Source: an uncultured delta proteobacterium (GTDB lineage Bacteria > Desulfobacterota > Desulfomonilia > UBA1062). Taken from it: a stretch of 64,000 nucleotides of DNA. The DNA is taken from contig CAWAUM010000010.1 in assembly GCA_963785235.1 (NCBI GenBank), positions 128,001-192,000 of the forward strand, written 5' to 3'. A program made the position numbers and the translations under genes. Positions 1 to 64,000 of this stretch are shown here, one piece after another (the stretch's first letter is position 1; every line of letters begins with the position of its first letter). Under the pieces are notes generated by a model. It made no database searches. It saw only the letters and a list, made by a program, of their open reading frames with translations, and was not told where the DNA came from.

Positions 1-167
1 GTATCAAATTCCTTTCCATTGATCTCTTCTTGTCCATCCTTTGCAATCGATGCCTTATATCTAATGCTTGCCAAACCTTTCACCTTGCGGATATGACCAA
101 TGAACCTGTTATCATTATAAACCTGAAACAGTGAACCATCACCTTTTGAGGATTTCAGTCTGATCAT
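1..167 (-). CDS. Hypothetical protein, partial (runs off the left edge)
   Basis: Manual translation: AGAAGGA RBS, ATG at 167, MIRLKSSKGDGSLFQVYNDNRFIGHIRKVKG... with no stop before base 1. Confidence 0.55.
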   Translation of the reverse strand, partial: MIRLKSSKGDGSLFQVYNDNRFIGHIRKVKGLASIRYKASIAKDGQEEINGKEFD

Positions 168-358
168 TTTTATTCCTTCTATGCAGGAATCTATTCAGAC
201 CATATTTCCATAAGAATATCAAGTCATTTGAACCAGGAAAGCCCCTTGGAACCTCGTACAGAAAGACCCCCTCTTGATTTCAGACCAAAAGGAATCAGAG
301 AGGTTTTCACATACGCCGACACCGGGGGCGCATTCATCTCCATAACCCTATCTTCCGT

Positions 359-1753
359 TCACCTTCCTGCTAGCGCCCGGTATCGATAGTACTCCATCAT
401 CCTCGCATACGCCCGCAGTGCCCTCTCCGGCGTCGGGTATACAGGGATTCCGTGTTCGTGCAGGGGCTTCAGCAGCTCGGCCTGGTCGATCTGGACGAAC
501 CCGGGATAGGCAATGGCCATGATATGTTTCTCCGTTTGCCCCTTTGCCCGGATGAGCCCTTGTATATAGTCTGCGCTCATGTCGGTTGATGCCCCGCCTC
601 CGAGCATGACCACGGCATCCACCCCCGGGTCAGCCAGGATAATTTCAAGTGCCTCCTGATAGAGCCTGAGGTCGAACGATGCGCTCAGCCCCACGTCGAT
701 GGGGTTTGCCCATGATGTCCCGGTGGGCGGGAGCAGAGCTTTGAGCCTGTGGATGCTCTCGTTGCAAAGGTCCGCCATAACAAGGCCGTTCCTCTCCACA
801 GCATCGGCTGCGGACACCGCAGGACCGCCCGGTCCGGAGACGATGGCCACCCTGCCCTCTCCGCCTGGGCCCATATGATAGAAGGCCATGGCAAGGTCGC
901 ACATCTCCTCGATGTCGCACACATCCAGGATGTGAAACTGCCTGAAAAGGCTCCTCCACAACTCGCCCTGTCCGGTCAGCGCCCCGGTATGGGATGCGGC
1001 AGCCTTCGAACCGGCTTTTGTGAGCCCCACCTTCCACATGATCACGGGCTTTTCAGGTGTCGTTCGCCTTCAAGGCATCAAGCAGCCTGCCCATCTCGCG
1101 CACGCCCTCGCAGTAGGTGCAGATGACAGCGGTCTGCTCATCTTTGCCCATCCATGCCAGCAGGTCTGCCAGTTCGATGTCCGCACCGTTGCCGCTGCTT
1201 GCAACGTGGCTGAAGAAGAGCCCTTTGGCCGAACAGTAATTCACGAACAGGTTCACCAGTGAACCGCTCTGGCTGATAAACCCCAGCTTCCCCACAGTCC
1301 TGGGCATGCCCGGAAAAGGGGCGATCCGCGAACCGGGAGAGTATATGCCCATGCAGTTGGGCCCCAGGATGCAAAACCCCCCCTCGTGCGCAATGCGCCT
1401 CATGCGCGCCTCGTCGTCGCGACCCGCAGTCGTCTCCCAGCTCGGAAAACCCCGAGGTGTAGAGGATCACGGCCTTGACCTGTTTTCTTGCGCATTGTGC
1501 CAGCACATCAAAGACCGTCTCTTTCGGCGACATGATGATGACCAGGTCCACCGCACCTGGCACCTCATGGAGGTTGGGGTATGCCTTGTAGCCGTCGATC
1601 TCGGTTGCACTCGGGTGGATAAGGTATATGGGCCCGACTGAAGCCCTGGTCGAGAAGCCCCAGGAAGAAGACCTTGCCCGCTTTGAGTCCCCGGGGGATG
1701 CCGTAGAGCGCTATGGATTCCGGAGAAAAAAGGCTTTGAATCGTGTCATGCAT
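359..1753 (-). CDS. NDP-forming acyl-CoA synthetase alpha-type subunit (CoA-binding protein), split by frameshifts
   Basis: Consecutive ORF pieces MHDTIQSLFSPESIALYG, VDLVIIMSP..ILYTSGFSELG, ILGPNCMGI..FISQSG, and the phospho-His motif AASHTGALTG followed by NPIDVG. Confidence 0.85.
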
Positions 1754-1906
1754 AACAACCCCCCGTTCACAGGAACTGGAACAATCCTGTCTGCACATAT
1801 ATGCTCTAAAGGAACATGCATGCACATAGTATCACCAGATCAGATGTGCATCAATGCATGGACATGAAATGGTCAGGTTCTCTTCTCCGACAAAAAGGTG
1901 GCAGGT

Positions 1907-3214
1907 TTATTTTTCAGTCTTGGTCACCGGGAGTTTGAGCCTTCCCTTCAGAGAGAGCTGCCTTGCGCCATGCCGGTAGCTGATGTACTGGAAGGCCCAA
2001 CGGATGAGGATAATAAGCCTGTTCTCAAAATTGATGAGCAGGAGAAGGTGGATAAATAACCAGAGAAGCCATGCGAAATATCCTCCAAAATGCCATCTGC
2101 CGATAGCTGCAACGGCAGAGTTGCGCCCTATGACTGCAAGGGTGCCCTTGTCAAAATATCGAAACGGCCTGTGCCCGATCTTCCCAGCAAGACGGCCGAT
2201 GATGATCCCGGCCACATATCGTCCTTGCTGGGTCGCCACCGGGGCAAGGCCCGGCAGCGGCGTGCCGCTTTTACCTGTGCAATGCGCCAGGTCTCCTATG
2301 ACAAAGATCTCCGGATGAGCGGGCACGCTCAGGTCAGGGGCCACCATGACACGACCCGAAGGATCTAGCGTAGCCCCTGTCTTTTCCGCCAGGTTCCGGC
2401 CAAGGGGGGAGGCCTTCACCCCTGTTGCCCACAACAAGGTCCTGGCAGGTAGACGCCGGGTGCTGCCCTTTCTGTTCAAGGTGATCCCTTTTTCATCCAT
2501 ATCCACAACCCTGGCGCCGGTCATGGGTTTTACACCTATACTGATGAGGGATTCTTCAGCCTTTCTGGAGAGATCTGCCGGATAGCCCGGCAGTATCCGA
2601 TCAGCGGAATCGAGGATGATTATCTGCGACTCTTCCGGATGGATGGAGCGGAATTCATCCTTGAGGGTATTCTGTGCAATCTCGGCAATCATCCCTGAAA
2701 GCTCAATGCCGGTGGCTCCACCTCCTATGACAACAAAGGTGAGCCACTCTTTGCGTAGATCAGGGTCTGTTTCACGCTCTGCGACCTCGAAGGCATAGAA
2801 GATCCTGTTACGGATCTCGGCAGTGTCTTCAATAGTCTTCAGCCCAGGGGCAAACTGGGCCCATTCATCATTTCCGAAATAGTGGTTTTCCATGCCGGCG
2901 GCTACAATCAGGGTGTCATACTCCATGGCACCATCTGCCAGGATGACCCGTTTGCCTTCTGGATCAAAGTCCACAACCTCACCCAGGAGGACCTGGGTAT
3001 TCTTCTGCTTCCTGAGAATATGCCGTAATGGAGCCGTGATCTCCGACGGACAGAGCAGCCCTGTTGCAACCTGGTAGAGAAGGGGTTGGAAAAGATGGTA
3101 ATTCTGCTTGTCGATGATGGTTATTCTCCCAGGCAAATTACCCAGGGTACGCACTGCCGACAGGCCGCCGAACCCGCCGCCGATGATAACAACATGTTGT
3201 CCTGTGCATTCCAT
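1907..3214 (-). CDS. ndh: Type II NADH:quinone oxidoreductase (NAD(P)/FAD-dependent oxidoreductase)
   Basis: Two Rossmann motifs (GGGFGG, GGGATGIE), FQPLLYQVATG, IGDLA, APVATQQG, DKGTLAVIGR. Confidence 0.88.
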   Translation of the reverse strand: MECTGQHVVIIGGGFGGLSAVRTLGNLPGRITIIDKQNYHLFQPLLYQVATGLLCPSEITAPLRHILRKQKNTQVLLGEVVDFDPEGKRVILADGAMEYDTLIVAAGMENHYFGNDEWAQFAPGLKTIEDTAEIRNRIFYAFEVAERETDPDLRKEWLTFVVIGGGATGIELSGMIAEIAQNTLKDEFRSIHPEESQIIILDSADRILPGYPADLSRKAEESLISIGVKPMTGARVVDMDEKGITLNRKGSTRRLPARTLLWATGVKASPLGRNLAEKTGATLDPSGRVMVAPDLSVPAHPEIFVIGDLAHCTGKSGTPLPGLAPVATQQGRYVAGIIIGRLAGKIGHRPFRYFDKGTLAVIGRNSAVAAIGRWHFGGYFAWLLWLFIHLLLLINFENRLIILIRWAFQYISYRHGARQLSLKGRLKLPVTKTEK

Positions 3215-3253
3215 TGTCTTCTTCCTCCCCCTTTAGGCGAATGAAAATTGTGA

Positions 3254-3319
3254 AAATTGGGGACGGGTTCATATTTCAAGAGTTTGGGGATAAGTTTGTG
3301 GTGTGCCCGTCCCCAATTT
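3254..3319. repeat. Perfect 14-bp inverted repeat, REP-like palindrome
   Basis: AAATTGGGGACGGG (3254-3267) and CCCGTCCCCAATTT (3306-3319), 38-nt spacer, intergenic. Confidence 0.75.
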
Positions 3320-3353
3320 CCTCCAAGGGGTTTACCCCTGGAACCTCTCTTCA

Positions 3354-3524
3354 TTATTCAAGCAATGTTTCAACCTTGAATTTCAGGGCTTTTTCATTTT
3401 TCTCATTAAATTCCTTGCCCTTTTTTTTGCTCATTTCCCGGATCTGATCGATCATTTCCTTGTATGAATCAAAAACTACCGGGCCTTTGCTGTACTTATC
3501 ATCTTCCAGAATATAGCGCGCCAT
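3354..3524 (-). CDS. Small hypothetical protein (56 aa)
   Basis: AAAGGGGGT RBS before ATG 3524; MARYILEDDKYSKGPVVFDSY... Confidence 0.55.
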   Translation of the reverse strand: MARYILEDDKYSKGPVVFDSYKEMIDQIREMSKKKGKEFNEKNEKALKFKVETLLE

Positions 3525-3911
3525 GTTTACACCCCCTTTCACTGTTTTACCTGTTCTCCCCCTTATCGCAGACTACTTTTTGTGTTCCTGCACTGTGTTC
3601 TTCCCAAACCGTTAACGAGCCTCATAGGAATGTATCTGAGTCTCAACTATATCGAAGTAATTATCTCTAAAGGTTGCAGGTCTTCTCTTTTTTCTCTCAA
3701 GGGAAGACCATCATGATGGTTGAGGGTTGCACACCAGTGCGTTCATAATACTATAAGCTGTTTCACTTCTAAATCAATATCATCACATATTCTTGTCCCA
3801 ACTCTTTAACAGAAAAAGGACAGTTTTTTTCGGCTTTTTCATATACTATGCCTCTATCTGCTTCTATCTTTTCCGGGCCTTCGGCATGGAATTAGACCTT
3901 TGCCCTGCCAT

Positions 3912-4145
3912 CTATTCGGTTTCAATAATAACGCCACATTCCTCACATTGATAGCGGGTCTTTTCATGATCTGCAGCCAGGACTTCCTCAAAGTCATCAC
4001 GCTTAATGCCGTGTACTTCAAAACATTCCGGGCAATACCTTCCCTGCAGCTCATCGGCGGTAATGGTCAGATGGCAATGCCGACAGCGCAACCTGTTTTT
4101 CTGTGGGGGTAGAAGGACCAGATGGAGATGTCTGCACGTTGTCAT
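3912..4145 (-). CDS. Small Cys-rich zinc-ribbon protein
   Basis: CRHLH, CRHC, CPEC and CEEC motifs; start could be 4190. Confidence 0.65.
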   Translation of the reverse strand: MTTCRHLHLVLLPPQKNRLRCRHCHLTITADELQGRYCPECFEVHGIKRDDFEEVLAADHEKTRYQCEECGVIIETE

Positions 4146-4378
4146 ACGACAAGCCTTTAAAGAATTAACCGCGGTGAAGCAAGTGTTCATTTATGAGGTA
4201 AGAGGGTGAAACAGAGTTCATATCCTGGTAATTGGGGGAACGGAGTCCTGGGGGACAGTAGCAAAGAATCAGGACAATGTTGAGTCCCCTCTTGAACCGA
4301 GCCTTCTGGCCGTTATTATTTCATCATGCTCGATTTGCCAATTTTATTGGCGCATAAACAGACTTTGAAGGAGGACCG

Positions 4379-4828
4379 ATGTTCTATTTTCAACTGCTGG
4401 ATCTAATAAAAGACAATGCGAATGAGTTGACGAGGCGCTTGTGCAAAGACATACTCAGCATGGAGGAGACCAAAGGATACCGCAAGTTCTCCTATGAGGT
4501 CATGTATGAACGTGTCTTCGATGTGTACAACAAGCTCAGTTCCTGGTTAGGCACGGATGATCACACCACCGGCGAGATCAGGAAGGTATATACCGAGCTT
4601 GGAAGAAAGCGGTACCGTGAGGGCCTTCCTCTTAATGAAGTGGTCCTGGCATTCATGCTTATTAAAAGGCATCTCTGGGTCTTCATGCAGGAGAAGCAGT
4701 TCTTTGAAACCACTTATGAGTTCAGCCAGGCCCTTGAACTCAATAACAAGGTCGTCCTTTTCTTTGACAGGGTGATTTACTTTGTAACCATGGGCTATGA
4801 AGAGGAGCTTCTCAAGAATAAGGGGTAG
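4379..4828 (+). CDS. Conserved hypothetical all-helical protein (possibly RsbRD-N/globin-like sensor fold)
   Basis: AAGGAGG RBS; motif YTELGRKRYREG(L)PLNEVVLAF; the fold call is inference. Confidence 0.7.
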   Translation: MFYFQLLDLIKDNANELTRRLCKDILSMEETKGYRKFSYEVMYERVFDVYNKLSSWLGTDDHTTGEIRKVYTELGRKRYREGLPLNEVVLAFMLIKRHLWVFMQEKQFFETTYEFSQALELNNKVVLFFDRVIYFVTMGYEEELLKNKG

Positions 4829-4848
4829 CAACAGGCGAAGGGAAACCG

Positions 4849-4891
4849 GGATCGGAGCCGATTATAATAAATCGACCCCGACCCTTTTTTT
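4849..4891 (+). terminator. Probable intrinsic terminator
   Basis: Imperfect stem GGGATCGGAGCCGATT / AATCGACCCCGACCC followed by T7. Confidence 0.55.
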
Positions 4892-4906
4892 ATACATTGA
4901 CACAAG

Positions 4907-6349
4907 ACCCGAAACCCATATCTTTGATACCATGGATAACTGCTCAACTGTGGACCCACATGCTCTCTGAGCTCCTCACTTATTTCACGACGCCCTGTCC
5001 GCGGTATGTCCGCCGTATGGGTTATCTCTATGAGGCCATCGCCATGCGCGAAAGGCATCGGCGCCGCCGTGCCGACTGGCAGCAGCACATTGCCAGCACC
5101 AGGCGATGCGTCCTTTCCGTGGCTCGCAGTTGCCGGAACAGGGAAAGGGCCGTTGTCCTCGGGGCGGGCCTTTTACTGGATGTACCGCTCAATGAGCTTG
5201 CATCGATGTTCCGCGAGGTCGTCCTTGCAGACATCGTGTTCTTACCGGAAATACGCAGGCTTATAAACAGCTATGGCAATGTCAAACTCCAGCAATGCGA
5301 TGTGACGGGTATTGCGGAACTGCTTTTTCAAAACGTACAATGCGGCCGACAGGCCCTCCCTTCAGATACCGCGCCCGTACTTCCTGCGGTCGAAGCCGGC
5401 ACGGGGTTGGTCGTTTCGCTGAACCTCCTCTCCCAGCTCTGTGTGATACCAGGCAGATTTGCTCTCAAACATATGCCCTTGCTCCATGAAAAATACCTCT
5501 CCGACTGGTGCGGACGGATTATGGCATTGCATTATGCAGCCATGGCATCGCTGCCGGGTGATGTATGCCTCATTGCTGATCATGCATTTGCCAAATATGA
5601 CAGGCAAGGGCACATCGCAGAAAGAGGTACCCGAAACCCATATCTTTGATACCATGGATAACTGCTCAACTGTGGACCCACATGCTCTCTGAGCTCCTCA
5701 CTTATTTCACGACGCCCTGTCCGCGGTATGTCCGCCGTATGGGTTATCTCTATGAGGCCATCGCCATGCGCGAAAGGCATCGGCGCCGCCGTGCGGACTG
5801 GCAGCAGCACATTGCCAGCACCAGGCGATGCGTCCTTTCCGTGGCTCGCAGTTGCCGGAACAGGGAAAGGGCCGTTGTCCTCGGGGCGGGCCTTTTACTG
5901 GATGTACCGCTCAATGAGCTTGCATCGATGTTCCGCGAGGTCGTCCTTGCAGACATCGTGTTCTTACCGGAAATACGCAGGCTTATAAACAGCTATGGCA
6001 ATGTCAAACTCCAGCAATGCGATGTGACGGGTATTGCGGAACTGCTTTTTCAAAACGTACAATGCGGCCGACAGGCCCTCCCTTCAGATACCGCGCCCGT
6101 ACTTCCTGCGGTCGAAGCCGGCACGGGGTTGGTCGTTTCGCTGAACCTCCTCTCCCAGCTCTGTGTGATACCAGGCAGATTTGCTCTCAAACATATGCCC
6201 TTGCTCCATGAAAAATACCTCTCCGACTGGTGCGGACGGATTACGGCATTGCATTATGCAGCCATGGCATCGCTGCCGGGTGATGTATGCCTCATTGCTG
6301 ATCATGCATTTGCCAAATATGACAGGCAAGGGCACATCGCAGAAAGAGG
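4907..6349 (+). repeat. Tandem direct duplication, 722-bp period (4907-5627 and 5629-6349)
   Basis: Copies match except two substitutions I could spot (5073C/5795G, 5522T/6244C). Confidence 0.95.
4960..5649 (+). pseudogene. 3'-truncated first copy of the SAM-MTase-like hypothetical gene
   Basis: Identical to the next ORF up to ...IAERG, then reads into the duplication junction (TRNPYL stop). Confidence 0.75.
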
Positions 6350-6482
6350 ATCGACACTATACGGCCTGGACCTGCCGGAACCGGACGACTCCTGGACATG
6401 GATGGTTGCCCCTTTCGGAGAGGAATCGCAATACCTCTCCAAGGAACTTCATGTGGGTGCATGGTATATGCAAAGGGGATGA
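5682..6482 (+). CDS. Hypothetical protein with class I SAM-methyltransferase-like motifs (full-length copy)
   Basis: VVLGAG (motif I-like), VVLAD, CDVTG, VVSLNLLSQL; start inferred at MLSELL. Confidence 0.7.
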   Translation: MLSELLTYFTTPCPRYVRRMGYLYEAIAMRERHRRRRADWQQHIASTRRCVLSVARSCRNRERAVVLGAGLLLDVPLNELASMFREVVLADIVFLPEIRRLINSYGNVKLQQCDVTGIAELLFQNVQCGRQALPSDTAPVLPAVEAGTGLVVSLNLLSQLCVIPGRFALKHMPLLHEKYLSDWCGRITALHYAAMASLPGDVCLIADHAFAKYDRQGHIAERGSTLYGLDLPEPDDSWTWMVAPFGEESQYLSKELHVGAWYMQRG

Positions 6483-6490
6483 GGGGGTGC

Positions 6491-6519
6491 TTGCACAGTT
6501 CAAGACAAAGGGCTACAAT
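6491..6519 (+). promoter_or_regulatory. Sigma70-type promoter
   Basis: TTGCAC-17 nt-TACAAT, about 60 nt upstream of the enolase-superfamily gene. Confidence 0.55.
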
Positions 6520-6579
6520 CTTGTGCAGGCTTAAACGCAATGTCTTTTCATGGAGAAGATCCTACTTAAGGGGGGCGTC

Positions 6580-7806
6580 ATGAAGATAAAAACCATAGAA
6601 ATGTTTCATGTTTCCATCCCGCTGAAAGAAACCTTCTGGCCCACATGGATACCGGGCTATCCGCAGACGCACAACCGCTTTACCCTGATCAAGTTAACCA
6701 CGGACGACGGCATCACCGGTTATTCTGCCGGTACGGCCATGGGCCATGAGCGCGAAGGCCTGGGCGACCTCATCGGCAGCTACCTCATGGGCGCAGACCC
6801 CACGGATATTGACCGTGTCCAGGGGCTGCTCAAACAGGCAGGCTTCCTTGGCTGGAGAAACTTCTGGATCGAGCCCGCATGCTGGGACATCATGGGAAAG
6901 AGTCAGGGTAAGCCCGTCTATGAGCTGTTGGGCGGGAGGGCGCGAGCCATAGATGTCTACCTTTCCACCGGAGAGATGCACGACCCTCACAGAAGGGTTG
7001 ATGAACTCCTGGCCATGAAGGACCGTGGATTCAAGACCGCCAAGCTCAGGGTGAAGAATGTGAGCCTCCATGAGGACATCAGGCACATCGAGCTCGTGAG
7101 CAAAGGCCTCTCGGGCGCCATGAAGCTCGGGGTGGATGCGAACCAGGGCTGGCTCGTCACCATCGTGGACAAAATCCCTGCATGGGACCTTGCACGCGCC
7201 AAAAATTTCGCCGATGCATGCGCAGACTGCGGCATCGAATGGCTCGAAGAGCCCCTTGATTCCCGCGACTACGACGGCAATGCCGCGCTCAAAAAGATGT
7301 CGAAGGTGAAGATCTCGGGTGCCGAGATCAACTACGGGTGGGACGAGATCAAGATCATGTTGGAGAAGGACTGCTTTCACGTGTACCAGCCTGACGCCAC
7401 CTTTGCCGGAGGAATTGCGCAGGTGAAGAAGGTCCTCGACGCGTGCAAGCTGAAAGATCGTCTCTTCAGCCCCCATACCTGGACCAACGGCATCGGTTTT
7501 TACATAAACTGGAACATGGTGCTTGCGGACAGAGAGAATGCGCTACCCCTGGAATACCCGCTCGAAGAGCCTTCATGGATCCCGGAGTTCCGGGAGGGGA
7601 TCATCGAGCCCATCATCCCGGACAAGGAGGGCCGGCTGCAGCCCTTTACCAGGCCGGGACTCGGCTTTGAGATCAATGAGAGGCTCCTGAAGAAATACGG
7701 CCGGCGCTTTTTCAAGCTTACCGAAACCGGCCTCAAGTTCAAGGTGATCCGGGAAAAGGGCCTGAAGGCAGCGCTGAACCTCAAAAAGCGCAAGGAAGAG
7801 GGCTAA
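6580..7806 (+). CDS. Mandelate racemase/muconate lactonizing enzyme family (enolase superfamily)
   Basis: WDIMGK..KPVYELLGG, KLR, VDANQG, WLEEP, GAE, QPD, PHTW motifs. Confidence 0.9.
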   Translation: MKIKTIEMFHVSIPLKETFWPTWIPGYPQTHNRFTLIKLTTDDGITGYSAGTAMGHEREGLGDLIGSYLMGADPTDIDRVQGLLKQAGFLGWRNFWIEPACWDIMGKSQGKPVYELLGGRARAIDVYLSTGEMHDPHRRVDELLAMKDRGFKTAKLRVKNVSLHEDIRHIELVSKGLSGAMKLGVDANQGWLVTIVDKIPAWDLARAKNFADACADCGIEWLEEPLDSRDYDGNAALKKMSKVKISGAEINYGWDEIKIMLEKDCFHVYQPDATFAGGIAQVKKVLDACKLKDRLFSPHTWTNGIGFYINWNMVLADRENALPLEYPLEEPSWIPEFREGIIEPIIPDKEGRLQPFTRPGLGFEINERLLKKYGRRFFKLTETGLKFKVIREKGLKAALNLKKRKEEG

Positions 7807-8145
7807 AAATGGGATCAAGATGTTAGGGCAGATTGCGACCTGATCCAACTTTTGCCCATCGATACATAAAGAATGCAACAAAATCTGAACCGAAATCTCC
7901 CTTGAGAAATGCCCCTGCGCATTGACTTTCCTCAATATCCGATTATTTTATGCTGTGTATTTAATGTTTCTCTTGGATTCCCGTGTAATTCAATTTCACA
8001 CGTTATCGTTTGATATTTTTTGGGCTGGCGAGAAGGGCCTCCCTTCGCTTTTCACCAAGGTCACACCTGTGTGACGGCCTCAGAGAAAGGTGGTCCGGTC
8101 CCGGCATGCAATCCACAGTGGTACGCCGGGGAAAGGGGATTTACC

Positions 8146-9324
8146 ATGGGCGAACAGATAATGATGATCCACGGGATGTGGGGAGGACCATGGGTATGGA
8201 ACAACTACAAACAATTCTTCGAGTCAAAAGGGTATCGCTGCCTCACGCCCGCACTGCGGTTCCATGATAAGGAATCAACGGATTTCTCGTATGACCAATT
8301 GGGTGAAACGAGCCTGCTGGATTATGCCAAAGACCTTGAGCATGAGATATGTCAGCTCCATGAGAAACCAATACTCATGGGGCACTCCATGGGCGGCCTT
8401 CTCGCCCAGATACTCGGGAGCCGCGGCCTGGCAAAGGCCCTTGTGCTCCTGACGCCTGCATCACCGAGAGGGATCATGGCCCTGAAGCTATCCGTGATCA
8501 GGAGCTTCTGGAGCACCCTCACAAAACCGGGCTTCTGGAAAAAGCCCATGCTGCAGACCTTTGATGAGGCGGTCTACTCCATGCTGCAGATGATGCCTGG
8601 TGAAGATCGTAAAGCACTGTACGATAAATTCGTTCCGGAATCAGGCCGGGCAGGCTTTGAGATCGGGTTCTGGCTGCTGGATGGAAATCGCGCCACTGAG
8701 GTCAATGAGTCCAGAGTCACCTGCCCCTGTCTGATAATCTCAGGGAAACTCGACAAGATTACCCCACCTTCGGTTGTCCGGAGCATGGCACACAAATACC
8801 GGACAGTATCCACGCTCAAGGAATTTACACACCATGCCCACTGGGTTCATGACGAACCAGGCTGGATCGAGATCGCCGAGTACTGCGCTGAATGGCTGGA
8901 TCAGGTCCTCGTTACCATGTCCGAAAGACCCCTGCCAATCGCAATACCTCACGCAAGACCGGCGGACAGGGTAAAAAAGGCCGTATCGGGCTACACTCAG
9001 AAATGGAAACACACGAAGGGAGTGGAACACCGCACAGGCAGGAGGACAGAGATGAACCTGGTGGTCGATGCGAGCATCCCCTGCAGCGGTAATGCCCAGT
9101 ACTATGAGCTCGGATATACCATGAATATCTGCCAAGGCGGGATATACCTGGATACTGTCGCACCCCTGGAAGAAGGCATGTATGTGAATGCGAACCTGCA
9201 TACCGGGAAGGCAGAGAAACCCCTGTGGGTACAGGGCCGTGTGGTGAGAGCTGCAGGCAATGGCATGGCTATGGCATTTTCCCATGTGGAGCCCGAGAGA
9301 TTGAACCGGCTACTGCTCATATAG
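8146..9324 (+). CDS. Alpha/beta-fold hydrolase with C-terminal PilZ domain
   Basis: IHGMWGG, GHSMGG nucleophile, D(KIT) and H(AHW) triad; C-terminus has RTGRR, NICQGG and QGRVVR...GMAMAF. Confidence 0.85.
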   Translation: MGEQIMMIHGMWGGPWVWNNYKQFFESKGYRCLTPALRFHDKESTDFSYDQLGETSLLDYAKDLEHEICQLHEKPILMGHSMGGLLAQILGSRGLAKALVLLTPASPRGIMALKLSVIRSFWSTLTKPGFWKKPMLQTFDEAVYSMLQMMPGEDRKALYDKFVPESGRAGFEIGFWLLDGNRATEVNESRVTCPCLIISGKLDKITPPSVVRSMAHKYRTVSTLKEFTHHAHWVHDEPGWIEIAEYCAEWLDQVLVTMSERPLPIAIPHARPADRVKKAVSGYTQKWKHTKGVEHRTGRRTEMNLVVDASIPCSGNAQYYELGYTMNICQGGIYLDTVAPLEEGMYVNANLHTGKAEKPLWVQGRVVRAAGNGMAMAFSHVEPERLNRLLLI

Positions 9325-9435
9325 CTCAAGGGTGAAAGGGGACATCTTCTTCGTGTAGAAATCCAATCTGCACCCTTTTCGGACTGAACAACCTCTTCGG
9401 TGGTCTCATGCAGGCATTCTTTTTTGTAGTTCCTG

Positions 9436-9771
9436 TTATTTCACCATCACGAGCAGCATCTTGAACCTGGATACGGCCTTCAGTGCATGCGGCTTATGGG
9501 CCGGCATGATTATCATCTCTCCTGCCTGGACTGTATGCGGTGTGCCTTCAATAGCGACCTCGGCCGTGCCTTCCAGGACATGAACCAGGGCGTCGAAGGG
9601 TGCAGTATGCTCACTGAGGCCTTCACCCTCGTCAAAGGCAAAGACCGTCACCGTGCCCGCAGCTTTCTTGATGATCTCCCTGCTCACAATGGATTGGACC
9701 TGGTATGCGGCAAGGTCTTTCAGGTTCATGGCCTTTGCCAGGAGCTCTTTCTTCACACCCTGTTCTTCCAT
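9436..9771 (-). CDS. Cupin domain protein
   Basis: LSEHTAPFDALVHVLEG and MPAHKPHAL cupin motifs. Confidence 0.9.
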   Translation of the reverse strand: MEEQGVKKELLAKAMNLKDLAAYQVQSIVSREIIKKAAGTVTVFAFDEGEGLSEHTAPFDALVHVLEGTAEVAIEGTPHTVQAGEMIIMPAHKPHALKAVSRFKMLLVMVK

Positions 9772-9792
9772 GTCGTTTCATCCTTTCTTGGT

Positions 9793-10329
9793 TCAATCTA
9801 GAGAAGCTGCCAGTAATGCTTCCAGATCCGCATGATCACCTGCAAACATGTTGCGGTGCTGGAAAATGAGTTCATTGCCGGGGCCCAGGACAAAGACTCC
9901 TCCCTGCTGCCAGAGATCGCCGTCCGTGCGTCCCTGTCGGAAACCATTTTTCATGGCCCGGATGCCTTGGATCAAGGATGCAGGGCCCAGTGTTTTCAAG
10001 AGACCGCGTTGAAGCCTGAAGGCCCTGTACGCACTGAGGTCCTGGTTCACATACATCTCGCCGGTAAAATGGAGCTTTTTGACGAAATGCACCGCACCAC
10101 CGGGACTGCCGCTCCCGATGGCTACCAATGCTATTCCGGCCCCCTCCAGTTTTCCCTTGATACCCATGAGGGCAGCAGCCTGCTGCCGTGCAAACATTCA
10201 GCCGAAATGGCGGAGGAAGGCAAGCACGATGCGCCTCTCCTCCCACAGTGACTCGAGGGCTACTTCCCTTTCCTTAAGAGACTGCACCGTTACACCTGCG
10301 ACAAGTGGCTTCAGTTCCTCATACGTCAT
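9793..10329 (-). CDS. Peroxiredoxin-like (AhpC/TSA-2, SelU/PRXL2-type) selenoprotein, 178 aa, Sec at codon 44
   Basis: AGGAGG RBS + ATG 10329; 43 codons ending ...IVLAFLRHFG, in-frame TGA (10200-10198) at the catalytic Cys position, then MFARQQ...WQQGGVFVLGPG. Confidence 0.85.
10166..10197 (-). promoter_or_regulatory. Putative bacterial SECIS element
   Basis: 10 nt after UGA: stem GGCAGC / GCUGCC with G-containing loop AGGCU; possible lower AUG/CAU pairing. Confidence 0.65.
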
Positions 10330-10519
10330 TTACCCCTCCTGTATCCCGTATATCTTATAAAGTGGATGTCTCCTTTTGCAAGCCACACCTGGCAATGCTC
10401 TTTAAATAAATGACACCGAAGTTGCTTTTTGCATATATCGCATTATTAATAAAGAATCCCAAAATATAATTCCTTGAAACTGCTCCTGAGACCAAGACCC
10501 AACCTGAGGAGGACAAAAG

Positions 10520-11035
10520 ATGAGAACAGTATGCCTGTCCCTAGCTTTGGCAATACTCATGACAGCCCAGACTCAGATTGTCTATTCCAGACCCTTGATG
10601 AGGTCAGCCAGCACAGCAGAGCTGATCATCTACCTGCAGCCGAATCTTGACCCGGAAATTGCCGCTATCCATGCAAAGTACATTGATAAATTTGCAAGCA
10701 AATGGAAGGTGGACCGGCTGAAGGTGATCAGCATAACCCACCAGGAATCGAAGTTCAGGCCCGATGCGCAAAGTTCCGTAGGCTGCATAGGCGCAATGCA
10801 GGTGAATCCGAGGGCTCACCAGGACAAATTGAAAAGGAGGGGAATTACCTGGCGTGACCTGTATTTCTTAAGGAACAACTATGATATCGGCTCGGAAATA
10901 TTGCATGACTGCCTGAAGTCATCACGAACCTTTGATGAGGCCCTGAAAAAATATAGCGGTGGGAGCAGGAAATACACAAAAGAGGTGAAAAAGATCTATG
11001 GAATGCTCTATCGATGCGGGCTCATGACAAGCTGA
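10520..11035 (+). CDS. Lytic transglycosylase (SLT domain), secreted
   Basis: Signal peptide; catalytic QES motif, GAMQV, ALKKYSGG. Confidence 0.85.
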   Translation: MRTVCLSLALAILMTAQTQIVYSRPLMRSASTAELIIYLQPNLDPEIAAIHAKYIDKFASKWKVDRLKVISITHQESKFRPDAQSSVGCIGAMQVNPRAHQDKLKRRGITWRDLYFLRNNYDIGSEILHDCLKSSRTFDEALKKYSGGSRKYTKEVKKIYGMLYRCGLMTS

Positions 11036-11200
11036 TGTCCCGGACAAAAAGGGGGGTCGTTTGAAATTTGTTCCTGCACCTGAACCATGTATATCTTTCA
11101 CCTCTATCATGCTGGGCATCCAGTCCGAATCGTTTGCAGGATTTTCTATGTAGCTGAACACTTTCCTTACAGGCGCTTTGATTTATTGAAATTAGTGCAG

Positions 11201-11218
11201 ACTTGACTCTAGTCAAGT
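11201..11218. promoter_or_regulatory. Crp/Fnr-family (HcpR-like) binding site upstream of hcp
   Basis: Palindrome ACTTGAC-TCTA-GTCAAGT (TTGAC-N4-GTCAA), about 55 nt before the hcp ATG. Confidence 0.7.
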
Positions 11219-11271
11219 ACAAACTACTTATATCACTGTTATCTGCAAGGTCATCATAAAAACCAAGGAGG

Positions 11272-12915
11272 ATGAACTCAATGTTCTGTTTTCAGTGCCA
11301 GGAAACGGCTAAAAATCAGGGATGCACCGTAAGGGGTGTATGTGGAAAAACCGAAGAAACTGCGAATCTCATGGACCTGCTTATCCATGTGCTCAAGGGG
11401 ATTTCGCTGTATGGTGAAAAGGCTGCAGCCAAAGGGTCGTTGGATCTTACCACCGGCAGGTTCCTCCTGGATGCCCTCTTTATTACGCTCACCAATACCA
11501 ACTTCGATCCCGCACGGATATCAGCCCTTATCCGTGAAGCGCTTAAAATCAGGGATGATCTGAAGGCCAAGGCCGGGGATGCCGCCAAGGACATCAAGCA
11601 TGACAGCGCACTGTGGCATGGCCGAAGTGACAGCGAGTTCCAGGCCAAGGCCAAGGACGTGGGTGTGCTCTCGACAACGAATGAGGATGTCAGGTCTCTG
11701 CGCGAACTGCTGATCTACGGGCTAAAAGGCATTGCAGCCTATGCCCACCATGCCCTGGTGCTGGGCTTCGAGGATGAGGACATCTACCTGTTCATCGTAG
11801 AGGCGCTGGCTGCCACGACCAAGGACAAGAGCGCCGACGAACTCGTCGGCCTGGTCATGAAGGCCGGAGAGATCGCGGTCAAGACCATGGCCCTTCTGGA
11901 CAAGGCCAATACAAGCGTCTATGGTTCACCCGAGATCACCAAGGTTAATCTAGGCGTCAAGGGTAATCCGGGCATTCTTATCTCCGGGCACGACCTGAAA
12001 GACCTAGAAGAGCTCATGGAACAGACCAAGGGTTCCGGTGTGGATGTGTATACGCACGGAGAGATGCTGCCGGCCCATTCCTATCCGTTCTTCAAGAAGT
12101 ATGACAACCTTGTTGGCAACTACGGCGGCTCTTGGTGGCACCAGCGTGAGGAGTTCGAGGCATTTGGCGGCCCCATCCTCATGACCACAAACTGCATCGT
12201 ATCGGTCAAGGAAACCTACCAGGACCGAATCTTCACCACCGGCACAGCAGGTTTCCCCGGCGTGAAGCACATAGCTGACCGCACAAACTCCAAGGCCAAG
12301 GACTTTTCAGAAATCATCAAACTCGCCAAGACAAGCCCGGCACCCAAGCAGATCGAGACCGGAGAGATAGTTGGCGGATTTGCCCATAATCAGGTATTGG
12401 CACTGGCAGACAAGGTAGTGGATGCAGTCAAGTCCGGCGCCATCAAACGTTTTGTTGTCATGGCAGGCTGTGACGGGCGTCACAAGGAACGGGATTATTT
12501 CACCAAGGTGGCTGAAAACCTGCCCAAGGATGCGGTGATCCTTACCGCCGGCTGCGCCAAATACCGCTACAACAAACTTGCATTGGGCGATATCGGAGGC
12601 ATCCCCAGGGTTCTCGATGCAGGCCAGTGCAACGACTCCTACTCCCTGGCAGTCATAGCGCTGAAGCTCAAAGAGGTTTTCGGCCTGGACGATATCAACA
12701 AGCTCCCCATATCCTTCGACATTGCATGGTACGAACAGAAGGCCGTAGCCGTTCTCCTTGCATTGCTCTCGCTCGGGGTAAAGGGTATCCGGCTTGGACC
12801 TACGCTCCCCGGATTCCTTTCGCCTAACGTAGTGAAGGTGCTGGTGGAGAAATTCAATATCAAACCCACTGCTGCACCCGAGCAGGACGTAGCGGCCATG
12901 ATGTCAGCCAATTAA
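11272..12915 (+). CDS. hcp: Hydroxylamine reductase (hybrid cluster protein)
   Basis: [50 protein letters not shown]. Confidence 0.97.
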
Positions 12916-12924
12916 GATTATTTA

Positions 12925-12951
12925 AGGGCGGGCCCTGCCTGGGTCCGCCCT
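12925..12951 (+). terminator. GC-rich hairpin after hcp
   Basis: AGGGCGGGCCC-TGCCT-GGGTCCGCCCT; no clear U-tract. Confidence 0.45.
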
Positions 12952-13034
12952 CCCCCGTCAATCAAGTGATACTTGACTTTGACTTTTTTGTCCTTATTAA
13001 CTAAGTCCGAATGATAACCGTAGGGAGGAGTATT

Positions 13035-13562
13035 ATGAAACAATCGATTATTCTTGGCGTAGTTATCCTTTTCTCTTTTACCCTGCAGGCACCTGTCCAT
13101 GCCGCTGCGAACAACTTCTATGCAGGTATTCAGCTGGGGCAGGAGTTCCTGACGGACAATGACGACAACAACCTGGATGATGCCTTTGCATTCGGTGTGT
13201 ATGGGGGCTACCGTTTTGACAGGCAGTTGGCCCTTGAGGCCAACCTCACCACGGCGAGCCATGACGGTGGCCACAATTCCGAGCTCAATGTCACCTCACT
13301 GCTCTTCGGGCCGCGCCTGACCGGGCAGATCAACCCGAATATGAATGTATATGGAGGTGTGGGGCTAGGGATCTATTTCCTTGATTACGAGTGGGGCCCC
13401 TATGATGACTCGGAAACCGAATCGGGAATGTATCTTGGAGGAGGCATGGAGTTCCCCTTGCAGAATAACATCAAGCTCGGCATTGATTTCAAGTACCACC
13501 TCATATTCAATGACGATATTGACACAGACCTCATGACATTGCTCTTTCGTGTGGGCTTCTGA
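13035..13562 (+). CDS. Outer-membrane 8-stranded beta-barrel (OmpA-like transmembrane domain)
   Basis: GGAGGAG RBS, signal peptide, GVYGGYRF, alternating beta strands, C-terminal Phe. Confidence 0.85.
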   Translation: MKQSIILGVVILFSFTLQAPVHAAANNFYAGIQLGQEFLTDNDDNNLDDAFAFGVYGGYRFDRQLALEANLTTASHDGGHNSELNVTSLLFGPRLTGQINPNMNVYGGVGLGIYFLDYEWGPYDDSETESGMYLGGGMEFPLQNNIKLGIDFKYHLIFNDDIDTDLMTLLFRVGF

Positions 13563-13616
13563 TCGGTTCTATCATTCGGATAGACAAGATAACTCGACTT
13601 GATGATAACATGATTA

Positions 13617-13653
13617 CATGAGGGGGGCAAACCTGCAGGTTACCCCCCTCATG
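13617..13653. terminator. Hairpin between convergent genes (likely bidirectional terminator)
   Basis: CATGAGGGGGG ... CCCCCCTCATG inverted repeat. Confidence 0.6.
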
Positions 13654-13656
13654 TGA

Positions 13657-14022
13657 CTATTTTTTTTCAACTGCCTTCCTGCTTATGGATATCATGAAAA
13701 ACGGCAAGTGCTCATTGATTATGTCCGAGTTGCCGGTCTCTTCACACCAGGAATAGGCATCCTCAATGGTAATAGACCTGATATATGATCCGCCGAACCA
13801 TGCCTCCACACCCGGCAGTTCATGGAACCCTGAGTTCAGGCCGCCCTCGTAGATAATGAAGTATTCCCCATTTTCATTAATGAAAAGTGTCTCTGAGTCG
13901 TTCCTCATGCTGCCCATATAATCTGCACTGTTCCACTGGGCCAGCTTGGTGGCTTTGTCCGGGTTCAGCTCCTTTTCGATAAGTCTCTGCTCGGCCTTTT
14001 CATAAAGGATATCTTTGATCAT
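13657..14022 (-). CDS. Hypothetical protein (last gene of the RND operon)
   Basis: 121-aa ORF starting 2 nt after the PII-like gene. Confidence 0.7.
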   Translation of the reverse strand: MIKDILYEKAEQRLIEKELNPDKATKLAQWNSADYMGSMRNDSETLFINENGEYFIIYEGGLNSGFHELPGVEAWFGGSYIRSITIEDAYSWCEETGNSDIINEHLPFFMISISRKAVEKK

Positions 14023-14024
14023 GC

Positions 14025-14315
14025 TTATATGATCTCCTCCATGGGCATAATGAATGCCTTCACGCCCGCACGGGGGTGATCCAGCTTGAGTTCCCTGATG
14101 AGCTCTACAATGGCGGGCAGTTCATCTTCTTCCAGGGCCAGGAAGAGCACACAGTTCTCGCCGGGCCAGATGTGGGTATGGAGCTTGGGCTCGGTCTCTA
14201 CACCCTCGCCGCTGGCATTCTCCATCTTGGTATAGCCCTTGACACCTGCCTGTTTGATCGCAGCAATCACATCATAATCCGCTGCCTGAGAGTACACGAT
14301 AAATACCATTTTCAT
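14025..14315 (-). CDS. PII-like (PG0541-type) transporter-associated protein
   Basis: GVKGYTK..GEG...EPKL.THIWPGEN, VKAFIMPMEE; directly after the RND permease. Confidence 0.8.
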   Translation of the reverse strand: MKMVFIVYSQAADYDVIAAIKQAGVKGYTKMENASGEGVETEPKLHTHIWPGENCVLFLALEEDELPAIVELIRELKLDHPRAGVKAFIMPMEEII

Positions 14316-14359
14316 AGTGTTTCTCCCCTTTCATAACCCTCTTAAAGTCCTTCTGTGGG

Positions 14360-17300
14360 TTATGCTGCTTCCTTCCAGATCTTGCGTTTCAGCCTCTGCT
14401 TCCAGTCATCAAACAGGTCATAGGCCGCAGGCACCACGGCCAATGTCAGGAACAAAGAGGTCAGGAGACCTCCGATCACGATTACCCCCATGGGGGATCT
14501 GATATCCGAGCCCTCGCCGATACCCAGCGCAACCGGCAGCATGCCGAAGATCATGGCAAAGGTTGTCATGAGGATGGGGCGGAGCCTTACCGGTCCTGCC
14601 TGGAGGATGGCCTCGCGCCGAGACAGGCCTCTCTCTCGAAGGGTGTTCGTGTAGTCCACCAGCAGAATGGAATTTTTCTTGACCATGCCCATGAGCAGGA
14701 TGAGACCGATAAAGCTTACAATGCTGATAGTCTTCCCGGTAATGAGCAGTGCGCCGAAAGCCCCTATGAACGACAGCGGCATGGCCAGCAGAACCGTGAT
14801 GGGATGCAGGAAGCTCTCAAACTGAGATGCCAGGACCATGTAGGCCAGAATGATGCCCAGTATGAGGGCGATCACGAGGTATTTGAAGGATTCCGCCATG
14901 GTCTCGGCCTGACCGACATAGGCAGTATTGTAACCAGGAGGCAGGATCTTGGCCGAGATGGTGTCCAGAGTCCCCATGGCCTCGGCCAGGGGCTTGTTCT
15001 CCAGGTTTGCAAATACCCAGATGGAACGCTGACGGTTATAGCGGCTGATACTGGTTGGCCCTCCCCCTTCAACGATGCGCACGATTGTGGAGAGCTCCAC
15101 CATCTTGCCATCCTTTGCACGCACATAAATCCGGCCGAGGTCTTCAGGGTTTTTCCGGTCCCCGGGATTCAACCGCATCCTTACGTCATAGCGGCGCGAT
15201 CTGGTCTCGTCCTTGAATTTGGTAATCTCCACTTCTCCGCTTATGAGAAGGTTCACTGCCTCGGCTATTGTGGTTACGCTCACGCCCATATCTGCCGCCT
15301 TGTCGCGATCGATGTACACCTTCAATTCGGGCTTGCCCGATTCAAAGGATGTGTCCACGTCCACAATACCCGGTATCTTGGCAAGCTCTTTCATGACCTG
15401 TTTCGTATACTTCTGCAGATTTTCAAAGTCCCCGCTGCTGATGGTATACTGGATGGGCACTTCCCTGAGCCCGCCGCCCAACATGGAGACCATCTCGGTA
15501 GTCGCCTTCAGACCGGGGATGACAACCAGGCTCTTACGCAGCTCGGCCATAATCGCATGCTGTTTCTTGTCCCTTTGGTTCCTGGGCACCAGCCGGGTAA
15601 AGACTATGGCCTTGTTGACCTGGCCTGATCCGCCCTGTCCAAGCCCTTGCGCAAAAAAGGCCCCTATTACTTCAGGTCTTTCACGGACGATTTTATCAGC
15701 CTGCATGAACATGGCATTGGCCTGGCTGAAGGAATAATCAATGGGTGCTTCCAGCCTTACGATAAACTGTGCCTGGTCCTCGGGCGGCACGAATTCCTTG
15801 CCGATGAACTTGACCATGTACATGCTGAAGATGAACAGGATCAGTGTCCCGATAAGCACCAGCCCCCTATGATCGATGGAATAGGCCAGTATAGGCCGAT
15901 AAGCCGACTCTATCTTTTTATACCACCGCTCAAGGGCATCACCTATCCGTTTCAGAATCCCGTTCGTGTTTTTCTCATGCTCATGTTTCGGCTTGAGGAA
16001 GATGGAGGCGAGCATGGGTGTCAGGGTGAGTGATACCAGCAGGGACACCCCTACGGCGAAAACGACTGTCAGGGCGAACTGCATGAAGAACCTGCCGATG
16101 ATGCCTTTCATGAAGGCCACGGGCAGAAAGATGACTGCAATGGCAAGTGTCGTAGCCATAACGGCCAGGCCGATCTCCGCTGTGGCGAACGATGCGGCCT
16201 CCCGTGGCGCCATGCCATCTTCGATGTGGCGATAGATATTCTCGATGACTATGATGGCGTCATCGATGAGTATGCCGACGGACAGGGTGAGTGCCAGCAT
16301 GGTCAGGTTGTTGAAGGTGAAATTGAAGGCCCTGATCAGGGCGAAGGTTGCTATGATGGATACGGGTAATGCCACGGCACTGATGAGGGTGGTGCGTATA
16401 TTTCGCAAGAATATGAAGACCGCTATAACGGCAAGAATGGAGCCCATGATGAGGTGATGCTGCACCTGCCTCATGGAATCCTGGATGAATACGGACTGAT
16501 CGAATGCCGTATTGATCTTCATGCCCGGCGGCAGGGTCTTGTTGATGCGGTCAAGTTCCTTCTTTACCCGGTTGATGACCTCCACCGTATTGGTACCGGT
16601 CTGTTTGCGGATACCGATGCCCACCGAAGGCAGTCCATTGAACTGGGTGTAGGTGCGAAGCTCTTCAACCCCGTCTTCCGCGCGGCCGATGTCTCTGATC
16701 CTCACCGGGTTACCCTGAAAAGAAGTTACCACAAGGTCATTAAACTCTGAGGCGCTTTTGAGATTGCCCTTCACCTTGACTGAATATTCTTTTGTCTCAC
16801 TCTCAATCCGGCCGCCCGGTAACTCGATGTTCTCCATACCAAGGACTGCAGCAACCTCACCCGGGCCGATACTGTAGGCCCTGAGCTTGGCCAGGTCGAG
16901 CCAGATGCGTATCTGCCTTTTCTGCATGCCGCCAAGGGAGAGCGAACCTACACCATCGATGCGCTGGAGCTGCTCCTTGAGGATTTCATCCACATAGGTG
17001 GAAAGCTCCGGAATGGACTTTTCACCGGTGAGATTCAGCCACATGACGGGCACGGAATCCGGGTTCACCTTCTGGATCACCGGTTCGTCGATGTCTTTGG
17101 GCAGGTTTCTGCGTACCGCGGCGATCTGTTCCCTTACATCCTGGATTGCCAGGTCTATGTCACGCTCCAGCTTGAACTCCACAATGATGTTGGAGAACCC
17201 TTCCGAGCTTGTGGAGGTGATGGTCTTGACTCCATTGATGGTGTTGACCGCCTCTTCGATGCGGTCGGTTACGTCTATGTCAACGACCTCAGGGCTGGCG

Positions 17301-17458
17301 CCCTTCAGGACCGTGGAGACGCTCACAATGGGGAAGTCCACCTTGGGAAACAGATCGACGCCGATTTCCGGATAGCTAACTATACCAAAGACAACCAGTG
17401 CCATGATTACCATGGTCGCAAAGACAGGCCGCTTGATGGAGGTATCAGAAATCCACAT
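14360..17458 (-). CDS. RND efflux permease (AcrB/AcrD/AcrF family)
   Basis: 1032 aa; IKRPVFA, GILIDDAIIVIENI, KKNSILLVDY, RLRPILMTT. Confidence 0.97.
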   Translation of the reverse strand: MWISDTSIKRPVFATMVIMALVVFGIVSYPEIGVDLFPKVDFPIVSVSTVLKGASPEVVDIDVTDRIEEAVNTINGVKTITSTSSEGFSNIIVEFKLERDIDLAIQDVREQIAAVRRNLPKDIDEPVIQKVNPDSVPVMWLNLTGEKSIPELSTYVDEILKEQLQRIDGVGSLSLGGMQKRQIRIWLDLAKLRAYSIGPGEVAAVLGMENIELPGGRIESETKEYSVKVKGNLKSASEFNDLVVTSFQGNPVRIRDIGRAEDGVEELRTYTQFNGLPSVGIGIRKQTGTNTVEVINRVKKELDRINKTLPPGMKINTAFDQSVFIQDSMRQVQHHLIMGSILAVIAVFIFLRNIRTTLISAVALPVSIIATFALIRAFNFTFNNLTMLALTLSVGILIDDAIIVIENIYRHIEDGMAPREAASFATAEIGLAVMATTLAIAVIFLPVAFMKGIIGRFFMQFALTVVFAVGVSLLVSLTLTPMLASIFLKPKHEHEKNTNGILKRIGDALERWYKKIESAYRPILAYSIDHRGLVLIGTLILFIFSMYMVKFIGKEFVPPEDQAQFIVRLEAPIDYSFSQANAMFMQADKIVRERPEVIGAFFAQGLGQGGSGQVNKAIVFTRLVPRNQRDKKQHAIMAELRKSLVVIPGLKATTEMVSMLGGGLREVPIQYTISSGDFENLQKYTKQVMKELAKIPGIVDVDTSFESGKPELKVYIDRDKAADMGVSVTTIAEAVNLLISGEVEITKFKDETRSRRYDVRMRLNPGDRKNPEDLGRIYVRAKDGKMVELSTIVRIVEGGGPTSISRYNRQRSIWVFANLENKPLAEAMGTLDTISAKILPPGYNTAYVGQAETMAESFKYLVIALILGIILAYMVLASQFESFLHPITVLLAMPLSFIGAFGALLITGKTISIVSFIGLILLMGMVKKNSILLVDYTNTLRERGLSRREAILQAGPVRLRPILMTTFAMIFGMLPVALGIGEGSDIRSPMGVIVIGGLLTSLFLTLAVVPAAYDLFDDWKQRLKRKIWKEAA

Positions 17459-17506
17459 GCCTCTTCATCCTTTCAGTACATAAAAAATCATTCACTTTTA
17501 AATCCG

Positions 17507-18640
17507 TTATTTCACCACACGTACATTGACCCCGTCGGTCAGGGTGTTCTGCCCGATTACAACCAGCTGCTCGCCTGCCTGTAGGCCTTCCACTATTTCC
17601 ATCATCTCGCCGTACTTCTTGCCGAGTTTCAGATACCGCTCGCGGGCCTTGTTATCTTCACTCAGGAAGACCCTGGTCTTGGTGCCCTCATACAGAAGCG
17701 ATGTGATGGGGATGAGAAGCGCCTCTTTGGGCGCCCCTGTATATACCGTTACCCTGGCAAAAAGGCCGGGTTTGAGCTCCTGGGACTTGTTGGGTATGAG
17801 GGCCTCGACCTTGAGCATGCGGCTGTGTTCATCGACGTTCGGATAGATGATATCCACCTTTCCCTTGAACTCCCTGCCCGGAAAGGCATCAACAAAAAAC
17901 ACTACATCCTGGCCCGCCTTCAGCGAACCAATGTCCTTATCCGTCACACTGAAGGTGCAGAACAGCGGGTCGATCTGGATGAGGCTCATGATGGGGCTGC
18001 CGGTCTTGGCAAACATGCCCGTGGTAACGCCCTTCAACTTGACCCAGCCGTTCAGCGGTGAACGGATGGTGACCCTGCTGAGCCGTTCCTTGGCTAGCCC
18101 AAGACCTGCCCTGGCACGCTGGGCATCCTGGGTGGCCAGATCAAGACGCGTAGAGGCGTTGTCGAATTCCTGCTTTGACACCCCTGATTGTTTAAATAGG
18201 GCATCCATGCGGTCGAACATGACCTTTGCATTGCTTAAGTTTGCCTGAGCCTGCCCCAGTGCCGCCTCGGCTGTCAGTACGGCGAGACGGTAATCGATGT
18301 CATTGATCTTTGCGAGCATCATCCCCTTTGTTACGGGGAAACCCTCCTCTACGGGAATCTCCTGGAGAATCCCGTCCACCTCGGGGCTTATAATAGCCTC
18401 ATCCCAGGGTTGAAGGTTGCCTATGGCTTCGATATATGGCCGTACAGTCTTCTTCTGTGTGGTGATCACCTTGATGTTGATAATCTTCTCAGCCTTGGCC
18501 TCTTCTTTTTTCTTCGTGCATCCTGAGCCCAGCAAGGTGGTGCAACAAAAAATAATAACGATCAGGAGCAGGCCTAACCATGACCCCTTAGGGCTCTGTA
18601 CAGGAGTTGCCCCCTCTGATGCTTTTCTTGCCATATTCAC
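17507..18640 (-). CDS. RND efflux periplasmic adaptor (membrane fusion protein)
   Basis: TM/lipobox GSGC, ISPEVDG, IRSPLNG, LKPGLFARV. Confidence 0.93.
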   Translation of the reverse strand: MNMARKASEGATPVQSPKGSWLGLLLIVIIFCCTTLLGSGCTKKKEEAKAEKIINIKVITTQKKTVRPYIEAIGNLQPWDEAIISPEVDGILQEIPVEEGFPVTKGMMLAKINDIDYRLAVLTAEAALGQAQANLSNAKVMFDRMDALFKQSGVSKQEFDNASTRLDLATQDAQRARAGLGLAKERLSRVTIRSPLNGWVKLKGVTTGMFAKTGSPIMSLIQIDPLFCTFSVTDKDIGSLKAGQDVVFFVDAFPGREFKGKVDIIYPNVDEHSRMLKVEALIPNKSQELKPGLFARVTVYTGAPKEALLIPITSLLYEGTKTRVFLSEDNKARERYLKLGKKYGEMMEIVEGLQAGEQLVVIGQNTLTDGVNVRVVK

Positions 18641-18687
18641 TCAACTCCCCCTTTCGCAATACCCATGCCTGATTACGTGATAATTAA

Positions 18688-19281
18688 TTACTGTTTCACC
18701 CTCAACCCTGCAAAAAAGATCCTCACCATGCTCTTGATCCCATCCAGAATACGTTCGCGCTGGTCGTAAAAGGCAAAGGTCTGGTCGCATCCGAACATTG
18801 AGGCAACCATAATGAGGGAAACAAGCTCTATGTCATCAAGAGGCTTGATCTCACCCTTTTCTATGCCCTCCCTGAGGATCCTCTCGATAAGCTCCTTTTG
18901 GGACTGCAGGTAGCTCTCTCTTTCCGTTTCAAAAACACCTGCCAGGGACCTGAACTCATTTATTATTTCTTTGTTGGCCCGCAATGCCCTGCTTGAAATA
19001 AACCGGTACCTGGCCTCTGAAAGCGCAAACATCTTTTCTTCAGCCGTATCAACAGCATCTATTGCATGCCTTAGGATATCAAGGAGCTGTTCACGATCAT
19101 TTCTAATGATCTCCCGGATAATTTCATTCTTATCCTTGAAGTAGTAATACAGGGATGATTTTGCCATGCCTGCCCTGCGGGCAATGTCGTCAAGGTTTGT
19201 CTTGTGTGGGCCGAGTTCAAGCAGCACATCGGATGCCGCCTGCAACAGAGTTTTCCTCTTTTCATCCTTGGAAAGGCTCAT
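18688..19281 (-). CDS. TetR/AcrR family transcriptional regulator
   Basis: HTH LDDIARRAGMAKSSLYYYFKDK; start could be 19305. Confidence 0.93.
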   Translation of the reverse strand: MSLSKDEKRKTLLQAASDVLLELGPHKTNLDDIARRAGMAKSSLYYYFKDKNEIIREIIRNDREQLLDILRHAIDAVDTAEEKMFALSEARYRFISSRALRANKEIINEFRSLAGVFETERESYLQSQKELIERILREGIEKGEIKPLDDIELVSLIMVASMFGCDQTFAFYDQRERILDGIKSMVRIFFAGLRVKQ

Positions 19282-19848
19282 GGGATCCTTCAAACTTTGG
19301 AACAATATATTTGAATATTCTATGCATATCTACTTTTTGCAAGTCAAATGAAATGTTGATCAACAGACCAATCATACTTTTCAATTGAATGGATGCGATA
19401 AGATATAATTTTTCCCGACAGACATTTGAAAGAATAACACTACATCTCATGCTAAAGTTGTCATGGACCTAATCTATATGCTCAATCCATTGGTTAACCA
19501 GCACTTTTCGTACACATGATTACAATTATTACCAGTTCCCTGACTAGTAAACCTCATAACATACTGATAATACATTGTCATATTTACTGGCATAGAGGTT
19601 GTAAGTTGTTTGGCTATGGTCAAACTGCTCAAAATTCTTCTGGCAAAATGTGATCCGCTTCATGATACGGCTTGCAGCATAATCAATACTTCCAGACTAA
19701 ATTCAGCACAATATCTCCTCCCTGGACCATATCCACCCTGAATTAAATTTTAACCGGGATTGAGGTATTCCGGACTCATAAGACATGGATTAAAGGGTTC
19801 CTATCATTAATAAAGCAAAAGCATTGATCCGCGAAGGAGTTAGAATTC

Positions 19849-20688
19849 ATGAAGAAATTATTGTCATGCTTTATGCCTATCATCCTGATGTGCTTATTTA
19901 TGAGCAGTTTGGCATTCGCAGACAAAAACCTTGTAATTGCAGTCAATGCAAACTGGCCGCCCATGCAGATGAAAGACAGCAAAGGGAATATCAACGGCTA
20001 TGAGGTTGACCTGTTGAAGGCCATTGCTGAAGAAGCCGGCTTTAATGTCAAGATGGTGATTGTTCCCTGGAGAAACATTTTCAATGGTCTTAAGGCAGGA
20101 AAGTACGATGCGGTCATGGCATCCGTGAGCATGACTGATGCCAGAAAAGAGAACTTCGACTTCTCCAAACCCTATTTTACTGCCGAACAAATCCTCCTGG
20201 TTCCGAAAGCGAAGGCTAATGCGCAGCTTGCAGGCAAAACTATGGCGGTATTCAAACTGACCACAGGTGCAGAAGCAGTCAGGAGTACCCAGGGCTGTAA
20301 CATCACATATTATACGGTTGAAGAAACAGATCAGGCATTCAAGGACTTGTCCAGAGGATTTGTCGACGGTGTTCTCTGCGACTCGCCGGTTGCCTACAAC
20401 TATGCTGCCAAGTACAACGGTAAACTTGTCCTGAAAGGCGATGCATGTGCCCTTGCTAAAAAATCAACCAATGAGGAGTATGGAATTGCTGTCAGAAAGG
20501 GGGATTCTCAAACTCTCGGCCTTATCAATAAAGGTCTTAAGGCATTGAAAGACAACGGCATTGAGGCAAAGATCAAGGACAAGTGGTTTAAGAATATCCT
20601 TCTTGCTTCGGGTGCAAAGAAACAAGACTCCATACTGGTATCCGAGATTATGGCAGGCGCCCAGAACTCTCCTGCCTCGGATAAATAA
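19849..20688 (+). CDS. Amino-acid ABC transporter substrate-binding protein (family 3), orphan
   Basis: Signal peptide, NWPPM, GYEVDL, MTDARKENFDFSKPY, EEYGIAVRKG. Confidence 0.9.
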   Translation: MKKLLSCFMPIILMCLFMSSLAFADKNLVIAVNANWPPMQMKDSKGNINGYEVDLLKAIAEEAGFNVKMVIVPWRNIFNGLKAGKYDAVMASVSMTDARKENFDFSKPYFTAEQILLVPKAKANAQLAGKTMAVFKLTTGAEAVRSTQGCNITYYTVEETDQAFKDLSRGFVDGVLCDSPVAYNYAAKYNGKLVLKGDACALAKKSTNEEYGIAVRKGDSQTLGLINKGLKALKDNGIEAKIKDKWFKNILLASGAKKQDSILVSEIMAGAQNSPASDK

Positions 20689-20937
20689 TTTGCTCATGTA
20701 TTGACACTGAAATTAATCATAAAGAGTATCTCGAGGTGTCCTCTCATATATCTAAGTCCTCAGTATGACGCATTTACTACTCTTTGAAGCGAAAAAGGAT
20801 TTGTGCTTACATCCCCATATATCTCCCAGTCTCGACAAGGCAGTATTGTTTTTGCATAAAATCTCTGTTGCCACCGGGTTCAAAGCACGTTAACTTTACC
20901 GGCAACTGCAACTAAACAGATCAGGAGGTTTACAAGA

Positions 20938-21366
20938 ATGAAGCTATCCGGCAAAATTGTAGCGTTAATTGTTTTGGTTGTGTTTCTTGCTGCCCCTGCC
21001 TTTGCCGCACAAGATGCAAAGAAGACAGTGACTACCGCATCCGGTCTCAAATATGTCGATGTCGTTATTGGCAAGGGTGCCTCACCAACTACCGGTAAGC
21101 AGGTCAAGGTACATTACACCGGGACACTTGAAAACGGTAAAAAGTTTGACAGTTCTGTTGACCGCAAAGAGCCGTTCTCGTTCGTAATCGGTATCGGCCA
21201 GGTTATCCCAGGATGGGATGAGGGTGTCATGTCTATGAAAGTCGGCGGCAAGCGCAAGCTGATTATCCCTCCCAATCTCGGCTATGGCGCACAGGGAGCA
21301 GGCGGAGTTATTCCCCCGAATGCCACCCTGCTGTTTGATGTTGAACTGCTCGACGTCGCAAAGTAA
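20938..21366 (+). CDS. FKBP-type peptidyl-prolyl cis-trans isomerase, exported
   Basis: VHYTGTLENGKKFDSS, VIPGWDEG, IPPNATLLFDVEL. Confidence 0.96.
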   Translation: MKLSGKIVALIVLVVFLAAPAFAAQDAKKTVTTASGLKYVDVVIGKGASPTTGKQVKVHYTGTLENGKKFDSSVDRKEPFSFVIGIGQVIPGWDEGVMSMKVGGKRKLIIPPNLGYGAQGAGGVIPPNATLLFDVELLDVAK

Positions 21367-21443
21367 TCACTGCTCATATCGCGTTACTATCTGATAGTCT
21401 GCAGGCTCGGGCGGCTTTTTTCAAGACTTTTTGGAGTTGGTCA

Positions 21444-21914
21444 ATGACGAATCTGATCTCTGCTGAAGGCTTGATAAAACTGCAAAATGAATATAACCAC
21501 CTCTGGAAAGTGGAACGCCCTAAGGTTGTGCAGGGGGTTGCTGACGCCGCTGCTGAGGGTGACCGTTCGGAGAATGCAGAATACATCTATGGTAAAAAGA
21601 GGCTGCACGAGATTGACCGCAAATTGAGACACCTGGGTTCTCGCCTCAAGGTGCTGAAAGTGGCCGTTCCTCCTTCAAAACCAACAATGGTTTCATTCGG
21701 ATGTTGGGTCACGTACACAGAGGAGACAGGAGATGAACGCTGTTATCAACTGGTCGGCCCTGAGGAGATAGATGTCAGCATCGGCAGGATCAGTATCGAT
21801 TCACCTATTGGCCAGGCGCTGTTGCACAAAAAGCTTGATGATGAAGTAATTTTTCATAAGCCTAACGGCAAGATAACGGTTTATATTACCGGGATATACT
21901 CTACCAGGCCGTAA
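21444..21914 (+). CDS. greB: Transcription elongation factor GreB
   Basis: LWKVERP, AAAEGDRSENAEYIYGKKRL, ISIDSPIGQAL. Confidence 0.92.
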   Translation: MTNLISAEGLIKLQNEYNHLWKVERPKVVQGVADAAAEGDRSENAEYIYGKKRLHEIDRKLRHLGSRLKVLKVAVPPSKPTMVSFGCWVTYTEETGDERCYQLVGPEEIDVSIGRISIDSPIGQALLHKKLDDEVIFHKPNGKITVYITGIYSTRP

Positions 21915-21994
21915 TTGTTCATCTCCTCATGACGTTTATTGAGGGAGACTATCACCTTTGTTCGGGCAGGCTTTCGAAATAAACAGGGTATGTC

Positions 21995-22255
21995 TTAGAC
22001 CCAATATGCCTTTACTCCCTTGGCAATCATTTCATTAAAAATCCCCTGGGCCTCAAGCCTTTCATAGATCTTTCCCGGGTCACTCAATGTCAGATAATGA
22101 TCGCAGTCCTCGTTGGGGCAGCCTGCCCTTACCCATTTGAATACCCTTGCTGCCCTGTGCACGGAGGGGCGTATGTCCGACCAGAAGATATCGCTCTTGC
22201 ATTTCTCGCACTTGAAGTAATAAACAGCGTTTTCATTTTCTTTGCATTTCTTCAT
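21995..22255 (-). CDS. Small hypothetical zinc-finger-like protein
   Basis: CEKC ... CPNEDC. Confidence 0.6.
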   Translation of the reverse strand: MKKCKENENAVYYFKCEKCKSDIFWSDIRPSVHRAARVFKWVRAGCPNEDCDHYLTLSDPGKIYERLEAQGIFNEMIAKGVKAYWV

Positions 22256-22370
22256 TCGAACTCATCAAAACCTCCATATGCCAACTTATTGAAAACTATA
22301 CTACCATCATAATCACGACATCAGCTCGGTCAATAGCTTTGCTGATAAAGATCCAATCACAAGTCTGAGG

Positions 22371-22811
22371 TTAAGATGTTTGTCTTTCTGATTCTTGCTT
22401 TTCAAACTCTGCCCCGCACTTCCTGCACTTGGCTATGTCAGGGTAGTTGAGGCTTCCACAGTCCGAGCAGACATAGATGGTTCCGGTGCCGCTGCCGGAA
22501 ATGGTCCCGGTATAGGGAAGACCGTTAGCGGCCTTCAGGAGTCTGATGATCTCGGACAGGGCGCCAAAGATGACAAAGAGGATGAGGCCGGCCATTAAAA
22601 TGGCTATGCCGACTGCCAGCAGGGAGAGCTTGCCAATGGCAAGGCCCGCGATGATGCACGCCAGGACACCGACAATGCCGGACACAAGGCACAGGCGGGA
22701 TAACACGCTCAAGCCGGCCTCTTTGCCCTGTATGTCTTTATATTCCTGCCGGAGGATCCTGGCCTTTGGGACAGGGGCTTCATTGGAAACGGTATTATCT
22801 TCAGGACTCAT
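22371..22811 (-). CDS. Membrane protein with C-terminal zinc ribbon
   Basis: GAGGTG RBS; two TM helices; CSDC...CRKC. Confidence 0.7.
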   Translation of the reverse strand: MSPEDNTVSNEAPVPKARILRQEYKDIQGKEAGLSVLSRLCLVSGIVGVLACIIAGLAIGKLSLLAVGIAILMAGLILFVIFGALSEIIRLLKAANGLPYTGTISGSGTGTIYVCSDCGSLNYPDIAKCRKCGAEFEKQESERQTS

Positions 22812-22856
22812 ATTTCTCACCTCTTAGGACTGTCCGCAGTACGTTAAAGACAGATG

Positions 22857-24138
22857 CTACTCCCGCTCATCCACCACCATGGAGCTGCCTTTGAATGCCG
22901 AAGAAGGGACGATCCTCACGCCTATACGCACGCTGGTGCCCGTATGGAGCGCCTTTTCGAGATTCTCCATAAAGGCCTTCTGCGCCCTCATTTCATCGAA
23001 GAACAGCTTCTCTCCCACCTCAAGCAGGACATCGGCCCGCTCAAAAGGGCCTTCCCGGTATATGCGGACCTGGCTCCTGGTCTCCACCCCTTCGGCCTTG
23101 AGGATCTGGAGGATCCGCCCGGGAGATACGCTGACACCCTTGATCTTGATGGTGTCATCCAGCCTGCCGTAAAAGTCCTCGAGCCTCATATGGGTTCTGC
23201 CGCAGGGGCACACCCCTTGTTTTATCATGGTGATGTCGCCGGTGCGGTAGCGGATCAGGGGGAAGGCCTCGCGCATGAGGGTTGTTATCACGAGCTCGCC
23301 TTTTTTGTCCGGGCCCAGCACCTCGCCGGTATCCGGGTCTACGACCTCGGCAATGAAGAAGTCCTCATACACGTGCATGCCCGTCATGCGCGCTGCACTC
23401 ACCTGCTATGCCCGGCCCCATGACCACGCTGGACCCATAGCTGTTGAACACCTCCACGCCAAGGCCCTGCTCGATCTTGGCCCTCACCGCCGGGCTCAAC
23501 CGGTCAGCGCCCAGGATGGCCCGCCTGAGGCGGAGTGTCTTGGGGTTGATGTTCATCTGGTTGATCCTGTCCAGCAGGATAAGCGCATAACCCGGGGTAC
23601 AGGCTATGACGGTGGTGAGATAGTCGTGCATGATCATGACCTGCTCTGCGGTATTGCCGATGTCGGCGGGGATGACGGATGCGCCGATAAGCTCGGCTGC
23701 GGCGTGGAAGCCGAACCCGCCGGTCATGAGGCCGTAGCGGAAGGCGATCTGGATCACGTCGTCCTTTGAGATGCCCGCCCCCACCAGGAACCTGGCCATG
23801 AGCCTGGCCCATGCCCTCAGGTCGCCTGCCGTATAGCCGGTGACGATGGGCTTGCGCGCCTGGCCGGAAGAGGTATGGATGCGCACTACCTCGCGCAGCG
23901 GCACGGCGAACATATCATAGGGATAGCCCTTCTCGATATCGGCCCTGGTGGTAAAGGGCAGGTTCTTGATGTCGGAAAGCGACTTCACGGCATCAGGCAG
24001 GATGCCTGCAGCATCAAGGGCCCTGCGGTAGTGGGCGACATTCAGATATGCCCTGTTCAGCGTGGACTGGAGTCGTTCGAGCTGAAAGACCTCCAGCTCG
24101 CTGCGCGGCATAGTCTCGTAGAGCGTTTCATGCATCAT
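22857..24138 (-). CDS. Phenylacetate--CoA ligase family protein, second divergent paralog (frameshift near 23400)
   Basis: LPFTT, YPYDMFAVP, YGLMTGGFG, PLIRYRTGD, GRLDD; degenerate P-loop HTSSGQARKP. Confidence 0.85.
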
Positions 24139-24906
24139 ACTATCTCCCCTCCCAGATAGGCTTCCAAGACCCTGGGGTCTTTCCGGATCTCGCCCGGAAG
24201 CACCCGAGCAGAGCACCCGGCCTTCAGTCATGACCACAATGCGGTCGCAGATGTCCATGATGAGGTTCATGTCATGCTCGATGATTACAACAGTCAGGTC
24301 CAGCTCACCTTTAAGCCTCACGATGAGCTCGGAGATTTCCTGGGTCTCCTTGGGGTTCATGCCGGCCGCAGGTTCATCCAGGAATATGATGGCGGGCCTG
24401 GCGGCCAGGGCCCTGGCAATCTCCACCCTGCGCTGATTGCCGTAGGACAGGCTCACTGCGGCTTCATGGGCCAGATCCGCTATGCCGAGCCGGTCAAGCA
24501 GTGCGAGCGATTCTTCCATGAGCGTCTTCTCTTCTTTCCGCTTTCCCCATGTGCAGAGCATGCTGCGCCAGTAGCCTGCCTTGAGTGTGCTGTGCCCCCC
24601 CACCATGACATTTTCCAGCACGCTCATGTCACGGAATATCTCAAGGTTCTGAAAGGTCCTGGCCATGCCGAGCCTGACCCTGCGGTGAGGCATGAGCCTT
24701 GTGATGGCATGGCCGCTGAACTCTATGCGCCCGGTATCCGCATCAAACAGCCCGGTGAGCACGTTGAACAGGGTGGTCTTGCCCGCCCCGTTGGGACCGA
24801 TGACACCGAGGATCTCGCCCTTGACCACATCAATGGACACATCGCTCAAGGCATGGATGCCCATGAAGCTCTTGGAGAGCGAGACCGCCTTGAGGATCAT
24901 TCCCAT
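24135..24906 (-). CDS. Branched-chain amino acid-type ABC ATP-binding protein (LivG-like), frameshift near 24195
   Basis: GPNGAGKT, LSYGNQRR, FLDEP; true C-terminus EIRKDPRVLEAYLGGEIV-stop is in an alternative frame. Confidence 0.88.
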
Positions 24907-25627
24907 ACCTCCTGGTAGCCCTTGCCGAGGTATGCCCTCTGGATCTCATTGCTCTGGCCCAGTTCGTCGGATTGACCTTCCATGACGATACGGCCGGTCT
25001 CAATGACATATCCGCGGTGAGCCAGGTTCAGTGCCAGCCTGGCGTTCTGCTCCACAAGCAGGATGCTCATGCCTTCCTTGGTGTTCAAATGCCTGATCTG
25101 TTCATAGATCTGGCTCGTGACAATGGGGGCGAGCCCCATGGAAGGCTCATCCAGGAGCAGCACCTTGGGCCTGGCCATGAGCGCCCTGGCAATGGCCAGC
25201 ATCTGCTGTTCGCCGCCCGAGAGTGTCCCTGCGAGCTGGCCTTCTCCTCTGCCCGAGGATGGGGAACAGGCGTTCCATATCCTCGATGTCGCTTTTTATC
25301 TTTGCCTTGTCCCTGCGGGTGTATGCGCCCAGCATCATGTTGTCCCGCACGCTCAGGCCCCTGAAAAGCCTCCTGCCCTCGGGCACATGCCCGATACCGT
25401 TTTTCAGGATGCGCTCCGGGCTCAACGATGTGATCTGCTCCCCTTCGAGGAGGATATCGCCGGATTGCTGCCTTCACGATCCCTGAAACGGCCCGCAGGA
25501 TGGTGCTCTTGCCCGCGCCGTTGCCGCCTATGAGCGCCACGATCTCACCTGGCATCACATGCAGCGACACGCCCTTTACCGCGTGGATGTGTCCATAGTA
25601 GGTGTGCAGGTTCCTGAGCTGGAGCAC
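24897..25627 (-). CDS. Branched-chain amino acid-type ABC ATP-binding protein (LivF-like), frameshifted
   Basis: GGNGAGKST, GHVPEGRRLF, LLLDEPSMGLAP, LVEQNA. Confidence 0.88.
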
Positions 25628-26493
25628 TATTTCTTCCTCCCGAACATCTCGGTGATCTTGACCCTGCCCATGATGCCCTGGGGCCTGAAGACCATCATGA
25701 CCACGAGCAGCGCCCCGTAGAAGATGTCCTGGTAATCGGCCAGGGGCCTAAGATTTCAGGCAGCAGAATAAGCAGCGTAGCCCCCAGAAGCGATCCGGTG
25801 ATGCTCCCGATGCCGCCCAGGACCACCATGGAAAGGATCATGATGGAGGTATGCATGCCGAACGTCTGCGGGTTTATATAGGCCGTGTAATGGGCATACA
25901 GGCTTCCTGCAAGGCCCGCCCAGAAGGAGCTGGTGATGAAGGCCAGCGCCTTGTAATAAGAGATATTGATGCCCATGAACATGGCCACGACATCGTTATC
26001 CCGGATGGCGGCCCAGGCCCTGCCGATCTTGGACTGTTTGAGCGTGTAATGCTGACAGGATCATCACAACAAGGATAGCCGTTGTAAGGCCCAGGAACGC
26101 CGACTTGGAGTAGACCGGCTTGCCCCACAAGGTCACCGGCGGTATCCCCACCAGGCCGTCGGGCCCGCCGGTGATATCGAGGTTCATGAAGACCAGGCTG
26201 ATGATGATGCCGAACCCGAGGGTGACAATGGCCAGGTAGTCGTCCTTTACCCGCAGCGCAGGCAGGGCAAGGCAAAGACCCAGAACGGAAGTAATGATGC
26301 CTGCGAGAAAAAACGCGCTCACAAAGCCGAGCCCCTTTATCATGAGAAGGCCGCTTACATATGCGCCGATGCCGAAGAATGCCGCATGCCCCAGCGACAC
26401 AAGCCCGGCAAAGCCTACGATGATATTCAGGCTCAAGGCCAGGATCGCGTAGATGGCCACCATGATGAGCACATGAAGGATGTAGATGCTCAT
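25627..26493 (-). CDS. Branched-chain amino acid-type ABC permease (LivM-like), frameshifted
   Basis: SLNIIVGFAGLVSLGHAAFFGIGAY, YLAIVTLGFG, ITGGPDG, MVVLGGIGS. Confidence 0.88.
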
Positions 26494-27351
26494 TTGCGCG
26501 ACCCCATGATGCCCCGCGGCCGGATGATGAGCACGAGCACGAGCGCGATAAAGGCAAAGGCATCCTTGAAGTTCGACGAGATGTATGCAGCCCCGAGGTT
26601 CTCGGCAATGCCCAGCACGAGGCCGCCGATGATGGCCCCGGGGATGGACCCGACCCCGCCCAGGATCGCCGCGGAAAAGGCCTTCAGCCCGGGCAGCAGC
26701 CCCATGCTGGGCGAGGTGGCATTGTAGTAGACCGCCATGAGGATGCCCGCCACCCCGCTCAAGGCCGAGCCGAGGAGAAAGGTGATCACATAGGCACTGT
26801 TCACATTGATGCCGGAAAGCCTTGCCGCATCGCTGTCCATGGCAACGGCCATGATGGCCTTGCCGTGTTTGGTCATGTTGACGAAGAGCGACAGCATCAC
26901 CATGAGACCGAAGGAGACGCCCGATGATGATGAGCTGCAGATCCGGTAATCTCGGCAGCGCCGAAAATGGTGTAGCTTGCCGGATTGAATTCATGGGGAA
27001 AGGACCGGTCATCGGGACCGAAGAGGAGCCGGGCCAGCGAGCTCAAAATATGGATGCGCCGATGGCGCTGATGAGCGGTATCAGGGGGTGCATGCCGCGC
27101 AGCGGCCTGAACGCGATCCGCTCCAGGAGAAACCCCACCAGGCATGCCGTGCCGATGCCCGCCAGCATCGCCAGGCCCAGGTCTCCGGTTGCAGCAAGAG
27201 TGAGTACGGCGCCGAAGGCGCCGAACATGTAGATCTCACCCTGGGCAAAATTGATGATGCCCAGGATGCCGAAAATCATGGTGTAGCCCAGGGCGACCAG
27301 CGCATACACGCTGCCCGCCACAAGGCCGTTTACAAGCTGCTGAATCAGCAC
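26490..27351 (-). CDS. Branched-chain amino acid-type ABC permease (LivH-like), frameshifted
   Basis: QQLVNGLVAGSVYALVALGYTMIFG..INFAQG, KAFSAAILGG. Confidence 0.88.
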
Positions 27352-27352
27352 A

Positions 27353-28478
27353 TTACTGGACCTTTACGTATTTCCCGTTCACCACCTTGAAGAGATACAC
27401 GCCCTGCTTGACCACATCGCCGTTCTTGTCGAAGCTGAGCTTTCCGGTAACGCCGTCAAAGTCCTTCACGCGTGTCCAGATAGCCCTTGATGCCGTCAGG
27501 GTATTGCCCTTTCTCGGCAATGGCCTTGGCCACCATCCTGGTCATGTCATAGGTGATGGCGGCAAACATGATGTTGTTGGTCTCTTGGCGGTTGGCCTTT
27601 ACGATCTTGTAGTATTCGGCCTTGAACTTCTTGTTGGTAGGGGTGTTGTAGTCCTCGTTGTATTCGCTGGCATTCACATGGCCTTCTGCAGCCTTGCCTG
27701 CGAGCTCGATATATTTGGGGGCCATGTCGCCGTACACGCCCATGGAAACGGCATTGATGCCCATCTTGCGGGCCTGGGAAATGGCAGGCGCGGTCTCCTG
27801 GAGATAGCCGGGGATGAAGATGAGGTCAAACTGGTTCTGCTTGATCTTGGTGAGCTGGGCGGAAAAATCGCGGTCGCCGACCATGAAGCTCTCGGCAATG
27901 ACAACAGGGATGCCCAGATCGCCGAAGAACTTGGTGAACAGATCGTTGCAGCCCTTGCCGTAGGGCTCATTGCTGTACAGGATGGCAACCTTTGTTGTCT
28001 TCATGTACGTCTTTGGCATATTTGGTCAAGGCCTCGGCCTGCTTGTCGATCCTGGTGCAGCCGCGGTAGAATATCGCCCGCATCGGAGATCTTCGGCGAT
28101 GTGCCGTTGGGCGTGATGACAACGATCTTGTCTCGCTGCGGCAATGGGCGCCACGGCCAGGACCTCGCCGCTCATCATGGGGCCGATGACCACCTGGACC
28201 TTGTCCATGGAGATGAGCTTCTGGAATGCGCTCACCGAGGCCTGGGGGGAATCCTTGCTGTCTTCATAGATGACTATCAGGGGCTTGCCCTTGATGCCGC
28301 CTGCAGCATTGATCTCTTTGACGGCGATCTCGATGCCGCGCTTTGCCGGTAGGCCGTCGGATGCGCCGATGGAAAGCCGCAGGATGGCCCCGATCTTGAT
28401 GTCCTCTGCCTCTGCCTCAGAGATACCCATGCACAGAACACACATGCACAATGCCCACACCAACAAAAACTTCTTCAT
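27353..28478 (-). CDS. LivJ/K-type ABC substrate-binding protein, frameshifted
   Basis: Signal peptide, EINAAGGIKGK, VIGPMMSG, DFSAQLTKIK, FDGVTGKLSFDKNGD. Confidence 0.85.
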
Positions 28479-28552
28479 CTTCTTCCTCCTTCTTTTAACT
28501 AGCAAAGTTATCCGTAAGAACCCAATAAATAATTCATGGGTGTTCTTATGTA

Positions 28553-28984
28553 TTAAAGGTTGTAGACCTGCTCGCCCTTCAACACGGTGAACCCTGCCTT
28601 CAGCAGGGCCTCGATGGCCTGGTCGATGTTGTCGAACCGGAAGATGATTACCGCATTCTCGCCGCTGCGCTCGACAAAGGCATACATGTATTCAACATTG
28701 ATGCCCTCCCTGGTGAGAAGGTCGAGGATGCTGTGAAGCCCGCCCGGCTTGTCCGGCACCTCTACGGCGATCACATGGGTCCGGCCCACGGCGAAACCGT
28801 TCTCGTTGAGCACCTTCTTGGCCTTGTTCACATCGTCCACGATGAGCCTCAAGATCCCGAAGTCGCTCGTGTCCGCCAGGGAGAGCGCCCGGATATTGAT
28901 GCCCGCGTCCTTGAGCACCTTCGTTACGCCCGAGAGCCCGCCGGGTTTATTCTCCAAAAAGATCGATATCTGTTCCACCTTCAT
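28553..28984 (-). CDS. Tandem ACT-domain amino-acid-binding protein
   Basis: [47 protein letters not shown]. Confidence 0.93.
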
Positions 28985-28998
28985 GACGAGACCTCCCC

Positions 28999-30301
28999 TT
29001 ACATGGTTCTCTTGTCAATCACCCGCTGGGCCTTGCCTTCGAACCGCTGCAGAGATTTCGGCTCCACAAGCTTTACCTTGGCCGAGATACCGATATAATC
29101 CTTGATGTCCTTCGCGATGCGCCGCTCAAGATTCTGCAGCTGCCTTATCTCATCCGAAAAGATCTTTTCGCTCACCTCAACCTGGATCTCCAGGGTGTCC
29201 AGCGACCCTTCCCTGTCCAGGATGAGCTGATAGTGAGGCTCCAGACCTTCTATCTCCATGATTACACTCTCGATCTGGGACGGGAAAACATTCACCCCCC
29301 GGATGATGAACATGTCGTCGCTCCGGCCCGATACCCGCTCCATGCGCACAAAGGTCCTTCCGCAGCGGCATACCTCGGGCATGAGCCTTGAGATGTCCTT
29401 GGTCCGGTACCTGATTAACGGGAAGGCCTCTTTGGTAAGCGTGGTGAACACGATCTCGCCTTTCTGGCCATAGGGAAGGACCTCACCGGTTGACGGGTCG
29501 ATGACCTCCACAATGAAGTTATCCTCAAAGATATGCAGACCGTTGCGGCCTTCGATACACTCCATGGCAACGCCCGGACCCATGATCTCGGACAGGCCGT
29601 AGATGTCGAGCGCCGTGATGTCGAGCCTGCCCTCTATCTCGCCGCGCATGCGCTCGCTCCAGGGCTCTGCGCCAAGGACCCCCACCCGGAGCCGCAGCGA
29701 CTTCATGTCCACGCCCATCTCCTCGCCGGTCTCGGCAAGGAACAGAAGGTACGATGGCGTGCAGCATATGGCAGTGGGGCCGAAGTCCTGCAGGATCATG
29801 ATCTGCTTCTTGGTGTTGCCGCCCGACATGGGAATGACGCTGGCGCCTAGCTTCTCGGCGCCGTAGTGCGCCCCAAGGCCGCCGGTGAACAGTCCGTAGC
29901 CATAGGCATTATGGATGATGTCGTTTTTCGTGAGACCTGCCGCTGCAAAGGAACGGGCCATGAGCTCGGCCCAGGTCTCGATGTCGCGCTTGGTGTAGGC
30001 GACGACAGTAGGCTTTCCCGTGGTGCCGGATGAGGCATGCAGCCTCACGATGTTGGTCATGGGCACGCTGAAGAGCCCGAAGGGATAGTTATCGCGCAGG
30101 TCCTGCTTATTGGAGAACGGCAGGCGGTTCAGGTCGGTCGAGGGTCCTGATGTCTTCCGGGGTGACGCCCGCCTCATCGAACTTCCTGCGGTAAAATCCC
30201 ACGGTGTGGTAGACGCGCTCCACCACGTTCTTGAGGCGTTTCAACTGCAAAGAGTCCAGCACCTCCCGGGGCAATGTCTCGAATTCCTCATTGTAGATCA
30301 T
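28999..30301 (-). CDS. paaK: Phenylacetate--CoA ligase (frameshift near 30140)
   Basis: [51 protein letters not shown]. Confidence 0.92.
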
Positions 30302-30330
30302 TCCTTAAAACCTCCTGGTAAGAAGATAAT

Positions 30331-30901
30331 TCACTGGACTTTCAATAGCCTTCCCTGCTTGAAGCCTTCTATATTCTTAAGCCTGATCTTCTCGGGGAGC
30401 ATATCGGTCAGGGTTTCTATCCAGAGCGACTCAGCAGGCTCGAGTAACGTTGAAAGCACACCCAGCAGGATAACGTTCACACCTCTGGCGTTGCCCAGCT
30501 CAGCCGCCAGGGCGCTGCCTTCAACGATACGGATATCACGAGCCTTTTCTTTCAGGATCGGGGTGATGTCCGGATATGGCTCCTTTCCAACAATGACCGT
30601 AGGCGGAGAGAGCCGGAACCTGTTGATGATCACGGTGGTATCAGATTTGATATACGGTCATATATCGTGCTGTCTCCAGCTCCTCAAATGACAGCAGGAT
30701 GTCGCAGCTGCCATAGGGGATAAGGGGCGATGCAACATGCTTGGCAAATCGCACATGAGACATGACGCTCCCGCCTCGCTGGGCCATGCCGTGTATCTCG
30801 GACTTCTTCACATCCAGGCCATGGCGCATCATCACTTCGGTCAGTACATCAGAGGCAAGGATGATGCCCTGTCCTCCGACTCCGGTCATGAGCACATTCA
30901 T
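30331..30901 (-). CDS. iorB: Indolepyruvate:ferredoxin oxidoreductase beta subunit (frameshift near 30650)
   Basis: MNVLMTGVGGQGIILAS, SEIHGMAQRGGSV, LGNARGVNVILLG. Confidence 0.9.
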
Positions 30902-32626
30902 TTTCCACCTCCGATGGCACTTACGCTGCAGAGGTCTGCGCATACATTACAACCCACACAAGCCTCGTTAATATGCGCCTTCTCGTCTTTGAATTCAAGA
31001 GCCGGACAACCCAGCGTAATGCACACCTTGCAGCCCGTGCACTTGCCGGCATCCACGTATAAAGGTATGCCCGGAACCCCCTTTGCCTTGAGCAGGACAC
31101 ACGGGGCCTTTGAGATGATGACCGAGGGACCGCTCGGAGGCCAGGGCCTCTTTTACGGTCTGCCTCGCCCCTTTGACATCGTAGGGGTTGATGGTCTTTA
31201 CCCACTCGATACCGAGCGCCTTCACCAGGCCTTCAAGGTCTATCGTGGTGTTTTTCTGCCCCTCAATGGTGACGCCTGTACCCGGGTGGTTCTGTGCCCC
31301 GGTCATGGCCGTGGTCCGGTTGTCCAGGATCACGATCAATGCCGCGCCCCGGTTATACGCGAGGTTTAATAGACCCGTGATGCCGGAATGGTAGAAGGTG
31401 GAATCGCCTATGACCGCAGTGAGCTTTTCCTTGCCCGGTCCGAACACCTTTGACATGCCGTGGGCGTGGTTGATGCCTGCGCCCATGCACAGGCACGTGT
31501 CAATGGCATCCAGCGGCGGTAAAAAGCCCAGGGTGTAGCAGCCGATATCACCGGCGATGAATGTTTTATTCCGCCGCAGTGCCCATAACATGCTGCGGTG
31601 AGGGCAACCCGGGCACATGGAAGGCGGCCTTCCGGGCAGCGCTGGTTGGGCGGGCTTCACCACAGGCTCGCCTGAGATGGCGGCCTTGATGATGTCCGGG
31701 TTCAGCTCCCCGCACATGGATATACGGTCTTTGCCATGACAGGAAAGACCTAAGGCCTTTACCTGATCTTCCATAAAAGGATCCAGCTCTTCCACGACCC
31801 ACAACTCTTTCACCTTGGAAGCGAAATCCTTAACCATCTCATCCGGGAAGGGGTACGGCATGCCGAGCTTCAGATAGGAGGCCTTGGGGAAGGCCTCTTT
31901 TGCATATTGATACGCCACCCCTGATGAGATGATTCCCAGCCCTGTGTCGGCAATCTCCATACGGTTCATGTCAGAGGTGTTGGACAGTTTCTTCAGGGCA
32001 AGGATGCGCTCTTCAATGACAGGGTGACGACGCCTGGCATTTGCAGGCAGCATGACCCACTCGGCCGGGTGCCGTTCCAGGCTGGGGATTTTTTGTGCCA
32101 AGGGCTCGGACAGCTCCACAATACCCATGGAGTGTGCGATCCGTGTGGTGGTGCGCACCATGACGGGAGTGCCGAATTCCTCGCTGATGGCAAAGGCCTC
32201 CCTTGTGAAATCCTTTGCCTCCTGCGAACTTGAAGGCTCAAGCATGGCGATCTTGGCAAACCTGGCATAATGCCGGTTGTCCTGCTCATTCTGGGAGGAG
32301 AACAACTCGGGGTCATCCGCGCTGATGAGCACTATACCACCTCGTATAAGGGTATATGGCAATGTCATGAGCGGGTCTGCCGCCACATTCACCCCTACAT
32401 GCTTCATGACTGCCAATGCCCGTGCGCCTGTGTACGATGCACCCACAGCCACTTCCAGGGCAACCTTCTCGTTGGGCGCCCATTCGGAATGGATGTCTTT
32501 GTATTCTTTTGCCATTGTTTCAAGGATCTCGGTGCTGGGTGTGCCGGGATATGCTGCGGCAAAAGAAATACCTGCCTCATACGCACCCCGTGCCACCGCC
32601 TCATTGCCGCTGAGGATCTTCTTCAT
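30898..32626 (-). CDS. iorA: Indolepyruvate:ferredoxin oxidoreductase alpha subunit (frameshifts near the 3' end)
   Basis: GNEAVARGA, YPGTPSTE, MKHVG, MCPGCPHR, GDIGCY, TPP motif GDSTF..LDN, C-terminal ferredoxin Cys motifs. Confidence 0.93.
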
Positions 32627-32652
32627 AGGTCATCCCTCTCCTGGCTCAAAAT

Positions 32653-32684
32653 AAAAAAAGGCCATGGGTTTTGCCCATGGCCTT
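32653..32684 (-). terminator. Attenuator intrinsic terminator upstream of iorA
   Basis: Minus strand AAGGCCATGGG-CAAAA-CCCATGGCC followed by T7, ending about 27 nt before the iorA ATG. Confidence 0.9.
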
Positions 32685-32710
32685 GTCTGTTAGCTTACCG
32701 GCAACCAGGC

Positions 32711-32779
32711 CTATGGGCAAACGCCCTTCCTAAAGTAAAAGCCGTAATAATAAGCCCGGGTTGCTGTCTTTTCGAACAT
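32711..32779 (-). CDS. Tyr/Phe-rich attenuator leader peptide MFEKTATRAYYYGFYFRKGVCP
   Basis: Manual translation; 6 of 7 consecutive codons are Tyr/Phe; overlaps an antiterminator arm; TTGACA at 32815-32810 upstream. Confidence 0.85.
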   Translation of the reverse strand: MFEKTATRAYYYGFYFRKGVCP

Positions 32780-33138
32780 CGCTTTGTATTTCCACGTACA
32801 GGGGCTCTCTGTCAAGAGGTTTTTCAAGACTGATCAAAAGGCTTGAGTAAAGAAATCACCATGGCCATGGAATTGTTTTTTAAAGTTAGAGCCGCCAAGT
32901 GTCATGTCCTGGTAAACAAGGCATAGCCATTGAGGGGAAATTTATCTCGTTGGCCCCTTTTTATCTTATCCCGGCAATGTGATTTTACTGCATTTTATGA
33001 AGATGCAACTCACTATGGGCTTGCATTTCAAGCAGAATTATGCTAAATGATAGTATTCCGATTAAAACAGCATGGAAGATGACACGATCGGATGCTCTAT
33101 ACAGTATCATTTTAATGTGATGACGGGAGGGATACCCA

Positions 33139-34368
33139 ATGAAAAAAGCATCATGCCTGATTTTATTAATGGCCCTTTTTGTCAGTGCCTGCAGCACGAG
33201 CAATAACTCTGTTTCCCTTATACAGAATAAAGACTATCAGCATGCCCTCATGGAGATACTTCCCATTGCCGAGCAGGGAAATGCCCAAGCCCAGTATAAC
33301 CTTGGACTCATGTATATCAATGCATGGGGGGTGTCTCAGGATTTTCTCAAGTCAGCCAGATGGTTCCAGAAGGCAGCGGAAAACGGTAACGTGGATGCCC
33401 AGTTCAATCTGGGAATCATGTATTATAAAGGCATGGGAGTTACACGCAACTATGCCGAAGCTGCCAAATGGTTCACCGAGGCCTCGGAACAGGGTTATGT
33501 AAAGGCGCAGAGCAATCTCGGATTCATGTATTACAGGGGTCTGGGCGTCAAGCAGGACTATGGAAAGGCTGAAAAGTGGTACCGCAAGGCTGCAAATCAA
33601 GGTGATGTGGAGGCCCAAAGGCGCCTGGGAAATATCTATTATCATGGAAAGGATATAGCCCAGGATCTGAAAGAGGCTGCTCGTTGGTACCGCAAGGCCG
33701 CGGATCAAGGCAATGTTGAATCACAGAGCATTCTCGGAGACATCTACAGTAACGGAGCGGGTGTAGCAAAAAACTATGCAGAGGCCATCAAGTGGTACTC
33801 CCTGGCTGCCATACAGGGGAATACCCATTCCCAGAGCAGCCTTGGGTTTATTTATCTCAACGGCGAGGGCGTGCATCAAAATTTTTCCGATGCCGCCTAC
33901 TACTTCCGCATGGCTGCAGAGCAGGGTAATAACCTTTCACAGGGTTATGTCGGTTATTTCTATGACCACGGCCTGGGCGTGCCTCAGGACTATACTGAGG
34001 CAGCCAAGTGGTATCTCATGGCAGCCGAACAGGGTGATGCCGTCATTCAGTTCAACCTCGGCCTCCTGTACTCGAGCGGCAAGGGCGTCCAGCAAAACTA
34101 CGAAGAGGCTGCCAAGTGGTTTCAGAAGTCTGCAGAGCAAGGTTACGACAAGGCTTTGTACAACTTAGGGCTTCTGTACAGCAACGGCAACGGGGTACCA
34201 AAGGATTATATGCAGGCCTATTTATGTTTCAAACTCGCAGCTGAACAAGGTATTGAGACTGCAAACACCTATCTCGAAACCATGGCACAACAGATGACGC
34301 CCGCCCAGATTGCGCAGGCGCAGGAAATGGCAAAGGCATGGAAGCAGCCGGCAAGCTCTGCGAATTGA
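33139..34368 (+). CDS. Sel1-like repeat (TPR) lipoprotein
   Basis: Lipobox VSAC; about 9 tandem 36-aa repeats AQxNLGxMYxxGxGVxQDYxEAxKWYxKAAEQG. Confidence 0.93.
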   Translation: MKKASCLILLMALFVSACSTSNNSVSLIQNKDYQHALMEILPIAEQGNAQAQYNLGLMYINAWGVSQDFLKSARWFQKAAENGNVDAQFNLGIMYYKGMGVTRNYAEAAKWFTEASEQGYVKAQSNLGFMYYRGLGVKQDYGKAEKWYRKAANQGDVEAQRRLGNIYYHGKDIAQDLKEAARWYRKAADQGNVESQSILGDIYSNGAGVAKNYAEAIKWYSLAAIQGNTHSQSSLGFIYLNGEGVHQNFSDAAYYFRMAAEQGNNLSQGYVGYFYDHGLGVPQDYTEAAKWYLMAAEQGDAVIQFNLGLLYSSGKGVQQNYEEAAKWFQKSAEQGYDKALYNLGLLYSNGNGVPKDYMQAYLCFKLAAEQGIETANTYLETMAQQMTPAQIAQAQEMAKAWKQPASSAN

Positions 34369-34542
34369 GGAACTCAAAAACGTTCATTTATCGAGATCTA
34401 TTGTATGTATTAAATATTTTTCTCTGGCCCTAGGTTCCCTTCCTGTGCCGGAAACGATACCTGAGATTTTTCAACAACCCATTTTTCAACAACCCATATT
34501 AATGATGGATTCCTTTGAAAGCATCCCCTATATGATTAATGC

Positions 34543-35151
34543 ATGAACAGGATACTGATTCTCTTTGCACATCCACGTTATGAGAAGTCCCGGATCAACC
34601 GGTCCCTGCTGGCACAACTCGCAGGGTCAGAGGGTATCACCACCCATGACTTGTATGAGCTGTATCCGGATTTCAATATTGATGTGGAGCGCGAGAAAAG
34701 CCTGCTGCTGGAACATGACATCATCATCTGGCAGCACCCTTTCTACATGTACAGCGCACCGGCCATCATCAAGCAGTGGATCGACATGGTACTTGAATTC
34801 GGATGGGCGCATGGGGCAGGGGTTGACAATCTCAAGGGCAAGATCGCCTTCAATACCATCACCGCAGGCGGCACAAGGGAATCATATGACAGGGTCGGAT
34901 TCAACCGCTATACCATGCAAGAGTTCCTCTATCCCTTTGAACAGACCGCCAGGCTCTGCAAGATGCATTACCTGCCCCCCTTTGCGGTACAGGGGACATA
35001 CCGCCTAAGCAATGCAGAGCTCTCGGGGTACGCAGCATTGTATAAAGCCATGCTTACGTTCCTCTCCCATTGTGATTTTTCCGAAGACATGCATTTACAC
35101 CCCTACCTCAATGACTGGTTCCTGGAAAAACAGGAGAAAAAGGGACCATGA
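34543..35151 (+). CDS. KefF/KefG-type NAD(P)H oxidoreductase (flavodoxin-like)
   Basis: LFAHP, DLYELYPDFNIDV, QHPFYMYSAP, FEQTARLC; overlaps the downstream CPA2 gene. Confidence 0.9.
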   Translation: MNRILILFAHPRYEKSRINRSLLAQLAGSEGITTHDLYELYPDFNIDVEREKSLLLEHDIIIWQHPFYMYSAPAIIKQWIDMVLEFGWAHGAGVDNLKGKIAFNTITAGGTRESYDRVGFNRYTMQEFLYPFEQTARLCKMHYLPPFAVQGTYRLSNAELSGYAALYKAMLTFLSHCDFSEDMHLHPYLNDWFLEKQEKKGP

Positions 35152-37019
35152 CCGCCGGCTTTCTTCCCCAGGCACTGGTCTACCTGACGGCTGCCATTAT
35201 CTGCGTACCGGTTACCAAGCGTCTCGGCATGGGGTCGGTCCTGGGGTATCTCCTGGCAGGCATGCTCATAGGGCCGTATTTTCTCGGGTTCGTAGGCGCC
35301 GAAGGCCAGGACATCATGCACTTTGCCGAGTTCGGGGTAGTCATGATGCTCTTTCTCATCGGCCTTGAGCTTGAACCCTCCCACTTCTGGCCCATGCGAA
35401 GCCGCATCCTGGGCATGGGCACCGTGCAGGTCTCTGCCACGACACTGCCGGCAGCTGCAGGACTTATGCTTCTGGGCTTTTCATGGCAGGCAGCCCTTGC
35501 CTCAGGCCTTGCCATAGCAATGTCTTCAACAGCCATCGTTCTCCAGTCCATGAAGGAAAAGGGCCTGGGAGACACCAATGCAGGAAAGAGCTCTTTTTCC
35601 GTTCTCCTGTTTCAGGACATCACCGTGATACCTGTACTGGCTTTTCTTCCGCTGCTTGCAACCACTACCATACACAGCGATACAGGTCACTCCCTGCAGA
35701 TGCTCGAAGGGTTGCCGGGCTGGCTCCAGGCAGCGGCGGTCCTGGGGGCAGTCTCGTTCGTGGTCCTTGCCGGACGCTTTATCATCGTTCCTTTCCTGAG
35801 ACTCATGGCTCTCACCAACCTCAGGGAGCTTCTTACTGCTGGTGCCCTGCTCATCATTATCGCCACGGCCGGCCTCATGCAGCTGGTGGGCCTGAGCCCG
35901 GCCCTTGGCACCTTCCTGGCAGGGGTAGTCCTTGCCAACAGCGAGTTCAGACACGAACTTGAAAGCGACATCGAGCCTTTCAAGGGCCTTCTCCTGGGAC
36001 TTTTTTTCATAGCAGTCGGCGCGTCCATCAATTTCAGGCTCATTGTGGATTCGCCGTTTCAGATCCTGTCCCTGGTCTTCCTCATCATTGCCTTGAAGAC
36101 CATCATACTCATGGCAACCGGCAGGTTCTTCAAGCTCTCCTTTGACCAGAACCTCATCTTTGCCCTCGGGTTGTCCCAGGTGGGAGAATTCGCCTTTGTG
36201 CTCTTTGCCTTCATACACCAACTGGGCATCCTGTCTCCTCACTGGACAGACATTATGATGGCTGTAACCGCACTCAGCATGACCGTTACCCCTTTTCTGC
36301 TCTTCATCAATGAGCACTTCATCCTCCGTCATTTCGGTACCCTGGAGGTCCAGAAGATACAAGCAGCAGATGCCATCGATGTCCAGCATCCGGTCATCAT
36401 TGCCGGGTTCGGCGATTTCGGCAGCACCATCGGCCGTTTCTTAAGGGCGAACGGCATCGAGGCAACGATCCTGGATAACGATTCCGACCGGGTAGACCTG
36501 CTGAGAAAAATGGGGTTCAAGGTTTTTTACGGTGATGCCACCAGGTTCGATATCCTCAAATCAGCAGGCGCTGAAGAAGCAAAGATACTCATTGCAGCAA
36601 TCTCGGATCCGTCCACTCACCATGAGCTCATTGACCGGCTGCAGAAGCACTTTCCGGATTTAAAGCTCATGGTCAGGGTAAAGGACAGGGCCGAGGCCTA
36701 TGATTTGATCGACCTTGGACTGGGTGATGTGTATCGTGAATCACTCGACACATCGGTAAGACTCGGAGTGGATGTACTCATAAAGCTTGGACACAGAAGG
36801 TACAGCGCAACCCGGGCAGGCCAGAACTTCTTAAAGAACGACGAGGCAGCTCTGACAAAACTGGCCCCGCACCGCCATGATGAAAAGTCATACATATTCA
36901 ACGCCCGTGAGCAGATCCGCCTGCAGGAGCAGCTCCTGGCCGATGACCGCAACGCGAACCCGGCACTCAACGATCATGCCTGGGAGAACGACCGGTACAT
37001 GGACGAGCAGGAAAAATAA
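35148..37019 (+). CDS. KefB/KefC-type K+ efflux monovalent cation:proton antiporter-2
   Basis: FAEFGVVMMLFLIGLEL, LLFQD, EFRHELESDIEPFKGLLLGLFF, KTN domain with FYGDATR. Confidence 0.93.
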   Translation: MTAGFLPQALVYLTAAIICVPVTKRLGMGSVLGYLLAGMLIGPYFLGFVGAEGQDIMHFAEFGVVMMLFLIGLELEPSHFWPMRSRILGMGTVQVSATTLPAAAGLMLLGFSWQAALASGLAIAMSSTAIVLQSMKEKGLGDTNAGKSSFSVLLFQDITVIPVLAFLPLLATTTIHSDTGHSLQMLEGLPGWLQAAAVLGAVSFVVLAGRFIIVPFLRLMALTNLRELLTAGALLIIIATAGLMQLVGLSPALGTFLAGVVLANSEFRHELESDIEPFKGLLLGLFFIAVGASINFRLIVDSPFQILSLVFLIIALKTIILMATGRFFKLSFDQNLIFALGLSQVGEFAFVLFAFIHQLGILSPHWTDIMMAVTALSMTVTPFLLFINEHFILRHFGTLEVQKIQAADAIDVQHPVIIAGFGDFGSTIGRFLRANGIEATILDNDSDRVDLLRKMGFKVFYGDATRFDILKSAGAEEAKILIAAISDPSTHHELIDRLQKHFPDLKLMVRVKDRAEAYDLIDLGLGDVYRESLDTSVRLGVDVLIKLGHRRYSATRAGQNFLKNDEAALTKLAPHRHDEKSYIFNAREQIRLQEQLLADDRNANPALNDHAWENDRYMDEQEK

Positions 37020-37653
37020 CCCGATAGAACGGGAAACTGTAGATACTCAAACCCTATCAGCCTGCCCGGGCCATTATTTCCCTGGAAAGTCCGGTGATTG
37101 ATGTAAGCAGGATTCTAAAGGATCTGTACTCGATTAATAACGATTACCTTGTCTGAAAATAATAACCAGGATAGCCCAATGTACTATCGATGTTCATGTT
37201 TACACTAACCTGATGAGGACAAGACAAGAGAACGGCATCAGAGACACCATCCATTGCCCACAGGTATTCAGGTATCCACAGAGATGTCACGGCAGCCAAA
37301 ATAATCAACACTCTCTTCATAACTAGCTTCCTCTTATGTGTATGTGGCCGTCAAAATCGTTCCCCTGAAATCTCATTGGGTAATAAAATGGACTATCAAA
37401 ATAAAGTGATCATTTTCTATTAGTAGAGCAAAAAACATGCCCCACAATATTGATCATACTATTATAGTGTTATGAATTAATCATGGGAAGTTCACCGCTG
37501 AATAGTGGCAATAGTTTTCCCTTTCATGAGACAAATAATTGGAATTTTTCAGCAGGATCTCATTTACTACCTCTTTTATCCATTTATAATGATCCTTGAC
37601 ATGAACAGTCGAGTTCTTATAGCCTCCCAAATCCTGGAGAAGGATTGATCCGT

Positions 37654-38736
37654 ATGAGCATGATTGAGGCATGGATCGCATTAGACCTCTTGCCGGCCAT
37701 TGGCCCAAGAACAGCGCAGAGGCTCATTCAGATCTATGGGAAACCTGAAACCATCCTGGCCAAGCCGGTCTCTGAACTCAAAAACTTGAGTCTCCTGAAT
37801 AAGGCACAGCTCGATTCCCTTGCAAACGGTCCTGATTATAAGCGGGTGAAGGAGGTGCTGTGCAAACTCGATTCCCTAGGAGCCTATGCCGTTTGCATGG
37901 ATGACCCTGCCTATCCGCCACTACTGAAAGAGATCGATGATCCTCCGAGCGTGCTCTATATCAAGGGCAGCCTTGATGATTTACAACCCGCTGTAGCCAT
38001 TGTGGGCACACGATATCCTTCCCATTATGGAAAGGATATGGCCTTCAGACTTGCGCAGAGCTTGAGTGTCCAGGGCATCTCCATTATATCGGGGCTTGCC
38101 CGCGGCATAGATGGGCAGGCGCACCTTGGTGCGTTGGATGGTATTGCCCAGACTGTTGCCGTGCTGGGCTGTGGCATTGATGTTATCTACCCCCCTGAAC
38201 ACGCTAAACTATTCGAGAGCATAACAGCCAAAGGCGCCGTCATTACGGAACTCCCTCCGGGAACCAGCCCTGACGCCAAGAATTTTCCCAGGCGGAACCG
38301 TATTATTTCAGGCCTGTGCCAGGGTGTGATTGTTGTAGAGGCGACCCTGAGGTCCGGGGCCATGATCACGTCGCGATATGCCCTTGAACAGGGCAAACTC
38401 ATCATGGCTGTCCCGGGCAACGTTACGAATCCACGCTCACAGGGCACGCACCAACTAATCCGCCAGGGCGCGGTCCTTATCCGGGACGCAGATGACGTGC
38501 TGGCTGAGATTGCACCCCAGATTACGGGCCTACTCGATAAATGTAAACCGTCCTTGACAGGAACCGATGTTATTCTTACCCTGGTGGCTGCATCACCATT
38601 GAGTATCGATGATATCGCTATTCAACTCAATATAGATATTATGGAAGCAAGCCGAAGGGTCAGTATGCTCGAACTCACCGGGGCTGTAGAACGGATTGAA
38701 GGAAATAGATACGCATTAAGGAGCATGAATGGCTAA
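37654..38736 (+). CDS. dprA: DNA-protecting protein DprA
   Basis: YPPLLKEIDDPP, AIVGTR, SGLARGIDG, FPRRNRIISG; start approximate. Confidence 0.95.
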   Translation: MSMIEAWIALDLLPAIGPRTAQRLIQIYGKPETILAKPVSELKNLSLLNKAQLDSLANGPDYKRVKEVLCKLDSLGAYAVCMDDPAYPPLLKEIDDPPSVLYIKGSLDDLQPAVAIVGTRYPSHYGKDMAFRLAQSLSVQGISIISGLARGIDGQAHLGALDGIAQTVAVLGCGIDVIYPPEHAKLFESITAKGAVITELPPGTSPDAKNFPRRNRIISGLCQGVIVVEATLRSGAMITSRYALEQGKLIMAVPGNVTNPRSQGTHQLIRQGAVLIRDADDVLAEIAPQITGLLDKCKPSLTGTDVILTLVAASPLSIDDIAIQLNIDIMEASRRVSMLELTGAVERIEGNRYALRSMNG

Positions 38737-41074
38737 ATCTCTGGTAATTGTAGAATCACCCGCTAAGGCAAGGACCATCAAGCGATACCTTGGAAAAGGC
38801 TTCGAGGTGGAGGCCACCATGGGTCACATCAAGGACCTGCCCAAAAACAAGATCAACATAGACATGGAGAACGGCTTTCTGCCGGCATACAAGGTGATAC
38901 CGGCCAAGCGTGATGTAGTGAAGAAGATAAAAAGCCTGGCGGATAAGGCCGATAACGTCTATCTCGCATCCGACCCTGACCGCGAGGGCGAGGCTATTGC
39001 ATGGCATGTTGCAGAAGAGATCAAGAAGCCCGATTCGGCTGTTTATCGCATCACCTTCCATGAAATTACCAAAAAGGCCATTGATGAAGCCCTGAAAAGC
39101 CCCAAGGAGCTGAACCACCAGCTCTATGATGCCCAGATGGCCAGAAGGTCCATGGACCGGATCGTGGGATACACCATGAGCCCGTTGTTGTGGAAGAATG
39201 TCAAGCGGGGCCTTTCCGGAGGCAGGGTGCAATCCGTAGCGCTTCGGCTCATATGCATGCGCCAGGAGGAGATCGAGTCCTTTGTTGCAAGGGAGTATTG
39301 GACCGTGGAGGCACTGCTCATGACACCTGCAGGCGATACCTTTATTGCCAAGGTAGTCATACCCAAGGAGATGCCGGATGACCGGAGCGCACTTGAGGTT
39401 CTTGAAAAGATCAATTCCGCCCCTGCCATCACCATCCAAAAGATAACACGGCAGGTGCGTACAAAGAATCCGCTCCCACCGTTTATCACATCGACCCTTC
39501 AGCAGGCGGCATCGTCGCGCCTGAGGTATTCAGCCAAAAAGACCATGATGCTCTCACAGCAGCTCTATGAGGGTCTGCCCATTGGAGGAGACGAAATAAC
39601 AGGTCTCATCACCTATATGCGAACAGATTCCCCGGTCATCTCGGAAGAGGCTATAGGCGAGGTGAGGCAATTCATTCCCCAGACCTTCGGGAATCCTTAT
39701 CTGCCGGAAAAGCCCAGGCGTTACAAGGCAAAGAAGTCCGCCCAGGAGGCCCACGAGGCCATCAGGCCCACGAGCCTTGCAAACACACCGGAATCCTTAC
39801 GGCCATACCTGAATGACGACCAGTTCGCCATCTATGACCTTATCTGGAAGCGCTTCATTGCATCCCAGATGAACAGCGCCACCTTTGATCAGACAAGTGT
39901 GGATATCTCTGCGGGCGATGTGGGCCTGAGGTCAACTGGCTCGATCATGACCTTTGACGGCTTCCTGAAAATCTATGATACCAACGGCGATGAAGATGAA
40001 AGCAGGCTTCCCGATTCCTTCAAGGAAGGAGACACCCTCAGGCTACAGAAGGTGGATAAGGCGCAGCATTTCACTCAGCCTCCCCCACGCTATACCGAAG
40101 CCGGCCTCATAAAGGAGCTTGAAGACAAGGGTATCGGCAGGCCGAGCACCTATGCCCCCACCATCTCCACCATCGTTGACAGGGGTTATGTAAGAATGGA
40201 GGCACGTTCCTTTATACCCACGGAACTTGGAAGGGATGTGAACACCCTGCTGGTAAAACATTATCCCCATATCCTCGATATCGGCTTTACTGCAAAGATG
40301 GAAGACTCCCTGGACCTCATTGAGGATGGCCAGGAGGCTTATGCAAAGGTAATGTCCGACTTCTACAAAACCTATAATACCGAGCATGAAAGCGCGCTGG
40401 TGAACATGGAAAACCTCAAGGCAGAGCTGCGGCCGTCGGGTTTGATGTGCCAGGTCTGTGGTAAGGAGATGCTCATAAAGCTCGGTAAAAACGGTTATTT
40501 TCTCGGTTGCGCAGGCTACCCGGACTGTACCAGCACCCAGGAGTACACCCGCGACGAATCAGGAAATATCCGTGCCGCTGAGGCAATAAAGGCCGAAGAG
40601 ACAGGGGAAGTCTGCGAGAAATGCGGCTCTCCCATGGTAATGAAACGCGGCAGGTTCGGACCGTTCATGGCCTGCAGCAACTACCCGGAATGCAAGAACA
40701 CCAAGCGCATCACCTTGGCGCCTGAACCCACCGATCGTATATGCGACAAGTGCGGGTCACAGATGGTTATACGCCATGGCCGTTTCGGTCCTTTCCTGGC
40801 GTGTGGCTCATATCCCACATGTAAAAACATCATGCCCTACCCCCTGGGCGTCAAGTGCGCCATGCCCGGATGCAAGGGAGAGATTGTCCAACAACGCTCA
40901 AAGAAGGGAAAGTCGTTCTATTCCTGCTCCGAAAAGGAATGCAAATTCATCAGCTGGACCAAACCCGTAATCAAGGAATGCTCAGGCTGCAGTGCAGGCT
41001 TCCTCGTAAAGAAAGGGACCAAGCTGATCTGCCCGAACCCTGAGTGCACGTACAGCGAAGATGTCCTTTCCTAG
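38729..41074 (+). CDS. topA: DNA topoisomerase I
   Basis: LVIVESPAKA, DPDREGE, GRVQS, ITYMRTDS, AHEAIRPT, C-terminal zinc ribbons. Confidence 0.97.
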   Translation: MAKSLVIVESPAKARTIKRYLGKGFEVEATMGHIKDLPKNKINIDMENGFLPAYKVIPAKRDVVKKIKSLADKADNVYLASDPDREGEAIAWHVAEEIKKPDSAVYRITFHEITKKAIDEALKSPKELNHQLYDAQMARRSMDRIVGYTMSPLLWKNVKRGLSGGRVQSVALRLICMRQEEIESFVAREYWTVEALLMTPAGDTFIAKVVIPKEMPDDRSALEVLEKINSAPAITIQKITRQVRTKNPLPPFITSTLQQAASSRLRYSAKKTMMLSQQLYEGLPIGGDEITGLITYMRTDSPVISEEAIGEVRQFIPQTFGNPYLPEKPRRYKAKKSAQEAHEAIRPTSLANTPESLRPYLNDDQFAIYDLIWKRFIASQMNSATFDQTSVDISAGDVGLRSTGSIMTFDGFLKIYDTNGDEDESRLPDSFKEGDTLRLQKVDKAQHFTQPPPRYTEAGLIKELEDKGIGRPSTYAPTISTIVDRGYVRMEARSFIPTELGRDVNTLLVKHYPHILDIGFTAKMEDSLDLIEDGQEAYAKVMSDFYKTYNTEHESALVNMENLKAELRPSGLMCQVCGKEMLIKLGKNGYFLGCAGYPDCTSTQEYTRDESGNIRAAEAIKAEETGEVCEKCGSPMVMKRGRFGPFMACSNYPECKNTKRITLAPEPTDRICDKCGSQMVIRHGRFGPFLACGSYPTCKNIMPYPLGVKCAMPGCKGEIVQQRSKKGKSFYSCSEKECKFISWTKPVIKECSGCSAGFLVKKGTKLICPNPECTYSEDVLS

Positions 41075-42377
41075 GGCCCGTGTCATCGGAGGTGGGCTGG
41101 CCGGGGTTGAAGCGGCACATATTCTCGCCAAGGCAGGGGTGCACGTAGACCTGTTCGAGATGCGCCCGGCCAGGGCGACCCCTGCCCATAAGACAGACTT
41201 GCTGGCTGAGCTCGTGTGCAGCAATTCATTCAAGGGTATTGACCCCATGACCGCCCACGGCATTTTAAAGCGTGAAATGCAATCACTGGGCTCCATCATC
41301 CTTACTATTGCCGGCAAGACATGCGTCCCTGCAGGAAAGGCACTGGCCGTTGACCGCACAGCCTTCGCCTCGCAGATTACCGAATATATTACTGCTCAAA
41401 GCCTGATTACCCTTAGGCGTGAAGAAGTAAAAACCATTGAAAGAGATTGCCCCACCATCATTGCCACCGGGCCGCTGACCTCTGATGCGTTGGCCCGGGA
41501 CCTTGCCTGTCTGACAGACAGCAGCCGGTTATTCTTCTATGATGCCATCTCTCCCATTATTGAGGCCGAGAGCATAGACATGGGCCATGCATTTTTCGGG
41601 GCCAGGTGGTCTGATGACAATAGGGACTACCTCAACTGCCCCCTTGATGAGGATCAGTACCGGCTGTTTATGGAAGAGCTCCTGAAGGCGGACAAGGTGG
41701 GCTCCCATGAATTTGAGGATGCCAGGTTCTTCGAGGCATGCCTGCCCATAGAAGTGCTCGCTTCAAGAGGCACGGATGCCTTGCGTTTCGGACCTATGCG
41801 TCCGGTGGGCCTGAAAGACCCCTCAACCCTGAAAAGGCCCTATGCCGTAGTTCAGCTGCGCAAGGAAAATCTCCCGGGCAATGCCTACACCATGGTGGGT
41901 TTTCAGACCCGCCTTACCTACCCGGAGCAGAAGAGGATCATCGGCCTGATCCCGGCGCTTTCATCCGCCAGATACCTGCGGTATGGGAGCATCCACAGGA
42001 ACACCTATCTGGACTCGCCTCGGGTTCTCGGATCAGATTTACGGCTGTTGGGCCTACCAAACACCTATCTTGCGGGCCAGATCATGGGGGTAGAAGGATA
42101 TATGGAATCAGCAGCCACGGGTATCCTGGCCGGCATCTCCCTGCTCGGAAGAATCAAGGGTAAACCATTCCACCCCCCGGGTACCGAGACGGCCATGGGG
42201 GCACTGTTGCACTATATAACCGATTGCCGGATAAAGGTTTTCCAACCTATGAACATCAATTTCGGAATCATGGCCATACCTGATGTACCAAAAAACAGAC
42301 GATCCGAGGCAAGGAGCGAAAGGGCATTCCTGGCATTCAGTCAATGGGAGAATTCTCTCGCAGACACTTTGGGCTGA
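41061..42377 (+). CDS. trmFO: FADH2-oxidizing tRNA (uracil-54) methyltransferase TrmFO
   Basis: GGGLAGVEAA, AELVCSNS, FFYDAISP, FGPMRPVGL, GVEGYMES. Confidence 0.95.
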   Translation: MSFPRARVIGGGLAGVEAAHILAKAGVHVDLFEMRPARATPAHKTDLLAELVCSNSFKGIDPMTAHGILKREMQSLGSIILTIAGKTCVPAGKALAVDRTAFASQITEYITAQSLITLRREEVKTIERDCPTIIATGPLTSDALARDLACLTDSSRLFFYDAISPIIEAESIDMGHAFFGARWSDDNRDYLNCPLDEDQYRLFMEELLKADKVGSHEFEDARFFEACLPIEVLASRGTDALRFGPMRPVGLKDPSTLKRPYAVVQLRKENLPGNAYTMVGFQTRLTYPEQKRIIGLIPALSSARYLRYGSIHRNTYLDSPRVLGSDLRLLGLPNTYLAGQIMGVEGYMESAATGILAGISLLGRIKGKPFHPPGTETAMGALLHYITDCRIKVFQPMNINFGIMAIPDVPKNRRSEARSERAFLAFSQWENSLADTLG

Positions 42378-42411
42378 TCATTTTATGATCTTTAATTTTT
42401 ATTGATGCTTC

Positions 42412-42440
42412 TTGACAGACACATCGATAATCATTACACT
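42412..42440 (+). promoter_or_regulatory. Sigma70 promoter for the cold-shock gene (implies a long 5' UTR of about 150 nt)
   Basis: TTGACA-17 nt-TACACT. Confidence 0.6.
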
Positions 42441-42595
42441 AAGACTGCCTGGACAATGGTCATTATCATATTTAACCGTGGTAAAACCCGCCAAAAGTTT
42501 TCCCCGGATTTTGATAATACCCCTTTTCCAGACATTAACACCAGTGGCTTAAACCCTCTTTCCCGGGGAGCAGGCCCAAAAGAACGGAGGATTGA

Positions 42596-42796
42596 ATGGC
42601 TACAGGAACAGTGAAGTGGTTCAATGAGAAAAAGGGTTTTGGTTTCATCACACAAGATAGCGGCAGCGATGTTTTTGTCCACTATTCAGCAATCAAGGGA
42701 GATGGTTTTAAGACGCTTTCCGAGGGAGATAAGGTTACCTTCGAAGTAACCGACGGACCCAAAGGTCCGCAAGCATCAAACGTAATGAGGCTGTAA
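42596..42796 (+). CDS. Cold-shock protein (CspA family)
   Basis: [22 protein letters not shown]. Confidence 0.97.
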
Positions 42797-42803
42797 TCTT
42801 CTT

Positions 42804-42830
42804 ACCGGGGCAGGTCTCTCCTGCCCCGGT
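42804..42830 (+). terminator. Hairpin after csp
   Basis: ACCGGGGCAGG-TCTCT-CCTGCCCCGGT. Confidence 0.7.
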
Positions 42831-42888
42831 TCAATGATATTTCAGCGTACATTAAAAAACCTTGTAGTCCTTTTAGGGCGAGGTGCTC

Positions 42889-44343
42889 ATGATGAAGGTT
42901 ATTCAAGGTTTACATCCGCAGAGTCTCTGGCGCAACTTCTGGGAGATCTCTCAGATACCCCGCGAATCAGGCAACGAATCTAAGGTGTCTGAATATATCC
43001 TCTGCAAGGCCAAGACCCTGGGGATGGACTGCCGGTTAGATGAGACCCACAATGTCATTGTGAGAAAACCAGGCATCACGGGCTTCACCCCTATCGCCTT
43101 ACAAGCGCATACGGATATGGTATGCGAAAAAGACCGGGATACCGAGCATGATTTCAACAACGATCCGATTCTTCTCGTGCGCGATGGATCCTGGATCAGG
43201 GCCGGCCACACTACGCTAGGGGCAGACAACGGCATCGGGGTGGCAGCCATGCTTGCGATTATGGAAGACCCGGCGCTGATCCACCCCCATCTTGATCTTC
43301 TCTTCACCGCAGAGGAAGAAACCGGCCTCACCGGGGCATACAATCTTTCCCGAGGATCATTTTCCGCCCCTGCCCTCATCAATCTTGATTCAGAGGAGGA
43401 GGGAACCTTCTACATCGGGTGCGCCGGAGGCATGGATACGGAGCTCATCCTTGAACCTGATTTCACGACAGTTCCTGAAAATACCGTCCCTGTGGGGGTA
43501 AAGATAACCGGACTCAGGGGCGGTCATTCAGGCGTTGATATTCACCAGGGGCTGGCAAATGCAATTAAGCTGCTCAACCGCTTCCTCCATGCCACCTATG
43601 AAGCATATGGATTTCACCTTGTATCCATCAGGGGGGGCAACAAGCATAACGCCATCCCTCGCGAGGCCGAAGCGGTAATTCATATTTCAAGACCCGACAT
43701 TGACGCACTGAAGAGGGAAGCGGTTCATTGGAACAATATCTTCAGATCCGAGTTCAGTCTTATTGATGATGGGGTTACACTCACGCTTGAGGAGTTGGAC
43801 CAAAGCACCCACAGAGTAATCGAACCCGAGGATACGGCAAAGATACTAAACCTCCTCCAGGCCATTCCCCATGGGCCCTTAAAGATCGACCCGAAGCTGG
43901 ACAACACCGTGGTCACTTCAACAAATTTAGCGGTCTGTTCATTCAAACTCGACAATTTCGTGGTTACCACCAGCCAGAGGAGCATCACCCAGAGCGCGCT
44001 GCACGACATGGCCTCGCAAGTGGCCTCTGTGGGCGAGTTGGCAGGCTGCCGTGTCAATAAAGGCAATTCCTACCCTGCATGGAAGCCGGACCTTTCTTCT
44101 CCCCTTCTAAAGAAGTGCACAGGTCTCTATCATGAGCTCTTACACAAGGAGCCCATGGTGAAAATAATCCACGCCGGATTAGAGTGTGCAGTAATCGGTG
44201 AACGGATTAAAGGACTCGATATGATATCGTTCGGCCCCACCATCGAGCAGCCTCACTCACCCAATGAACGTGTGAATATTGATAGCGTGGAACGATTCTG
44301 GCATTATCTGCTGGCGCTGTTGAGGCAATTGGCGGGGAAGTGA
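42889..44343 (+). CDS. pepD: Aminoacyl-histidine dipeptidase (peptidase M20C)
   Basis: LQAHTDMVCEK, TLGADNGIG, EEETG, NLDSEE, IHAGLEC, HSPNE. Confidence 0.95.
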   Translation: MMKVIQGLHPQSLWRNFWEISQIPRESGNESKVSEYILCKAKTLGMDCRLDETHNVIVRKPGITGFTPIALQAHTDMVCEKDRDTEHDFNNDPILLVRDGSWIRAGHTTLGADNGIGVAAMLAIMEDPALIHPHLDLLFTAEEETGLTGAYNLSRGSFSAPALINLDSEEEGTFYIGCAGGMDTELILEPDFTTVPENTVPVGVKITGLRGGHSGVDIHQGLANAIKLLNRFLHATYEAYGFHLVSIRGGNKHNAIPREAEAVIHISRPDIDALKREAVHWNNIFRSEFSLIDDGVTLTLEELDQSTHRVIEPEDTAKILNLLQAIPHGPLKIDPKLDNTVVTSTNLAVCSFKLDNFVVTTSQRSITQSALHDMASQVASVGELAGCRVNKGNSYPAWKPDLSSPLLKKCTGLYHELLHKEPMVKIIHAGLECAVIGERIKGLDMISFGPTIEQPHSPNERVNIDSVERFWHYLLALLRQLAGK

Positions 44344-44478
44344 ACAGTTCTTGTTTTTTTTAACCTGTTGCTCGTCAATTACTGTTTTAAGAACCCTGTC
44401 TACACCTCGATACAGCTTTTTTGACTTGGCAAGAAAAATATATTCTGTAATATCTTACGTAAGACACAGGAGGGTTTT

Positions 44479-45639
44479 ATGTATAAAATAGATCTGCTCA
44501 ATAACATCTCAGAAAAGGGCTTAAGTCTGTTCACGGAAAAATATGAGTGCCGCGCCGATATTTCTGAACCGGACGGTATCCTGGTACGGAGCAAGGAAAT
44601 GAAAGACATGAGCTTGCCCGGCAGCGTTAAAGCCATTGCCCGGGCCGGTGCCGGGGTCAACAATATCCCCATCGACAAATGTTCGGAAAAAGGCATAGTC
44701 GTTTTTAATACCCCGGGTGCAAACGCAAATGGGGTAAAGGAACTGGTCATCTTAGGCCTGTTACTGTCCTCACGGAAAGTGACGGAAGGAATCTCCTGGG
44801 CCAGAGGGCTGGTGGGTGAAGGCGACAAGGTGCCTGAACTTATCGAAAAGGGAAAATCCAAGTTCGGTGGAACGGAAATACTGGGCAAGAAGATGGGGGT
44901 AGTCGGACTGGGCGCGATTGGCATCATGGTGGCTAACGCCGCCGAATCGCTCGGCATGGAAGTGTGCGGATATGATCCGTATCTGTCCATTGACGCCGCA
45001 TGGAGACTGTCTCGCAATATAAAGAGGTCGGCAAGCCTGGACCGCTTGTTGGCTGAGTGTGATTACATTTCGCTGCATGTCCCTCTTAACAAGGACACGA
45101 GGGGATTCATGAATGCCGAAAAATTTGCGGTCATGAACAACGGGGCAAAGCTCTTGAACTTCTCCCGAAGGGAACTGGTGAATTCAACTGATTTACAGAA
45201 AGCCATTACCGATGGTATCGTGAGCTGCTACGTGACAGATTTCCCCGATGAAGAACTTATAAAAATGGATAAGTGCATAGCCATCCCTCATCTGGGGGCG
45301 TCGACCGAAGAGTCTGAAGAAAACTGCGCTATTATGGCGGCTCTGCAGCTCATGGATTTCCTGGAGAATGGGAATATCAAGAATTCCGTCAACTTCCCGG
45401 AGTGTTTTCTCGACAGGTCGAGCAATCAGAGATTCACCATCTCCAACCAGAACTCGCCGGGCATGATTGAGAAAATCACACACCTGTTCGCCGATAACAA
45501 GATCAACATCGCCGACATGCTCAACAAAAGCAAAGGTAATATTGCCTATAATATTATTGATATCGATACCGATATTAACGACGATCTGATAAAAAAAATC
45601 GGATCCGTCGAAGGCGTAATCGGGGTCAGGGTACTTTAA
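44479..45639 (+). CDS. serA: D-3-phosphoglycerate dehydrogenase, short type with ACT domain
   Basis: IARAGAGVNNIP, NTPGANAN, GLGAIG, PHLGASTEESE, C-terminal ACT. Confidence 0.88.
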   Translation: MYKIDLLNNISEKGLSLFTEKYECRADISEPDGILVRSKEMKDMSLPGSVKAIARAGAGVNNIPIDKCSEKGIVVFNTPGANANGVKELVILGLLLSSRKVTEGISWARGLVGEGDKVPELIEKGKSKFGGTEILGKKMGVVGLGAIGIMVANAAESLGMEVCGYDPYLSIDAAWRLSRNIKRSASLDRLLAECDYISLHVPLNKDTRGFMNAEKFAVMNNGAKLLNFSRRELVNSTDLQKAITDGIVSCYVTDFPDEELIKMDKCIAIPHLGASTEESEENCAIMAALQLMDFLENGNIKNSVNFPECFLDRSSNQRFTISNQNSPGMIEKITHLFADNKINIADMLNKSKGNIAYNIIDIDTDINDDLIKKIGSVEGVIGVRVL

Positions 45640-45672
45640 AAAAAGCACCTTAAAAATTTTTACGTTTAAGCA

Positions 45673-45710
45673 AGAGTGCCCGGTGTAGATCAGCCGGACA
45701 CTCTGCTTTT
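45673..45710 (+). terminator. Intrinsic terminator after serA
   Basis: AGAGTGCCCGG ... CCGGACACTCT followed by GCTTTT. Confidence 0.6.
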
Positions 45711-45828
45711 GAGATTGGCTCAGAGAATCTATATTGCTCATCACCCTTCTTTCCTCTCTTGTGGTTGACACCTCAAGAACCATTTGTTAAAAGTGCTCCG
45801 AACCTATAATTCCGGCTAAGGAGGGACC

Positions 45829-46119
45829 TTGAAGATATTGATAAGCGATAAGCTATCTGATAGGGGAGTTGAAATCCTTAAGAACGGTGGTTGTACGGTT
45901 GATGTGAAGACCGGCTTGAACCCCAAAGGGCTCATGGGAACCGCAGGCATGACACTCGGTGAGGCTGGCATTAACATCGCGCGGTTGTTCCTGGGCAGGG
46001 ACCGCCAGGAAGGCACCGCCACTACTATTATTAGGGTTGGTGCCGAAGTACCGAAGAAGGTCATTGAGAAGATCAGAAAGGTGGGGAATGCCTTTTCCCC
46101 TCAAGAGGTCTTCATATAG
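45829..46119 (+). pseudogene. Internally deleted remnant of a long-type phosphoglycerate dehydrogenase
   Basis: TAAGGAGG RBS + TTG; N-terminus MKILISDKLSDRGVEIL..VDVKTGL joined in frame to ACT-like LGEAGINIARLFLGRD. Confidence 0.75.
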
Positions 46120-47436
<1,317 letters not shown>

Positions 47437-47458
47437 CCGGGCCTTTAGGCTCTTACCC

Positions 47459-47659
47459 TCAGGAATGACCTTTCGAAGAACACGACGATGTGGTTGCGCA
47501 TGTACCGCAGCCCCCTTTGCCGGATGCGGTTATTGACATCTTCTTTCTTACCTTAACGCTTTTACATGTGGGGCACGCAGGATTATCCTTTGCACTCATA
47601 GGCACAAGAACCTCGAAATCTTTACCGCATTTTTTGCATTCATACTCATATATGGGCAT
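47459..47659 (-). CDS. FmdB family zinc-ribbon protein
   Basis: MPIYEYECKKCG...CPTC. Confidence 0.88.
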   Translation of the reverse strand: MPIYEYECKKCGKDFEVLVPMSAKDNPACPTCKSVKVRKKMSITASGKGGCGTCATTSSCSSKGHS

Positions 47660-47856
47660 ATCTCTACCTCAGGTCAGCTGTTGTGTTTCTTGATCCTTAG
47701 GTAGTTCTCCTGGTGTCCCTTGTCAAGTTATTAGAAAAATATGAGGTTGTCTGTCCTGACACTTCTTGGATTCAAACCAGCCAATGTTATCGGTGAAATA
47801 AAAAAGCTGAGGTGAAAATATGAACTCACCTCCTCTTCTTGTGGATAGTGTTTGTA

Positions 47857-48525
47857 TTACAAGACTTTTTTGTGCAACACGACATAACGGTGCCCGGAGA
47901 AAAATCTGGAGAGTGGTATTGAGCGGAATACTTCAAATCCCATTTCCTGCGCTATTTGATTTATTTCAGATTCTTTCAGCGTCCATTTGGATCTTTTCCC
48001 ATTGAATACCCTGCGTATCTCACGCCAGATATTCTTAATGGAATAGTAATCAAAATAGGTGAAAATAACCCATTGTCTGCTGATCCGCAGGAGTTCATGC
48101 ACATAGGTGAGACGTTCAGAATATTCCCGGATGTGATGGCAGAGACGGATCGAGAGAACGAGGTCAAATGACTGATCAGCAAAAGGCATATAAAGTGCAT
48201 TTGTACGTATATATGCATCTGCCTCCTTTAGAGAGGGATTTGCACGCTGGTTCTCCTGGGCAATCTTTAATAAAGGAAAGCTCCAATCAGCTTCAAAAAC
48301 CCGTGGGGCATGTTTCCTCAATATAGGCATGAGCCTGCCGTAACCACAGGGAAGATCAAGAGCCGTGCTTATATGTGTCTTCGATGCAATCTCTGTGATC
48401 AATTTTTGTGCAACTCGGGTTTCATTCCAGTTACCTACACGTTCGGTCCATTTCCTCTCGAATTTTGTTGTGTAGCTTCTGGCTCCATTCTCACTGTTGT
48501 AATGGTTGAGTATCTCTTTATCCAT
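47857..48525 (-). CDS. Class I SAM-dependent methyltransferase
   Basis: LDLPCGYGR, MPFADQSFDLV, RLCHH. Confidence 0.85.
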   Translation of the reverse strand: MDKEILNHYNSENGARSYTTKFERKWTERVGNWNETRVAQKLITEIASKTHISTALDLPCGYGRLMPILRKHAPRVFEADWSFPLLKIAQENQRANPSLKEADAYIRTNALYMPFADQSFDLVLSIRLCHHIREYSERLTYVHELLRISRQWVIFTYFDYYSIKNIWREIRRVFNGKRSKWTLKESEINQIAQEMGFEVFRSIPLSRFFSGHRYVVLHKKVL

Positions 48526-48542
48526 AATGCAACACTACCATC

Positions 48543-49430
48543 CTATTTTTTTTTATCAAATAAATAAGTAACCAACGCAGTTGAATAACTGGCAACCTTA
48601 GAGAACCAGCCTAGTTTATCACTAGCTCTCATGAAATATATCAATCGCTGTCGCAGGTCTTCAGAGTATTTACCCAGCGGGTCCGGGAGATATGTTTTGA
48701 AAAAGAGATCAATGGCAGATTGATCTCTGAGGTGAATGAAACCACCAAGCACTGTAGACAAATCCTTCAATTGGCCCCAGTTTGCTAGAGGCCCGGACAG
48801 AAATCTTGCGTATGGCTGGTCAAGAAAGAGAATGCTGGGATTGCAAAGGTCTGGCTCATGAATAAGAATATTTCTTGTATTGGGTCGTAGCAGAAAGAAT
48901 TTATTTGAATGCATCTGTCTGAAGTAGTAACCCAGCTTCTTCAAAATTTGGGCCACCGATTCATCGAAATGTGCTTCAGCAGATGTTTTTACCAGCCAGA
49001 AACGAAGGTCATTTGTATCCTTTGCCTTGGCCGTAATGATAAAACAGCTTTTAACTCCACCCACCCTGTCCCATCGAACACCCCATCCTGCAGCCTTTAT
49101 GCAAGGGATATTCTGCTGCTCTAAATAACTAAAGGTGAGGTATTCCCGTTTTGCCTTGGGCATAATACCTATTGTCCTAATTCTGGACAGACCGGGGTAT
49201 AAATAATGTTTGAAAAAGAAATCTTCATTCAGGGTGTTCCACAGACGTATCTGTGTACGTTTTTCATTCTTGATTGACATTCCTTGCTTTTCCACTAAAT
49301 AGTCATACAGCACTGAGGTATCTGAGCAAGGGGATATCATGTCCAGGTAAGGTTTTCGAATGACCAATTTAAAGCCATTCCTGAAATCACCCGCTTCCCA
49401 TTCATCTGAATATATAAATGATTTTGGCAC
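48543..49430 (-). CDS. Lipopolysaccharide kinase-like (Kdo/WaaP/InaA family) protein
   Basis: FFKHY, AKRE, MH....RNIL, FLD; catalytic loop divergent. Confidence 0.65.
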   Translation of the reverse strand: MPKSFIYSDEWEAGDFRNGFKLVIRKPYLDMISPCSDTSVLYDYLVEKQGMSIKNEKRTQIRLWNTLNEDFFFKHYLYPGLSRIRTIGIMPKAKREYLTFSYLEQQNIPCIKAAGWGVRWDRVGGVKSCFIITAKAKDTNDLRFWLVKTSAEAHFDESVAQILKKLGYYFRQMHSNKFFLLRPNTRNILIHEPDLCNPSILFLDQPYARFLSGPLANWGQLKDLSTVLGGFIHLRDQSAIDLFFKTYLPDPLGKYSEDLRQRLIYFMRASDKLGWFSKVASYSTALVTYLFDKKK

Positions 49431-49610
49431 AATGCATGTTTATACGTAATACTGAGATTAGGCAAGTCAGATCTGTGTCTGAAGGAGAAAGCACAATGAA
49501 AGAAAGACATCAATTTGCAGCACCCTGCGGGCTTTACTAAACATAACCTATCGTGTCAGATCAAATTCAATGCGCATTCAATGTTGTTTGATTATATACC
49601 GGTTATTACA

Positions 49611-50657
49611 TCAGCCGTGCCCCTGTGCTATCGAGCTTACATCTTCAACAAACATCCGAATGTCTTCCTCCGTGGTGTCCCAGGAGCACATGAGCCTCAC
49701 CCCGCCTTCCCCTATGAAGGTATAGAACCGCCAGCCCATGTCATGGAGCCCGTTGATCATGGTCAAAGGCATCTCCACAAAGACAGAGTTGGCCTCCACC
49801 GGGAACATGATACTCATTCCTCTGATCTTCCTGATCTCATCATGCAGGATCCGGGCGCATCGGTTTGCATGTTCGGCATTTTTCAGCCACACCCCATCAC
49901 TCAAGAGCCCTATCCATGGGGCTGAAAGAAATCGCATCTTGCTGGCAAGCTGGCCTGCCTGCTTGCAGCGGTAATCGAACTCAGCAGCCAGCTGCCTGTC
50001 GAAAAAAACAACCGCCTCCCCTGCTGCAATGCCGTTTTTCACCCCACCGAAGCAGAGCACATCCACCCCTGCCTTCCAGGTGAGGTCCTTGGGGGCTACC
50101 TTCAGAGTTGCCAGGGCATTGGCAAGCCGGGCCCCATCCATATGGAGGCGCAATCCCAGGCGCTTCGCCAACTCGCCCAGGGCACGAAGCTCATCTACGC
50201 TATAGACCGTACCCACCTCGGTAGCCTGGGTGATGCTGATAACTTTTGGCTTGGGATAGTGAATATCCGTCCTCTTCAGTGCAACCTCTTCCAGCTCTTT
50301 GAGTGAAAGCTTGCCGCCGGGGCCGCCTGCCAGGAGGATCTTGGTCCCATTGGAAAAGAACTCGGGCGCGCCGCACTCATCGGTCTCGATGTGCGCAAGC
50401 CGCTGGCAAATGATGCTATGGTATGATTGGCACAAAGATGCCAAAGCAAGTGAATTTGCGGCAGTGCCATTGAAGACGAAGAACACGTCGCAATCCGTCT
50501 CGAAGAAGTCCCTCATCATGTTGCAGGCCCTGCTCGTGTATTCGTCTTCGCCATAAGGGATGCTGTGGGCTGCATTCGCACGGGAAAGGGCTTCAAAGGC
50601 CTCAGGACAGATACCCGAGTAATTATCGCTGGCAAATTGGCGTCTCATCCTTTCCAT
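49611..50657 (-). CDS. ltaE: Low-specificity L-threonine aldolase
   Basis: FASDNYSG, FNGTAAN, HMDGAR, FGGVKNG, QLASKMRF. Confidence 0.92.
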   Translation of the reverse strand: MERMRRQFASDNYSGICPEAFEALSRANAAHSIPYGEDEYTSRACNMMRDFFETDCDVFFVFNGTAANSLALASLCQSYHSIICQRLAHIETDECGAPEFFSNGTKILLAGGPGGKLSLKELEEVALKRTDIHYPKPKVISITQATEVGTVYSVDELRALGELAKRLGLRLHMDGARLANALATLKVAPKDLTWKAGVDVLCFGGVKNGIAAGEAVVFFDRQLAAEFDYRCKQAGQLASKMRFLSAPWIGLLSDGVWLKNAEHANRCARILHDEIRKIRGMSIMFPVEANSVFVEMPLTMINGLHDMGWRFYTFIGEGGVRLMCSWDTTEEDIRMFVEDVSSIAQGHG

Positions 50658-50679
50658 AAATCGGCCCCCTTCCCCCTTT

Positions 50680-52171
50680 TTATTTTGTGGCCAGGGATCT
50701 TACAAACTGCGCATATTGAGAGACGTGGCTCAGCGCCCTCAAGGCATTACCCAGATCGCTGAACACCGGTATGTCCCTTTCGAGAAAGACCTGCCGGGTC
50801 TCCCTGATAAGATCTGTTATATCAAGAGAATCGTTGCCCTGTTTGAACTCGGGCATTACAAGGATGATAGGCTTGCCGGTCGAGATCCATCGCATCCCTC
50901 ATGGCAGTGCTGAGCTCCCTGTACGGGGCAATCTCCTTGACCGAGTCAACACCCAGCCCCATGGCAACAGCCTTGAAATGATGCAGGAGCTGGATGAGCA
51001 CCTGGACATCAATGCGGGGGTCACTGCCGGCCAGCTTGAACACCTGCCGGTATGCATCAGGGCCCACAAAGGGATTGGCGGCATCAATGGGGTTTCTGGC
51101 ACTGGACCCCGGCCTGGGGAGTGATTCAAGAATTTTCTCGCTCAAGGCATCATCAAATCTGGGCATGTCGATCCCATAGCGTTCAGCCAGATCACCGGCA
51201 CTCACGCCCAGTGCCCCGCCGCCGCCTGCCACGCTGACGCCATGGTAATTCATTATGGGCAGCATGGAAAAGGCAAGGCAGGTCTGGGCAAGCTCCCACA
51301 GGTCACCCACCTGAATGGCGCCTGCCTGACGCAGCGCAGACTCCCAGATCACCTTGCTCCCGCCCATGGAGGCCGTGTGACTGGCAACGGCCCTGCCCCC
51401 TGCCTCTGACAGGCCGCCCTTATTGATGATCACGGGTTTTCGGGCCGTTACCTGCCTGAGGACCCTGAAGAACTCGCGTCCGTCCTTTACCCCTTCCATA
51501 TACATGGCAATAACCTTGGTCTCCGGGTCGCGGCCCAGGTACTCCAGGAGCTCGGTCTCCCGCAGGTCGGCACCATTGCCGAAACTGATGACCTTGGAGA
51601 ATTTCACCCCCATCCACTTGCCGATGTGTGCGAAATCTATGGACATGCCCCCGCTCTGGGAGATAAAGGCTACATTTCCGCTCTCCCGGGAGAGGTCCGG
51701 GCCGGGCAGCAGGGTAAGCCCGCTTGCCGGGCAGTAGATGCCGAAGCAGTTGGGACCGATCACGCGTATCCCTTTTGCTGCGATAGTGCGGACCTCATCT
51801 TCCAGTGCCTCGCCCACGGTTGTTCCGGACTCGGAAAACCCGGCAGAGAGGATCTCGGCGCCTGCAATACCAAAAGTCCTGCATTTTTCCAGGGTTTGCG
51901 GTACATGCTCCGCAGGAACGGCGATGATGGCAAAATCAACCGGGTACGGGATTTCATCAAGGCTCCTGTACAGCTCTCTGCCATTGATCCGGCCGCCATT
52001 GGGGTTTACCGGAAAGATCCCGCCGGCAAATCCTATGGCGGTAAGTGCGCTCATGATGCCGCTGCCGAAACCGGCTCCCTTTGGGGAGACACCTATGATG
52101 GCGATATTTGCGGGATGGAAGATACGATCAAACACATCGTCGTTGCGGGTTTGCTCAATTATGCTCTCCAT
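50680..52171 (-). CDS. NDP-forming acyl-CoA synthetase alpha-type subunit (frameshift near 50880)
   Basis: IAIIGVS, GPNCFG, FISQSGG, VISFGNG, AVASHT; C-terminal GKPIILVM..IPVF in another frame. Confidence 0.85.
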
Positions 52172-52336
52172 GGTTACCCCTCGTTCTGAACATGATGATT
52201 AGTAAAAATAAGTTGATCTCATTCTTTCTGTTTCCTTCAGTTTTGTCAATGCAGACAGGATTGTAGCACAACCCCTTTACAGGTCGGTCCGGCAACATTA
52301 TACTTGGAGGCAAATCAAAGTGAATGGCAGGGGACT

Positions 52337-53245
52337 ATGCCCAAAGAAAATACCCATCTCAACTTTGCCTATGGGCTCCTTGAGGAATTCCAGGGCCACG
52401 ATATTCTCAAAGATGTCTCTGAGAATATCCGGCACTATCTCCTGGGCTCCATCACCCCGGATACGTTCTATTATGGGAGCAGTGCATCCCTCAGGCGCAT
52501 CTCGGAATCCTTCCACGGCAAAGACGGCAACCCGACCAACAAAACCATTGTGCAGGTGCTTGACAGTGCACGGGACAAGAAAGATATTTCGTTCATACTG
52601 GGATTTATCTCCCACTGCGCCCTGGACATCACCTTTCACCCGGTTATCTACTATCTTTCCGGCAACTACTATGATGAATCCCCCCAGAAAAGGGCCCGGG
52701 CCGTATACCTGCACCGCCACCTGGAGACCTGCCTCGACCTGGATATCAAAAATTCCATGCGCCTGCACAGACTCATCAGGGTAAAATACCTTGAGGGACT
52801 TGTCTTTGAAGAGATTATCTCTCAAACATTCAAGGTGCCGGTAATAAGCCTGAGGCATTCCCTGAGGAGACAGATTATTTTCAATGTGCTCTTTACCATC
52901 AATGCAATCTACCACCTTGCCAGGCTGGCCTCAAAGAGCGGCCTTTTTAAGGACGTCTCGCAACTGGGTCTCTTCTATGGCGATGCGGGACACGATGAGC
53001 AATTACCATCTATCTTAGAAGTTGCCGACCTTATTGATGGCCGCCAATGGACTACCACTATCAACGAGCTCTTTTCCAATGCACGCACCTTGGCTAAATC
53101 CATGATGGAAGCAGCCTATGGCTACTGGATGAAATCACTGACCCGCGATGAAATGCTTCGCGCAATACCCGGATTAAGCCTCGATACAGGCAGGCTCGGC
53201 GTGAGCGCCTCGAGTATCCGACACACAAGGGAGACAGCCGCCTGA
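52337..53245 (+). CDS. Zinc-dependent phospholipase C family protein
   Basis: MP..TH, LGSITPDTFYY, GFISHCALDITFHP, HRHLE. Confidence 0.75.
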   Translation: MPKENTHLNFAYGLLEEFQGHDILKDVSENIRHYLLGSITPDTFYYGSSASLRRISESFHGKDGNPTNKTIVQVLDSARDKKDISFILGFISHCALDITFHPVIYYLSGNYYDESPQKRARAVYLHRHLETCLDLDIKNSMRLHRLIRVKYLEGLVFEEIISQTFKVPVISLRHSLRRQIIFNVLFTINAIYHLARLASKSGLFKDVSQLGLFYGDAGHDEQLPSILEVADLIDGRQWTTTINELFSNARTLAKSMMEAAYGYWMKSLTRDEMLRAIPGLSLDTGRLGVSASSIRHTRETAA

Positions 53246-53284
53246 AGGAGGGCTACTATCTTCATCCGGCTGACAGGTTTAAGA

Positions 53285-53521
53285 TCAGAACTCCCACCAG
53301 TTCTTCTGGACGGTCGCATCGAATTTAAATGACAGCTTGAGCCTAGCCCGGAAGGCAATCACCTTTCCATTCTCCACCTTGAGGTCAAGCTTATCAACCT
53401 CGGCAATCCTCAAGTTTTTGAGACTCTTACAGGCGGTTTCCACAGCATTCTTTGCTGCATCCTCCCACGATTTTTCACTTGTCCCTATGAGTTCGATGAC
53501 ATTATAGATGCTCTCAGGCAT
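53285..53521 (-). CDS. Dodecin family flavin-binding protein
   Basis: YNVIELIGTSEKSWEDAAKNAV...RLKLSFK. Confidence 0.9.
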   Translation of the reverse strand: MPESIYNVIELIGTSEKSWEDAAKNAVETACKSLKNLRIAEVDKLDLKVENGKVIAFRARLKLSFKFDATVQKNWWEF

Positions 53522-53761
53522 GGCCTACCTCCTTGGTTTTTTTTGAACTCTTGCGGGATATTTCAACAAAACTGCTTACTGGCACCCTGATAAGGTGACA
53601 CAATGACTGATAATCAACAAAATCCCTTTAAGGTCCAATAGTAATTGCAGTCATGGGAGAGTCAAGGAAGAACGTGGTTTCAGCAATTAGCATGAGGATA
53701 GAAATCAAGTTCAAGGATTATCTGATAATCGATCTCTCGTTCAATCGAGGGATAGTTGATC

Positions 53762-54042
53762 TCACAAGGTAAGAATTTCGTCGATGGTGAGGTCTTCCAC
53801 CTGGAGCGGGTCGATCCCCTTTAACCTTGCAGAAAGCTCTTTGGCGGATATTTCTGAAAGTGGCAAGATGACCCTGTAATTGTGTTTCTCAAGCCAGATG
53901 AGAAACTGCCATGCATAACAATCACGGCAGTGGACCTTCTTTTTCGCCAGATAGGCCTCATTATCAAGCGGTTCCAGCACCTTGTGGTGGGGGCAAGCGA
54001 TATCAATGCAGAATGTCCAGATTTGTATTTCTTCGTTGCCAT
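53762..54042 (-). CDS. Small Cys-containing hypothetical protein (probable 1-nt frameshift near 54017)
   Basis: RBS + MATKKYKSG, continuing in the shifted frame as TFCIDIACPHH...HCRDCYAWQF. Confidence 0.6.
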
Positions 54043-54252
54043 GGTTTTCCTCATGTGAGTTTTATTGTTTGAAATACTATCACTTCTGCCGAACTTGGCA
54101 ACATTTTCCTGAGTGCATATCATAATATGATGTTTTTTCAGTTAATTCTAAAGATGTTTTACACATTATTGCTTCGGATAATAAGTGGTTGACAAATGAC
54201 GTTTCAAATATTTATTATTAGTTAATATTAACTATATTGAATATTTGATATT

Positions 54253-54793
54253 ATGAATATTGGATCAATACTACGGCAGAAGAGAAAAGAACGAAAACTC
54301 ATCTTGAAGACTGTGGCGGAAAAGGCCGGCATATCAGAGGGCTTTTTAAGCCAGGTGGAGAATGAGGTTAATTCACCATCGGTATATACACTTGTCAAGA
54401 TCTGCAATGCCATAGGCATTGAGGCGGGTGATTTACTCAACCAGGCCAAGCAGATGGAAAGGTTGATAGTAATCCGCAAATCAGAGTGGAAAGATGTTGA
54501 GCTGCCGCACACTGGATTTATTACCCAGAGATTTTTCCCCCCCGAGAACAGGAATGTCATCGACAGCGCCGTATTGGTTTTGGAACCGGAAAGAGCATCC
54601 CTGCAAGGAAAAATATCAAGAACGGCCAAGAGGTGCTCTGCGTGTTGAAGGGCATGGTGGAACTTGTGCATACTGACCAGACCGTAACACTATCCGAGGG
54701 TGATTCCATACATTACTATTCCACCCCTGAGAAGGAGATGATCACAACAAAAGCAAAGGTCTCTCCGTCGTCTTTTGGGTTGGAACAATATGA
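54253..54793 (+). CDS. XRE-family HTH regulator with cupin sensor domain, frameshifted
   Basis: LKTVAEKAGISEGFLSQVE...PSV; cupin piece LCVLKG...LSEGDSIHY. Confidence 0.85.
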
Positions 54794-54949
54794 TATAGTT
54801 TTATTATTCTTAGCACCTTTTATTTATTTGAGCGTTTTTTTGAATCGGATGGTTTCTTGTCTGAAGAAACATCCATTGATGGGATAGGTTTCATAAAGTA
54901 ATAAGCAGTGCGGATATACCTATAATTCCATGAGACAGGGGGGATTCCT

Positions 54950-56383
54950 ATGATCAAATTCAGCGAGCAACAGTTAAAGGTGCCTAAGCTGATGAGGCCG
55001 GTCTACCTGGTGACGGCGGGGCAGTCGAAATTCGACAGGGCAATGCCTGACAAGCGGACCGAGGAGCTTTGTGTGGATGCATTGACCATGGCGGCGATCT
55101 CCTGAATATGTCGCCGGCTGAACTGAAAAGATATATCCACACCTGCTACTACGGTCATTTTGCCGACCATTTCGGCGACCAGCTGCTGGGCGAGGCGGTC
55201 ATACACGACAGGCTGGGCCTGGATCCGCTGGGCAATATCGGCGTGAAGACCGGCGGTGCAACAGGCGGTTCCACCTCTGGGAGGCAATGAAGGCCGTGGC
55301 TTCAGGATATTCGGACTGCGTACTGGCCATGGGCTGGGAGAGGATGGACGAGGTCCCCACGGATGAGGGCAACTTCCTGATATCCTGCGCTGCTGACAAG
55401 GACTGGGAATCTCCTCTGGGGCACATCTATACCGGTTACTATGCCGTTATGGCCCAGAAATACTGGCAGGTTTTCGGCAAGGCGGAGGATTCCTTCCGAA
55501 GGACCCTGGCTGAGATAGCGGTGAAGCACCACGGCTATGCACGCTTCAATCCCTTTGCCCATGGCTCCTATGAAGATAACGGTTGATGATGTGCTGAAAT
55601 CCCCGGTGGTGGCATACCCTTGCGGGCTCTGGACGCCTGCGTCATGAGCGTTGGCGCGGCATGTGCGATCATCTGCGACGAAGATACGGCGATGAAGCTG
55701 ACGAAGAATTCGAAGCACAAACCTCTGCGAATCTGGGTGACGGCGGGTTCGCATACCCTGCGTCCTGCGACAGGCGCGATATGGAGATACCGCTGCTGCC
55801 CAACGAGACGGCGGACCAGTACAAGGATATCGGGAAAAGAATTTCCCGGTGGTGAGCGATATCCCGGTTTCACGGGATTCCTGGCGGCCCGAATGGCGGC
55901 ATGGTACGCATACCGCATGACAGGCATCAAGGATCCCACGGAGGATCTGGATGTGATCGAGCTTCATGATGCATTCACCATCAGCGACGTGCAGACCTAT
56001 GAGGATATCGGTATAAGACCCTATGGTGATGGGCGTGACTACGTCGAGTCCGGTGACTGCTATCATACCAACCCGAAGACAGGTAAACCGGGCAAGCTTC
56101 CGTCGAACCTATCCGGAGGACTTCTCGGATGCATGCACGCCGTGGGAGCCACGGGGATCATGCAGACTTCGAGATCGCCACCATCTCTGGAACCGCTGGG
56201 CCGAGATGCATGGCGATGAAAAGCTCTGGAAAAAATTCGACAGGAAGAAGCCTTCGGACTGGACCGACCTGCAGGTGAAAGGCGCCAAGAGGGCCCTGGC
56301 CATAAGCCATGCCGGTGTGGGTTCGCATGTGACGGCAACGATACTGATGGATCCGGATCATCTTATTGAAAAAAGACGCATAA
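54950..56383 (+). CDS. Thiolase-domain protein (non-canonical, SCP2/archaeal-type), multiply frameshifted
   Basis: VYLVTAGQSKF, KTGGATGG, VKHHGYARFNPFA, LDACVMSVGA, IELHDAF, SGGLLGCMHAVGATG, SHAGVG. Confidence 0.85.
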
Positions 56384-56395
56384 AGGAGAAGATCT

Positions 56396-56988
56396 ATGAG
56401 CATGTTCGGACAGGTTTATGTAAAGAAAAATCAATATAAGATAAAGGGTAATTTCCACCACCTGACGCCCAATATGCCTATAAGGAATGCCGACGACGGC
56501 TGGAAGCTCATGGGGGTGACGAATCCCAGGGATATGACCTACATCCATTCATACGGCGGTGAGGCGATATTCTTTGAATCGCTCTCCCAGGGAAAACTGA
56601 TGGCCACGAGATGCGACAACCCGAAATGCGAGTCCAAGGGCTCGATTTATCAGCCTTTCAGGATCACTGCCCCGATTGTCTGGGAAAGAAGACGGTCATA
56701 GATATGACCGACATCGCGCAAGAAGACGGCGAAGATCCACACATTCATGGTGTGCGAGAGATCAGGGGCCTTCAACCTGCTCGATAAGCCTATCAAATTC
56801 ATCAACATCGAATTCGACGGCGTATGCACGATTCTGATGAGCTATCTTGTCAATGGGCGAACCGAAGATAGGGATGAAGGTGGTGCCCATATTCAAGAAG
56901 ATCGAACCCGACCTACACGATCCTGGATCTTGCCTGGGTGCCCGAAGGTACGAAGGCGGACGCTCTGCCGCAAGGATTTTCATTTTAA
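56396..56988 (+). CDS. DUF35-type Zn-ribbon/OB-fold thiolase partner, frameshifted
   Basis: HSYGG..FFESLSQGKLMATRCDNPKC..IYQPFR.CPDC; OB-fold piece INIEFDGVCTILM. Confidence 0.8.
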
Positions 56989-57052
56989 GACGATTCACTA
57001 TATGCGGATGATGATGAGTTTGACTAATTTCTCTCATGACTTGGAGGAAGCT

Positions 57053-58207
57053 ATGTATGACTTTGGTTTAACAGATGAACAAAAGCTTCTCCGTCAAAAC
57101 ATCAGGGAGTTTGCCGAGAATGAAATAGCGCCGGTGGCCAGCAGCTTGACGAGACGGAAACATTTTCAATCGACTTACCAAGAAGATGGCCGGCATGGGG
57201 CTTTTCGGATCGTGGTTCCCGAGGAGTACGGCGGAGCCGAAATGGATTATCTGTCATACATAATCGCCGTAGAGGAGATAGCCCGCATCGACGGCTCCCA
57301 GGCGCACGGTTGCGCCGCAAATTCGCTGGGCATCGGGCCCATATACTACTTCGGAACGAGAAGCAGAAGCAGGAATGGCTGCCCAGGCTGTGCAAGGGTG
57401 AGATTCTGGCGTCCTTCGGCCTCACGGAAGCCGAAGCCGGCTCCGATGCCGGGGCGAGCAAGACGACGGCCAGACTCGAGAACGGCCAGTGGGTGGTAAA
57501 CGGCAGCAAGATCTTCATAACAAATTCAACGTCGGCACCTGGCAGGGATCTGTACGGTCCAGGCCATCACCGGCAAAAAGCCCGACGGCAAGAAGGAGGT
57601 TTCCTGCATACTGGTGCCCAACGGGACACCGGGATTCACAGCAAAGAAGATGACCGGGAAAGATGATGTGGAGATCCTCGGACACAGGGGAGCTGTACTT
57701 CGATGACTGCCGCGTCCCAGAGGAGAACCTGCTGGGCAAACAGGGCGACGGCTTTCACCAGATGCTTTCAACGCTGGACAACGGAAGGCTCGCCATCGCG
57801 GCCATGGGCCTGGGCGGGGCTCAGGGGGCATTTGAGCTGGCGCTCAAGTATGCAAAGACGCGCGAGCAGTTCGGCAAGCCCATATCTACCTTCCAGGTGA
57901 ACGCCTTCAAGCTTGCCGATATGGACACCCAGATCGAGGCCGCGCAGGGACCTGCTCTACAAGGCCTGCAGACTGAAAGACGCTGGGCTGCCCTTCCGCA
58001 AGCTTGCCGCCATGGCGAAGCTCTACTGCTCCGAGATGATGGGCAGGGTGGTGGACGAGGCCGTCCAGATACACGGCGGCTACGGCCTCATGAAGGAATA
58101 CAACATTGAGCGCTTCTTACCGGGATTACAAGCTGCTCACCATCGGTGAAGGAACATCGGAGATCCAGCGTATCGTCATCTCAAGGGAGATCGGCTGCTA
58201 CTCATGA
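57053..58207 (+). CDS. Acyl-CoA dehydrogenase, frameshifted
   Basis: FGLTDEQ, FGLTEAEAGSDA, NGSKIFITN, REQFGKPI, VQIHGGYG, IGEGTSEIQR. Confidence 0.9.
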
Positions 58208-58336
58208 ATAATGCGATACTCATAAGCTTGGAGGACTTGATTATAAGGACCATGAAATTATCGTTATAAGTCAGGCCTGCACCATTGAGAAACCGGCATC
58301 TTCAGAAGAGACCAAGGGAGTACTCGGGTGTCAACT

Positions 58337-59350
58337 ATGCGCAAGGTAAAGATAGAGGGAAAAGATATTGAATTAAAGTCAGGGCAGAATGAATTATTCA
58401 CCAATCCTGACTCGGATGCTGCCAGGGAATTTTTCAGGACGAAATCACGGGCGCTTGAAGCCGAAGCTCTCAACCGTGGAAGAAGTCGTGAGGACAATGG
58501 TCCATGACGGCGATTATATCGGCATAGGCGGGTTCGGCGCCAACAGGATACCCACGGCAATTCTTCATGAGATTGTAAGGCAGGGGAAAAACATCTGGGT
58601 CTTGCGGGTCATACCTCCACACATGACTTCCAGATCCTGGCTGCGGGTGAATGTTTTGACCGGTGTGATATCGCATATGTAATAGGCCTTGAGGCACGGG
58701 GACTGTCTCCCAATGCAAGGCGGTATATCGAAAGCGGCAAGGTGAAGATCACCGAATGGACCAACGCTACGCTTTCCTGGCGCATAAAAGCAGCCGCCAT
58801 GGGGCTTTCCTTTCTGCCGGCGAGAAACCTGATGGGGACGGATACGTTCAAGTACAGCGCAGCCAAAGAGATACTCTGCCCGTTCACCGGACAAAAGTAC
58901 GTTGCGCATCCGGCGCTGTATCCGGACTTTGCAGCCATCCATGTGCACGAGAGCGATATCTACGGCAACGCACACGTATATGGGGCCTCTGTCTCGGATC
59001 AGGATCTGGCAAAGGCCTCAAAGCGCGTTGTACTCACTACGGAGAAGATCATCCCGACTGAAAAGATCCGTCAAAATCCGGAAGCGACCTTTATTCCCTT
59101 CTGGTGTGTCGATGCCGTCATTGAGATTCCCTATGGAAGCTATCCGGGCAACATGCCGTATGAGTACTTCTCGGATGAGGAGCACCTGAGAGAGTGGCTC
59201 ACTGTTGAAAAGAACCCGGATGAATTCAAGAAGTTCATTGATAAGCAGATATTCGGCACCAAGAATTTTTATGAATACCTCGATCTCAATGGCGGCATAG
59301 AAAAGATGAAGAAGCTCCGGGCCATAGAGCTCTTAATAGATAAAAAGTAG
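58337..59350 (+). CDS. Family I CoA-transferase subunit A (glutaconate CoA-transferase GctA-like), frameshifted
   Basis: VHDGDYIGIGGF..RIP, AAAMGLSFLP, GTD, CPFTG, PDFAAIHV..D.YGN. Confidence 0.85.
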
Positions 59351-59360
59351 GGGTGCCAAG

Positions 59361-60130
59361 ATGGCTGATTATAATCAGATTGAACTCATGATCTGTGTCG
59401 CAGCAAGAAATCTGGAGGACGGTTCTACGGTTGTTGTCGGCACAGGGGCCCCATGCGCTGCTGCAATGCTCGCCAGAAGACCCACTCGCCGAACATCTGC
59501 ATACTGTTTGAGGCAGGAGGTGTAGCGCCGATCCTTCCAGCCATGCCGATTCGGTTGGGGACTCCCGTACGTTCCATAGGGCTATCATGGCGAGTTCAAT
59601 GCCCGAAATCATGGAAACCTGCCAGCGCGGGATGGTCGATTACACATTTCTGGGCGGTGCCCAGATCGACATGTACGGGAACATCAATTCCACGATGATT
59701 GGCAAGGACCATTCCAGGCCCAAGGTAAGATTCCCGGGATCAGGAGGGGCGAATGACCTTGCCTCGCTCTGCTGGCGCACCATGATGATGACTGTGCAGG
59801 ATGCAAAGCGTTTTACGAATGATATCGATTTCATCACATCTCCGGGATATCTCCAGGGCGGTAACTCGCGCTATGATGCCGGACTCCCGAAGGGAACAGG
59901 GCCTTACAGGATAATCACCCATATGGCGATCATGGGATTTGATGATGAGACCAAGAGGATGAAGGTCCTGTCCATAAACCCCGGATATACGAGAAAGGAT
60001 GTTCAGGACAACTGCGGTTTTGAACTGCTGTGGGCGGATGACATCACGGAGACTGATCCTCCGCATAAATCAGAGCTTAGGCATATTGAGAGAAGAAGTT
60101 GACCCGAACAGGTATATAATAGGCAGATGA
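59361..60130 (+). CDS. Family I CoA-transferase subunit B (GctB-like), frameshifted
   Basis: ELMICVAARNLEDG..VGTG.P, LFEAG, LGGAQIDMYGNINST, PGSGGAND. Confidence 0.85.
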
Positions 60131-60134
60131 GTCA

Positions 60135-60915
60135 ATGAGATCAAGCAGATCACTCGAAAAACTGGTTGCGCACCTCCATGGACAGCTTGTTGATAGTGGC
60201 TCTGTGCTCATCGAGTCACCCAAACACCTGCGTGACAATTCAACCGGTCGCATGCGAAGGCATGATGTCGTTCTGACAGTCACATCCGGATATCATACGT
60301 CTCTGGTTGCAATTGAATGCCGGGAGCGGAACCGGCCGGTTGGATTATCTCAGCTTGCGGCATTCGCTCGAAAGTGCGCCGCAACATCCATAGACAAATC
60401 AGCCATCGTCTCATCATGCGGTTTCACCAGAACAGCCCTTTGCAGGGCGAAGTCACTCGGTATACATTGTCTGTCTTTTGAGCAGGTTGATAGTTTTTCC
60501 TGGTTTCATTGTGAGATGAGCTTCTGTCAATTTCGAACAAAATATTCACATATAGATTTCGCCATTATCCCTGAGAAATGTTTTGCGAGAAAACCCACCT
60601 CATTCATGCTCATAAACGATGATGGCCAGACCGTCTCACCTGATGATTTACGTGACTACTTGTTTGCCGCTTTGATCCAACGACAGAGAGATCCCTCTGA
60701 TCTTGCAGCCTGGAGACATAGTTGAACGCATAAGGGTGTTTCCAAGGAATCTCAGCATCATTGATACGGATACGGGTATCACCCGGAAAGTTCAGCAGAT
60801 CAGTGTTGTCGCATACTGTAAGAGCGAAAAGATGGATCAGGTCTTTTATATTGCAGGAGCAAAAAGATACTACATCCAGTTCCCCTTATGTCCGCCCTTC
60901 CCAACTATTGAATGA
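60135..60915 (+). CDS. Mrr-like PD-(D/E)XK restriction-endonuclease-domain protein, frameshifted near 60715
   Basis: RRHDVV...VAIECR..RPVG...AIVSSCGFT. Confidence 0.65.
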
Positions 60916-61135
60916 TCCCGGCTTCAGCGATGCGGTAATATTTATGCGTAAAAGTATAAATTAGATAAACGGGTACAATACGTTAACCCGGATTTTGCAC
61001 TTGAACGTACCCGAAGTGATCATGAAATTGTTTTAAAATCTTGGTTTAACATTGCAATTTGGTTTCGAAGTATCAAGATGTTAATCTCTGATGAATCTAC
61101 AAACATGGATTCAGGTTCCAGGATCCACTTAGGTG

Positions 61136-62648
61136 TCACATAGGGCAATTGAACCGGACTATATTCCTTCGGGTTAACTCATCATGCCGGACATCACCTG
61201 TACTACCGACCAGTTCGAACTTCTCCATGTGCAGAAGTTCTTCCGGCCCAGCATCAATATATGCCAGGGTCCTGCTGCCATCTCCAAGCCTCCCGACCAC
61301 AGTCCCTGAGAGCGCCTTACCGGCACTGTCATGCCTGATGACATAGGCCTCAACCACCAGAGAACCTGATGCCCTTTCAATGGGCTTAGGCATGGCCTGT
61401 GCATCGATAAAGCGCTGCATGGGCGAATCATCCCGGTCCTCCCATGGATGCGCAGAAGGCGATCCTGCGTAGATGCCGACAGAGTGTTTTGTCAAATACC
61501 AACCATTCGCAGTAACCATGGCCTTGAGCGAACGGTCTTTTCTGATCAGATCTACCACCGTTGCGATGGCATGCATGGAATAGTTATTCCCAGGACCGCC
61601 GAAGAAGGACATACCCCCAGTAACGCTCAAGTCCCTTGGGTCACCCTCCAGAATGCCTACCTCTCTCCTGGCGATATCAAAAGCAGCTGGAAAGCAGCTA
61701 TAGATGTCGAACACACCGATTTCCTCAAGGGTTATATCTGCCTGTTCAAGAGCGATGCGTGATGCATTGCGTATGGCCGGCGACTCGTGCAGGCACGGCC
61801 TGCGGGTGACATGCCAGATGTCATTGAGGTCCGCACCGCCAGTGGGATAGACCCATTTATCCTCGCTGATACCAAGGGACCGCGCAGAATCTTCAGTGGT
61901 CAGGATGAGCGCTGCAGACTGGTCCACATTGATATTGGCATTCATGCACTTGGTATACGGATATCCGATATACCGGTTATCCGGCGTGGGCGTGGCGATC
62001 TCCGCCGCAGTCAACAACCTTCTTGACCATGCAAACTGATTTTGGGATGCAATGCGGGAAAGCCGCTCAAAGGACTTGCCCATATACCTCAGGTGTTCTT
62101 CGGGCGACCTGCCATCTGATGCCCTCAACGATGTTTCAAACAACGGGTACATGAATGACGGGAGGATGAGGTCATATAACTCCTCTATCTCATCGATATC
62201 CGTTTGTATTCTCTCCGTCGATCCTCTCCGGCGGAGCGCTCTGTGGCCAGTCAAGCACGATATCCCCCTTCATGGCGCTCCGTATGGAATAGATGGCTTC
62301 GGCCCCGGTCATAAGCACTGCCTTGCATCTGCCTGAGGCCAGGTCCCTTGCTGCCTTGTTCACCATAAGCTGCGGTGTGTTGCCTCCCACAGGGAGATAA
62401 AATGCCTGAGCCGGATTGATGCCAAGCCTTGCCGAAAGCATGCCGGGTGCATCCCGGTAAGGCCACTGGAAGAGATTAATCACATACACACAATCGATAA
62501 GGTCTTTCAGCCTTGGTTCATCCGCATCGCACAGGGCATCATGGCTTGTCTTTGCCATGAGGCCCAGCGGGTCAAGGGGCTTTTCCGTTCCCTTGCGCTG
62601 AGTGTACTGGGCTGCGCCTATTATGACAGGGACAAAGGGCCTTCTCAT
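61136..62648 (-). CDS. Thiolase-like protein (TLP1-type acetyl-CoA acetyltransferase family), frameshift near 62200
   Basis: PVIIGAAQ, GGNTPQ, NRYIGYPYTK.MNA, DIYSCFP, GGMSFFGGPGNNYSMHAI. Confidence 0.85.
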
Positions 62649-62737
62649 ATTCTTAGGGAGGATTTTTCACGACATATGCAAGGAATTGTATTTTCGGTTT
62701 TAGTCATACTCGCTGAGCCTCCCGGTGCAACGACATG

Positions 62738-63493
62738 TCAGAATTTTTTTAGAGCATCTTTCAGGAGCTTGCGTGCTTCATCAGAATACCAGCAATCGAT
62801 GAACGCCTTTGCCTTCTTCTCTCCTGATATGAGAAAACGCTTTTCGACTTCTTCTGTCCGATTCTGTTTTATTAATGCAAATGCATTGAGAGGACAAGAA
62901 CCTATGCCCTTTGCCTTCCTGAGGGCATGCTCTTCCACTTCACCGGTCGGTAAAACCTTGTCAACCAGGCCCATCTGAAGGGACTCCATAGGACCGTAGA
63001 ACTCCCCGGTATCAGTTATCTCCTTTGCGATACGTGCCCCTACGATATCCCTCAGCACGCAGTCGGCAAGATATGGGACAGGGACCCGAAGCTTGATTTC
63101 ATTGAGACCCATCAATCTTCTGTGGTCCCCCATAAATCGATAATCGCAGCACAGCACAAGGATACAGCCGCCTGCCACGGCATGCCCTGTAATGGCGGCA
63201 ACCGTGGGCTTGGGAAATGTGTACAGGCTGAGGCATACCCTGTTGAACGCCTTGTAGAATAACTCGAAATCCTCCCTTGGATAATCAAACATCTTCTGGA
63301 TGTCAAAGCCTATGGAAAAGAACTTGTCACTGCTGCTGCCAAGCACAAGTCCAAGTACATGCGGGTCCTGCCTTGTTCTCTTCAGGATTTCATCCAGCTC
63401 ACCCACAAGCTTCAGATCCAGGGCATTTTTGATGTCCCGATTCAACCTGACTATTGCTACTGTGTCCTGATAATCTAAAGAAATCATACCCAT
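62738..63493 (-). CDS. Enoyl-CoA hydratase/isomerase family protein
   Basis: FFSIGFD, KPTVAAITGHAVAGG, GLNEI, MGLVD. Confidence 0.9.
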   Translation of the reverse strand: MGMISLDYQDTVAIVRLNRDIKNALDLKLVGELDEILKRTRQDPHVLGLVLGSSSDKFFSIGFDIQKMFDYPREDFELFYKAFNRVCLSLYTFPKPTVAAITGHAVAGGCILVLCCDYRFMGDHRRLMGLNEIKLRVPVPYLADCVLRDIVGARIAKEITDTGEFYGPMESLQMGLVDKVLPTGEVEEHALRKAKGIGSCPLNAFALIKQNRTEEVEKRFLISGEKKAKAFIDCWYSDEARKLLKDALKKF

Positions 63494-63628
63494 ATTTCAC
63501 CCTGCCCTGCCTGCTATCCGCCATAGACTATAGGTCAAACTGCAAAAAATGATATAAGACATTATACGTTGTTCATGTGCTGTTTGATAGATTGAATTTC
63601 CGGTTTGAATATATATATAAGGATTCTC

Positions 63629-63835
63629 ATGGCGTTCATACGGATGAAAGGTGTGGAAGGGTTAGTCTATGTCCCGCAGGATGATGGGGGCTTGAAAAAG
63701 CACCCATGCCAAGACTGCTACTTCTGCCAGTGGTGCAGCGATAACAGATGCGATCTGTGCCTTAAGGCAAAATCGTGTAAAAATACAGCCGGAGTGGTTG
63801 ATATCATCACCCTTGATTCCATAAAACACCGTTGA
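63629..63835 (+). CDS. Small Cys-rich hypothetical protein
   Basis: KHPCQDCYFCQWCSDNRCDLC. Confidence 0.6.
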   Translation: MAFIRMKGVEGLVYVPQDDGGLKKHPCQDCYFCQWCSDNRCDLCLKAKSCKNTAGVVDIITLDSIKHR

Positions 63836-64000
63836 GATGGCGGATGCTCTTCAAGGTGAAGCATATTTTTTTGAACCAGGGTGTTATGGAATACATCATT
63901 TGGACGATACACTATGTGAGCACATCATAGGAGAATCTGAATGAACTATAGGTCAGAGACAGTGATAAGTAATGCAATAAAAGAATTGTTTGAGATTATG

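Follow-up and report, generated by a model that had tools for sequence, protein, structure and literature searches.

Gene content and organization of the locus

The window, meaning the whole 64,000-nucleotide stretch of DNA that was analysed, carries an operon on the minus strand in the order leader peptide, iorA, iorB, paaK1, ACT-pair gene, livK-H-M-F-G, paaK2 and a small eleventh gene. Such operons are usually annotated as genes for aromatic amino-acid breakdown together with a branched-chain amino-acid transporter. The first two genes encode the alpha subunit of indolepyruvate:ferredoxin oxidoreductase (IOR; iorA, 30898..32626, Pfam POR_N and TPP_enzyme_C) and the beta subunit (iorB, 30331..30901, POR on both open reading frame pieces). 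They are followed by a gene of the phenylacetate-CoA ligase family (paaK1, 28999..30301, AMP-binding and AMP-binding_C_2) and by the gene of a 143-aa ACT-domain-pair protein (28553..28984, ACT_8, 1.6e-28). The transporter genes encode a Liv-type periplasmic binding protein (livK, 27353..28478, Peripla_BP_6), a livH-type permease (26490..27351) and a livM-type permease (25627..26493), each with BPD_transp_2 on two pieces, and two ABC_tran ATPases. According to NCBIfam, the LivF-like ATPase comes first (24897..25627; LivF is the best match, below cut-off) and the LivG-like ATPase second (24135..24906). The second PaaK-family ligase gene, paaK2 (22857..24138), was recognized by AMP-binding_C_2.

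The tight coupling claimed for these genes in the preliminary description was borne out in the intact orthologous operon L011, where the intergenic spacing ranges from -10 to +68 nt across the ten genes, and 84 nt separate this block from the conserved eleventh gene. The eleventh gene (22371..22820, minus strand) is intact, and its 149-aa product is a membrane protein whose C-terminus carries a zinc-ribbon motif; it gave a weak zf-ChsH2 match and no NCBIfam family. In L009, L010, L011 and L012, both of the TRAP variants described below among them, the gene again adjoins the operon, and it is probably an operon member lying just outside the span described before.

Frameshifts in the assembly

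The content, order and strand of the ten genes in the preliminary description were supported by the Pfam families; their intactness was not, and the damage went unmentioned there. Measured against every relative examined, nine of the ten named genes contain between them 14 single-base indels that shift the frame (twelve +1 insertions and two -1 deletions), and the ACT gene is the sole intact reading frame among the ten. A +1 insertion near 31133 puts the C-terminal ferredoxin-like part of iorA out of frame; another near 30657 divides iorB into two ORFs, likewise recovered as two pieces by the genome search, and a third near 30138 displaces the first ~40 codons of paaK1. In the binding-protein gene, the +1 insertions lie near 28005 and 27471, and the stretch at 28072-28139 is variable. 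The permease genes contain indels near 27046 (-1), 26942 (+1) and 26920 (+1) in livH, and near 26049 (+1) and 25751 (-1) in livM. In independent contigs, the +1 insertions of livF near 25468 and 25242 are both recorded as 'left out 1'. In the raw ORF list, livG and paaK2 are fused by the insertion near 24200, and that near 23379 breaks paaK2. At eight of the listed sites, the extra base was absent from independent short-read contigs.

These frameshifts are most likely assembly errors, since most of the substitutions are synonymous, the orthologues are undamaged and the whole genome is rich in indels. In the orthologue frames, the codon differences from L009 (3197 codons) were synonymous in 545 cases, nonsynonymous in 212 and stop-creating in 0; those from L011 numbered 1104, 365 and 1, respectively. 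The coding background of the genome was 60 frameshift clusters in 164.9 kb (0.36 per kb), and in the same genome rpoB is intact, but rpoC is split, as is a second POR gene. Alternatively, the operon of the source organism might be a recently inactivated pseudogene cluster in which all 14 indels are real. The indel density of 14 in ~9.8 kb (~1.4 per kb) exceeds the coding average about fourfold, and comparison of 5.7 kb of adjacent genes with L094 showed no indels. Moreover, L009, a separate assembly, has the same break in paaK2, and therefore some of the damage could be real. However, wholesale inactivation seems unlikely, because the substitutions follow the pattern expected under purifying selection and have created 0 to 1 stop codons. 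Twelve of the 14 indels are +1 insertions at non-homopolymer sites, as in the genome-wide +1 bias (40/60), whereas natural gene decay is usually deletion-biased. Other stretches of the genome, non-coding DNA included, also reach 1.4-1.8 clusters per kb.

Leader attenuator upstream of iorA

An attenuator in front of the operon had been described earlier, and it is present at 32779-32648; as read from the sequence, it is a classical ribosome-mediated attenuator preceding iorA. The leader peptide ORF MFEKTATRAYYYGFYFRKGVCP (32711..32779, minus strand as are all leader elements) consists of 22 codons followed by TAG, and seven of the 22 are aromatic (4 Tyr + 3 Phe). An ORF at this position is also found in L009-L014, L016 and L078 and in 12/12 further loci; the peptides diverge and their Phe/Tyr-richness is kept, and the 12 further loci show the T-run as well. 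A -35-like TTGACA hexamer lies 5' of the leader (32810..32815), and is invariant in 5/5 aligned relatives and found in every leader inspected. The consensus promoter scan listed no full promoter at this hexamer, and a -10 element was not convincingly identified.

Segment 1 (32750..32764) overlaps the first Tyr codon and the codons just in front of it, and pairs with segment 2 in the minimum free energy (MFE) fold of the untranslated leader. Segment 2 (32707..32719) includes the leader stop codon, and its core GCCCATAGGCC is invariant in 18 sequences. Segment 3 (32672..32683) is shared by the two helices, forming the left arm in the terminator and the 3' arm in the antiterminator, as indicated by pairing conservation. 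The intrinsic terminator (32648..32684) has an 11-bp stem (7 GC), a 5-nt loop and a T-run; it was the only strong minus-strand match of the terminator scan in 21800-33200, and its end is 22 nt from the iorA start. The MFE fold of the full leader contained the 1:2 helix and the terminator (-48.5 kcal/mol, z -2.97); with a ribosome positioned over the aromatic codons, 9/9 leaders formed the 2:3 antiterminator (-18.5 to -30.5 kcal/mol). Among the 18 distinct sequences, 98.0% of 196 cells pair in the terminator helix, with one compensatory pair (A-U 13, G-C 5), and 95.8% of 216 cells pair in the antiterminator helix, with one pair changed on both sides; in the slid control for both helices, 20-63% of the cells were paired.

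The attenuator core pattern was found in 27 of the 52 genomes of the family, compared with 0 for the reversed control. The Rfam search of the leader gave no leader-family match even at E<=10, and no such leader was found in front of the Geobacter-type clusters or of pheA in the window's own genome. The arrangement resembles the enterobacterial pheA (pheL) and pheST attenuators in the short ORF, the run of aromatic regulatory codons, the 1:2, 2:3 and 3:4 alternatives and the intrinsic terminator directly 5' of the first gene. However, the present leader mixes Tyr and Phe codons (Tyr-only in some relatives), and the genes under its control are for salvage and transport, not for de novo biosynthesis or a tRNA synthetase.

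When charged tRNA-Tyr and tRNA-Phe are plentiful, the ribosome would get to the stop codon inside segment 2, and segments 3 and 4 would form the terminator. A ribosome stalled on the YYYGFYF codons would mask segment 1, leaving segment 2 to pair with segment 3, and transcription would continue past the terminator. Control of the operon by Phe/Tyr starvation, also proposed in the preliminary description, is supported because the terminator and antiterminator helices of this leader-peptide attenuator are mutually exclusive and kept in 18 distinct sequences.

Enzymes of the operon and a possible catabolic role

The IorA orthologue of L011 scored 745.5 against TIGR03336 (cut-off 650.9); IorB fell just short of the NCBIfam IOR-beta cut-offs (227.7 vs 237). 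The PaaK1 orthologue of L011 scored 639.8 against TIGR02155 (cut-off 646.3), and the closest solved structures of PaaK1 are the phenylacetate-CoA ligases 2y27 (3e-155) and 4r1l. PaaK2 is more distant, with scores of 385-401 for the PaaK models, far below their cut-offs (646-700). Enzymes of the PaaK family are AMP-forming, ATP-spending ligases. In 77 of 80 loci, the ACT gene comes right after paaK1, and the closest solved structure of its product is 2f06, a 'conserved hypothetical protein'. This adjacency, together with a weak co-fold pass, hints that the ACT pair may be an amino-acid-binding feedback sensor of PaaK.

These enzymes might instead be catabolic: IOR would oxidize Phe, Tyr or arylpyruvates to arylacetyl-CoA, and PaaK would activate imported aryl acids, both leading to anaerobic degradation or fermentation. 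The usual annotation rests on the role of IOR in peptide fermentation. IOR catabolism was reported in Clostridioides difficile in the accessible part of PMC13285125, and related Desulfobacterota use IorAB paralogues catabolically, according to the available sections of PMC5109826. There, formation of a paralogue of the same IorAB family in Desulfococcus multivorans was specific to phenylpyruvate, and Desulfobacula toluolica was described as having a phenylalanine/phenylacetate-importing TRAP system. However, those organisms degrade the aromatic ring, whereas the present operon is tied to starvation and its genus is without the BamA/Oah marker. For this benzoyl-CoA ring hydrolase (TIGR03200), no match above cut-off was found in genome G000 (best 93 bits vs 464) or in 12/12 same-genus genomes, several of them 97-100% complete; it was present in 7/8 sister-family genomes. 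A ring-degrading role in this genus is thus unlikely, in line with the earlier proposal that the operon probably works biosynthetically despite its usual annotation. In addition, attenuation by Phe/Tyr codons turns the operon on at scarcity, opposite to the catabolic need, and an AMP-forming ligase would waste the ATP that arylacetyl-CoA fermentation gives. Taken with this evidence, a catabolic operon appears improbable.

Substrate of the transporter

The Liv-type system matches E. coli LIV-I (LivJ/LivK-HMGF) in its five-component ABC architecture and in its Pfam families; however, its genes share an operon with CoA ligases. All five Liv proteins fall below the NCBIfam cut-offs (binding protein, 155 vs 477). 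The system might import Phe and Tyr themselves, much as LIV-I/LivK of E. coli takes up Phe, the aryl acids coming from another route or being made internally and IOR and PaaK having an unrelated function. Solved amino-acid binders are much the closer group to the window-clade binding protein (8e-41 to 3e-28); the Rhodopseudomonas-type 'extracellular ligand-binding receptor' entries, which presumably bind aromatic acids, gave 1e-15 to 1e-11. Four pocket positions are also conserved, aligned with LivJ Ser79, Thr102, Tyr150 and Tyr202. RefSeq labels E. coli livJ, livK, livH, livM, livG and livF as parts of a 'branched chain amino acid/phenylalanine' transporter, and starvation induction would be equally logical for an amino-acid importer.

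However, the residue aligned with LivJ Glu226, which we take to be the amine-binding residue on the basis of the LivJ/LivK structure papers, is D, E or N in the five closest solved amino-acid binders and is replaced in 33/33 ior/paaK-linked binding proteins (Tyr in 2/2 of the window clade, His in the 31/31 others). A docking paper names the other LivJ pocket residues, Glu226 not among them. In three loci (L010, L012 and L079), TRAP DctPQM carboxylate transporter genes take the place of the Liv and PaaK2 module. The closest solved relatives of the replacing binding protein are 4n6d, 4pgn/4pgp and 4nap (2e-52 to 5e-49); we take 4pgn, 4pgp and 4nap to be Dde_0634, whose gene presumably has its own ior/paaK neighbourhood. 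Dde_0634 was reported to bind indole-3-acetate, according to the available text of PMC9973260; no such TRAP binding protein is encoded in the present window.

Furthermore, the operon is split in genomes G044 and G023, where one attenuator with a Phe-rich leader precedes iorAB-paaK1-ACT and another with a Tyr-rich leader precedes livKHMFG-paaK2. The transporter and a CoA ligase would therefore be co-induced, an arrangement needless for an amino-acid importer. Because of the TRAP swap, the liv-paaK2 unit with its Tyr-rich leader and the lost acidic residue, a carboxylic acid is the more likely cargo, and Phe/Tyr import seems unlikely. The preliminary description had allowed for aryl acids or aromatic amino acids; only the first of these choices is favoured here.

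Proposed salvage of aryl acids

The locus is likely to be a Phe/Tyr-starvation-induced operon salvaging aryl acids into Phe and Tyr. Since the switch turns the operon on at Phe/Tyr shortage, import of aromatic acids and their rebuilding to these amino acids is the most likely function. Phenylacetate and 4-hydroxyphenylacetate would enter through the Liv-type ABC system, and PaaK1 and PaaK2 would form arylacetyl-CoA (ATP to AMP), possibly regulated by amino-acid binding to the ACT-pair protein. IorAB in reverse would then use reduced ferredoxin and CO2 to give phenylpyruvate and 4-hydroxyphenylpyruvate. The operon encodes no aminotransferase, and Phe and Tyr might be completed by one encoded elsewhere, for example next to pheA.

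A lack of pheA, tyrA or shikimate genes, raised in the preliminary description, was not found: the genome encodes pheA with an adjacent aminotransferase, tyrA, aroA and aroC. Because these genes are kept, the operon would be a dispensable salvage route that adds to the shikimate route rather than replacing it.

Reductive carboxylation of phenylacetate is long known from rumen bacteria. The archaeon M. maripaludis makes aromatic amino acids from aryl acids via IOR (Porat et al. 2004, as cited in the accessible part of PMC4162585). The proposed chemistry is the same, from aryl acid through arylacetyl-CoA and arylpyruvate to the amino acid, beside a de novo pathway. However, the present case is bacterial, and a leader-peptide attenuator with Phe/Tyr codons controls a single operon that encodes its own importer together with two PaaK ligases and an ACT protein; the available text describes none of these features for the archaeal system.

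Organization of the operon

The operon lies on the minus strand and runs in the order leader ORF, iorA, iorB, paaK1, an ACT-pair gene, a binding protein gene (livK), two permease genes (livH and livM), two ATPase genes (LivF-like first, then LivG-like) and paaK2. These assignments come from Pfam analysis of the ORF pieces in the window and from NCBIfam analysis of the intact orthologues at L011, a closely related locus whose IorA is about 90% identical to the frame-corrected IorA of the window. The iorA piece contains POR_N and TPP_enzyme_C, and the L011 IorA scored 745.5 against the curated equivalog TIGR03336 (cut-off 650.9). IorB matches Pfam POR, and its best NCBIfam models gave 227.7 (cut-off 237) and 222.7 (cut-off 230). 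The L011 PaaK1 scored 639.8 against TIGR02155 (cut-off 646.3), and the closest solved structures of PaaK1 are phenylacetate-CoA ligases; PaaK2 is a second, more divergent ligase of the PaaK family, whose L011 orthologue falls below the same equivalog score (385.2 vs 646.3). The ACT-pair gene encodes 143 aa with ACT_8 at 99.7 bits (Pfam gathering score 23.5). The binding protein belongs to Peripla_BP_6 and the permeases to BPD_transp_2.

The tight coupling of the ten genes is real: at L011, neighbours either overlap or lie no more than 68 nt apart. A gene of 149 aa (membrane/zinc-ribbon type; 22820-22371, minus strand), starting 36 nt after paaK2, is probably the eleventh gene of the operon; it is kept beside the operon at the related loci L009-L012, including those variants with a different transporter. 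On the other side, a divergent gene directly upstream of the attenuator (33139-34368, plus strand) encodes a lipoprotein-like protein of 409 aa with nine Sel1 repeats, which is kept at the same place in L009, L010 and the closest related genome (G011). The G+C content is 56-58% in the operon region (22000-32000) vs 45-54% in most of the window.

Frameshifts in the assembly

The genes and the regulatory switch in the preliminary description are real, but in this assembly the reading frames are disrupted, the ACT gene and the eleventh gene being the only intact ORFs. The operon contains 14 single-base indels (twelve +1 insertions at non-homopolymer sites and two -1 deletions), which are absent from every one of the five aligned relatives (L008-L012). 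An alternative genetic code was ruled out, because the breaks are frame shifts and not in-frame stops.

The indels are most likely assembly errors and not decay, as suggested by four lines of evidence. Firstly, comparison in the orthologue frames gave 545 synonymous and 212 nonsynonymous differences with no stops in 3197 codons against L009, and 1104 synonymous and 365 nonsynonymous differences with one stop against L011, which is a pattern of purifying selection. Secondly, the same type of defect occurs across the genome. Between the window's genome and G011 there are 60 frameshifting indel clusters in 164.9 kb of coding DNA, taken as DNA within G011 ORFs of 200 aa or more (0.36 per kb), and 40 of the 60 are +1; with non-coding DNA included there are 140 clusters in 199 kb, and local stretches reach 1.4-1.8 per kb. 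For example, rpoC and another POR gene (on contig C1) are split; rpoB is intact, and tyrA is perhaps split too. Thirdly, short-read contigs of close relatives, from three DNA metagenomes and one RNA library, lack the extra base at eight or more sites (25242, 25467, 26919, 26942, 27471, 28006, 30136 and 30655); contig joints and loose ends, which represent other organisms at 90% likeness, were disregarded. Finally, decay in nature is usually deletion-biased. Against this evidence, true inactivation of the operon in the window organism would explain the indel density of about 1.4 per kb, roughly four times the coding average, and a paaK2 break near 23379 that is common to the window and the separate assembly L009; we consider such inactivation improbable. 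The common paaK2 frameshift (23379 in the window, L009:16722-16759) could be a real common mutation or a reproducible sequencing error.

Contigs of a metatranscriptome (X20) are 90-99% alike to parts of the operon, a likeness that does not show transcription. The search of sequencing runs revealed none with half or more of the words (best share 0.21), and ORF-coverage statistics did not discriminate between frameshifted and clean regions. Gene calls from this assembly should be made with frameshift-tolerant tools.

The attenuator before iorA

The leader ORF starts with ATG at 32779 (minus strand), downstream of a conserved TTGACA, and comprises 22 codons (MFEKTATRAYYYGFYFRKGVCP) followed by TAG; seven of the 22 codons are aromatic. 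The terminator at 32684-32648 (minus strand) is an 11-bp GC-rich hairpin with a T run, ends 22 nt before the iorA start, and was the only strong one found by the terminator scan on the minus strand in 21800-33200. The leader region can be divided into four segments, in which the pairings 1:2 and 3:4 (terminator) compete with 2:3 (antiterminator). In the full leader fold (-48.5 kcal/mol, z -2.97, equalled by 1 of 200 shuffles), segment 1, which spans the codons ACC CGG GCU UAU, pairs with segment 2, and the terminator forms. When the RNA under a ribosome stalled on the aromatic codons was removed and the rest was folded as far as the loop of the terminator, pairing of segment 2 with the left terminator arm resulted in 9/9 leaders (-18.5 to -30.5 kcal/mol).

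Alignment of 18 distinct sequences (A5) showed that segment 2 contains the leader stop codon in all of them. The terminator helix is paired in 98.0% of 196 cells and the antiterminator helix in 95.8% of 216 cells, and sliding the partner by 1-3 columns as a control lowered the pairing to 20-63%. One pair is changed on both sides in each helix (A-U in 13 and G-C in 5 sequences for the terminator); most core pairs never vary, and the covariation support is therefore modest. Two relatives were left out of this alignment: L015, which has neither the terminator nor a leader before iorA, and the more distant L019, which has a terminator and a short non-aromatic ORF (MFMSDNSFFRTLSG...) before iorA at L019:7240-7530 and may represent a different sensor. 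A core pattern of segments 2 and 3 spaced by 15-45 nt was found in 27 of 52 family genomes, representing 9 of 14 genera, with 0 matches for the reversed control.

In 12/12 further loci, a T-run is accompanied by a short in-frame ORF that encodes 5-9 Phe/Tyr residues, and the other residues drift freely. The same range of aromatic residues is seen across all 20 other loci read (8 + 12, some of identical sequence), for example in the peptides GFLFFSYMYF, NFTFFLSFF, KFYFYFCFF, LYYYYFY and AYRYVYYY, and Trp is nearly absent (one residue across the 12 leaders of the further loci). This peptide, which drifts and stays rich in Phe/Tyr, is a stronger argument for an attenuator than the covariation. 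The region thus combines aromatic-codon enrichment with a terminator and a mutually exclusive, ribosome-position-dependent antiterminator, which define a leader-peptide attenuator. The logic is the same as in the classical pheA and pheST leaders, where an aromatic-codon leader permits transcription when charged tRNA is scarce. Starvation-induced control, as claimed in the preliminary description, is well argued by the leader peptide, the folds and the helix conservation in the 18 sequences: the operon is predicted to be switched on by a shortage of charged tRNA-Tyr and tRNA-Phe.

No Rfam family matched the window at the gathering score, and at E<=10 the region 32550-32900 gave only chance-level matches to unrelated families. 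A search that covered literature other than subscription journals gave no published account of an attenuator or leader peptide preceding iorA or paaK.

The ACT protein

The PaaK1 and ACT genes adjoin in 77 of 80 loci. The closest solved relative of the ACT protein is an uncharacterised protein (2f06, 1.7e-43). Co-folding of the L009 PaaK1 (64-row alignment A3) with the window ACT protein (65-row alignment A4; the tool counts 64 rows each) scored 0.35, graded as weak support, and the best of three controls scored 0.00; contact agreement between runs was at least 97%, with a partner pLDDT of at least 86. In the benchmark, 116 of 157 solved complexes and 2 of 215 mismatched pairs attained the mark, and scores up to 0.60 at the mark include only 18 of the 157 complexes and both passing mismatches; as own alignments were used here, these benchmark counts hold only roughly. 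A regulatory contact of the ACT protein with PaaK is plausible on this model.

Transporter variants and the binding protein pocket

In L010 (11723-14700), L012 (12060-14988) and L079, a TRAP system (DctPQM) takes the place of Liv and PaaK2 after the same attenuator-iorAB-paaK1-ACT unit. TRAP systems are carriers of organic acids. The closest solved relatives of the TRAP binding protein are 4n6d, 4pgn/4pgp and 4nap, of which 4pgn, 4pgp and 4nap are presumably Dde_0634. According to passages of the published sources, Dde_0634 binds indole-3-acetate (PMC9973260), and 'indole acids' are among the TRAP ligands of the EFI screen (PMC5812351).

In two other genomes (G044 and G023; L142-L145) the operon is split on two contigs into iorAB-paaK1-ACT and livKHMFG-paaK2, each behind its own copy of the attenuator. 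The leaders of the ior units are Phe-rich (MQTRALTKFYFYFCFFRPGRCP and MNFTFFLSFFRPGRCP), and those of the liv units are Tyr-rich (MRNYACIQAYRYVYYYRKKRCP and MLRYAFTQAYYCGFFYGMGGCP, with MTTHACIRAYRYGYYYREGRCP in G043). Since the transporter remains joined to a CoA ligase and is predicted to be starvation-induced, the simplest reading is that Liv imports a compound needing CoA activation. The three liv-type units give only a hint that Liv/PaaK2 might serve tyrosine supply via 4-hydroxyphenylacetate.

As a whole, the Liv binding protein is similar to amino-acid binders, of which 4gnr is the nearest solved one (8e-41); 'extracellular ligand-binding receptor' entries, which we take to be Rhodopseudomonas aromatic-acid binders, matched at 1e-15 or weaker. 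The protein scored below the LIV-I binding-protein family (NF011933, 155 vs 477). The positions of LivJ Ser79, Thr102, Tyr150 and Tyr202 are kept. At the position of LivJ Glu226, E, D or (in one entry) N is found in LivJ, in LivK and in the five amino-acid binders nearest among solved structures; the residue is Tyr in the window, L009 and L011, and His in 31/31 binding proteins of Geobacter-type ior/paaK clusters. In the LivJ/LivK structures, this acid is presumably the contact for the ammonium group of the ligand. A pocket with the carboxylate contacts and without the amine contact would fit an aryl acid or a 2-oxo acid. The suggestion that the Liv-like system carries aryl acids is thus strengthened, an acid substrate being argued by the TRAP swap, the split liv-paaK2 unit and the change at the Glu226 position.

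Direction of the pathway

An AMP-forming ligase together with IOR makes sense for conversion of an acid via its CoA thioester into a 2-oxo acid, and not for an ATP-yielding fermentation. The iorAB genes are upstream in about 44 of 80 loci in our own table count, in which many loci are incomplete on the upstream side. The benzoyl-CoA ring-opening hydrolase (TIGR03200) was not found over the cut-off in the window's genome (best 93 vs 464 bits) or in 12/12 other genomes of the genus, seven of which are at least 97% complete; in the sister family, 7/8 genomes carry it. Complete breakdown of phenylacetyl-CoA along the known route is therefore unlikely in this genus. In this respect the genus differs from Desulfococcus and Desulfobacula, whose IorAB paralogues are described as catabolic in part of PMC5109826. 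Methanococcus maripaludis converts aryl acids into aromatic amino acids via IOR (Porat et al., as cited in a passage of PMC4162585); PMC11304471 contains no mention of an anabolic IOR.

The genome encodes a pheA (CM_2+PDT+ACT) with an adjacent class I/II aminotransferase, a tyrA as a PDH_N piece of 148 aa (possibly cut by another indel), and aroA and aroC; no aromatic leader precedes pheA. The de novo route is thus present, and the operon is seen as a supplement to it, as in M. maripaludis. The aminotransferase next to pheA is a candidate enzyme for the final step. The biosynthetic reading of the preliminary description, aryl-acid salvage to Phe/Tyr, is partly supported: the sequences argue well for starvation control and for an acid as substrate, and the pathway itself is a prediction. 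The check set out in that description, for a lack of pheA, tyrA and shikimate genes, showed that pheA, tyrA, aroA and aroC are present.

The operon could be composed of two modules. In the first, under a Phe-sensing attenuator, iorAB-paaK1-ACT would activate phenylacetate and carry out a ferredoxin-dependent, CO2-fixing carboxylation; in the second, under a Tyr-sensing attenuator, livKHMFG-paaK2 would be a dedicated 4-hydroxyphenylacetate importer and ligase; and in the window a single leader of mixed Tyr/Phe type would serve the two modules in fused form. If this idea is extended to the widespread ior-paaK-ACT-liv clusters in Geobacterales and in many other anaerobes, these might be anabolic cross-feeding modules that turn fermentation-derived aryl acids and CO2 back into Phe and Tyr. 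The two separately sensed modules and the anabolic role of the widespread clusters are together a tentative proposal, which we hold with some doubt.

The IOR, PaaK and Liv genes in (meta)genomes of anaerobes are usually read as peptide fermentation and branched-chain amino-acid uptake, and Geobacterales-type clusters are now annotated as aromatic amino-acid breakdown and a branched-chain amino-acid transporter. A starvation-sensing leader before such genes is direct sequence-level evidence of direction, as the genes would be wanted when Phe and Tyr are short. If the biosynthetic reading is right, a common gene cluster would be re-labelled, the physiology of aryl-acid reductive carboxylation would gain a defined bacterial operon and regulator, and a cross-feeding loop in sediments would recapture, with CO2, aryl acids that fermenters excrete. 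Both the chemistry and the principle of regulation are already known; what the locus adds is their combination, the re-reading of the cluster, and the split and swapped natural variants. Small size makes the attenuator, the binding protein and both ligases accessible to direct expression.

Distribution and a second aromatic leader

The full iorAB-paaK-ACT-livK(K)HMGF-paaK layout was found in cultured Geomonas and Citrifermentans and in MAGs labelled Geobacter, Desulfuromonadales and others. The leader scan found no aromatic leader before the Geomonas/Citrifermentans/Geobacter-type clusters, and therefore the regulatory evidence is limited to the family of the window and its extension to other clusters is inferred.

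The genome-wide leader scan also revealed three weaker candidates in the window's genome (one on contig C4 and two on C7); a candidate at C7:31591 was dropped because no coherent gene lies downstream on that strand. A second aromatic leader (MATRILTNNSFGFFFFD) is located outside the window on contig C1 (locus L146, spanning 8290-15325, minus strand), with a strong terminator (-23 kcal/mol) 77 nt after it. Downstream is a Liv-type ABC transporter (Peripla_BP_6, two ATPases and two permeases) with an embedded AMP-binding ligase of 650 aa; in the binding protein of this system, Trp occupies the position of LivJ Glu226.
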